NCBI GenBank assembly: GCA_002104945.1
Contig: MCFH01000088.1
Coordinates: 63,660 to 127,659 of the forward strand
Length of the DNA: 64,000 nt
DNA from: Piromyces finnis finn
Lineage: Eukaryota > Fungi > Neocallimastigomycota
Direction of reading: 5' to 3'
The notes beneath the pieces were generated by a model. The model worked only from the letters and a program-made list of their open reading frames with translations. It was not told the DNA's origin and made no database searches. This document shows positions 1 through 64,000 of this stretch, one piece after another. Positions within the stretch are counted from its first letter, which is position 1. Each line of letters begins with the position of its first letter. The position numbers and the translations under genes were made by a program.

Positions 1-1307
1 CTTTTAAATTTTCTTTATTCAAATTAAACATTTTTTATTTTCTTTTATTTTTTTTTTTTTTTTTATTTTTCATAATAAACTTTAAATCAAATAAAGTTTA
101 TAAAAATATATGAATTTATACATGGTCTCTAATATACAACAAAATTAATATTCAAATCTTCCCTTTTTATCAATAAGAATTATATAACAAATTTTATTTT
201 CCAACATTGAATAAAAAAAAAAGTTTAAACACTTTTTTAAAGTTTAAACAATTCATTAAACAAATAAAAAAAAAAATTCATCTTTAAAGTATATTTTCAC
301 ACAAAACTTTAAAACTTATTCTTAAAAATAAATCTTAATAATCAAAAGAACTACCTTCAACTTATTTTAATCTTAATTTTTACATTCAATTTAACTTTTT
401 ATTTTTTTTCATTTTTTTTTTGAAATGTTTCAACGCTACTATCCAATCACAAACATGGAGAAGGTCTGTAGATTAGCGAAACGAAGAATTCGTGTTTACT
501 CTTTGCCATTTAGAGTGACCATAAATTACATGTTTTTTATGTTAGCGAATAGTGAAAATGAAATAACTTCATAACCACTAAAAATACCAACAAAAAAATG
601 GAATTTAGGTTAAAGATTGGCATTCCACTTTTTTCCTTATTATTTTTTTTTTCGTATATATAATTTAAATTTAATAAAAAACTCTTCTATTAAATATAAT
701 TCATATATACTTTTTTTATAAATAATAAAAAATAATAAAAAAAATTTGATATTAAAGAAAAATGAATTTTAACCTACAAATATTTATAGTTTTTTATAAC
801 CAATCAAATTAAAGAAAGAATCAACCATTAAAATTTAATAGAATATATTTTATTGATTTTTTAATATAGTTAATTAAATAAATAAATTGAATATAAAATA
901 AATAAATCATGAATGAATAATTAAATAAATAAATTTATTATGAAATAAATAAATCAAAGGTTGTAGTTAAAAGATCTAATAGTATTATTATAGTATTATT
1001 ATAGTATTATTATAGTATTGATGTTTTTTGTTTTTTTGTTTTTTTTTTTTTTGTTTTTGTTCTTTTTTTTTATAAATAATAATTTAAAGTATATTTTGTT
1101 TTTTATTTAATATTTTTTTATTTATTTCATTTATTCTTTTTTTTTTATTTATTTTATCAATTTTTTTTAAAAAATATTCATTTGCATTACATTGACAAAA
1201 ACAATTATAAAAAAAAGTTTTTTTTAACAGATGATTTTTTTACTATACAAAATGTTAATGGATATATAAGATTATTTATGTAATTAATTCATAGACATTT
1301 AAAAATT

Positions 1308-4300
1308 TTATGAGTTCACTTCTTTGGTGGAACTCTCTATGATTTCTTTTTTTTCTTTATTATCAACTACTGCTTCATTATTTTCTTTTTCTTTCTTATT
1401 CTTCTTTCTCTTTTTAAATTCTTCTTTTAAAACCAATGCTAATGGAACCGATATTGGTAAGAATAGTGGCATATATACAGCATATTTATGCTCATCTGGG
1501 AAGTAAAGCATAGATACCATAGTTGGATCAAAGAAGGCTTCTTCTGATGCAACTAACGCATTCTTTGAATATAAAAAGACTTGCTTATAATTTCCTCCAT
1601 TAATTTCTTTATAAGCCTAGAAATTTATTTAAATTTTATATATTATAAATATTAATATAAATGCTAAACAGAATAGTTTAAAATATTGAAAATAATAATA
1701 ATAATAATATATATATATTTACATTATCAAGGCATTCTAAAGCAAATAAAACTTTTTCTTGTATTTTATCTAATACAACCATATTTGAAAGAGAACCTAC
1801 TAATTTAGCAAGTGAGTTTAATGTTCTTGATGCATTAATTAAATTTTGAACTGTTCTTTTTCTTAATAATTGATCTAATTCCCATGAAGTAATACCTCTC
1901 TTAGAATCAGTACTATATAATACTCTAACATTTCTCTTCAAAATTAAAAATATATATATAATTTTAATAAAAGAAAAATATTGTTACAACATAAATAATT
2001 TTAAAATCTTAAAAATTCACTTACAGGAAGATCGGTTGGTAAGAATTTAATTTCATTGATACCTAATAAACTTCTAAGTTGATCTAAGAATAATTCCATA
2101 ATTGGCTGAAGATCATTTACTGTATAGTTATAATAATTACTATTACCATTAGTATTAGCTTCAGCATCAGTAGTATTTCTATTTTTATCTATAACAATAC
2201 CACCCCATCTTGGAATTAAGAATGCATTTGTTTCTAAAATATCACCTAGAGATAAATAATAATATTAGTAATATGTAAAAATAATACTAATAAAATGAAT
2301 AGCTTTTTTTTATATTATTTCTATTATTTTTTGATAAATTTTGTAATAATCACCTTTAGAATCATGAATATAAAGAGGAGATTGTGAGATTGGGGGTATA
2401 TATAAAATAAAGTTAATTGGTGGTGCAGTAGAAACTGGTGAAGCTATTTATAAAATAATAATTAATAATAAACTTTTATTTATAAGATATGAAATAATTA
2501 TTGCAAATAAAAAAAAAAATTAAATATACCTAAATTCCATTCTGCTGAATTGATGAAATGTCCTAAATTCTTAGTTTCTAAATAATAATGAGCATTGTCG
2601 TTTGTATTACTATATTTAGCAGATAATGGTGAAGTACCGAAATTCTGAATCTTTTTAAAAAAATATATATGATTATATATATATTATATTAATGTTTTAA
2701 TTTAGAATTTCTTTTAAAAAAAAAACTAAATCATCTTTATAAATTAAATTTACTTGTGATGAGATTTCAAATTTTGAAATTAAAGATAATGTTTCAAAAA
2801 ATGGACTAAAGTAAGCTATATTCATAAATTTTTCATTATATAAATATTTATATATATATAAATTTTATCATGATTATTATTATTTCTTTATATATATATA
2901 TAAACTATACAAAAGTAATTATAAAATATTTATACATTTGATGGCTTTTTCAATATCCCAGTTGACGATATAATCATTTACATTTCCGTTAAATAAGCTA
3001 TATAAGATTTGATAGTTAGAAGCATATTTAAATGTTCTCATCTTCTTAATTTCTTCCTGTTTGTTCATCATTGATAGATTAAGTTGAAATTATTAAAGTT
3101 ATATAAATATGAATAGGGATTTTTTTTTTTTTTTGTTACAAAAAACATATAATGTTAGAAAAGGTAAATAAATTACTTTAGATTCATTTTCTTCACGTTC
3201 TTCTGTAAAAGATGAAATAATATCAGTATGTTCGTTTTCAAACAAGTTTATTATAATTGGAACGGAATATTTTATTATATTTTCTTTAATTGAAATAATA
3301 TAATATATATTATTATTTAAACATAAAATTATTATACATAAAAACATTTTTTTCAATAAGAATAAAGTAATATATATTATATATTAAGATAAAAGAAAGT
3401 ATTTCAATAAAAAAAAATGGGATATAAAAAAAATGATACTTTTATAATATAAAAATTATAAAAATACATTGTTTTCATTTATACCTTCTGTCAATTCCTT
3501 TAAAAATACCATGAATTGTTTATTTTTTCCAATATAAATATCTGCAAAAGATTTTGCACTTTCTTTTTGCTTCAATATATAAATATTATATTCATCATCA
3601 TTCTTTGTATCTAATGTTAGCAAATCATCAAAATTTTCTAAAAATATTCATTTCAAAATATAAATAGTTAAAATTAAATGGGCGTTACATTTCATATCAC
3701 CTTTAATTAAAAAAAAATATAAATTATTTATTTTTATTTTAAATTAACTTGTATATACCATCTATATCTTTTATTAAACCAATATCTGAATTCCATTTAT
3801 TAGTTGATTTTGTATTAACATTAAAACTGAATCCAATTTTTGGTGGATAAGTATACTCAAAATCATCATCTACTGGTGAACTTTCTTGTGAATTGTTACC
3901 AATAACATTATTCTTATCAAATTCACTTTGAATTTTTTTATTTAATAAATCTATATTTACGTCTTTTCCAATATCATTTGGTAATACGTATGACAATTGA
4001 ATTGAGAAATTGATATATAATGACTAGTTTATATATATATATGTAATTTTAATTAAATATAAAAATAATATATATATGTGTGTGTATTTTTATAGTATTA
4101 TAAGTAAATAATAATAAAATATATTAATTAAGATAATATTTATATTTATATAAAAAATAAAATACATTTGGATTTTGCCACTTTTGAACTTCTTTATATG
4201 GAAGGGAAGCTCGATAGACTTCTGTAGTTTTCCACCATATAGGAATACCAATTAAAAATACTAACCAAATTGAACCTATAATATGAAGTCTATTTGATAC

Positions 4301-4312
4301 TTTTATTTTCAT
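1308..4312 (-). CDS. GPI17: GPI transamidase subunit PIG-S/Gpi17, multi-exon
   Basis: The N-terminal exon has a TM segment and GIPIWWKTTEVYRASLP. The C-terminal exons read [30 protein letters not shown], typical PIG-S termini. GT-AG introns separate the ORF-track fragments. Confidence 0.9.
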
Positions 4313-4999
4313 TTTTAAAAAAAAAATATTTAGATATACATTAAAAGTATTGAATTATAATTTTTTATACTATATTAAACCTTGGTGTTTTTCATATAAT
4401 TCTCTTTCCTTTCTTGACATGTGTGTTAATTAAAATTAAAACATTGATTTTTGCTAATTAATTGTATTATTATTTTTATTTTATATTAACCACTGAAAAA
4501 GGACTTTTCCAATAATTTTTTTATATATCTTATTTAAATTATTTTTTCTTTTTCTTTCTTTTTTTTTTATTCCTTTTAATAATAATAACAATATTATTAC
4601 TACTATTTATAAATAGTATTCTTTTTTTTTTAAAAAAAATGATTATTCCCTCTATTAATTTATATTTAGTTTTAGTTTTAATTTTTTAAAAAAAAAAAAA
4701 TACATTCAATAATTTATTTATTTTAATATAATTAATTTAATATATCCAGTAATAAAATTTCATTTATTTATTTATTTTAAAATAATTTATTTTAAAAACT
4801 GAAATGATTGTCTAAACTACAAGATGCAAACTTCAGCTTTCATATTATAATAATATACTATAATAATTAGAATAGATTTTATTTAAAATTTAATAATATA
4901 TTATCTTGTATATATAATTAAAAGTTTACAATGGTATTAATACAATAGTAATTATTTTAAAATAAACGTTTTTTTGTTATATTAAAAATACAACTAAAA

Positions 5000-7051
5000 C
5001 TACCAAATTTTATACCATTCCTTTGTTGAACTATTTACTTTAGGAATTGGTATAGGATATGACGGTGTATCTATTCAATAAATATATATATATATATTTA
5101 ATTATTTATCATTTTTAAATTTGATATGTACAAATTTGATAATATCTACCTGAATTTAAAGAAATACTTTTTCTCGCTCTATTGGGAAATATTGTTTCAT
5201 CATCCCTACAATAGATATATTAAAATTATACCATTAAAAATATTGATAATAAAAAAAAAGAATAATAAATTACAAATGCTCTCTTACACAATTAGATTTG
5301 GTGTTTTCTTAAATTTAAATGGTAATTCTGTTATTTCGTTTCCTTTGATACATCTATTGAATTAGATTAATTATATTAATTAGATTTCAATAATTAAGAT
5401 TAGTCTAAAGTAATTTTAACTCTTAAAATTAAAAATATATATATAAAATCATAAAGAATATATGTACAATAATTGTAGATTAATTAGTTTTTCAAATGTA
5501 TTAGGAATACTTCTCAAATAATTATTTTCTAGACGTCTTTATAAGTAAATAATATTTTTTAATTAATAAAGTGATTTTTTTAACAATAACATTATATCTG
5601 TAGATTAAACTATGAAATTACATTTGTAATAAACTTTCGATTCTCCCTATATCTTGTGGAACAAATCTTAATTTATTATTTGATAATGTTCTTTTTTAAA
5701 AAATAAATATATATATATATTAAGTATAATAATAAAATTTAATAATAAAATTTAATAATGGACTATATACAAATTGATTAAATTATTATAAACATACAAG
5801 TAATTTAAATTGGTTAAATTTTTAATTTCTTGTGGTATAAAAAAGAGTTCATTATCATCTAAATATCTATAAAATTATAATATAAATAATTATATTAATT
5901 ATAATAAAAACGTATATACCATAATATATAAATTGTTGTTGTTATTATTTACAATTCTTTTAATGATTTAATAAACAATATTTGTGTTGGGAATTTCTTT
6001 AACTTATTCTTCTTCAATGATCTTAAATTTTAATAATTAAAAATATTATGAAAAATTAACAAGATTTGTTTTTTGTATATTGTAAAAATTAAATTTTATA
6101 TAAATTAATACATACAGAACAGTTATGTTAAGTGATTTTATTCCATCAGGAAGAAATTCAAGGTTATTTTCATCCAAATATCTATTAATTCATTTATTAT
6201 AGAAAAAACGATTATATCTATGAGTTACAAAACATTAATTTTCCTTTATTATGAAAATAAGACTTACAACGCCTTTAAATGTTGGAGTAAACTTATATCA
6301 TCCGATAATAGTAACCATTTACATTTGTTTAATTTTCTAATTTTATTTTAAAGAAGATATAAAATTTATTTTTTTTAATATTATTAATAATTCAATATAG
6401 ATAGATAGATTAATTCATTTTAAAACATACATTGTTGTTAAATTTTCTAAACATTTAAATGTCAATGGAACCTGTAGAATAGGGTTATTACATAATGATC
6501 TTTTTATATAAATAACAGTTTCAGTATATATGATATTTATTGAAATATATAAATATTTATGATATCTTTTATTTTTACATTTCTTTTAAGCTTGTCATAT
6601 TCTCGCAGTTAAATTCCACTTCAGATAAATTATTATTATTAAGTGTTCTATATGTATTTAATCATTAATAAATATTTCTTTATAAATTATACAAATGTAA
6701 TTTAATGAATTTAATAAATTTATAATAATTGATGAATTTACAATGTTTGTAAATTGTTTAAATTTCCAATTGTTTCTGGTAAAATCTCTAATTTATTGTT
6801 TTGCATATTACTATAATTTATTCAAAATTTTTATACATAATAATAAAATTGTCATCAATATTAAAAATAATTATTTAAAATGATATTAACTTTTTTTTGA
6901 GTTTTCCTATTATATAATAGCATAATGATTAACTTACATAGTTCTTATATTTTTTAAATTTCCAATTTCAATAGGTAATTGAGATAATTTATTATTTTGA
7001 AGATTCCTTTTAAATAGTTAAATAATTTGATTATTATTTATCATGTTACCC

Positions 7052-7082
<31 letters not shown>

Positions 7083-8493
7083 ACTATTGATTCCATATAA
7101 AATAATTAAAATATCTTACAAAAAATTTAAATTGACTAATTCCCCAATTCCATTAAACAATGATATTAAACAATTATAACTTAAATCTCTAATAGCATTT
7201 TGTAAAATATGAAAATCAACGATAATTTATGATTTTAATTATTGTGTATTGTTTATTTCATATTACTAATAATTATTATTATATAAATTTTATAATCCTT
7301 CTTACAATTTTTTTAAGGAAATAAGTTTTTTCATTTCATTTGGAAGTTCTTTAATATTATTGTTAAATAAATACCTACATTAAAATTTGTATATATATAG
7401 CATTAAAATATAATATTTCTTATAATATAATAAATATAATACTATAAATATAAATAATTGAAATAGTGAATTACAATATATTTAAATTAAATAGTTTTCC
7501 TATTTCTGAAGGAATTTCTTTTATATTATTGTTTTGTAATTTCCTTAATGATAATTAAATTTTATATTTAGTTTGATATATTTCATCTAATGGTATTTCA
7601 TATATTTTTATTAATCTTACAATTCAGTTAATTTAATTAATGATCCAAGATTAGGACTTATTGTGTTGATTTTATTATAACTTAAATTTCTTATAATATT
7701 GTTATATGTATATAGATATATGGACATATGGATATAGAATTAATAATATTTTATTTTATATATAGAATACATAATAAAAATAATAGATGTTTAATATTTA
7801 ATGAAAGTTTTTGGTAAAACTTTTTTAGTATAATACTGATAGGTACAATTTATTTAAATTTTTAAGATAACCAATTTCTTTTGGAATGGCCGTTATTTTA
7901 TTATGTTGTAAGCATCTTTTTTTATAATATGTTTATATAAGATTCGTAAAAAAAAGATATATATTAGATATTATCTAAATATTTTTTTTTTTCATAAATA
8001 ATATGAATATTACATTTCTCTTAAGTTTACTAAATTGCAAAAATTATAAATACTAATCGTTTGAATATTATTATATTCGAGATTTCTATTTTTTGATAGT
8101 ATATAATTATAATGAAAATATGGAATATATTATATATTATTATTCTTCTTGAAAATTTAATCTTAATATTTATCATTATTAAAATAATAATACAATTTTG
8201 TAACATTTTGCAAATGTCTTATTGCTTCAGGAATTGTTTCAATATGTTTGTTACTCAGATCCCTTGGTAAATATTAATGATAATGACATAATTATTTTGT
8301 TAAATATCTATGCGTTTAAAATTTATATTATATAATATATATCAAATTACAATTTTTTGACTTTTTTCAATTTATTTGAGGATTTATTATAAAAGAGCTT
8401 GCATGAATGACGTAATGAATCTTGCGATTCACTATCTAATTCTTTATATATTTTATTTAAAATTTCAACAGGAAGTAAAGTAAATCGGACCAT
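5000..8493 (-). CDS. F-box plus leucine-rich-repeat protein, about 21 exons, roughly 500 aa; missed by the ORF track because exons are tiny
   Basis: Manual translation. Exon 1 (8493-8351) MVRFTLLPVEILNKIYKELDSESQDSLRHSCKLFY is an F-box motif. It is followed by 18 phase-2 exons of about 66-72 nt, each one LRR (e.g. DLSNKHIETIPEAIRHLQNVTKL, CLQHNKITAIPKEIGYLKNLNKL, NLQNNKLSQLPIEIGNLKNIRTM). Two tail exons end KEWYKIW-TAG at 5000-5002. Confidence 0.85.
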
Positions 8494-8759
8494 TTACGTT
8501 GTACTCTTAAAAAAGTTATTGATATATATAAATAATTAATACATTGTTTTGTTCTCTCGATTATCTCTAATATAATTATTTGTATATTTTATTTTATTAA
8601 CTTTTATTTAAAACTATCGCTTATTATTGTTATTCCAATTATTCCATATAATAATAAAAATAAATATTCTATGTATATATTTTATTTATTATTATATTTA
8701 ATACTTCAATTCATCTTTCTTTTTTTTTTTTTACTATAGTTAACTCGAATATTTGTTTT

Positions 8760-8797
<38 letters not shown>

Positions 8798-9957
8798 TGG
8801 GAAACAAAATTAATTTAGTTTTATAAAAAATAAAGTTTTAATATTTTTTTTAAGCTAAAAAGATGTATAAGTTTTTTGATAGATAAATAAATATAAATAA
8901 TTATATAGAATTATTTATAATTATGATTTTTATGTTTAATATAATTTAAAATTTAATACAAAAATAAAAAAAAAAAAGAATTACTTTATATTTAAATAAA
9001 CGAAATAATAATATTTGTCATAGATTAATGATTTTATTCTATTCCATTTTGTATTTTTTATATTCTATTTAAAAAGAAATTACCATTACCATGAATGTGA
9101 AATATTTCAATTAAATTCATATTATAGAAATATTGATTTATTCTAACTATAATAATTATAAGAATATATTATTATATTATATTTTGATTAAAAAAATACA
9201 TATTTAATTATAGAACAAAAAAGAGATAAAGTAAGCTTTTTTTTTATTCTTTTCTAAATATATTTACTATTTAATGTTATGGAATATTCTATTTTAAATT
9301 TTTAAAGTTATAAAGTTATTCCTTCCATTGTATATAGTAAAATAATATAATATCAAAATAATAATATAAAAGAAGAAAATCCATATATATATTATGTTTT
9401 TTTATTATGAAATGCAATTATAACATAGTCAATAGTTCTCTATATATCATATATTATTATATATTAATTTTATTTTATTTTTTATCTAATGAACCAAAAT
9501 GAATATTATTTTAAATAAATGATTTATAATAAGAAAGTATTGATTATTTTATTTTCCTAGAAATATATGAATATTTTAATGAATAAAATTAAAAAAAAAA
9601 AAAAAAAAAAAAAAACTTTATATATATGAATATATGAGTATAACAGAAAGAAATAATAATTTTTAATAACAATAAAAAAAGGTTAATAATTTATATCGAT
9701 GTTATAAAGTAAAAAAAAAAAAAAGTTGTAAAATTTTAAAGGTTACACAACAATTTAGAAGGAATTAAGAAATACTTAGAATAACAAAAGCTGTCAATAA
9801 TAATTTAAAATAACAATTTTTAAAGAATAAGCTAGTAATAATTTTATTTAATAGTTGAGATAAAGTATAGTTTAGTACTATACAACAATATGTTATTATT
9901 GAACTAAATTATAGCTAATGGGCTAATGTTTATACCATTTCATTAATATAATTATTA

Positions 9958-10010
9958 TTTATTTATGTATTTATTTATTTATTTATTTATTTATTCATTT
10001 ATTTATTCAT

Positions 10011-10041
<31 letters not shown>

Positions 10042-10078
10042 TTCATTCATTCATTCATTCATTCATTTATTTATTGAT

Positions 10079-10117
<39 letters not shown>

Positions 10118-10214
10118 TTGATTTATTGATTTATTTATTGATTTATTTATTGATTTATTTATTGATTTATTTATTGATTTATTTATTTATTTATTTATTC
10201 ATTCATTCATTCAT

Positions 10215-10281
<67 letters not shown>

Positions 10282-10283
10282 TT
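9958..10283. repeat. Compound tetranucleotide microsatellite (ATTT/ATTC/ATTG)n
   Basis: Directly visible tandem array in the intergenic region between the F-box/LRR gene and SPT7. Confidence 0.95.
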
Positions 10284-10865
10284 ACTAATCAGTTTAATAT
10301 AAAATTAAATCCTAAAAATAAATGTTAATGTTGATATATGTACCTTTTATAAAAAAAAAAAAGTTATATATTATAATATGTAAATATGGACATTCTACAT
10401 ATTTAAGTATATTTTTGTATTTTCCTTAATATCGATTCCTTAATAACATCTTTATATATATTTTTTTATTTCTTATTAATCATTTTTTTTACCTTTAAAA
10501 AAATCTCGTAAAAAAATAATACTTTAATTTTTTATAATATTTTTCAAAAAAAAAATTTTTTTATCTATATTTTCCATATTTAATTAAATTTTAAAATTTT
10601 GGTTACTGCTGTTAATATTCATTTTTAATTTCATTTATAATAAATAAAACAAAACATTTGTTGACTTTTAATCCAATTAATTATTCAATAATTATAACAT
10701 TTTAAAAATTCATTCATATTTTTAAAATTTATTTAACAACAATAACAAAAATAAATATTATTAATGATTTAAGTAAAACAAATAAAAATAATTGTCAATA
10801 ACATTGTCAAATTATTATAGGCCTTTTTTGTATATACAGAATAAAAAGTAAAAAGCAATAAGAAA

Positions 10866-13800
10866 ATGATAACATCATACGAACTAGTAAAATCCTTAGA
10901 AAAAAGAAAAATATGGCAGGAATATATGACAAAAAATGAATGTAAAATATTAAAAGAAGCCTTAAAGTCCAATGATACATTTAATAATTTTATGAATCAA
11001 AGTAAATTTTAATATAATAACATAAATATTTATATATATTATATATTATTGTATGTATGCAATATTAATTTAAAAATAATTATATTTTTAACGGCCTTAT
11101 TTTTATACATATAAAATGTTTGATAATTTAAAAAAGAGGCTAGTGACCCAATAAATTCAAATTATTTGGCCATGCTTCATACACAACAAATGATTTCAGA
11201 ACAATTATTATTTGAATTATACAGAGATATACCAAAATGTCCAATAGATAAAGAACCAAATCCAACTATTAAAGCAATGAAATCTTTATTTAAGCCAATA
11301 CTTGATGATGATGACGATAATTATGATTTTGATGAAGAAGAGACAAAAGGTTTAAAATTAGAAATTTATTGCTAAATTTAATTGGCACATTTACATTTAT
11401 TAAGTATTATAATTACAATTGAATATATTTTATTATTAATAAAAAAAAAAAAGAAGAGGAAAAGGAAATAGAAAATAAGATAGATGAAGAAGAAGATAAA
11501 GAAAATGAAAGAGACTTAATATTAGATGATATGTATTATCCAATTGATTATGATGAAGAAGCCGAAATTGAATATAATAAAAAAGTAATTTTTTTTGTCT
11601 TTTAAAAAAAATTATTTAATTTAAATATTTAGAAAATAAAAATATTCATTTCAATATCAATATTCAAATAAAATTAAATCAAAAAATATAAAAATCTAAT
11701 TTTTACATAGAAATTAGACAAAGAAGTACAAGAAGAAGATGTGGAAGAAGATGAAGATGAAGAAAAACCAAAAATACAAGTATTGTATATTACTTTTATT
11801 ATTTTTATGATTTTTCTTGCAGAATACTAAACAACGTTTTTTTTATACAATCAAACTATATAACTATATATTATAATCTTTAGATGCCAATTAGAAATTA
11901 TTTGGATCTTCCTAATGCAAAGGTTTATTATTTTAAAAATTTTTAATAATAACATTATGACATTATGAGTACTTTTCATTAATAAATTAAAAATATTTTG
12001 CATGTCAATCATTAGTTTCTTTCTGCATATATTGATAGTCATATGTCTTCAAAAGATTCTTATGCTTTGAAGTCATTAATTGCTGACTTAAAGCCAATGA
12101 GTAAATCAAAATGGGTATGTATTTTAATTTTATAATATATTAATTTTTCCTATAATAAAATAAATTATAAATATTAATGCAGTGTCAAATTATAAATATT
12201 AATTCTAAATAATAACAAACAACAATATTTAGTATAATGAGGATAGAATTAATCAAGATGTTTTATATGATCACTGTGAAAGAATATTAAACGAATTAAA
12301 AAATTATGTGGTGAGTGATAATATATATTAAACATTTATTTAAAAATTTGCTAATTTTTTTTTTATTTTAATATTTAATAATTTAAAAGGAACATTCAGG
12401 TCCATTTTTAAATAAAGTTAATAAAAGAGATGCCCCTAATTATTACGAAAGTATGGAATTTAACTATTTAAATAATTGAATAACTAAAAATAGTGTAATA
12501 ATAGAAATATATTCATTTGCTATTAGTTATTAAAAAGCCAATGGATTTATCTTTAATGTCAAGAAAGCTAAAAGGATTACAATATAACAGTAAAGAAGAA
12601 TTTTCAAATGATTTAGAATTGATTTGGAGTAACTGTTTGGCATATAATACTGACCCAGTAAAAATTAGAACTCTATTATATCAAATATATAATATTAAAT
12701 AATATATTTAATTTTATTATTTCTATTAATTACTTTTTTATTTTTATTTTAACAGAAAAGTCCATTTAGGATGCATGCTATGAAAATGAGAGTAAAAGCA
12801 AATTCATTAATGAAGTCTGTACCAGATGTTACTATTAAAATAAAAGGAGATTCAGATAGTGAAGATGGTATATAAAAATTATTATTAATGATAATAAATA
12901 ATATATATTATTATTATTTTTAATCAAAATATTTTTTTATTGTCAAAAAAAAAGATGCATCACATTTAAATATAAAAGAAAACGTACAAACTAGGTAATA
13001 AAAAAATTAAAAATGAAAAATAAATAATAAATATTTAAATATTATAATTAATATAATTTTTTACTCTATAAAGTCAAAGCAAAACAGACCCAATGGTTGT
13101 AGATAAAATATCAAATATAGATAGTGATGATAAAACAAAACAAAAAAAAACAATACCAAACGAAGAAAAAGAATTATTCGAAAAAGGTGAAGATATAAAA
13201 ACAGTAAAATGGAAAGAAGATTCTTTAAATTTAAGAGCAACAAGCTATGTAAGTTTTAAATACTAACAGTTGTTGTTATTAATGTTGTTTTAAAGTATAA
13301 ATTTATTATTTATACCTTTATTAAACGATTATATAATTTTGTGTATATTTAATAATATAACTAAAAAGGTTGAAATGGAAAATGAATTTAAAAAGCCATT
13401 TAATGAAAGAAAACCAATAATAAGAGATCCACTTGAAATGCAAAAATATTATATTGAAGAAAAAGAGCATATTGAGAGAATCAAAAATTACTTCAAAAGT
13501 AATAATAGCATTGCCAATTCTACTATTGATTTGCCTTCATTATCTCAAAATAACTTAAACGATACCAATACTGATGATAAAAATAATTTAAATAATATAC
13601 CATCTTCATCAGATAATAATAATAAAAAAAATAAAAATCATAATAAAACATCAAAATCATTTTATCCAGAATATTCACATTTCTCATCATCTATACCAGA
13701 AATACCACAAATACCTTATGATATTGGTACAAAAATAATACCGTCAAATGAGTTTGATAGAGAATCAATAGAGTATGAAATGTTTAATATATTAAAAATA

Positions 13801-14131
13801 TAAATATGAATTGTTTAATATATAACTAATAACTGATGGATGAATAAAAAAAAATTTTTCATAATTATTTAATTAAATCAATAGGATACCAACACTATTT
13901 GAATATGATGAAATAAGGCAAGAAAAAAATGATAACTCTTTAGCATCAATTATGTGTAATAATATTATTGAATTAAGAACAATTCAAGCCCTATTTTATA
14001 AAATTCAAGCAAAACAGGTAGGTTTACTATAAAATAAAAATATATATAAATATCAGTAATTAAAATATAACAAATATTTAATTATTAAATATTACATTTT
14101 ATTGTTTATATCATTAATTATATTATATTTT

Positions 14132-14223
<92 letters not shown>

Positions 14224-16145
14224 TACATTTAAGATTGGTAATGAAGTTCCTCCAACTTCAGTGATTCCAAATCTATTCGAAGAATCTGAGAGAAAGTTTA
14301 TACCAGAATCATTGCCACCCTTAACCATGAATGAAAGAACCGGTCGTATTTTATTAAAAAAATATATATCTGAAATTTTTGCACATACTGGTTTTGACAG
14401 TAAACTATTATAAAAATATAATATTGTTGAATTATTATTATTATTAATGTTAGTTATGTTTATTCAAAAATATATTAATTTTTATTCTTGTATACTTTAA
14501 AAAATAATATTTTAATTAGTGACACAAAAAGAAGCTTTAGAAATAGCAATTGATGTTCTAATTCAATACATACACAATATAGGGCATTCATTAAAATTAT
14601 ATATAGATCAGTTTTCTAAAGATACAGACTTTTTGGTAGATATATTTTATTAAAATATTAGAAAAAAGGGGAAAAAAAATTAATATTTTTCTTTATTGTG
14701 TTAATATATTTATATTAGACTATTCTTGAAAAAGTTTTGGAAATTAATCAATGTAATCCAAAAAGTCTTTATTATCATATGAAAACTGGTATTCAAAAAT
14801 TCAGTGTAAAATTAGTTGATTTAAGAAAGAAGCTTGATTATACTTATAAAGACTTATGTTCCGTAAGTTTATATTTTTAAAAAAATTTAATATAAATTAT
14901 ATTGTAATCATTATAGTATATTGATAAATTTTAATTTATATAATTAAATTAACAGCAAAGAAACCAATCTATGTATGATGAAGATGGTTTTATGGATGAT
15001 GATGATGCATTTATTAGGTAAAATGAAATATTTAGTCTTTTAAAAAAACAATTATAATATCATTAGTATTTTATTAATTTTGAAGTTTATATAACCTTTC
15101 ATTATAAAATAAAAGTGGTAACTTTGGTGAAGATATTGGAATCGATTTCTTTGGTTTTAAGCAAATGGGAATTGATATTTCAAATGTAAGTATTTCGTTT
15201 TTAAAAAAATTTTAAATATGATAGAAACTAATATTTTTTAAATAATATAATAATTAGATACCTACTGAATTATGGAGAAAAAAAGCAGATCATCCAATTA
15301 GAAGTAGAATTAGACAAGCAAGGAGGTTTTTATTGAATAATATACATTTATAAATATTCTCTTATTATATAACTCATTAAAAAAATTTTTTTTTTTTTTA
15401 TTTTTACAAATAAAATTAATTTAAGATATAACTATGGTTTTTCTCAACCAAGTATTATAAGAACTCTATATATATATATAATGTTTATTATTGTTATTTT
15501 AGCCATATTTATTTATTGTCATTATAAATAAAAATTTTAGGCCAACCAAGTGTTACTACCTATCAAGCTGCACCAAAATTCAAACCGATTGTCGATGTTA
15601 ATACTCAAGTTATTGGGTTATTAAAACCATACTATGAGAAGAAAATTATTGAAAATGATATGGTTGAGGTATAATTAAATATATTATGTTATAATTAAAT
15701 CCTAATTATGTTAATAAGCTAATAAATTATATATAATTTAAAGGATGAAAACAAACCTTCTAGATTACGTTCAAAAATAATGAGAAATAAAGCTGCTCTT
15801 AAAAAGAAAAGAGATGAAGAAGATAATCGTAGACATAAAGAAAAGGAGCAAATTAAAAAGGAATTAAAAATAACAGAAAATAAAGAAGAAAAGGGTAAAA
15901 ATAAAAATGAATCCCATGAATCTATTGTTAAAAAAGAAGTTAAAATACCTTCTGGAACTACTACTGTCAATTCAATACCAAAACCGGAAACACCATTATC
16001 AACAACTGATAAAATCTCTGAAAAGATAAATCCTGAAACACCATCATCTACTGATAAGAATGAACAAAATGATAATAAGAGAAAAAGATATGAAAATATA
16101 GAAACTGACTCTACACCAAAAAAAATCAAAATTGAACCTAAATAA
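10866..16145 (+). CDS. SPT7: SAGA complex subunit Spt7-like protein (acidic region, bromodomain, histone-fold region), multi-exon
   Basis: Bromodomain exons read [20 protein letters not shown] / [14 protein letters not shown]...[14 protein letters not shown] histone-fold-like segment reads [18 protein letters not shown]...[26 protein letters not shown]. The tail is K/E-rich. The start ATG at 10866 ([20 protein letters not shown]) is my best reading. Confidence 0.8.
14127..14221. repeat. (ATTT)n microsatellite in an SPT7 intron
   Basis: Visible tandem array. It explains the spurious FIYL-repeat start of ORF 14102..14413. Confidence 0.95.
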
Positions 16146-16951
16146 AATATTTTCATTAGAAGAAGACAAATTATTTTTCATAGATTTTTTATTTTAGGAA
16201 ATTTAAAAAAAAAAAAAGTTTTATATTTTTTTATTTAATACACGAAATTAATGTAATATATAAATCCATTAAATATGATATATCTGTTATAGAACAAAAT
16301 ATTTTAATGTCAATTATATATATTTTATATTAAAATTATAAATAAAATTAAAATTATATAAAAACAATATGGATTAGGGTATATAAATTCATTTTAGTCA
16401 TTTTTTTTATTATTAAAAAGTTATTAATAATCTTAATAATTATTATAGATGAATGATCTTTATAATTCTAGTATTATAATTAGATAATTATTTATTGAAT
16501 AAGTCACATTGGTATAAGCAAGCAAGAGAAATTTGTATTATCGAAAAAGTATTTTGTTTTTTAATAAAAACAATATAAGATGAGAGATAAATGATGAGAT
16601 TGAAATATAATAAATATAATTTACAATAAAAATTTATTTCACTTAAAATTTTATTCATAAACTAAACCTTACCAAAAATAAAGTCACATGCTTTTATTTA
16701 TATTATATATAAAAAAAATAAATTTTTATTTTGTGCAACCAAATTTTATTTTAATTCGGAGATTAAATTCTTGCTTGTTATAATTATTATTAAAGTATAA
16801 TTAATAATAAGTATTTCAATTTATATTTTTAGTTGTTGTGACATTTTAAGATATAATAACAATTTATTGATATTTCATTAACACTGAATATTATCATTAA
16901 ATAAATTAATTTATATATCAAAAAATTAAAAAGAATATATATTAAATAAAG

Positions 16952-18432
16952 ATGTCTGATACTGAATCTAACGAAGAAGAATTCAAGGAAACCATTGGTG
17001 TATGTTTAAAAAAAAAAAAAACTTCTTAAATATAAATGTTTGCAAGATATTTTAAATTAAAATGCCAATTATTAACATATAGTAATTATATTTTTTTAAA
17101 ATAATTCATTTGATAAAGACATATGAAGGTGAAAGAAACGATGCTAAAGAAAGACATGGAAAAGGAAAAATGTTATTTAAAAACAATGAACTTGTAATTA
17201 TTCTTTTAACAATATTACTATAAAGATTGCAGTAGATTTATATATATAATGGAATGTAAATGAAAAAATATTAAAAAGAATTATATATAATTACTATTAT
17301 TATTTTCATTACTTTTTTATTCTATCCTTGTAATCAAATAAATAGTATACTGGAATGTATCAAAATGGAAAAAGGTAAGTTTATTTATATATATTATGAA
17401 GTATGTATATTCTCATTTATAATTATTAATTATAATTATTATTTTTTATATTATTTCAATTTTTTTTATAATTCATTGTGTTATGATAATATTTAGAGAA
17501 GGATACGGAGTATATAAATTTAAAAATGGGGCAAAATATTCAGGAAATTATGTTAATAACTTAAGAGAAGGTGAAGGAACATTTTTATATCCAGATGGTT
17601 CAAAATACCAAGGTATGTTTATACAAGATTAAAGATAATACCTTAATATACATTATTATTAAATATTAAAAATAGTTAATTTGTAATATCAAAAATAAAT
17701 TATTATAAGATAAATTTAATAAAAGAATTTTTATTAAAATATATAATTAAAAAAAAAATAGGAACATTTAAAGAAGGAAAGAGAAGTGGTTTTGGAAGAT
17801 ATATTTATACTAATGGTGATTATGTATGATACAATGTATATTAATATTTTTTATATTAGTATTTTTAAAAGTTAATAATATATATATATAATATTTTTAT
17901 AATGTTGAACTTAAAAATTAAAGTATGAAGGAGAATGGAATGAAGATATGAAAAATGGAAAAGGAACATACACTTTCCTTGCAACAGGAAGCAAAGTAAA
18001 AAGAAAAAAAAAATATATACATTGATTTTAATATATTATTAGTATTTAATAAAATAGCATACTTAAAGTATAACTATTAATGAAAATATTTCTTGAAAAT
18101 TTTTATATAAATATATTCGAATTTATAGAAAAATGGTATATGGAAAAATGGTGTATTGACAGATGAAGGTAATATTTATTTTAAATTACGAAATTATTAT
18201 TATCCTAAATTAATAATAATGGTTAATTTCGAAACTAAAATAAACCCATTTGACTATCATTACAGGCCAAATTATACATGCAGACCAAAGAATTATTGGA
18301 AAATTCGTAAATAATGATTATATGAATGTACCAGCAAAAATACAATATAGAAGCACATTATATCAAATAGAAATCAATAATCCAAATTTATTAGGACAAA
18401 ATCCACTAGAAAATGCAACAGAAGAAGATTAA
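16952..18432 (+). CDS. RSPH1: MORN-repeat radial spoke head protein 1 homolog (flagellar), multi-exon
   Basis: The spliced translation [10 protein letters not shown]...[16 protein letters not shown]...[17 protein letters not shown]...[15 protein letters not shown]...[13 protein letters not shown] follows the RSPH1 MORN array order. Confidence 0.8.
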
Positions 18433-18938
18433 TTTATTAATTAATAAAACATTTATGATAAATAATAATAAAAAAAGTAGTTGAATTTTAAAAAAAAAAA
18501 ATAATAGTAATAATTACAAAAAATAGATAATATCTATTTCTATATTTCAATAGAAAAATATATATATATATCTTTTACATTTCAGTTATATAATATTAAA
18601 TGTATTTTTTTAAAAAAAAAATTAAATAAAAATATTTTTTTATAATCTGTTAAAAATTCTTGAAATTTTAATTTTTAAATTAAAATTATTGGATAATAAT
18701 ATATAGTAAATATATTAGCAATATATTAAAATTAATAATTTAGTTTATTGGTAATAATCAGAAATTTTAATTTTTTTTTTTTTTTGTAAATTTAAAAGTT
18801 TATTATTAAGAAAGAAGTAATAGAAGATATAATATTATCATTAATAGAAATAAAAAAGAATCAAAGAGTTTATATTTATATATACTTATATCATTATTAT
18901 TATTAAACTATATTATTTTATAACCGAAGAAATACAAA

Positions 18939-21390
18939 ATGGAATTAGATACAGAGAATCAAAAAGAAATTATTGAGAGCAATATCAAGAATCATAAAAA
19001 AGAGAATAAAGAAAAGAAACATAAAAAAAAAGAAAAGCATTTAAATGAAAATAAGGACAAAAAAGACAAAACCAAAAAAGAAAAGAAAAAAGAAAAAAGA
19101 AAAGAAAAGGAAAATAGAAAAAGAGAAGAAGAAAAATTAAATGTAGCAGAAGAAAATAATAATAATAAAAAGCGTAAATTAGAAAGTAATGATGATGATA
19201 AAAGTCATAAAAAGCATAAAAGTAAAAAAGATAAGCATAAGAAAAAAGATAAAAAAAAGAGTGACAAAAAAGAAAAGCATAAATTAAATCTTTTATCACC
19301 TGAAATTCAAAATTCTGAAATTAAAGAAAATGTTGTTTCAAATAATAATGTGAAAGAAAAACAAAATACAAGTATACCCAATGATATAACATCTTCTAAG
19401 AGGTACATTAAACCTAATATAAAAATTAATTTTCTAATATGAGAATTTTCATAATTATATAATTTTATTTATACTGATTTTAATTCAAATTCAATAAATT
19501 CGAACAATTTATTTATATTTATTGTAATATAAATCTAGTTCTGAAAAATTAAGAGATAATACAGTCAATTCAATTTCAAACATCACAATAGATAATTCTA
19601 AAAAAGCAAATGATAACGTTGAAAATAAAAGTGCAGAAAAAGAAAGTAATGGTTTATTTTTATTAAATTTTATAAAAAATGTTAATAGTTTTATTTATTT
19701 TATAATACTAATCTTAAATAATTAATTAAAAAAATAAAAATATTGCTAATAAAAGATTTAAATCCAGAGCTCAATATTAATATAAATGGAAATAATAATA
19801 ATAACAATAATAATAATGGGGTAAATATTTACTTGTCAGTCCATTATTCATTTGTTTATTAAAAGTATCTAATTCTAATATTTTGTTATATTTTAAACTA
19901 AATAAAAATAATTTAGGAAAAAAGTACAGTAAGAAGACAAGATATTCATTACAAACGTGATGAAGTTGCTGAAAAAAAACTTAAAACTATACATGAAAAT
20001 GCACCATCAGAATTAACTTCTAAATGGAGAAAATATGAAAATCTTAAAAATACCGGATTATCGATTGTAATGAAAAAAGGTCCATTCTCTAATGAAGAAA
20101 AAGATATCTTAAAAAAAGCTGTTGAAAGTTACTTGGAAATGCATAATATTGATAAAAGTTTGGTTTTATGTTTAATCTTTAAGAGACAATATAAAGATAA
20201 TAATATTTTAGATATGAAGAAGCATAAAGATTTTTGGAAATATGTTTCACAATCTCTTCCTAATCGTTCTACAGAAGCATCCTATAAATGTGTTACCCGA
20301 ATGTATCATCCTGATAACTTTAATGGAAAATTTACAGAAAAAGATGATCAAGAAATCTTAAGATTATATAGTATTTATGGACCTTCATGGAAAAAAATTG
20401 GAGAAATGATTGGTAGAATGGGAACCGCTGTAAAAGATCGTTATAATTCAATACAAACAAAGTCATTTACAGGTAAATTATTTAGAAATTTAAATAGAAA
20501 ATAATAAATTATATTTAAAAAAAAATAATTATTCATTCATATAATATAAACATATATATTGATATTTATTTACAATAGGCTATGGTAATTGGACAAAAGA
20601 AGAAGACAAATTATTTAAAGAAATCGTTAATGATTTACATTCAAAAAATAAATTTGTTGATGGTATGCCTTTATTTACAGAGGTTTCTAAAAGAATGAAA
20701 ACTCGTTCTCCAAAGCAATGTTATGACCATTGGTAAGTTATATATAAGATTTTGTTGTAAAAATTAAAATATATTAATATAATAATACAATAACACAATA
20801 CTAGGGCATTTACAAGAAAAGATTTTGTTGAAGGAATAAAGTACCCATTGACTATGATCGATCGTCGAAACTATTTAGAAAAGTATGATAATATATATAT
20901 ATATATATAACTATAGTTATAAAATTTTATTAATCTATATATTTATAATTAATGATAAAGATTATCAAAACTTTTTGTTCAAGACGAAACCAATGTTGAT
21001 TGGAAATTAGTTTCGGATTCAAGTAAACCATGGTAATTAATAATAATAATAGTAATAATAATGCAATAATAAAATGATGTGATGAATAAAAATTATTAAT
21101 AAAATGCCAAATTTATAATTGATGAAACAGGAAACCATTTATTTATTCAAGAGATTTTGCAAAGAGTAAAAGTAAATATATAGAAAATACAGAAAATATG
21201 ACATTCACAGGTAAGTCCCTAAATATAAAAAGTATAATTATTTAATACATTAATAATTCTAAAATCATAATATAAAAAAAAATTACATCTTTCTATAGAA
21301 TGCATCAAAAAAATGTTAAATGCTGTTAATGAAGAAATTTCAAATGACAGTAATTATGCTATAGTAGAAGAAAGGGATATTGAAGAGTAA
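18939..21390 (+). CDS. Myb/SANT-repeat DNA-binding protein, Reb1/Nsi1/TTF1/DMTF1-like, with a K/E/H-rich N-terminus
   Basis: KKGPFSNEEKDIL...KDFWKYVSQSLPNRS...GKFTEKDDQEILRLYSIYGPSWKKIGEMIGRMGTAVKDRY and GNWTKEEDKLF...RSPKQCYDHW are tandem Myb repeats of the Reb1/TTF1 type. Stop TAA at 21388-21390. Confidence 0.75.
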
Positions 21391-21866
21391 ATAATAAGGA
21401 ATACAACTATTTAATTCGACATTGTATATCATAAATAGACATTAATAATAGATTCAACTTTTTAAATATATAATTTTTCTAATGAATATGAATATATATA
21501 TTATTTAAAATATATTTATGAAATAAAACTAATTTAAAAATATATTCAAACTTTTAAATATATATATTTCATACTATTAAATCCTTAATAGATAAATAAA
21601 ATATTAGTAATAAAAATAACAATAATAATAATAAAATATGTTTATTTTATTTCTTATTTATATTGATTTTCGTTATTTTTATATTTATTTATTTTTTATT
21701 TTATTATTATTATAAATTTTTACATTATTTGTTTTTTATTGTCTTTTTTTTATATATAATGTATTATATTTGTTTATGATTTTTCTTTCATTATAATTGA
21801 TTTGTGTTTTGTTTTTTATAATTGATTTTTTTTTTTACAATAATTGGTTAATTATTAACACTTTAT

Positions 21867-23861
21867 TTAACCAGCATGTTCAACTGGCTTAGTAACTAAT
21901 TCACCATCAATAAGCTTAGTCTTGAATTGTTCTGGAATTGGAATTTCAGTCCAATCATCATCCTTTTCAAACATAACATTCATTTCAGAACTCTTACTGC
22001 TGAAGATTTCGACAACTTCACCACATTCTTTACTTAAATATAATTGACAACCATCAGTCTTGTCAACACTAACAGTTGGAGCTTTTTCTCTGATTTGAAG
22101 TTGAACAGACTTAGCATTGACAATATCAACAGCAGAAACAACAGAATCAATAACAATACCGGTCTTCTTACAGTTATCAATAGTAATGGCATTAACCTTA
22201 CCCTTAATTTGAATTGTGGAATCAACACAGTTGTAAATATATACTAAATGTCTAATTTCAGTGTTTTCAATAATAATATTCTTGTTTCCAACAAAGTTTT
22301 CCTATAATACAATATTATAATCCAATAAATTATATAATTATTAATATTTATTATAATTAAAAATAATATATGCCTATATTTAAAAACTCACAATTGACCA
22401 TTTATTTCCTTCGAGAACTTGTCTAGATGGCTTAGAAGAAACTTCAGCAACTTTAGTTGATTCAGCAGAAGCCTTAACAATATTAGAAACTGGCTTTTGC
22501 TTTCTTTCGGATGGGTCAACCTTTCTTAAACCAGAAGTAACACCTTCACCACGGTTTAATTCAGCAAATAATTTACTAGCATCTGGCTTAGCAGCTGGGG
22601 CAGCGGCTGGAGCTGGAGCTGGGGCAGCAGCTGGAGTAGCAGCTAATGTTATTTATATAAATAAAAATAAAAATTTAATATTTAATATATTGATAACATA
22701 AATTACATAATATTTAAATATGGAATATATGTACTCTTAGCATCAGCAACATTTCCACCCTATTATTTTCCGATTATTGAATTAAATTGATAATATATTT
22801 GGAGAAAATATATATTAATATTTATTTAAAAATATAAAATAATATAACCTTTATTAAAAAAGAAAAAAAAAATTGTTTTTACCTTTGGATTCCAAGCAAG
22901 ACCAGTAGTATGGTGCTTCTTAACGTAATCCTTTAATTCATTTAAGATTTGAGTGTAAGCAGCTGTCCATTCAACGTGAATCTTTTCCCTATTTAGAAAT
23001 AATTATTTTTGAAAAATAATAAATATTACTTTCTTTTATATCACTAAATAAAAGTATGTTTCTTTTTTTTATATCCTATTACTTTTCTTTAAATTCCTTC
23101 ATAACACGAATAATATAATATTGAGCTGCATTAATATTTTCTTCTAAGTAAGAAGTTGGAGATGGTTCCTTTTTTACATATGATAATATTTAATTTATTT
23201 TTTTTTTTTTAAATAAAAAAAATAATTAATTTTATTTTTTTCACTATTCATATCTTTAATATATATATTAATACTTACAACCATAACCCATCCAAGAGCT
23301 AAAATACTTTCACTAAGAGTAGATAAATGGTTGTATAATTTAGATTGTCTGTTTTGTTCACGAACATTACAAACTTGGTTCATAGAAAGCTTAATTGGGT
23401 TAATTAATTCAGTGAATGTTTCTTGGTCTGGCTTCTTTGATTTAGAAGCAGTAACAATAAGTTGGCGTTGAGCCTTTAAAGCTTGAATAAAGAATTCGCA
23501 CTAAATAGTCATTCATATAAAGTTTTCCAACGAATTTATTAATAAATACCAATATAAAATAAATATTTTAATATTATAAATAACAATTAACAAATTATAT
23601 ATAAATGAATTTATAATATATTCTTACTTGCTCTTTAACTGGACTACCAATATTATTAGAGAGTTCAATAAACTTTTGAACACTACCGTTCATAATATCG
23701 TCAAAAGCTTGAACAGCTGGAGTATTGTCTGAAGCAGCAGTAGCACTGTCAGAAGCAGCAGAACCGCTTTGACCAAAATTAGTATTCTTAGCAAGTTCTT
23801 CTAAACGAATAGTAGCAGTTTCTAAACGTTTAATAATGTTATCAAGATTTGATTCAGCCAT
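21867..23861 (-). CDS. SRV2: Adenylyl cyclase-associated protein (CAP/Srv2), multi-exon
   Basis: It has the N-terminal IIKRLETATIRLE motif, a WH2-like LNRGEGVTSGLRKVD segment and a C-terminal beta-helix ending ELPIPEQFKTKLIDGELVTKPVEHAG*. Confidence 0.95.
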
Positions 23862-23928
23862 TTCAAATTATATTCTATTATTTATAAAATATTATCAATA
23901 TTAATATAATATAAATTATTAGAAATCA

Positions 23929-24024
<96 letters not shown>
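23929..24024. repeat. (ATT)n microsatellite just upstream of the CAP start
   Basis: Directly visible, about 30 units. Confidence 0.95.
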
Positions 24025-25205
24025 CGTTGTTGTTAAAAATTTATATAAGTTTTATTCAATATAATCTTCTCTTATTATTTTTAACTCTAACAAATGATCA
24101 TTTATATTGTAAATCCTATTCTTTAATAAATATTTTTTTGTATTTTCCATCTTAATATATCACAATTACATATAATGTTTTTTATTTGTTTTTCATTTTT
24201 GTTTAAAAAAAAAAAAAAAAAAAAAAATGTATAATGTATATAATGTATATATATCTATATGAAATATATGAATTAATAAAAAACTATAATGTTTGTTTTT
24301 TTTATTTATTATTATCATTTGTTTTTTTCTTCATTATTGTTGTTTTGTTTTTGTTTTTGTTTTTGTTTTTGTTTTTGTTTTTGTTTTTGTTTTTGTTTTT
24401 GTTTTTTTGTTCGTTTGTTTGTTTGTTTGTCTGTTTTTTGTTTTTGTTTTTTTATTTTTTAAATTGTTTATTTTATAAATATAATAAAATCTTTTACTTT
24501 ATAAATTTATGATTTATACAAATATATTTCTATTAAAGTTAAATATATTGTTATTATTACTACTATTGTTATTTTTTTTAAATGATAATGAAATAAGAAT
24601 ATAATTGTTTTATATATAAATTACAAATTATTTTTATTCTTATAATCAATTACCTATATTTTTTTCTTATTTAAAAAATATATTTTTAAAAGAAAATTAC
24701 TATAATAATTTTTTTTTTTTTTTGAAATTATAAATAACTATTCAAATATAAAATAAATTATAATATATTAAAATTATAAAAACTTTAAAAATAAATAATG
24801 CATAAGCAAAATTATTCCTTTTAAATAATATTTGATATTCAAAATAATAGTGTAGTTTTTATATATCAAATATAGTAATAAATGAATAGGTTAAAATTAT
24901 TTATACTTTTTCACTTTTTATATTATTATTACTATTATTGTAGTAAATATTATAGCAAAGTCTTTTATTATTATTAATTATTATTTATTATTACATTTAT
25001 TGATTATGTTTATTTTTATTATTTGTTATTTCCATTTTTCTATTATTAAATTAATCATAAGATGTATTATCCATAAATGTAAATAAATGTATTTATAATA
25101 TTTATAATATATATTACATAAACAAAGTAAAATTCTTACTTTTTAATATAAATAAAAAAAAAATTTTTTTTTATATTTAATCAAAGAAAAGGTAGTAAAT
25201 CTGTT

Positions 25206-25236
<31 letters not shown>

Positions 25237-26527
25237 ACCAAGAAAGGATTTATAGGAAACATGATAAAAGATATTGTCAATAATGATTCATACAAAAACT
25301 ATTCATAGATAATTATAAAATAATTTCATATAATAGAAATATTTCTTATATATATGAAATTAGTAAAACTTTAACAAAACTTTATGCGTACTATAAATAA
25401 AGTAGTATAATAAAACACAAAATAAATAAATTAGAAAAAAAAAAAAAAAAAAAGACAATCATGTTTTTGTTTATTTTTTTATTTTTTTTTTTTGTTTTTT
25501 TGTTTTTTGTTTTTTGTTTTCTTTAAACTTGTAGTTTCATTGACAAGTATTTAAAATTAAAATAAACATTATAAATACGATACTATTAATATAAATGTTA
25601 GTGTATTGCTACATGTATTTTTAATTGTTAATAGTATTAATACTTAAAAAAAAATTAAATATTTTCTAAAATATATATATATATAAAAGAGAAAAAAAAA
25701 TACTGTTTTTAATTTATATATTGATTATAATATGAAATAATAGGTATAATAATTAATGTTATATACATAGATATGGCTTTAATTAGTAAATAAATAATTA
25801 ATACTCTCTTTTTCATTATTTTTCCTTTTAAATTCAATCATTAAAATTTTAATATACTTAATTACAAATATATATATATATATATATATATGATAATTAA
25901 AACATTAAATCTAATATTTTCTATATAAATAAATTATATAAAAATAGGAAGAAATTATAACGTAAAATAAAAATTGAAATATTTTTAAATATAAAAAAAA
26001 AAAAGTATAATTGAATTAAATCAAAAATAGAGTTTTTTTGTCTATATAGATAATGTGAAATGTGATATATTTAATAATACTTATATTTAAATAAAATAAA
26101 TGTTTTTTTTTTTTTTTTTTTAATAAAATATTCATAAGAATTTACCTTTTATATAAATATTTATATATATTAAGATTGATATATCTTTTACTATTATTAT
26201 ATTAAAGTATTTATATTAATATTAAGCTTACTAAAATATTGTAATCTTCATTAATCTTGGTTAATAATAAATGTAGTGATAATATTTTAAAATGTAATTT
26301 AATGAATTGTAGGAATAAAAAATAATGAATTAATAATAATGTATAATAAAAATAAATAATAAAAATATATAATTAAAAAAGGATTAGTATATTAATTTAA
26401 AGACTTGAATCCTTATTCATTACTTCTTTTTATTTTTTACTTTTATTAAAACTCTTTTATATTATCATTATAATAAAACATTGATCATATCACTGTATTA
26501 AATTATAGTGTAATATTGTTGATAAAT

Positions 26528-30155
<3,628 letters not shown>

Positions 30156-31301
30156 TTTCCTTTTTTTTTTTTTTTTTTGAAATTAAAAATTAATCAATTT
30201 AACATAAAAAAATCCACTTAAATGCTTAAATGTTTATTCTTTGTAATATATATACAATTTGCTTATTGATATTGAGGAATGAGGAATTAATAATAAATAA
30301 ATAAAAATAAGATTTGAATTTGAAATTTTTTTTAAAAAAAAAAATGTTTAAATCTTTTATATATTAATGTGAATATGTGTTAACACTGTAAATGCGATTA
30401 TTAATTAGGTTAAATTGGAATATAATAAATAAAATTAAAATATATAGTGAAAAATGTTTTAAAAATTTATATAAAAATCCCTTTTATATGAAAAACTAAT
30501 TTGAAATCTACTAATAATAATAAAACAAAAAATCTATTAAAAAAATAAATATTTATGAATAATTTTTATTAAAATAATTTTTGATAAATCTACAGAAAAT
30601 TTTTTTTTTTTAGAAAATAATTAATATATTTAAGATAAAAAAAATATATTTAAATATTTATATCATTCCAATATAATATTAATATTTATAAAAAAAAAAA
30701 AAAGTAAAAAAATATATATATTATTTAATCACCTTCTTATAAAACATAATAATAATAAAAATTTATACACACAAAGACAATAATAGTATTGACAACATAA
30801 TATCACAAATAATTAATCAACTCTTATTATTCTCTTTTACTATTAAAGTCAATTAATTCAAGTTATTATTTCATATAAAAATGAAAATTTAATAACATTA
30901 AATTATTTTTTTTTTAATTAATAATTAATTTATATAAATTTTAAGATTTGTATATTTTAAAAAATATATTATAAATATTGATATTGATATCGTTGTTGTT
31001 GATGTATTATTATTTTTATTTTTATTTCTTTGGAGAGAAAACTTTATAAATTTCTTTTTACTATACATAATACATTTTATATTACTTAAATAATATTTTT
31101 GAATAAGTGAAAACAACTAAATAATTTAAATCCTTTTTATTATTAATATTAAAGTATAATAAACCTTTTTTAATAAATGAATATTTATTAATAATTAATT
31201 TTGATAGTCTTAAATTAATTTTTTTTTTATTTAATTTGAAATTTATTATAATTTCTTCTTCTTCATTTACTGATAAGAAATGAAAAATATAAAAAAATAA
31301 T

Positions 31302-31336
<35 letters not shown>

Positions 31337-31573
31337 GTTTTTATTATAAAATGACCGTTCATTTATTTAATATTAATATATTTTTATCAAATTAATAAAT
31401 TAATATTTAAATAATAAACATACATAAATTATTTTTCGTTTTTTTGCCTTTTTTTTTTTTTTTTTTTGGTAATGATCATTAGGCAAGAATATCTGAATTT
31501 CAAATGAAAAAGCTCTATTTTTTTTTTTTTTTTAGAAAAAATTATTAAATAATCTTTTAATTACTATAGTCAT

Positions 31574-31604
<31 letters not shown>

Positions 31605-32374
31605 GGTATAATAAAAATAATTTATACAAATCAAACTTGAAAAAGAAAAAAGAAAAAAAAAACATTAGGATTAATTTTTTTATATATATTTTTTATTATT
31701 TTTTATTTAAATATTATCTTAAGTGCAATTTAGATTATTTTTTATAATATTTGAATGCTTGTTAATATATATATTAAATAATATATATATAAGTAAGTAA
31801 TCATTTCTTTCTACATTTTTATAATAAATTATTATTAAATTTAAATAAGAGATTTTATATGTATATATTTGAATTTTTTTATGTTTTAAAAAATAATATT
31901 TGCAATTATAATTAATGTTGTTGTTGTTGTTTTTGTTGTTTTTTTTTTTTTTGTTGTTTTTTTTTTTTATTATTTTTTTTTATGTTTTTTTTTTTATGCT
32001 TAATGTATTTAAATTGGTGTTGGTGTTGATTTTGTGCAATTGGAATTTCATTCCTATTAAATGAATAAAATAATGAAATCGTATTTTATTGATTATACTG
32101 TTTAAAATAAAAAATACTTATATCAATAATTTTCATTGGAATATTAATTTTCATTCTCTTTTTTTTTTTTTTTTTTTATTACTAGCATAATTAGTATTAT
32201 AATATTAACTATTAGGTTATTTGTTCTTGTTTATTAATTAAATAAGTAATGAAGAAAATGTGGTAATATAAATATTTCAAGGTTTATAATAAAAAAAATT
32301 AAAATTAAAAAAATTCAGAAATCTTAATAGTCCAAAAAGTAGTATTCCAGTATTTATTATTTTTTTTCTTTAAA

Positions 32375-35184
32375 TTTATTCTCTAGTTCTTGGTCTTGGA
32401 GCACAACGAAGAATATCATCAACTCTAAGAATCATTTCAGCGGCTTCAGATGCAGATAATAAAACTTGACGCTTTAACTTTAATGATTCAGTAATTCCTA
32501 ACTTACGCATACAATCAATCTTACCATTGTACATATCTATCAAAAATAATAATTAATATTAATATTTTTATATCATAAAAAAAAATAAAAATAAAAAATA
32601 AAAATAAAAAAAACTAGAATATTAATTTTATTATTTATCAATGTATGTTTTGATAATCTACCTAAACCGTAAGAACTCTTTCCATCATAATGAGCAGCAC
32701 GAAGTTGAGCAACTAATTCAGAACTATCGTAACCAGCGTTATCAGCTAAAATAGTTGGAATCTTTTATTGTTGTGTAGTAGGGTTATTGTATTTAATGTG
32801 TATAAAATTCATTTTGTTTTTTATTATAATATTTATATTAAATATTAAAATGAACAAAAAATAAAAAATAATTAAAATATTTATATAAATAAAAAAAACA
32901 TAAATAATAAATAAAATAATATATATTATATATTTTGATAAAATTGTACTTACTTGTCTAAGAGCACGAGCAAAGGATTCCATAGCTAATGCCTTCTTAC
33001 CTGGAGTAACAGCAGCTAATTCATCAACAGCTTTAGACATAAGAACTTCAGAACAACCACCACCTAAAACTGTACTAGTTTCCTTAACAGTTTGACTTAA
33101 AACACATAAGGCATCATGAATAGAACGATCAGCTTCATCTAAGATTTGATTGGTAGCACCACGTAATACAATAGTACAAGCTTCACCAGCTGCAACACCA
33201 GAGAATCTAATAAGTTTATCTTCACCAATAATAATTTCTTCAATTAAATCACAGTGACCAAGCTTAACAAGTTCTGGGTGATCGAAAGTAGAAGCAATTT
33301 CACCACCTATGATCATTGTCATTAGTTTACATATAATTCAATTATTTATATAATATATATAATATATGTAAATATTTAACAGCACTATAAATTACTCTAA
33401 TATTTATTGAGAATCTTCTTAAATATAAACTCTATCTAAATAATTTAATTACCAGTAACTAAAGCTAAACGTTCAACACCATCGAAATCGGCATGTTCAA
33501 TAGACATGATGTTGGAATCAGCAAATAATTGTTCTGGCCAGTTGTAAATTAATTGACGATTAACAAAACAATTAATACCATGAGCCTTGATTTTTTCAAC
33601 TTTTTCCTTCATCTTTTCCTATATTAATTTATTTGTTTGTATGTTTGTTTGTTTGTTTATTTATTACTGATGTTGTTGAATTTAAATAATATAAAATATT
33701 TATATATTAATAATAAAATAATGATTACCTTTTCAGCTCTTTCTAATTCAGCAAGTTTACCAGTAGCATCAACACGAACTCTAGCTCCGAAAATCTTGAT
33801 CTTATCAGTATCCATAGCTATTATTTTAAAAATATTTATATTTCATTTAATAAAATATTTACTTGTTTATTTCTAAAATATTTAATATGATATTTTTATA
33901 ATAATTACGAGTGTTAGCAATTAAAATGTTAGCATTTTCAATTCTTTTTGGTTGGTTAACACCAATCTTCTTATCTAAAATAAAACCATCATCTAAATAA
34001 GAATCAGTAAGACGACCACCAGCCTTCTTAATAATTTGAATACTATCTAAATTGGTGCTTCCCTGTTTTAAATAAATTCAAATATTTATATTTATTATAT
34101 ATATATTATTGTCATTATTGTTATGATTATTAATGATAGTGATATTGTAATTATACATTAATAAAAAAAATTATATTCAAATACAATTTATTGTTAATTT
34201 ATAAGCAAAACAATTATTCAAATACTTAAAATAACAATATATATTACCTTTAAACGAAGAACGGCATTAACAGCAAGATTAGCAAAGTAATCTTTATCAG
34301 TTGATAAAACTTTAGAACTTAAAGTAGTTCTAGCAATGTTAAGAAGATCTTCCTTAAACTTTTCTTGATCTTGACTATTTTTGTATTTCGATTATGATAT
34401 AATTAAATCATCAATTCATTAATACTTTAATTTAGAACTATTTATCTACTAAATTTCAATTATGTACTTACCCATTATCAACAGCAGATTGTTCTAAAGC
34501 CTTTTGAGCAGCTTGAGCAGCAAGACGATAACCTTCAATAATGGTTTGTGGATGAATTTTTTTGTTAACTAATTTTTCAGCTTCTCTTAAAAGTTCAGAA
34601 GCAAGAACACAAACAGAAGTAGTACCATCACCAACTTCATCATCTTGAACCTTTGAAATATCTATAATTAACAATCAAAAAAATAAAAAAAAAAAAAGAA
34701 TCAAGGATATAATAGATATGATATATTCTTAAATAAAACAATAATTATTCATTATTTTTCATTTTTCATATTAAAAAGGATACTGACAAGAACCTTAGCA
34801 GCAGCATTATCTAAGGCAATAGACTTAAGGATAGTAGCACCATCATTAGTAACTTGAATATTTTCAGTGTTAGAAGTAGATTGAAGAATTTTATCCTATA
34901 ATAAAAGCATAATGTTATATATAAATTTAGATATTTATATTTTTAAAATCATTCTTCTACACTATTATTGTACAACATACCATTCCCTTTGGACCTAAAG
35001 TGGATTTTAATAAATCACCAATAGCAATGGCACCAATGAAAGAGGCCTAAGTGATATATATAAATTAATAAAAATAATTTCTTAAAAAATAAATTTATAC
35101 TAATATTATGTTAAAAAAGCAAATACATACCATACGAGCATTTTCAGCCTTTTCTTCAGTAGCGTTTTCTTGAAAGATTTGAGA
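32375..35184 (-). CDS. CCT2: T-complex protein 1 subunit beta (CCT-beta), multi-exon; the exon carrying the start codon was not resolved
   Basis: Contains [51 protein letters not shown] and ends [17 protein letters not shown]. Confidence 0.95.
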
Positions 35185-37100
35185 CTAATTGATAATTGTA
35201 ATTTTAGAATATTATAGAAATAAGGAAAAATATCAATTTACAATAGATCATATTTTAAATATTATAAAATTTTAAATATATTTAGAAAAAAAAATATATT
35301 TTTATATTAATTCATTACTATTTGAATTAATTATCTCATTTTTTTACAAATTATATAATGATATGATGATATGTGAATATATAGCTCAAATTAATAAAAT
35401 ATTATAAATGTAATTACTAAAAATTGAAATAATTGTTTTAAATAGTTGCAATATTATAGTATATATATTATATTATATTTTTAATCATTTATTTTATTTA
35501 AATCTTATTGTTAATTTACCCATTTAACATGTTAAATATGGATATACTTTTACATAATTTAAATCTTTATTCATAAATTAATATTGAAAATTTTGATTAT
35601 TGATATTCATTCATTTCAAAAAAAAAAAAGAAGAAGAAGAAAAAAATGCTTATTCCAATTTACTACACAATAAATAAAAAATTGACTGTATTATTAATAT
35701 TCATTTTTAAAAAAAAAAAAGATTTGATTCATCCTGTGACTTATTTTGCTGATTTTAAAGTAAACCTCATATAATTGTTGCTAATATACATATTAATTAA
35801 TTTAATTAATTTAATTCTTTAGAAATATTTACCATTATTTTATATTATATAATTAGAAAGTGATTGTTCAACAAAAACTTAATTATTGTTTCGAATAATT
35901 AATTGTCTATATTCTTTACTTCTTTAATATTTTTAAAATTATATACTTTGAATTTTCTTATTTATAATCAATAGAATATTTATAAGAAAATGTATAATCC
36001 TTTCAAATATAAAATACGAAGTTAGGACTTGTTTGATGTGTTATATAATAGATCAAACCAAAATATTATAATAATATTGTATTATATAAACTAAAACTTT
36101 TTTTTTTGTATTAAAATTAAAATAAAAATTATTCAATTTAATTAAGATATATATTATAATTAATTATAATATATTTAATAAATTAATTAATTATTTAATA
36201 TATTTTTTATTTCTTATTTCTTGTATAATACACTAATAAAAAATCAATAATTGTAATATTAAATTTCTATACTATAACCAGTATTATACTGGCTAAAATA
36301 AAAAGGTTTTACCTATTATAACCTAAATTTTAGTAATAAATAATAAATCTACTAATTCATTTATTATATATATCAAGTATAATATATTATATATAACATT
36401 TCTAATAAACCTCAAATTAGCCTATAAATGATATAAAAACTATAGAAATAAATTATATATATAGAACCATAAAGAAAGAATCATTCATCCAATCATAAAA
36501 TAAAATAATATATAATTCAATGTACAATAAATTAAAAATTATTAAATAAATGTATTGTACATTAAACATAAAGGTTAGAATTCCAAAATAATGTGGATTA
36601 TTTAGATTATAAAGGGTTACACAACATAAAAGTAAATAATTAATACATTTATTAAAAATTGACTTTGTTCAAAGTTATTAAATCTTATTTATGTACTGAA
36701 TAAAATATTATTACTTATTGAAACTAATGTGTTTTCTTTAAATAGCTAAGAATGTATTTAATTTTAATATAACTCCTTTATAATTAACTTTTTTCTTTTC
36801 TTTTCTTTCTTAAAATTATAATTAATTTTCAAAAAATTAAGTGAATAAATAAAAATGCAAACTTTTATATAAATATTTTTTTATATTATATCAATTTTAT
36901 TTTAATTTTCTAAATATAAAAAACCATTTGTAGACAAGATTAAATAAACTTCTTGAATTTTTACAAATAATAGCAAAATAATAACAATAATAATATTTTA
37001 TATGTCATTGATACTTTTGTGATAAACTTAAAAGTTATGTAGTTATTGAATTTTATGTAATATAGAGCTATATTGATTTTTTACTCGATTAAAATATGAG

Positions 37101-37135
<35 letters not shown>

Positions 37136-38095
37136 GAATATTAATAAGGATTAAACATAAATGGACGAAAAAAATAATATATCTTATTATCATTAATTCA
37201 TAAAAAGGAAAATAACGTTACTATTATTACAATATTTAATTTTTTAATTAGAATTTAATATAAAGTTTTATCAAGAGTTAAAATTGTGATTAAAATTAAT
37301 TGTGTATATCTTACATTTTCTTCAGCATTAACGTGTTGTTGTTACTTTACTTGAATATTGATTAACCATCATTGATCAATAAAGAACGTAAATTATTATA
37401 ATAGTTAGAAGTTTTACTATGATTATCAAAAATAGAGATATTTCCTAATTTCTTGATTAAATTGGATTTTTATATTTATTTTTTTCTTATTCCTTTGAAT
37501 TGCAGTAATTATTAAACTTTTTCTTTCAAGAAGTAATTTAAATATACCTATATTTTAAAATACTAAAAAAATTAATAAAAATGTATATATTCATTGTATT
37601 ATATTATAATTACCATTAATTAAATTGTTAAATAATTGTTCAAATTTAAATAATTAGAAATATCATCTTCACTATTAAACACTATTATTATTGATAGTTT
37701 TGAATAACTTTATTAAAAAAAATAATTTAATATTTGAGCCAGACTATTGATACGCATAATACAGATAGATTATATTTTGGATATTTGATTAACCAATGTT
37801 AATTTTTTGATAACCACTTTTGCTACGTGGTAGTAATTCGGACAAATTGAATCAATTGACTATTTTATTAAATGTATTTTTTAAACATAACTATTTCTTG
37901 ATTTCAATAAATCTAGTAAATATTATATTAGAATTTTCATTCAATAACACGAAAAGACAAAAAGGTTTTATTTTTTTTTTATTTTTTTTTTTTTATTATT
38001 TTTCTTTCTTAATGTTATTAAGAGTGTAAGTATTAACTTATAATAAAATTTTTAAAATAAATTTTTCAATGTAAAAAAAAATAAACATTTTAAAA

Positions 38096-38177
38096 CGTCA
38101 GCTGCAGGGTTTGAACCTGCGCGGGCAAAGCCCATCAGATTTCAAGTCTGACTCCTTAACCACTCGGACAAACTGAC
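38096..38177 (-). tRNA. tRNA-Ser(UGA), intronless, with variable arm
   Basis: The minus strand reads GTCAGTTTGTCCGAGTGGTTAAGGAGTCAGACT-TGA-AATCTGATGGGCTTTGCCCGCGCAGGTTCAAACCCTGCAGCTGACG. Acceptor, D, anticodon (TCAGA/TCTGA), variable (GGGC/GCCC) and T stems are all present. A T-rich Pol III terminator follows. Confidence 0.97.
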
Positions 38178-38191
38178 TACATAATATTAAT

Positions 38192-39354
38192 TGATACGCT
38201 ACTCACATAAAAACATGATAAAAACTAGCTGAATAAACACGACTTAACCCATAGTAACTTATAATAAAAATAAACAATAATAACCCTTAAAGATGAATGA
38301 ATAATAATTTTATGAAAATATAACCCTTTCTTTAAATAAAAAATATTATCTTTATTATATAATAAATTCTGAGTAAAAACGACCTAATAGTGATAATAAT
38401 AAAATAAATTATTAAATAAAATAAATTATTAAATAAAATAAATTATTAAATAAAATAAATTATTAAATAAAATAAAACGACTTAATCCAATAATGTACTA
38501 AAATAATAAAATAATAATAAATAAATAAAAATGAATAAATAAACTAAAAATAAAATGATATACATCAAATTATTAATTCTAGTGTTTATCCAAGTGTTCT
38601 TTAGAAATTCTCTTAAACTTATAAATTAAAAAAAATAACTAATTGAGTAATTATTACTAAAATGATAAACTTAAAACCTGGAAATAGAACAATAATAACA
38701 ATTCCAAAGATAAAATACAGAACTCTTTTATGTTTCTGTATAAAATGAGTGTTTATAATAATTGATACTTTTAATATTTTAATTTTGTTAAATTTTTATT
38801 TTAATTTTATTTTAATTTTATTTTAATATTATTTTAATTTTAAATTTTAATTATTTTATTCAAGGTATTATACATTTAATGATAGTCAATGATAATTTAT
38901 AATAATTTTTCTAAATTTAAACATTTTGAAGTAATAAGAAAATCAAATAAGTAATATTCTATAATATTTTATAATACTAAGACATAATTTTAATTTATTC
39001 TTTTAATTTTAATAAATAATAACAATAGTTATAATAGCATTTAATAGTTAAAAATAATAATACCTGTAATAAATGAAAATGTATAAAAGGAAGATAAAAT
39101 TCTTCTTTATAAAGGGCGGACAATAAATAGAGAATAAAAAGACTATAAATAGACAATAAATAAATTATAAATATAATAAAGAGATAATTTAAACATAATA
39201 AAAAGAGTTTATTTTCGAGTTTTTGAGTGATTTATTTGTTAATTATAAAACATATTTTATTTTATTTTAAATTTATTGTTTCATCATTATAATATAGAAT
39301 TTATTATTTATTAAAAACATTATATTATTCACAAATATATCGGTCAACGCATCA
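38192..39354 (+). repeat. 5' LTR (1163 bp)
   Basis: Direct repeat of 46953-48108. It contains four copies of a 17-bp unit (38401-38468) versus three in the 3' LTR. Confidence 0.95.
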
Positions 39355-39362
39355 TAAAATTT

Positions 39363-39379
39363 TGGTGGAGAATCCGGGC
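39363..39379 (+). promoter_or_regulatory. Primer-binding site, probably for tRNA-Ala
   Basis: TGGTGGAGAATCCGGGC is complementary to ...GCCCGGAUUCUCCA-CCA. The implied U70 and A73 fit tRNA-Ala (G3:U70). The tRNA identity is an inference. Confidence 0.75.
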
Positions 39380-39494
39380 GTGACCAAAGATATGAAAAAG
39401 AATAATATTAATAATAATACTAATAAATTCTAAGATATTAAGCGTTTATAAAAAAACAGTTTACACTTAATTTAATTTTATTATATATTCTTCT

Positions 39495-39526
<32 letters not shown>

Positions 39527-40392
39527 AAAAAAAAATTTAATTATATATATAAAAGGAAATATATATAATTTTAAAATTATAAAAATTTTAATATTTCTAA
39601 AAAGGGTATTTAAGAAATTAAAGATTAAGTGATTAATAGTTAGTCATATACGTTACACAAGGAAGAAAATTTCTATAATTCCTATAATCGTTTCCGTTCT
39701 TATTATTAATAAGGATAACTTAATCCATTCAGTTAGTTTGTTATATTTCTGATCTATCCAGGGGATCAGTGTGATAGTAAAAACTAGGAAAAAAAGTTAA
39801 TCCTTCTCAGCAGTTAATAATAAGATCATAATTTGAATTAAATATACAATTTTTATTTCTTAATTAAGAGAATAAATTAATTCACCAGTGCTTATTTGTA
39901 GAGGCGGCTGTTGAATGAAAAACTTCTTAGCTTAAGGCTACCTACATATTAAGCGAATAATTTATTTCAATATTCTTAATTATTGACTAAAAATTTTTTA
40001 ATTTAAATTATAACAAAAAAAAAATAGTAAGTATATATTGGTTGTTGTTATATAATAGACTGAGTTCGAAATATAGCAATAATTAAAGCAATTATTATTT
40101 AGAGAGTAAGGCGGGTACACACTCAGCAAGAGGGAGTAGGTATACTAGACAGCCTTTATTTGATTCTCAAGTAAGAGAGTAGCAAGTTCGGCTGAAAATC
40201 CTGAGTAAGGAGCAGAACTTTGGAAGTGAAAATTTATCATTTAAAGGTGGGGGTTTAGTAGGGATCCGAAAGTCTTTATAGTCACTGTGCCTCGGGTGCC
40301 TAAAAATAAATAAATAATTGTAACAATATATATAAACTATTATAATTAAATTAAATAAAAAAAAATATACATATTCTTATAAATTCCTAATT

Positions 40393-40432
<40 letters not shown>

Positions 40433-41022
40433 ATTCTTTCATTCTTCCTTGATCATTTAAAATTGAGAGTTAATAAATTGCATTTAAATTTATAATTAGA
40501 TATTATTCCGTAAAGCTTCTATTATTCCTGACTAATAATAATAATATAATATACTTTCTATAAAATACTTCTCTGATCTGATCTCATTCAATATTAAATT
40601 TCATTTATTTATATAATTTTTATAATTTATATAATCCATATAATATATATAATTTATACAATATATATATAGATTTCTGTTGTATTACTTATTTTTTATT
40701 CTTTTATTTTTCTTTAATATACTTCTCAATTTCTAAATAATTTTCTTTAATTTTTTTCAAAAAAAAAAAAAAAAAAAAAAAAAAATTTATAAATTTTATA
40801 TTATTTTATACTTTATCAATTTATCAATTATTTATATATTCAATTCTTTTCATTTTTAATTTTATAAATATTATTAATATTATTATATTATTAAAGTTCA
40901 AAACACATATATATATATATAATATATAAATTCCAATTATTTTCTTTATTATCATTTATTTCAAATTAAATTATTCTTTTATTTTAATTATTTTACCTTA
41001 TAAGAAATTTATATATACAAAA

Positions 41023-42249
41023 ATGAAGATCAGTGAAATTACTAAAATGCTACCCAGAATTGGTAGTCAAGATAGGGATATCGAAAGCTGGGCTGAAGAA
41101 TTCAGCAGAGTTATGGACCTATCTGACATCAATGATCCCAAAAAGATATTTGCTTAGGCAAAGGAAAGTGTCCAAGGTAGATTAAAAGGAATCATTGATG
41201 ACTTAAAAACAGAAAGTGATACTGGAACAAATTATCCTAGTATCGAAGATATTAAAGAGGCTATTGAAGAATACTTAGAAATCACGCCTCAAGAAAAATG
41301 CTTCAATGTTAAGTCTCTAAAAATTAGAAGAGGAGAAAGTATTAAGGATTTCAACTGGAGATACGGAAACTTATATAAAAATCTTAATGTTGGATCCCAA
41401 CTATTCATTACTGTTAAAGATTATACTAATTCCATCATTTCTCGTCCTTTCATTAGAACTCAAGTAATCACTGCCCAACCTAAAGATATAGAAGCTGCTT
41501 TTAAGGTTGCCGAATTAGCTGAATCAGCAACTGAAGTTCCTCAGTATCATAATGTTAATATGTTTACGGACAGCCAACCTTACTTTGATCCATATCAAAA
41601 CCAAAATTATAATCTATTTACTCAACATAGTGGTGGAACTAACTATAATTATTATAATAATAATGATAGTCCATATACTTATAATGGATATTATAATAAT
41701 AACTATAATAATAATAACTATAATAATAATTATGATAATAATAATTATGATAATAATAATAATTATAATAATTATAATATGCGATTCAATGGAAACTATA
41801 ATATGAGAAATCAACGTTTTAACAAAAGGAATAATTACAGAAATAATTACCCAAATAATTTCAATACTAATAATTATAATAATTATAATAATAATTATAA
41901 TAACTATCAAGGTGATCAAAATGCATATAATAATGGTTATAATAAATACCCTAATAATTCTAATACATTTAGTAACAATAATTATTCCAATATGGAAGAA
42001 AATAAATCATATCAAAATTCTAATAATTATTCTAATAATGCTAATAAAATGAATACTACTACTAATAAAGTTAATCAAACCACACCTCAAAGTCAAGTGA
42101 ATATGTTTAACCAGTCTCAAAGAAATAAATGCTTCAGATGTCAACAAGTAGGCCACAAAATGCAAGATTGCAAATATACGTTCCAAGAACTTGCAGAAAT
42201 GGAAAAACAAGGCCTTATAAACTCTAATCAAAATCATTTAAACTTATGA
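41023..42249 (+). pseudogene. gag: gag (capsid-like region, N/Y-rich region, CCHC zinc knuckle) with one in-frame TAG at codon 45
   Basis: ATG at 41023 reads MKISEITKMLPRIGSQDRDIESWAEEFSRV...KKIFA*AKESV. The frame stays open into ORF 41560..42249, which has CFRCQQVGHKMQDC. Confidence 0.85.
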
Positions 42250-42271
42250 ATGGGAGAAGGAATACTCCCAT
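42237..42271 (+). promoter_or_regulatory. Predicted -1 programmed ribosomal frameshift signal at the gag-pol junction
   Basis: T TTA AAC heptamer in the correct gag phase, a 6-nt spacer, then the hairpin ATGGGAG/CTCCCAT. Pol is in the -1 frame. Confidence 0.75.
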
Positions 42272-45200
42272 AAATCAAACCAATACTACTTTTGCTACAA
42301 TATCAGTACCAGTAAATGAAGAAATTACTATTCCAGTAATAAGAAAAGCTAAAAAGAATACTGATATTAAACCATATAAAAGAACTACCAAAGAAAAATT
42401 AAGTGATAATCCACAACCAATTAGAGTTCCAAGTAATGAGACTAGAGAACCATCAAATAATACTTATGAAGATATAATTGAAGTTCCAAATAATGAAGTA
42501 GAATTGGAGACTGTAATTGAAAATGAAAATAATAATAATAATAATAATCTTAATAATAATTATAATAATAATATTAATAATAATATGAGTATGAATAATG
42601 ACACTAATATAAATAATAATGAAAGTAATAAAATAGATAATAACATTAATGATAATAATATTAATAATAACACTAATTCAACAGAAGCATTAAAACAATT
42701 AGATCCTTCATTCATTAATCAACCCACTATAGATAAAGCTAAACGAAATAATAAAAAAGAACGGGAAAAGGAAATAATAGAATTAGCAAAAGAGATTGAA
42801 CTTCCAAGTCAAAAAGAAAAAGATGTACCAAATGAAAAAGGTACAAAAAGATTAGTTATATCAGCAGATCAAGAAAAATATAATATAACTAAAGATATAG
42901 GAGAAAAATTTGCAAATATAACAATAGGTCAACTACTTGAAATTAGTCCTAAATTAAAAACAGAACTTTCAAAAGCATTAAAATTTACTAAAATTATTGA
43001 GGATGAATCTACAATTCTTTCCACCATAAGAAAAGATAAAGTTGTGAAATCAAAATGCAAAATAGAAGGAATAGAAACTACTGTATATTTGGATTCCTGT
43101 TCATCTATAAATATGATTACTAGAAAGTTCCTATTAGAAAATAATATTCCATTAAAACCAGTTTCAAAAATTAGAGAGACTTTATATCAAGCTTATTCTA
43201 ATACTACTATTGAGTCGCATCTATACGAAATTGAAATTACTATTGGTGATATAACATCTATAGAAATATTTAGACTTATTGAGAAAGAAGATATATTCCA
43301 AGTTTTAATAGGTGTAGAAACTCTAGCCAATATGAAATTAATTATGGACTTTTCTGATCATACTTTATATCAGAAAACTGATGATATTCACAAAATCGGA
43401 TCCTTTGAAAGTATTAATGAAATGAATCCAATTAACTTAATAGAAGAATTTGATGAAGAAGTTAATCAAGGTGCATTAATATACTACTTAACTAGTCAGA
43501 ATGCTAAATATCAAGATTTAGAGATAAAAACTACTAATGATTCTAAACTACAACTTATTAATAAAATAGTAGACGAAGCACAAGAAGAAGCAAAAGACCA
43601 ATTAAAGAATCTTTTAGTAACCAATATAGATGTTTTAGCTAATGATACTGATGATTTGGGTAAATCAAAATTATTAGCTCATGAAATTAAATTAAATCAA
43701 GATGATCCTATTAAACAGAAAATGTATCGTATTTCTAATAAAGAACATATGGAAATTCTAAAAGAAGAAATAGGAAAGCTTTTAAAGAATGATTTAATAG
43801 AACCATCACAATCATCTTGGTCTTCTCCAGTTTTATTAGTACCAAAAAAGAATGGAAAATGGAGGATGTGTGTAGATTATAGAAAATTAAATTCTATAAC
43901 AATAAAAGATTCATATCCACTTCCATACATCGAAGAAATATTATTTTCTATTGGTAATAATGTAAAATATTTATCTACATTAGATTTATTCTCTGGTTTT
44001 CATCAAATACCAATGAAAAAAGAAGATATTGATAAAACATGTTTTACAACAATATTTGGAAATTATAATTACAAAGTAATGCCTTTTGGTTTATGTAATG
44101 CTCCAGCAACCTTTCAAAGAGAAATGAACCGTATATTTCTACCACTTATTGGAAAATGTTTATTTGTTTATATGGATGACCTTTTAGTATTTTCTCCAAG
44201 TCTTGAACAACATATATTAGATCTTCAAAAGGTTTTTAATATAATAAAAGAAAATGGTATAAAAGCAAATCTTTCTAAATGTCATTTCTTAAAACAAGAA
44301 GTAGAGGTCCTTGGTCATATTCTATCAGTAGAAGGTGTCAAACCAGTTGAAAAGAAAATTGAAACTATTAAAAATTGGAAGTCACCAACAAACCTTACAC
44401 AGCTAAGATCATTTTTAGGAGCTATAGGATATTACAGGAAGTTTATAAAAGATTTTGCCCAAATTGCTCATCCATTATTTAAATTATTAAAAAAGGGTAT
44501 GAAATTTGAATGGACATCTGAAACTGAACAAAGTTTCCAAATACTAAAAGAAAGACTGATTAAGTCTCCTATTTTAAAATATCCTGACTATGATAAATAT
44601 TTTATTATAAGAACTGATGCATCACTTAATGGTATTGGTGGTGTATTACTTCAAAAAGATGAAAATAATGTTGAACATCCAATTCATTATGTTAGTAGGT
44701 CTTTAAATGATAGTGAAATTAATTATAGTATAACTGACTTAGAAGGAACCGCAGCTTTTTATTGTTGTAAGAAATTTAAATCTTATATAAGTGGGAATAA
44801 AGAAGAAACGATATTATATACTGACCATAAACCTTTAGTTGGCTTATTTAATAATAAAGAACCAAATAATGCTCGTCAAACACGCTGGGTTACTACACTT
44901 AGTATGCTCAAGGTAAAAGTCAAATATGAACAAGGAAAGAAAAATGTAGTCGCTGATGCATTATCTAGACTAATACCAGACAATAAAAATGATATAAAAA
45001 TTTCACTAGCTACCTTTAATAATAATGATGGTGAAACTACTAAAAATAATATTTTAAATTCAAATAAAGATTTTTACTCTAAAAATAATGAAAATATAGT
45101 TTATTCTTGTAATTTTAATAATTCATGTATTAATGATAATGAAATAAATAAAAATAACAATATTAATCCCTATATTGATAAAAATATTGACTTTAATAAA

Positions 45201-46955
45201 AATTCTTGTGTTAATGAAAGTGTAAATTCAATTAAATATTCTAAACTTAATAATGTTGATTTAAATAATTATATCTCTACTAATAATAATTCACATGGAA
45301 GTAAAAATATAAATATAAATTTTAAAAATGATATTGATAAAAGCAAGAATAATAATTATTTTAAAAATAATGAAATAAATGAATTATCTGAATATGATAA
45401 TGATATTGTTTATAATGAAGTAATGAATAGTGATATAAATGTCTTAAATGATACTCGCAACTTAAATAATAAAATAGATATAAATAAAAATGATTTTCCT
45501 AAATTAAATGAAAATATTACAACTAGTCATAATAATTCTAACATCCATAGTAATCATAATAATATTCATTCATATGATCCATCTAATATTTTTAATATTG
45601 ATAAAAATAATTATTTTAATATAGAAAATAAAATAAAAACATCCTCAGTCCCATCTGAAAATGGAAAAGGTGAATCAATAAATAATTATACTGACTCAGA
45701 AGCGGTACTTGTAACTGACACATCTTTTGATACTAGTGAAAATAATTCAAATGAATATCCAGGAAGTAATAAAATTAAAGAATTTCTTAAAAAGAAAATT
45801 ATCTTAATAAATGGAATAAAATATTATAAAGATGGAGACAATATCAGAAAAGTTGTTGAAGATAAAGAAGAGAAAATAGAATTACTATTAGCTGCGCATT
45901 CAATAGGTCATGAAGGATTTTATAAAACTTATAATAGACTGAAGAAAAGTTATTATTGGAAAAATATGGCTAAAGATGTAGAACTACTTGTGAAAACTTG
46001 TCATGATTGTCAATTAAAGAGACCTCAACCTATTAATAGTGGTACTGAATCATTTGCTACAAAGCCAGGTCTACCATTCACTAGAGTTGGTTTAGATATT
46101 ATTGGACCACTACCAATAACTAAAAATAATAATAAATATATAATAGTACTTGTAGACTATTTTACCAAATGGGTTGAAGCTGAACCTCTAAAATCAATTG
46201 AATCTACGGATGTTATAAAATTTCTTACAAATGTATTTTCTAGACATGGTACTCCAGAAATATTAATTACTGATAATGGTTCACAATTTACTTCTGATGC
46301 TACTAAAGGCTTTCTTGATTTATATGGTATATATGTTCAATATTCTAGCACTTATCATCCAGAAACAAATGGACAAGTAGAAAATCGTAACAGAGAAATT
46401 GTTAAAAATATTCGACTATTAGGAGACTCGAATAAAGAATGGGACGAAGTTCTTCCATCGGCTTTATGGGCTCTACGTACTTGTAAAAATGAAGTAACAA
46501 AATTTTCTAGCTTTGAATTATTATATGGTCGTACTGACCTTCAACCATTTGAACTTATGATAGAATATAATAATAAAAATGAATATGAAACTCCAGAAGA
46601 ATATTTAATAAATAAATTTACTACACATTGTGAATGGATTATTGAAGTTACCAAAAATATTCAGAATGCTAATAAATTATGGGAAAATAGAAGAAAACAA
46701 AAAGCTTCAATGAATACTGCATTTTCAGCCGGTGATTTAGTACTTGTTAGAAATTTTTCAAGAAGAAAGTTAGATCCATTTTTCATGGGACCTTTCCGTA
46801 TTATTAAAATGGAATTTAATACTGCTACATTATGTGACCCTATTAGTGGTGCAATAGCTGAAAGAAATGTTCATCAAAAGAATTTAGTTCATTATCATAC
46901 TTGGCACAATGAGACTTCCAGGGACGAAGTCCAAACTCAAGTGGGGGGATCTTGA
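42246..46955 (+). CDS. pol: pol polyprotein: aspartic protease, reverse transcriptase, RNase H, integrase with GPY/F motif
   Basis: Motifs seen: VYLDSCSSIN, WRMCVDYRKLN, YMDD, IRTDAS, TDHKPL, HSIGH...CHDC, LDIIGP / ITDNGSQF / NGQVE and MGPFRI. The PR-RT-RH-IN order is Ty3/gypsy. No chromodomain is seen. Confidence 0.97.
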   Translation: MNGRRNTPINQTNTTFATISVPVNEEITIPVIRKAKKNTDIKPYKRTTKEKLSDNPQPIRVPSNETREPSNNTYEDIIEVPNNEVELETVIENENNNNNNNLNNNYNNNINNNMSMNNDTNINNNESNKIDNNINDNNINNNTNSTEALKQLDPSFINQPTIDKAKRNNKKEREKEIIELAKEIELPSQKEKDVPNEKGTKRLVISADQEKYNITKDIGEKFANITIGQLLEISPKLKTELSKALKFTKIIEDESTILSTIRKDKVVKSKCKIEGIETTVYLDSCSSINMITRKFLLENNIPLKPVSKIRETLYQAYSNTTIESHLYEIEITIGDITSIEIFRLIEKEDIFQVLIGVETLANMKLIMDFSDHTLYQKTDDIHKIGSFESINEMNPINLIEEFDEEVNQGALIYYLTSQNAKYQDLEIKTTNDSKLQLINKIVDEAQEEAKDQLKNLLVTNIDVLANDTDDLGKSKLLAHEIKLNQDDPIKQKMYRISNKEHMEILKEEIGKLLKNDLIEPSQSSWSSPVLLVPKKNGKWRMCVDYRKLNSITIKDSYPLPYIEEILFSIGNNVKYLSTLDLFSGFHQIPMKKEDIDKTCFTTIFGNYNYKVMPFGLCNAPATFQREMNRIFLPLIGKCLFVYMDDLLVFSPSLEQHILDLQKVFNIIKENGIKANLSKCHFLKQEVEVLGHILSVEGVKPVEKKIETIKNWKSPTNLTQLRSFLGAIGYYRKFIKDFAQIAHPLFKLLKKGMKFEWTSETEQSFQILKERLIKSPILKYPDYDKYFIIRTDASLNGIGGVLLQKDENNVEHPIHYVSRSLNDSEINYSITDLEGTAAFYCCKKFKSYISGNKEETILYTDHKPLVGLFNNKEPNNARQTRWVTTLSMLKVKVKYEQGKKNVVADALSRLIPDNKNDIKISLATFNNNDGETTKNNILNSNKDFYSKNNENIVYSCNFNNSCINDNEINKNNNINPYIDKNIDFNKNSCVNESVNSIKYSKLNNVDLNNYISTNNNSHGSKNININFKNDIDKSKNNNYFKNNEINELSEYDNDIVYNEVMNSDINVLNDTRNLNNKIDINKNDFPKLNENITTSHNNSNIHSNHNNIHSYDPSNIFNIDKNNYFNIENKIKTSSVPSENGKGESINNYTDSEAVLVTDTSFDTSENNSNEYPGSNKIKEFLKKKIILINGIKYYKDGDNIRKVVEDKEEKIELLLAAHSIGHEGFYKTYNRLKKSYYWKNMAKDVELLVKTCHDCQLKRPQPINSGTESFATKPGLPFTRVGLDIIGPLPITKNNNKYIIVLVDYFTKWVEAEPLKSIESTDVIKFLTNVFSRHGTPEILITDNGSQFTSDATKGFLDLYGIYVQYSSTYHPETNGQVENRNREIVKNIRLLGDSNKEWDEVLPSALWALRTCKNEVTKFSSFELLYGRTDLQPFELMIEYNNKNEYETPEEYLINKFTTHCEWIIEVTKNIQNANKLWENRRKQKASMNTAFSAGDLVLVRNFSRRKLDPFFMGPFRIIKMEFNTATLCDPISGAIAERNVHQKNLVHYHTWHNETSRDEVQTQVGGS
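46939..46952 (+). promoter_or_regulatory. Polypurine tract
   Basis: AAGTGGGGGGAT-CT lies directly before the 3' LTR. Confidence 0.85.
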
Positions 46956-48108
46956 TACGCTACTCACATAAAAACATGATAAAAACTAGCTGAATAAACA
47001 CGACTTAACCCATAGTAACTTATAATAAAAATAAACAATAATAACCCTTAAAGATGAATGAATAATAATTTTATGAAAATATAACCCTTTCTTTAAATAA
47101 AAAATATTATCTTTATTATATAATAAATTCTGAGTAAAAACGACCTAATAGTGATAATAATAAAATAAATTATTAAATAAAATAAATTATTAAATAAAAT
47201 AAATTATTAAATAAAATAAAACGACTTAATCCAATAATGTACTAAAATAATAAAATAATAATAAATAAATAAAAATGAATAAATAAACTAAAAATAAAAT
47301 GATATACATCAAATTATTAATTCTAGTGTTTATCCAAGTGTTCTTTAGAAATTCTCTTAAACTTATAAATTAAAAAAAATAACTAATTGAGTAATTATTA
47401 CTAAAATGATAAACTTAAAACCTGGAAATAGAACAATAATAACAATTCCAAAGATAAAATACAGAACTCTTTTATGTTTCTGTATAAAATGAGTGTTTAT
47501 AATAATTGATACTTTTAATATTTTAATTTTGTTAAATTTTTATTTTAATTTTATTTTAATTTTATTTTAATATTATTTTAATTTTAAATTTTAATTATTT
47601 TATTCAAGGTATTATACATTTAATGATAGTCAATGATAATTTATAATAATTTTTCTAAATTTAAACATTTTGAAGTAATAAGAAAATCAAATAAGTAATA
47701 TTCTATAATATTTTATAATACTAAGACATAATTTTAATTTATTCTTTTAATTTTAATAAATAATAACAATAGTTATAATAGCATTTAATAGTTAAAAATA
47801 ATAATACCTGTAATAAATGAAAATGTATAAAAGGAAGATAAAATTCTTCTTTATAAAGGGCGGACAATAAATAGAGAATAAAAAGACTATAAATAGACTA
47901 TAAATAGACAATAAATAAATTATAAATATAATAAAGAGATAATTTAAACATAATAAAAAGAGTTTATTTTCGAGTTTTTGAGTGATTTATTTGTTAATTA
48001 TAAAACATATTTTATTTTATTTTAAATTTATTGTTTCATCATAAATATTAGAATTTATTATTTATTAAAAATATTATATTATTCAAAAATATATCGGTCA
48101 ACGCATCA
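46953..48108 (+). repeat. 3' LTR (1156 bp)
   Basis: Near-identical to the 5' LTR except for a 17-bp unit loss, an 11-bp duplication and a cluster of changes near its end. Confidence 0.95.
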
Positions 48109-48112
48109 TAAT

Positions 48113-48872
48113 TGATACAAGATGCATAGAAAAATATAATATTTTAAATATTTTATGAATAATATCTAATCCTTTTATAAATTGTATATCAATTACTAAT
48201 GATAATAATAATTAAACTATATTAGTATAAATTATTATGACGCAAATGTTACACATACATTAGAATAATTAGTTACACAAGAAAGGAAAAGATATAAAAG
48301 AGAGTGTTAAAGCAGAAAATATCAAGAGGGAGAACTTTTCATTTATAAATAATATTTGATATTTTAGTTTTAAGTATTAGTTTTATTTTATTTTATTTTT
48401 ATATTAATAGTTTTAGTTTAAGTTAGTTTTAGGTTAATAATTACGTATTTAGTATTTATTATATTTCCTTCAGTTTAAATATTAGTTATAAAAGAAAAGA
48501 ATATTTATTGTTTATTTTTACTATTTCAGAAAAGTTATATTTTATCATTAATAATACTTTCATCAACATATTTTTATATTTACACATTATATTTAACTAT
48601 TTATATTTATTCAATAATAACTTTCGATCCTATTAGTATTGAATGTTATTAATGTTATAATCATAAAAATAATAATAATTAAATAAAGAATCTTTAAACC
48701 AAAATCTATTTAATTATATTATTATAAAATTTATTATTTTTATTATTTATTTTTATTATTATAAAATAGAAATAAATACAATATTAACTAATATATTATT
48801 CATATATCATTCCCTATTGCTAACGTTCATAATTATATTTTATTTATGGTGTTTTTGAAATATATTGCATCA
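48113..48872 (+). mobile_element. Putative solo LTR of a second family
   Basis: It begins TGATACAAG and ends TGCATCA. TAAT flanks it on both sides (48109-48112, 48873-48876). Confidence 0.7.
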
Positions 48873-48876
48873 TAAT

Positions 48877-48993
48877 TGATACAAGATGCATGGAAAGATA
48901 TAATAATTTAAATATTTTATGAATAATGTGAAGATATTAACTGGATTTAATCTCTAAGAACCACCATTGGAGCTAGGAGAAATGCACTCGGAA

Positions 48994-49046
<53 letters not shown>

Positions 49047-50453
49047 AACTGGATTTAAAACAAATTCAGATAATATCTATAATTAATTAAACATAATAAT
49101 TAGAATTAAATGATCCCAATAATTATTTTAAAACACCTTTAAAAGTCACCATTTAAATTTTGGTTCAGTGAAAGGGTTATGATTTCAAAAAATTTAATAT
49201 CAATACACTATAACCCTTAGCCAAAAATAAACAAACACGAAACTAGGCATAACTCGCCAAAAACGAGTGTTACGGCTGTGAAACCAAGTTTATTAGAAAG
49301 CTTAAGGGAAAGGATACATTTTGGTACAATCGTAGTCCTTCTAACTGATCATTTAAAGATTTTAATAAGTAAATTAAAATCAATATAACATCAAGTATGG
49401 ATCATAAACACTTCTTATGACTTAATAAAAATTAAAAATATAGCAATAAGCATTTTAGTTATATTAAATTAATGAAAATGACTATTATTAAAAATAGAAT
49501 TAAACCGTTTAGGTTAACAGTTACTAGACATAAATGAAATAATTTTAATTATTAAAAATTAGATTAACGACAAGCTTTAAAAATTAATTTTTAAAATAAT
49601 GATTATCTAGTTATAACAAATATACAAATATGTTATTATTAATTATAATTAAATGTTAAATGATTAGTCATATGTTTATTTTATTGTATGTCATGACAAA
49701 CAAACAAACAACACCTTTATAATTTATTATATCATATTATTAATATATTACATGTAATATATTATCTTTGTCTGAAAGTTTTAAGTATTATAAATGTTAT
49801 GTTATAATTAAATTTAATTTCTTAAAAAACATTTTTACTATATAATTAATAACATTCTGACCTAGCCGCATAACCAAACCTAAAAAAACTTAACAACATA
49901 TAAAAATAACCCTTTAAAATAAATGAATAATAATTCTATAAAAATATAACCCTTTTTAAATAAATAATATTCTTTTTATTAAATAATAATAAATTCTGAA
50001 TAAATGACTTAATTAATAAAAAATAAGTATAAAGTAAATTATTAAATAAAACGATTTAATCATATAATGTATTAAAATAATAGAATAATAAATAAAAATG
50101 AATGAATAAACTCAAATAAATGGTGTACATCAAATTAGTGTTTTATCCAAGTGTTCTTTAGAAATTCCTTTAAAATTATATTTATAAACTAACAATAAAA
50201 TAATTGAGTAATTATTACTAAAAGTGACAAACTTAAAATCTGGAAATAGATCAATAATAACAATTTTAAAGATAAAATACAGAACTCTTTTATGTTAAAC
50301 ATAATTAAAAGAGTTTATTTTTGAGTTTAAGAGATTTGTTTGTTAATTATAAAACGTATTTTATTTTAAATTTATTGTTTCATCTAAATCTTAGAATTTA
50401 TTATTTATTAAAAATATTATATTATTCAAAAATATATATCGGTCATCCCATCA
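48877..50453 (+). mobile_element. Older, probably composite LTR block
   Basis: Its first ~50 bp resemble the start of 48113-48872. About 49900-50453 is a diverged copy of the intact element's LTR, ending ATCGGTCATCCCATCA. TAAC and a further TGATA start follow at 50454-50462. Confidence 0.6.
48936..49058 (+). mobile_element. Short 5'-truncated poly(A) retroposed insertion with a 15-bp TSD
   Basis: ATTAACTGGATTTAA occurs at 48936-48950 and 49044-49058, flanking 46 nt of unique sequence plus about 47 A. Confidence 0.85.
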
Positions 50454-50824
50454 TAACTGATATATAATATAACTATATGGCTAAAAATATTAAATTTATG
50501 TAATTAAAATTAAGGGTTAGCAATTATTTAAGAAAAATAGTAGTAATTAAATAACCAATAATATATCATATAAAAGTAATTAAAATTTACTTTTATTAAA
50601 AGAGAGAATTCTTTTTATAAAATATAGTTGATTATTGAGAATTTTTATTGTAGTTTTAACTTAAAATATTTTTTTATGTTAAATATATAAATACATTTAA
50701 AATTATTTTTATCAATAAAAATAAAAGAGAGAAACTTATAAATAAAAATTTTATGTTTAATTCTTTTTTTTATATTCAAATATTTGATGTATAATTTGTT
50801 AAACACAGTAAAACTAATAAAACA

Positions 50825-52527
50825 AAATAGAAATAATATACTTTCCAGAGAAGTTTTTAAATGAGGCTTGACACGAATTGTGAAAACCTAAATATAAATC
50901 TCTCATTCCAGGAACTGATTCATCAGCTTTCTTGAAAAAGTACCTATAGTTTCGCAAAGTAACAAGGCAAGGATACTCTGTATTCGATCCAGAACCATTA
51001 CCAGTTTCTTGGAAACATAAAAATAATGGTTTGAAAATAGCTGTGAAATAGCTAATACTATCTCTCTTTTCGTGATTCCACCCATTGGTGTTCCAACTAA
51101 GACAAAAAGAAAAGTTATCAGGCTTGTTGGATGAGGAAGAATCGTTGCTATTATTATTATTATTAAAGTCATCGTTATTAATGGATGATGCATCAGAGGA
51201 ATAAGTAGAACTATTACTAGATGGCTGTGAAACTGAAGAACTATCAACTATTGAACTGTTATCAGAATTGATAGAGCTATTAGAATTAATTGTTGAATGT
51301 TGAGATTGAAATTGTGTTTGCTGTAGATCTGGAATATTTTCATGATTGGAAACTTGTTGAAGATCTTGTTGAAGATCTTGTTGAAGATCGGATTGTTAAT
51401 GAGATTGTTGAACTGATTGTTGAAATGATTGTTGAATAGAATGTTGATGTTTATTAGAAACTAAAATTTTACGTTTGAGAGTGGAAAAAGTGTATTTGTG
51501 ATTCCTTCTACTACGAGCTGAAAAGGAAATTGAGGTAACTGAAAGTTTCTTCTTTAACATGTGTAAGATTTTAATACAATCTTTTGATGAACCATGAACC
51601 TTGACTAAGAAAAAGTGATCATTGAAAGTTTGAAAATATTTAACACTAATAACTGAATTAAATTTATCTTCTAGAATAACCTCGAGTTTTTCCCATAGCA
51701 TATTTACTGACCATGATCGAATACCACAGATAAAGAAGGAGCGAATATCATCTAAGGGGATACCATAAGACCGGGTACCATGTCTGATATAATTCTTATC
51801 TTTAATATAAAGGACTGACATGATAATAAATTCTAATTAAAAAATATTGAATATAAAATAAATACTAATAAAAATTACAAATATAACGTATATGGAAAAA
51901 AATCTGTCTCTCTCTCTCTTCTTAAAAGTGCTGGATAGTACAAAAATTGTTACGATGCTTTGTTTAAAGTTTCTTTTTTTTGAATTCTAGTTGTAAATTT
52001 TCTTTAAAAATTCTAGTTTTGGTTTGTTGTTAGTAAATTCGATTCGCTTTTTGACACTAAAATTGTTTGACTTTACTTTTCATTAAATATTTAAATTGGT
52101 AAAAAATTTGAATCAAGAATGTCGACACCAGAAAGCTTGTGAATAGTATTTTTACATGATGTAGAGTGAATCAGTCTCTTACAAGAAACAATACAACAAT
52201 AGCTACATGAATATAAAAATACAATGCAAATGCTAAAGTTGACTACATTGGATTCTTACAAGAGAAGAGTAGTACTACATGAATACATGAATAAAAGAAA
52301 AAATACAGCAACAAAATGTATTACTCTTCTAATTAAATACTATACAAACTTACCTGAATGTCAAACATTCAACTTATTCATCAAATACTTAATTCGATGA
52401 ATAAAATGTTTTTTAATCGCTCAGTACCATGAGCTTAGTCCTAATAATTTTCCCTTAAAGACTAACCAAGCATCCATTGCGCAATGCTTGGATTTAATTC
52501 TTTCTACTCTCTCAGTACCATGAGCAT

Positions 52528-52530
<3 letters not shown>
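50825..52530 (-). mobile_element. Non-LTR retrotransposon copy 1: 5' portion only, decayed; its extreme 5' end appears displaced to 63936-~63997
   Basis: Near-identical to the 5' part of copies 2 and 3. It has a premature TAA (CAA>TAA near 51396) and lacks the RT and 3' end. Confidence 0.9.
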
Positions 52531-52572
<42 letters not shown>

Positions 52573-52809
52573 GGCATCAAATATTTTAAACTTTATTATT
52601 AATTTAATTAAAATTATAATACATGTAATAAAAAATTAAAAAATAAAAATAAAAATAAAAAAAATATGTTTAAATAAACACAAATGAATAAAATTTGGGT
52701 ATAATGTATTCTAGTAATTTTAATTAAAGTAAGAAAGCCACTATCATACTAAAGTATAATAATTGTATTTGACTTCCAATGGGACACCGAGCCAAAGATC
52801 AAAATTTTG

Positions 52810-55800
52810 TCATGGAACAAAATTATGATCTCCATTGGTTGCGCTGGCCCTCCTGGCCTGTCTTACTGTTTCTTCAGCATTGACGCTCTTGGATGTTGCT
52901 TCAAACCTTTTGAACATTGACCATTGCTGGCCAATAGCAAAAGGCATGATTTTGGTTAGAAGTTCCGCGGTTACCGTCAAGAATGGTGTTCCTTCGTTAG
53001 TATCAGGTTGAATCTGACGCTTACAAAGTTCTTTCCATTCCCTTGAATTGTAATTAATATTGTTAAAACTTCTTCCCCCAAGAAGGAATTTAAATATTTT
53101 ACTGCACACACTAGAATAATCATACACATTAATATTCACCGGATTATTAGAACTATTACTATCATTAACTAAATTACTATCTAAATTAGAATTATTATCT
53201 TCACTATTGCTATCATTACTAATATTATTATTTCTATTATTGTTATTATTACTATTGTTACTATTACTATTGTTACTATTACTATTGTTATTACTACTAT
53301 TGTTACTATTACTATTAATGTTATTACTATCTCTACTGATATTATCCATTTCATTATTATTGATAGGACTATTGGAATTACGTTGACTGAAAAAATTTAA
53401 TAGCTGGACTATGGAATCATAATGTTTAATACGGATATCTCTAAATGTTGGACAATCTAATAACCAATGTTTAATACTTTGATCTCCACACTTGCAACAT
53501 GGACAGTAGTTAGGACAAACTGGGTCAACAAATTTGGCAGCTTTGGCAACTCTAGCATCCAACTTGTATCCGCTTCTTGCTTTCAATAGCCAGTAGAAGC
53601 CATAGGCAAACTCTGGGTACTCATAACATAATTTAATAAAATCTTTAGTTCCAATAAATTTATTATCATCATAATATTGCGCTTTGATTGAATTCCCTTT
53701 GAGATCTTTCCAATAAAAGTTTTTAACTGCTTTAACATCTCCATGTTTCTTTAGTTTTTTATCAAGTGTCCTACTTGATTTGCACCACGTGTATTTTCTA
53801 AATTTAGGAATGTAATTGACAAGGTGTGAGATAATACAATTTGAGTTTTTCCATTTGTTAAAACATCTAACCTGAGCTAACGCACATTTGGCTGACAATG
53901 GAGGAATATTCAAATCTTTTGAAATAGAGTATAAAGATATAAACGATACAGCTTTATGAACTCCGGCAACCCATCGTATTCCTTTGTTAACATGCTTCTG
54001 AGCAATCCTAGACCTAGCTTTGTTGGATCCAAGTAATGGTGCAAAGTATGAAACTCTGCTAATCACTTGTGAGTTAAGTACTAGTTTTTTGAAAGGAATA
54101 GGAATATTAGGATTTCTTAAGAATTTACTGATTGAGAAAAGCCCTTTCAAAACCTTGTTATTAAGAGCTTTAATTACTGGTTTAAGGGACAGATTCTTAT
54201 CAAATGGAACACCAAGATAAGTATAGCAATCAGTAGTTGGAATGGGTTGTCCTGCTAAGTAAAATGTTGGATCTCTCTTGTTCTGATTTTCTATTGATTC
54301 AGGACGAATCACCATCGTTGAACATTTCTGGATACCAAATTCCATTTCATTATACAAGGCCCATTCATTAACTCTTCTAAGCATCTTTTTTAAGCATCCT
54401 CTTGTTGGAGCACAAATAACTATATCATCTGCAAAAAGTCCACCACAGCATCGAGTGTCACCTAAACTGACTCCTAGATCTTCGCACTCTCTAAATATAT
54501 CATTAATAAAGAGATTAAAGAGAATAGGAGAAAGAGGGCAACCTTGACGGACTCCTTTCTTCACATCAAAAGATTTCGAGAATTGTCCATCTAATTTGAC
54601 ATTAGCCTTAGATGTTAAATATAAATTTTTGATAAATTGTAGACTCTTACCTCGGATTCCTAAACAATCTAATTTATGGAGAATATTACCGATTGGGACT
54701 GAATCGTATGCTTTCCTGAGATCTAAAAAGGCCAAATATGTCTCTTTATTATCTAATTGACGTCTACGGCATATTTCTTGGATTGAAATGAAAAGACTAA
54801 TACTTTCTTCCTTTTTTCGAAAACCAAATTGTTCAGGTCTAATGAAATTATTCTTTAAACCATATTCTGAGATTCTAGTGGTGACAATTTTGGAAATCAA
54901 CTTAATACCATTATTGATAAGTGATATACCTCGATAGTTATCACAATCTGTCAAATCTCCCTTCTTAGGAATAGAAACAATACTGGATTCATTCCATGAG
55001 TTGGGGAAATCTCCATCCCAAATACGGTTGAATAATTTAAGAATAAAATTTAAACCATGAGCATCATTATCTGAAGTAGTATTACCAGAAGAATTATTAT
55101 CTGTAGCATTATTAGAATCATTACTTGATGGAACTAATGCTTTGTAAAATTCAATTGGAATACCATCCGGACCTGATGCTTTATAATTTGGAGTAGTGAG
55201 GATAGCTGACTTGACTTCATCAATACTAATATCTTGGTTGATATCCCACTCATCAAGCATAGGAAGTGAAAAACGTTTATTCGTTGGTTCTTCATACCAA
55301 TGCTCCAAATCAAGACTTACACCACTTGGGTCTGATGCAAGATTTTCGAAATGATCATGCCACACATCTAGTTGTTCTTCCGTAGCAACAACTAATTCTC
55401 CATTTTTATTTTTAATTGGTTGAGCAATAAAGAAAGAATCTTTTCCAATTTTTGCAGTTTTCTTGATCCATTTCCAGGCCTTCTTAGGATTATGACTCTT
55501 CATATACTCACATCCTGTTTTAATCCAATGAAGATATTCTTGCTTCCTAAATTCATTACATCTTTTGTGGATGTAATCAATGAGTTTACGGTAGATTTTA
55601 ATTCTTTTAATAAATTCATCTATATCATAAATTCTTTCTTTTTTAAATCTCTTATACAACTTCATTTTGATTTTTTGAAGATTAAAAATTTGTTGTGAAA
55701 TATGAAATGAAGACTTTATAACATTATTTGCTGAAGTAATACTGAGCTCGTCTGCAATTGAAAAAGCAGTTGAAGTAAACTCTTTGGAAAGTTCATCTGT

Positions 55801-57333
55801 AGAAACATTAGGATCGTTGGATTTTGCTGAAAGTATTTGGAATTTATTATGACTGATAATAGATTCCTTTTCCTCAATACATTTTAATCTATTCCATTTC
55901 AGAATTTTCTTAGGAACATTAAAGTCATTAGAAAAATCTTCCATAGGAATAATTTTACCATTAATAAGAAGTGGCTTATGGTCTGATACAGGATAAAAAT
56001 TATTTATAAATGATCCTGAGTGAATAAGATCTTTCATCTTCGAATTGATAAGAGCATGGTCAATGTCGGAAGATTGATCACCTCGAGTCCAAGAGATAGT
56101 CGACCCTCTAAGCGGAAGAATTTCCCAATCTCCTAATCCATTAGTTGATAACCAGTTGGATAATTTTACTTTAGACATATTAAAATCACCAACAAGAATC
56201 GATGGATGGGATGAATGAGTTTGTAACCACAAGCGAACTTCTAACTTTGCATGATCAACATAGATGTTGTGATGACTATGAGGCATATAAACATTACCAA
56301 TCGAGCATTTGAATCTATTCCAGAGACTAAAAGTATAAATAGAAATAATATACTTTCCAGAGAAGTTTTCAAGTGAGGCTTGACATGAATTGTGAAAACC
56401 TAAATATAAACCTCTCATTCCCGGAACTGATTCGTCAGCTTTCTTGAAAAAGTGTCTATAGTTTCGCAAAGTAACGCGACAAGGATAATCTGTATTCGAA
56501 CCAGAACCATTACCAGTTTCTTGGAAACATAAAAATAATGGTTTGAAAATAGCTGTGAAATAGCTAATACTATCTCTCTTTTCATGATTCCACCCATTGG
56601 TGTTCCAACTAAGACAAAAAGAAAAGTTATCAGGCTTGTTGGATGAGGAAGAATCGTTGCTATTATTATTATTATTAAAGTCATCGTTATTAATGGATGA
56701 TGCATCAGAGGAATAAGTAGAACTATTACTAGATGGCTGTGAAACTGAAGAACTATCAACTATTGAACTGTTATCAGAGTTGATAGAGCTATTAGAATTA
56801 ATTGTTGAATGTTGAAATTGAAATTGTGTTTGCTGTAGATCTGGAATATTTTCATGATTGGAAACTTGTTGAAGATCTTGTTGAAGATCTAGTTGAAGAT
56901 CGGATTGTTGATGAGATTGTTGAACTGATTGTTGAAATGATTGTTGAATAGAATGTTGATGTTTATTAGAAACTAAAATTTTACGTTTGAGAGTGGAAAA
57001 AGTGTATTTGTGATTCCTTCTACTACGAGCTGAAAAGGAAATTGAGGTAATTGAAAGTTTCTTCTTTAACATGTGTAAGATTTTAATACAATCTTTCGAT
57101 GAACCATGAACCTTGACTAAGAAAAAGTGATCATTGAAAGTTTGAAAATATTTAACACTAATAACTGAATTAAATTTGTCTTCTAGAATAACCTCGAGCT
57201 TTTCCCATAGCATATTTACTGACCATGATCGAATACCACGGATAAAGAAGGAGCGAATATCATCTAAGAGGATACCATAAGACCGGGTACCACGTCTGAT
57301 ATAATTCTTGTCTTTAATATAAAGGACTGACAT
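52810..57333 (-). CDS. LINE ORF: N-terminal domain, APE endonuclease, reverse transcriptase, CCHC finger
   Basis: APE motifs SWNTNG, FQET, VGDFN, DIDH and VSDHKPL. RT motifs FLDLRKAYDSV, GVRQGCPLSPILF, LFADD and YTYLG. Zinc finger CPCCKCGDQSIKHWLLDC. Confidence 0.97.
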   Translation of the reverse strand: MSVLYIKDKNYIRRGTRSYGILLDDIRSFFIRGIRSWSVNMLWEKLEVILEDKFNSVISVKYFQTFNDHFFLVKVHGSSKDCIKILHMLKKKLSITSISFSARSRRNHKYTFSTLKRKILVSNKHQHSIQQSFQQSVQQSHQQSDLQLDLQQDLQQVSNHENIPDLQQTQFQFQHSTINSNSSINSDNSSIVDSSSVSQPSSNSSTYSSDASSINNDDFNNNNNSNDSSSSNKPDNFSFCLSWNTNGWNHEKRDSISYFTAIFKPLFLCFQETGNGSGSNTDYPCRVTLRNYRHFFKKADESVPGMRGLYLGFHNSCQASLENFSGKYIISIYTFSLWNRFKCSIGNVYMPHSHHNIYVDHAKLEVRLWLQTHSSHPSILVGDFNMSKVKLSNWLSTNGLGDWEILPLRGSTISWTRGDQSSDIDHALINSKMKDLIHSGSFINNFYPVSDHKPLLINGKIIPMEDFSNDFNVPKKILKWNRLKCIEEKESIISHNKFQILSAKSNDPNVSTDELSKEFTSTAFSIADELSITSANNVIKSSFHISQQIFNLQKIKMKLYKRFKKERIYDIDEFIKRIKIYRKLIDYIHKRCNEFRKQEYLHWIKTGCEYMKSHNPKKAWKWIKKTAKIGKDSFFIAQPIKNKNGELVVATEEQLDVWHDHFENLASDPSGVSLDLEHWYEEPTNKRFSLPMLDEWDINQDISIDEVKSAILTTPNYKASGPDGIPIEFYKALVPSSNDSNNATDNNSSGNTTSDNDAHGLNFILKLFNRIWDGDFPNSWNESSIVSIPKKGDLTDCDNYRGISLINNGIKLISKIVTTRISEYGLKNNFIRPEQFGFRKKEESISLFISIQEICRRRQLDNKETYLAFLDLRKAYDSVPIGNILHKLDCLGIRGKSLQFIKNLYLTSKANVKLDGQFSKSFDVKKGVRQGCPLSPILFNLFINDIFRECEDLGVSLGDTRCCGGLFADDIVICAPTRGCLKKMLRRVNEWALYNEMEFGIQKCSTMVIRPESIENQNKRDPTFYLAGQPIPTTDCYTYLGVPFDKNLSLKPVIKALNNKVLKGLFSISKFLRNPNIPIPFKKLVLNSQVISRVSYFAPLLGSNKARSRIAQKHVNKGIRWVAGVHKAVSFISLYSISKDLNIPPLSAKCALAQVRCFNKWKNSNCIISHLVNYIPKFRKYTWCKSSRTLDKKLKKHGDVKAVKNFYWKDLKGNSIKAQYYDDNKFIGTKDFIKLCYEYPEFAYGFYWLLKARSGYKLDARVAKAAKFVDPVCPNYCPCCKCGDQSIKHWLLDCPTFRDIRIKHYDSIVQLLNFFSQRNSNSPINNNEMDNISRDSNNINSNSNNSSNNNSNSNNSNSNNSNNNNNRNNNISNDSNSEDNNSNLDSNLVNDSNSSNNPVNINVYDYSSVCSKIFKFLLGGRSFNNINYNSREWKELCKRQIQPDTNEGTPFLTVTAELLTKIMPFAIGQQWSMFKRFEATSKSVNAEETVRQARRASATNGDHNFVP

Positions 57334-57929
57334 GATAATAAATTCTAATTAAAAATATTGAATATAAAATAAATACTAATAAAAATTATAAATATAACGT
57401 ATATGGAAAAAAATCTGTCTCTCTCTCTCTTCTTAAAAGTACTGGATAGTACAAAAATTGTTACGATGCTTTGTTTAAAGTTTCTTTTTTTTGAATTCTA
57501 GTTGTAAATTTTCTTTAAAAATTCTAGTTTTGGTTTGTTGTTAGTAAATTCGAATCGCTTTTTGACACTAAACTTGTTTGACTTTACTTTTCATTAAATA
57601 TTTAAATTGGTAAAAAATTTGAATCAAGAATGTCGACACCAGAAAGCTTGTGAATAGTATTTTTACATGATGTAGAGTGAATCAGTCTCTTACAAGAAAC
57701 AATACAACAATAGCTACATGAATATAAAAGTACAATGCAAATGCTAAAGTTGACTACATTGGATTCTTACAAGAGAAGAGTAGTACTACATGAATACATG
57801 AATAAAAGAAAAAATACAGCAACAAAATGTATTACTCTTCTAATTAAATACTATACAAACTTACCTGAATATCAAACATTCAACTTATTCATCAAATACT
57901 TAATTCGATGAATAAAATGTTTTTTAATC

Positions 57930-58223
57930 GCTCAGTACCATGAGCTTAGTCCTAATAATTTTCCCTTAAAGACTAACCAAGCATCCATTGCGCAATGCTT
58001 GGATTTAATTCTTTCTACTCTCTCAGTACCATGAGCATGAGTAGACCCCCTTGATAAACTCCATTATTAAATAAATGAAGGCACGTTCCTAAGAGGGCAC
58101 CAAGCATCCATTACGCAATACTTGGATTTAATTCTTTCTACTCTCTCAGTACCATGAGCATGAGTAGACCCCCTTGAGAAACTACATTTATTAAATAAAT
58201 GAAGGCACGTTCCCAAGAGGAAA
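57930..58223 (-). repeat. Structured 123-bp tandem repeats forming the 5' end of LINE copy 2
   Basis: GCATGAGTAGACCCC occurs at 58035 and 58158 (period 123). Multiple inverted repeats are present. Confidence 0.9.
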
Positions 58224-58227
58224 GCAT

Positions 58228-58230
<3 letters not shown>

Positions 58231-58282
<52 letters not shown>

Positions 58283-61200
58283 GGCATCAAATATTTTAAA
58301 CTTTATTATTAATTTAATTAAAATTATAATACATGTAATATAAAAATTAAAATAAAATAAAAATAAAAAAAATATGTTTAAATAAACACAAATGAATAAA
58401 AATTGGGTATAATGTATTCTAGTAATTTTAATTAAAGTAAGAAAGCCACTATCATACTAAAGTATAATAATTGTATTTGACTTCCAATGGGACACCGAGC
58501 CAAAGATCAAAATTTTATCATGGGACAAAATTATGATCTCCATTGGTTGCGCTGGCCCTCCTGGCCTGTCTTACTGTTTCTTCAGCATTGACGCTCTTGG
58601 ATGTTGCTTCAAACCTTTTGAACATTGACCATTGCTGGCCAATAGCAAAAGGCATGATTTTGGTTAGAAGTTCCGCGGTTACCGTCAAGAATGGTGTTCC
58701 TTCATTAGTACCAGATTGAATCTGACGCTTACAAAGTTCTTTCCATTCCCTTGAATTGTAATTGATATTGTTAAAACTTCTTCCCCCAAGAAGGAATTTA
58801 AATATTTTACTGCACACACTAGAATAATCATACACATTAATATTCACCGGATTATTAGAACTATTACTATCATTAACTAAATTACTATCTAAATTAGAAT
58901 TATTATCTTCACTATTGCTATCATTACTAATATTATTATTTCTATTACTACTATTGTTATTATTACTATTGTTACTATTACTATTGTTATTATTACTATT
59001 GTTACTATTACTATTAATATTATTACTATCTCTACTGATATTATCAATTTCATTATTATTGATAGGACTATTGGAATTACGTTGACTGAAAAAATTTAAT
59101 AGCTGGACTATGGAATCATAATGTTTAATACGGATATCTCTAAATGTTGGACAATCTAATAACCAATGTTTAATACTTTGATCTCCACACTTGCAACATG
59201 GACAGTAGTTAGGACAAACTGGATCAACAAATTTGGCAGCTTTGGCAACTCTAGCATCCAACTTGTATCCGCTTCTTGCTTTCAATAGCCAGTAGAAGCC
59301 ATAGGCAAACTCTGGGTACTCATAACATAATTTAATAAAATCTTTAGTATCAATAAACTTATTATCATCATAATATTGCGCTTTGATTGAATTCCCTTTG
59401 AGATCTTTCCAATAAAAGTTTTTAACTGCTTTAACATCTCCATGTTTCTTTAGTTTTTTATCAAGTGTCCTACTTGATTTGCACCACGTGTATTTTCTAA
59501 ATTTAGGAATGTAATTGACAAGGTGTGAGATAATACAATTTGAGTTTTTCCATTTGTTAAAACATCTAACCTGAGCTAATGCACATTTGGCTGACAATGG
59601 AGGAATATTCAAATCTTTTGAGATAGAGTATAAAGATATAAACGATACAGCTTTATGAACTCCGGCAACCCATCGTATTCCTTTGTTAACATGCTTCTGT
59701 GCAATTCTAGACCTGGCTTTGTTGGATCCAAGTAATGGTGCAAAGTATGAAACTCTGCTAATCACTTGTGAGTTAAGTACTAGCTTTTTGAAGGGAATAG
59801 GAATATTAGGATTTCTTAAGAATTTACTGACTGAAAAAAGCCCTTTCAAAACCTTGTTATTAAGAGCTTTAATAACTGGTTTAAGGGACAGATTCTTATC
59901 AAATGGAACACCAAGATAAGTATAACAATCAGTAGTTGGAATGGGTTGTCCTGCTAAGTAAAATGTTGGATCTCTCTTGTTCTGATTTTCTATTGATTCA
60001 GGACGAATCACCATCGTTGAACACTTCTGGATACCAAATTCCATTTCATTATACAAGGCCCATTCATTAACTCTTCTAAGCATCTTTTTTAAGCATCCTC
60101 TTGTTGGAGCACAAATAACTATATCATCTGCAAAAAGTCCACCACAGCATCGAGTGTCACCTAAACTGACTCCGAGATCTTCACACTCTTTAAATATATC
60201 ATTAATAAAGAGATTAAAGAGAATAGGAGAAAGAGGGCATCCTTGACGGACTCCTTTCTTCACATCAAAAGATTTCGAGAATTGTCCATCTAATTTGACA
60301 TTAGCCTTAGATGTTAAATATAAATTTTTGATGAATTGTAAACTCTTACCTCGGATTCCTAAACAATCTAATTTATGGAGAATATTACCGATTGGGACTG
60401 AATCGTATGCTTTCCTGAGATCTAAAAAGGCCAAATATGTCTCTTTATTATCTAATTGACGTCTACGGCATATTTCTTGGATTGAAATGAAAAGACTGAT
60501 ACTTTCTTCCTTTTTTCGAAAACCAAATTGTTCAGGTCTAATGAAATTATTCTTTAGACCATATTCTGAGATTCTAGTGGTGACAATTTTGGAAATCAAC
60601 TTAATACCATTATTGATAAGTGATATACCTCGATAGTTATCACAATCTGTCAAATCTCCCTTCTTAGGAATAGAAACAATACTGGATTCATTCCATGAGT
60701 TGGGGAAGTCTCCATCCCAAATACGGTTGTATAATTTAAGAATAAAATTTAAACCATAAGCATCATTATCTGAAGTGGTATTACCGGAAGAATTATTATC
60801 TGTAGCATTATTAGAATCATTACTTGATGGAATTAATGCTTTGTAAAATTCAATTGGAATACCATCCGGACCTGATGCTTTATAATTCGGAGTAGAGAGG
60901 ATAGCTGACTTGACTTCATCAATACTAATATCTTGGTTGATATCCCATTCATCAAGCATAGGGAGTGAAAAACGTTTATTCGTTGGTTCTTCATACCAAT
61001 GCTCCAAATCAAGACTTACGCCACTTGGATCTGATGCAAGATTTTCGAAATGATCATGCCACACATCTAGTTGTTCTTCCGTAGCAACAACTAATTCTCC
61101 ATTTTTATTTTTAATTGGTTGAGCAATAAAGAAAGAATCTTTTCCAATTTTTGCAGTTTTCTTGATCCATTTCCAGGCCTTCTTAGGATTATGACTCTTC

Positions 61201-63928
61201 ATATACTCACATCCTGTTTTAATCCAATGAAGATATTCTTGTTCCTAAATTCATTACATCTTTTGTGGATGTAATCAATGAGCTTACGGTAGATTTTAAT
61301 TCTTTTAATAAATTCATCTATATCATAAATTCTTTCTTTTTTAAATCTCTTATACAACTTCATTTTGATTTTTTGGAGATTAAAAATTTGTTGTGAAATA
61401 TGAAATGAAGACTTTATAACATTATTTGCTGAGGTAATACTGAGCTCGTCTGCAATTGAAAAAGCAGTTGAAGTAAATTCTTTGGAAAGATCATCTGTAG
61501 AAACATTAGGATCGTTGAATTTTGCTGAAAGTATTTGGAATTTATTATGACTGAGAATAGATTCCTTTTCCTCAATACATTTTAATCTATTCCATTTCAG
61601 AATTTTCTTAGGAACGTTAAAGTCATTAGAAAAATCTTCCATAGGAATAATTTTACCATTAATAAGAAGTGGCTTATGGTCTGATACAGGATAAAAATTA
61701 TTTATAAATGATCCTGAGTGAATAAGATCTTTCATCTTCGAATTGATAAGAGCATGGTCAATGTCGGAAGATTGTTCACCTCGAGTCCAAGAGATAGTAG
61801 ACCCTCTAAGCGGAAGAATTTCCCAATCTCCTAATCCATTAGTTGATAACCAGTTGGATAATTTTACTTTAGACATATTAAAATCACCAACAAGAATCGA
61901 TGGATGGGATGAATGAGTTTGTAACCACAAGCGAACTTCTAACTTTGCATGATCAACATAGATGTTGTGATGACTATGAGGCATATAAACATTTCCAATC
62001 GAGCATTTGAATCTATTCCAGAGACTAAAAGTATAAATAGAAATAATATACTTTCCAGAGAAGTTTTCAAGTGAGGCTTGACACGAATTGTGAAAACCTA
62101 AATATAAACCTCTCATTCCCGGAACTGATTCGTCAGCTTTCTTGAAAAAGTGTCTATAGTTTCGCAAAGTAACACGACAAGGATAATCTGTATTCGAACC
62201 AGAACCATTACCAGTTTCTTGGAAACATAAGAATAATGGTTTGAAAATAGCTGTGAAATAGCTAATACTATCTCTCTTTTCATGATTCCACCCATTGGTG
62301 TTCCAACTAAGACAAAAAGAAAAGTTATCAGGCTTGTTGGATGAGGAAGAATCGTTGCTATTATTATTATTATTAAAGTCATCGTTATTAATGGATGATG
62401 CATCAGAGGAATAAGTAGAACTATTACTAGATGGCTGTGAAACTGAAGAACTATCAACTATTGAACTGTTATCAGAGTTGATAGAACTATTAGAATTAAT
62501 TGTTGAATGTTGAGATTGAAATTGTGTTTGCTGTAGATCTGGAATATTTTCATGATGGGAAACTTGTTGAAGATCCTGTTGAAGATCTTGTTGAAGATCG
62601 GATTGTTGATGAGATTGTTGAACTGATTGTTGAAATGATTGTTGAATAGAATGTTGATGTTTATTAGAAACTAAAATTTTACGTTTGAGAGTGGAAAAAG
62701 TGTATTTGTGATTCCTTCTACTACGAGCTGAAAAGGAAATTGAGGTAACTGAAAGTTTCTTCTTTAACATGTGTAAGATTTTAATACAATCTTTTGATGA
62801 ACCATGAACCTTGACTAAGAAAAAGTGATCATTGAAAGTTTGAAAATATTTAACACTAATAACTGAATTAAATTTATCTTCTAGAATAACCTCGAGTTTT
62901 TCCCATAGCATATTTACTGACCATGATCGAATACCACGGATAAAGAAGGAGCGAATATCATCTAAGGGGATACCATAAGACCGGGTACCACGTCTGATAT
63001 AATTCTTATCTTTAATATAAAGGACTGACATGATAATAAATTCTAATTAAAAAATATTGAATATAAAATAAATACTAATAAAAATTACAAATATAACGTA
63101 TATGGAAAAAAATCTGTCTCTCTCTCTCTTCTTAAAAGTACTGGATAGTACAAAAATTGTTACGATGCTTTGTTTAAAGTTTCTTATTTTTTGAATTCTA
63201 GTTGTAAATTTTCTTTAAAAATTCTAGTTTTGGTTTGTTGTTAGTAAATTCGATTCGCTTTTTGACACTAAACTTGTTTGACTTTACTTTTCATTAAATA
63301 TTTAAATTGGTAAAAAATTTGAATCAAGAATGTCGACACCAGAAAGCTTGTGAATAGTATTTTTACATGATGTAGAGTGAATCAGTCTCTTACAAGAAAC
63401 AATACAACAATAGCTACATGAATATAAAAAGTACAATGCAAATGCTAAAGTTGACTACATTGGATTCTTACAAGAGAAGAGTAGTACTACATGAATACAT
63501 GAATAAAGAAAAAATACAGCAACAAAATGTATTACTCTTCTAATTAAATACTATACAAACTTACCTGAAAAAATCAAACATTCACTTATTCATCAAATAC
63601 TTAAATTTGATGAATAAAATGTTTTTAATCGCTCAGTAACCATGAGCTTAGTCCTAATAATTTTCCCTTGAAGACTAACCAAGCAATCCATTGCGCAATG
63701 CTTGGATTTAATTCTTTCTACTCTCTCAGTACCATGAGCATGAGTAGACCCCCTTGAGAAATTACATTTATTAAATAAATGAAGGCACATTCCTAAGAGG
63801 GCACCAAGCATCCATTGCGCAATACTTGGATTTAATTCTTTCTACTCTCTCAGTACCATGAGCATGAGTAGACCCCCTTGAGAAACTACATTTATTAAAT
63901 AAATGAAGGCACGTTCCCAAGAGGGTAG
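58231..63928 (-). mobile_element. Non-LTR retrotransposon copy 3, full length (~5.7 kb), A49 tail
   Basis: Poly(T) at 58231-58279. GCATGAG flanks it at 58224-58230 and 63929-63935. Confidence 0.95.
58518..63031 (-). pseudogene. LINE ORF of copy 3, split by a 1-bp deletion near 61241
   Basis: Copy 2 has TCTTGCTTCCT where copy 3 has TCTTGTTCCT. The two ORF-track fragments (610 aa and 894 aa) join to the same protein as copy 2. Confidence 0.85.
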
Positions 63929-64000
63929 GCATGAGTAGACCCCCTTGAGAAACTACCATTTATTAAATAAATGAAGGCACGTTCCCAAGAGGGAAAGAGG
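63631..64000 (-). repeat. Structured 124-bp repeats at the 5' end of LINE copy 3, plus the displaced remainder of the original target unit
   Basis: GCATGAGTAGACCCC occurs at 63738, 63862 and 63929. Confidence 0.9.

Follow-up and report, generated by a model that had tools for sequence, protein, structure and literature searches.

Two copies of an APE-type LINE nested at one exact site in the 5' repeat of a third copy

Layout of the LINE array

The window, which is the whole stretch of 64,000 nucleotides that was analysed, belongs to a very AT-rich host genome that looks like those of Neocallimastigomycota. Its region 50825-64000 contains three copies of one LINE, all on the minus strand and in the same orientation, that has a single ORF encoding an APE endonuclease and a reverse transcriptase (RT). 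Copies 2 and 3 lie between the two parts of copy 1, and each joint carries the same 7-bp target duplication (TSD):

50825: 3' truncation of copy 1, adjoining AT-rich DNA
50825-52523, minus strand: proximal part of copy 1, the 5'-most 1.7 kb of the element, which includes the inner 5' UTR, the larger part of the only full monomer and an ORF whose start is degenerate; residual ORFs of 141 and 114 aa only
52524-52530, minus strand: TSD copy 1 of 3 (GCATGAG on the plus strand, CTCATGC in element sense)
52531-52569, minus strand: poly(A) tail of copy 2 (T39 on the plus strand)
52570-52809, minus strand: 3' UTR of copy 2
52810-57333, minus strand: intact ORF of copy 2, 1507 aa
about 53440-53514, minus strand: CCHC zinc knuckle of copy 2, in an ORF whose tail is Asn/Ser-rich
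about 54205-54972, minus strand: RT of copy 2 (RVT_1 match)
about 55894-56646, minus strand: APE endonuclease of copy 2 (Exo_endo_phos match)
57334-58220, minus strand: 5' UTR of copy 2, with a unique segment on its inner side, one degenerate inner unit and two ~123-nt monomers
57976-58097 and 58098-58220: the two monomers of copy 2, each with an intact GCATGAG/TAGACC site (GCATGAG at 58035-58041 and 58158-58164)
58221-58223, minus strand: extra bases at the 5' joint of copy 2 (AAA on the plus strand)
58224-58230, minus strand: TSD copy 2 of 3
58231-58279, minus strand: poly(A) tail of copy 3 (T49)
58280-63925, minus strand: body of copy 3 (3' UTR, ORF and 5' UTR)
58518-61202 and 61199-63031, minus strand: ORF of copy 3, split by one frame break
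63738-63744 and 63862-63868: intact sites in the two 5' UTR monomers of copy 3 (TRF period 124 nt)
63926-63928, minus strand: extra bases at the 5' joint of copy 3 (TAG on the plus strand)
63929-63935, minus strand: TSD copy 3 of 3, which re-forms an intact site with the next bases
63936-63993, minus strand: distal part of copy 1, its 58-nt 5' terminus, ending in the conserved 5' start motif (in sense orientation, CCCTCTTGGGAACGTGCC)
63994-64000, no strand: seven bases past the 5' end of copy 1 (AAAGAGG on the plus strand), with no match to GCATGAG

As originally predicted, both poly(A) tails start right after GCATGAG, with T39 at 52531 and T49 at 58231 directly abutting the motif at 52524-52530 and 58224-58230, respectively. 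The same motif continues uninterrupted as GCATGAG/TAGACC in four 5' monomers (58035, 58158, 63738 and 63862), where it always comes after CTCTCAGTACCATGA and is followed by TAGACCCCCTTGA. The third junction copy of GCATGAG (63929-63935) is preceded by the 5' end of copy 3 plus TAG and followed by a stretch running from TAGACCCCC... to CCCAAGAGGG at 63993, which is precisely the 58-nt 5' terminus that is absent from the proximal part of copy 1, so that the interrupted unit of copy 1 does resume there as had been proposed. A BLAST comparison of copy 2 with the window located copy 1 at 50825-52531 (98.07% identical to positions 3807-5512 of copy 2) and copy 3 at 58241-63935 (98.02% over 5.7 kb). 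When the empty site was rebuilt in silico by removing copies 2 and 3 together with two GCATGAG motifs (52400-52530 joined to 63936-63993), the result was a colinear 5' UTR that was identical to those of the intact copies at 185/189 positions for copy 2 and 183/190 for copy 3. Altogether, the BLAST boundaries and the empty-site join confirm that two full-length 5.7-kb copies are nested at one exact nucleotide in the 5' repeat of a third copy, with the same 7-bp TSD both times.

GCATGAG occurs seven times in the window, when 1.36 occurrences are expected and none of 100 shuffles reached seven, and every one of these occurrences falls within a LINE copy. The five monomer sites of the window are identical across about 35 nt. 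Two small runs of what is probably the source sample also gave contigs that contain a 31-mer spanning the joint between monomer and poly-T; this support concerns the joint alone and is not independent of the assembly. In addition to the LINE array, the window contains a tRNA-anchored LTR insertion (Ty3/gypsy-type, at a tRNA-Ser gene).

The element, its 5' monomers and its relatives

The ORF of copy 2 carries its APE domain N-terminal to the RT. The RT matched Pfam RVT_1 with E=1.4e-35 and its best solved relative was human L1 ORF2p (E=5e-33), R2 being farther (E=3e-18), while the endonuclease scored 31.5 bits against Exo_endo_phos (cut-off 24.5) and its catalytic residues N, E, Y, D, N, D, D and H were invariant across 34 homologues. 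A structural model of this endonuclease (pLDDT 88.7) had an L1 endonuclease as its top PDB match (E=1e-11); since L1, Tx1, RTE-derived and R1 proteins all matched the fold about equally, these types are not separable by it and the fold is uninformative as a clade marker. The zf-RVT match in the ORF was weak and its N-terminal region (about 229-240 aa) matched no Pfam family. The 3' ends and flanks are those of a LINE, with poly(A) tails (T39 and T49), a 7-bp TSD and no LTRs. Two features of the L1 clade are absent: there is one 1507-aa ORF instead of a separate ORF1 upstream of ORF2, and the nick site is not T-rich, the primer end being ...GCATGAG at both joints, which bears out the proposal of a nick without a T-run.

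Contigs assembled from the source sample pointed to a very high copy number of the element. In one such run, the summed contig depth stayed roughly even along the whole element, 3' to 5' (258-700 thousand), a crude measure considering that the contig pieces were of 100-250 bp and that joints were skipped as repeats; this evenness suggests that most copies are full-length, as is typical of site-specific LINEs. We read the element as a young LINE of high copy number, whose single ORF encodes an APE endonuclease and an RT and whose closest solved relatives are those of L1.

Its 5' UTR is built of tandem ~123-nt monomers, each starting with the 5'-terminal motif of the element and each holding a palindromic hairpin (TCTACTC..GAGTAGA). 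The predicted fold of the monomer has three hairpins (z=-3.6), with the target site in hairpin 2, and in the window this target was seen solely inside the monomers of the element. Rfam returned no match to the monomer at E<=1 (best E=1.8) and ARAGORN found no tRNA in it. The idea that the monomer could mimic a host RNA gene, 5S rRNA being suspected from a local resemblance, was rejected, since an Rfam search at E<=10 gave spurious miRNA/lncRNA matches only and no rRNA, snRNA or tRNA; a B-box-like Pol III motif was unconvincing when checked by eye.

Relatives with 45-69% protein identity were found in other species, at unrelated places: the poly(A) flanks of L001 and L003 are not 5' UTR, L009 lies 3' of an actin gene, and L004 and L011 have different 5' flanks. 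Four of them (L003, L004, L009 and L011) share a similar 5' start motif. In none of the relatives L001-L005, L009, L011 and L012 does a poly(A) tail adjoin the 5' UTR of the element itself; a poly(A) run does precede the 5' end of L011 by 62 nt, but the spacer between them matches nothing. Our searches found no record of the exact element protein, two JGI metagenome scans (one with the 3' end, one with the monomer site) gave nothing or unrelated bacterial matches only, and a scan of viral contigs for the element was empty.

Two insertions at one site and how they may arise

The three copies show pairwise identities of 98.1, 98.5 and 98.8%, with 19, 14 and 17 private differences, and the 5' joints of the two nested copies differ in their extra bases (AAA versus TAG) and in their 5' ends (CCAAGAGG versus CCAAGAGGG). 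Since tail lengths and 5' extra bases differ and since the 1-2% divergence is star-like, we conclude that the array results from two independent insertion events, both of which carry the identical 7-bp TSD. The original prediction had copy 1 hit first by copy 2 and the regenerated site hit afterwards; the two events stand, but their order may be either one, as the reverse order gives the same array.

A model for these events starts from a nick of the priming strand after ...CCATGAGCATGAG and before TAGACC, the second strand being nicked 7 bp away. Nicks 7 bp apart would leave the same seven bases on either side of a new copy (CTCATGC in element sense), and this duplication plus one unchanged flank would re-create a usable site, so that the same spot could be hit twice; that each insertion regenerates such a site, as had been claimed, is visible at 63929-63935, where the TSD and the next bases form an intact one. 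Each new full-length copy would also add two more sites and, together with site renewal, this would lead to a head-to-tail nested array. Because the primer end ...GAG has no T-run, annealing to poly(A) as for L1 is unavailable. The specificity would reside in the endonuclease. It may be reinforced by read-through transcripts of copies already in the site, whose 3' extension (CUCAUGCUCAUGG...) could base-pair with the nicked target, an arrangement that resembles R1Bm.

A sequence-specific, self-targeting APE LINE is, in our view, the best explanation for the array and probably the correct one. A fuller reading, which we hold more tentatively and rate as somewhat short of probable, is that an L1-like LINE of the APE type in an anaerobic gut fungus has evolved a nucleotide-exact specificity for the hairpin site of its own promoter monomer, that it thereby carries, renews and multiplies its own safe landing pad and forms head-to-tail arrays genome-wide, and that read-through from the split 5' piece gives rise to new 5' tandem units. 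In the array, this split piece consists of 58 nt plus the TSD and extra bases, making a 68-bp unit at 63862-63993, and self-insertion of this kind might then explain how LINE promoter monomers, and satellites derived from transposable elements, originate. In the window, the two scorable insertions both used the site (2/2, at one locus), the four internal sites of copies 2 and 3, which are just as intact, stand empty, and the seven bases past the 5' end of copy 1 are not the motif, so copy 1 may sit elsewhere. A specificity that is family-wide and encoded by the endonuclease would be an extrapolation from these two events.

The proposal of a sequence-specific APE endonuclease divides: the APE and RT nature of the protein is supported by the Pfam matches, the catalytic residues and the model, whereas specificity as the cause of the pattern is a proposal that tethering at a set distance from the transcription start, or RNA-target pairing by read-through transcripts, would match equally well. 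Under tethering, a transcription factor or initiation complex bound to the promoter monomer would recruit the insertion complex, which would cut 58-65 nt downstream of the transcription start. Such behaviour is known from TRE5-A of Dictyostelium (insertion some 48 bp away from tRNA genes) and from Ty3 (insertion at Pol III start sites); the Ty3/gypsy-type LTR element of the window starts about 14 bp upstream of tRNA-Ser, and both LINE events lie 58/65 nt from the 5' terminus of copy 1, in the outermost monomer. Yet sequence-defined cleavage is the more usual source of an exact reuse of both nicks with the same 7-bp TSD, the cut stayed identical even though one flank of the site had been altered by the first insertion, and no host factor or binding motif was found. 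We consider tethering unlikely. We consider it quite unlikely that homology of the RNA alone guided a non-specific endonuclease, with read-through or chimeric transcripts carrying monomer sequence 3' of the poly(A) annealing and priming at pre-existing nicks or breaks, for example at a hairpin or cruciform. The downstream flank of a copy already in the site is indeed perfectly complementary to the primer strand, and the inverted repeat that holds the site could extrude and be prone to nicking, but this leaves unexplained why the second strand is cut at a constant distance of 7 bp and requires that the first copy entered the site by another route.

It is very unlikely, finally, that a single insertion was multiplied secondarily by unequal crossing-over, gene conversion, RT template jumping or repeat expansion during assembly. 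This idea draws on the slightly closer match between copies 2 and 3 (98.8%) than of either to copy 1 and on the short source-sample contigs in which joints were skipped as repeats. Against it, neither the sequence nor the length of the two 5' joints is the same, the tails are of unequal length, differences at about 2% of positions are scattered over the whole of the copies, and the joint 31-mer is found in contigs from two source-sample runs. Unequal crossing-over as the origin of the second copy is rejected on the basis of the two different 5' joints, and crossing-over between monomers would set an internal monomer by the poly-T rather than a complete 5' end with extra bases; template jumping between RNAs is rejected on the basis of the same seven target bases at every joint, which it would not place there.

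If the specificity of the self-targeting LINE holds genome-wide, this element would stand as a clear natural case of an APE LINE with itself as its only target. It would then follow a safe-haven strategy that needs no host multicopy gene and in which the landing pad grows with copy number, explaining the arrays, and it could illuminate the origin of 5' monomer arrays and of tandem repeats derived from transposable elements. If true, a compact APE/RT protein would also be paired with a target that is known and short (about 20-30 bp), which is of interest for engineering site-specific retroelement insertion, and more would be learned about the mobile elements of Neocallimastigomycota, whose biology is almost undescribed.

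Comparison with known site-specific and self-nesting LINEs

R1, TRAS/SART and the Tx1 group (Tx1L, Keno, Mutsu and others) are APE LINEs with a defined target that is not a T-run, with mostly full-length copies and with the same site reused. Site-specific APE LINEs target 28S rDNA, telomere repeats, snRNA/5S genes, microsatellites or another transposon (Tx1D). The present element is like R1, TRAS/SART and the Tx1 group in its APE endonuclease, in a target without a T-run and in the repeated use of one site, but its target is not a host multicopy gene or repeat and is seen inside the element itself, as judged from the window and from Rfam. Mouse L1 also has a 5' UTR of tandem promoter monomers, with full-length copies that start at a monomer boundary, and it carries two ORFs and preferentially nicks at TTTT/AA; to our knowledge, it does not target its own monomers. 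The present 5' UTR is likewise made of tandem monomers and differs from that of mouse L1 by belonging to a single-ORF element and by being a target, without a T-run.

Elements of the R2 superfamily have restriction-like rather than APE endonucleases. Cnl1 of Cryptococcus neoformans/deneoformans, which has been described as inserting into itself to form tandem nested arrays, groups with the R2 superfamily and MoTeR (PMC12810828). The present element also inserts into copies of itself in tandem orientation, so the original statement on novelty in fungi was overstated; the narrower claim, that of an APE LINE with its own 5' UTR as target, holds because Cnl1 is a restriction-like R2-superfamily element, and no such case was found in the literature searched. 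Cnl1 is subtelomeric, with TSDs that resemble the telomere repeat, many 5'-truncated copies and an exact self-target that is still undefined, whereas the present element is of the APE type, has an L1-like RT that is closer to L1 ORF2p than to R2, and shows full-length copies at a defined nucleotide in a 5' promoter-like monomer, with no telomere context visible around the array. Zepp/ZeppL elements of the L1 clade in Coccomyxa, Chlorella and Chlamydomonas form nested self-clusters (PMC3446292; bioRxiv 10.1101/2022.06.16.496473). The present element resembles Zepp in being L1-like and nested in copies of itself, but each chromosome has a single Zepp cluster, located at the putative centromere or at a chromosome terminus, and no single-nucleotide target in its own 5' UTR is reported in these studies. 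Tandem double insertions at one site, as in the present array, are found as R1 dimers (bioRxiv 10.1101/158386). The array is best read as a variant of site-specific LINE behaviour, with self-nesting already known in Cnl1 and Zepp.

A LINE present in three copies and its surroundings

From position 50825 to its end, the window carries three minus-strand copies of a non-LTR retrotransposon of ~5.7 kb, embedded in extremely AT-rich DNA with a GC content of 12-25% outside repeats.

Features of the locus (window positions)
38096-38177, minus: tRNA-Ser(TGA)
within 38096-48111: Ty3/gypsy-type LTR retrotransposon, beginning ~14 bp upstream of tRNA-Ser(TGA)
38191-39357 and 46952-48111: its LTRs, 97.1% identical
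41560-46955, plus: its gag-like and RT-RNaseH-integrase ORFs
49891-50421: diverged LTR fragment
50825-52530 and 63936-63993, minus: LINE copy 1 in two pieces, its 5'-most 1.7 kb and a 58-nt piece
52531-58220, minus: LINE copy 2, complete, with a 5' UTR of 890 nt, a 3' UTR of 240 nt and a T39 tail on the plus strand
52810-57333: intact ORF of copy 2, 1507 aa
58231-63925, minus: LINE copy 3, 98.0% identical to copy 2, with a T49 tail; a single frame break splits its ORF

The copy 2 ORF contains an AP-endonuclease domain (Exo_endo_phos score above the Pfam cut-off), whose catalytic residues all show no variation across 34 aligned homologues and whose confident structure model has the L1 endonuclease as its best solved match. 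It also contains a reverse transcriptase domain (RVT_1, E=1e-35), with human L1 ORF2p as the nearest solved relative (E=5e-33; R2, E=3e-18), and a weak zinc-knuckle match near the C-terminus. No database record of the exact protein was found; its closest relatives come from rumen and gut metagenomes, Orpinomyces and Neocallimastix, and the best of them are only 69% identical. This kinship makes an anaerobic gut fungus (Neocallimastigomycota) the most likely host. Despite its intact ORF, copy 2 lies ~1% off the family consensus: when 52400-58300 was compared with contigs, many of its bases (such as those at 53003, 53007 and 53524) were near-absent from other genomic contigs, with transitions predominating.

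Copy 1 breaks off within the ORF at 50825, where it abuts ~400 bp of anonymous, AT-rich sequence (50422-50825), and its missing 3.8 kb were found nowhere else in the window. Since target-primed reverse transcription (TPRT) cannot produce such a 3' truncation, the locus has also undergone a deletion or rearrangement. Judging from the LTR element beside tRNA-Ser(TGA), tRNA-anchored integration also seems to operate in this genome.

Two insertions into the same site

GCATGAG (CTCATGC in element sense) occurs seven times in the window, versus 1.36 expected, and only inside LINE copies. Four of these sites are uninterrupted (GCATGAG|TAGACCCCC) and two are directly followed by a poly-T run, while the seventh lies between the 5' end of copy 3 and a TAGACCCCC... 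stretch that continues up to the 5' terminus of copy 1. In element sense, the array thus reads: 58-nt head of copy 1, CTCATGC; CTA, copy 3 with its A49 tail, CTCATGC; TTT, copy 2 with its A39 tail, CTCATGC; remainder of copy 1. Finding the 7-mer three times around two inserts is what two insertions leave behind when both make an identical 7-bp target site duplication (TSD). When 52400-52530 was joined in silico to 63936-63993, the product was colinear with the 5' UTRs of copy 2 (185/189 identical) and copy 3 (183/190). The motif positions, poly-T joints and resumed end of copy 1 described in the original prediction all hold. The array is real, and its reading as nested insertion at one exact site is well supported by TSDs, junctions and this rejoining.

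The two insertion events are independent: their tail lengths differ (T39 versus T49), their 5' joints differ in extra bases and in the first templated base, and the three copies are about equidistant over their shared 1.7 kb, with 19, 14 and 17 private differences. Unequal crossing-over between the ~123-nt monomers of the 5' UTR would leave an internal monomer beside the poly-T, where we observed a complete 5' end with extra bases, and if the reverse transcriptase had jumped between templates, the seven target bases would not recur at every joint. Contigs from two small runs, probably of the source sample, contain a 31-mer that spans the monomer/poly-T joint; this argues against a purely assembly-made joint and is not independent evidence. 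The order of the two independent insertions is ambiguous, as both orders yield the observed array: copy 3 may have entered the upstream TSD copy after copy 2 had arrived, or copy 2 may have entered the downstream one after copy 3. In either case, the second event had only the 7 bp and one original flank available, so that recognition needs no more than that.

Self-insertion also made a new 68-bp tandem unit detected by TRF (63862-63993), composed of the 58-nt head, the 7-bp TSD and three extra bases. Progeny of a transcript that begins in the split head and runs on into copy 3 would have gained one more short unit at the 5' end, and 5' repeats might grow in this way.

The target within the 5' monomers

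Each full copy starts, in element sense, with CC(C)TCTTGGGAACGTGCC, and this is the true 5' terminus because a similar motif heads four relatives from other species (L003, L004, L009 and L011). In copies 2 and 3, two tandem monomers, each opening with the start motif, precede a degenerate inner unit; copy 1 had a single monomer. Tandem 5' units with a CCCCGATGAAGAGG-type start motif were also observed in two distant relatives (L012:1-193 and L005:85-200; 56-58% identity), which makes a monomeric 5' UTR a trait of this LINE group. As single-stranded DNA, each monomer (58098-58220, for example) is predicted to fold into three hairpins (z=-3.6), the second of which (TCTACTC...GAGTAGA) contains the target CTCATGCTCATGG. 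The third is a near-perfect stem (CCAAGCAT...ATGCTTGG). The target motif itself consists of the 6-bp CTCATG duplicated in tandem plus a G, whereas CTCATGG appears only once in the degenerate inner unit.

During TPRT, the nick on the priming strand would fall after ...CCATGAGCATGAG, with that on the other strand 7 bp from it. As this primer end lacks a T-run, L1-style annealing to poly(A) is not available. Because CTCATGCTCATGG... follows every copy already in the site, read-through transcripts of such copies would be complementary to the nicked target. In R1Bm, insertion is sharpened by pairing of a read-through transcript with the target, and by analogy similar pairing may guide this LINE.

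We lean towards a self-directed target preference as the best explanation of the array. Copies 2 and 3 contain four intact internal sites that have received no insertion, and GCATGAG is absent from the seven bases beyond the 5' end of copy 1 (63994-64000). These bases, CCTCTTT in sense, resemble a brief stuttering repeat of the bases with which the element opens; the array start falls outside the window. Relatives from other species are found at dispersed locations: the poly(A) flanks of L001 and L003 are unrelated to their own 5' UTRs, L009 lies just 3' of an actin gene, and the 5' flanks of L004 and L011 differ. In L003:5180-5479, from a gut metagenome, a piece of 3' UTR in inverted orientation follows the poly(A), and after it comes a sense-oriented reverse transcriptase piece from the same family, 88% identical; this reflects either a chimeric assembly or nesting of LINE in LINE at other positions. 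Further copies of the family itself were sought in two metagenome scans and one viral-contig scan, which gave nothing relevant. The family is very abundant, matching 11,923 source-sample contigs. Along the element, summed contig depth is roughly even, which is compatible with mostly full-length copies; it is a crude measure, taken from short contigs with the repetitive joints skipped.

Comparison with known self-nesting and site-specific LINEs

R1, TRAS/SART and the Tx1 group are site-specific APE LINEs whose targets are host repeats or another transposon. Our literature search on LINEs of Neocallimastigomycota found no paper. Elsewhere, clusters of nested copies are formed by Zepp/ZeppL, a green-algal L1-type LINE (PMC3446292; bioRxiv 10.1101/2022.06.16.496473), and tandem dimers arise from double same-site insertions of Drosophila elements including R1 (bioRxiv 10.1101/158386). 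A 2026 study placed Cnl1 in the R2 superfamily beside MoTeR and called its precise specificity undefined (PMC12810828). Self-nesting LINEs are therefore already described, and the present case is not categorically new. Given the self-nesting of Cnl1 in Cryptococcus, the original claim that such behavior lacks a fungal precedent has to be narrowed: the precedent lacking is for an APE-type LINE whose defined target lies in a 5' monomer of its own. The present LINE shares self-nesting with Cnl1 but differs from it in enzyme class, whereas it shares its enzyme class with R1 and Tx1 but not their use of a host target.
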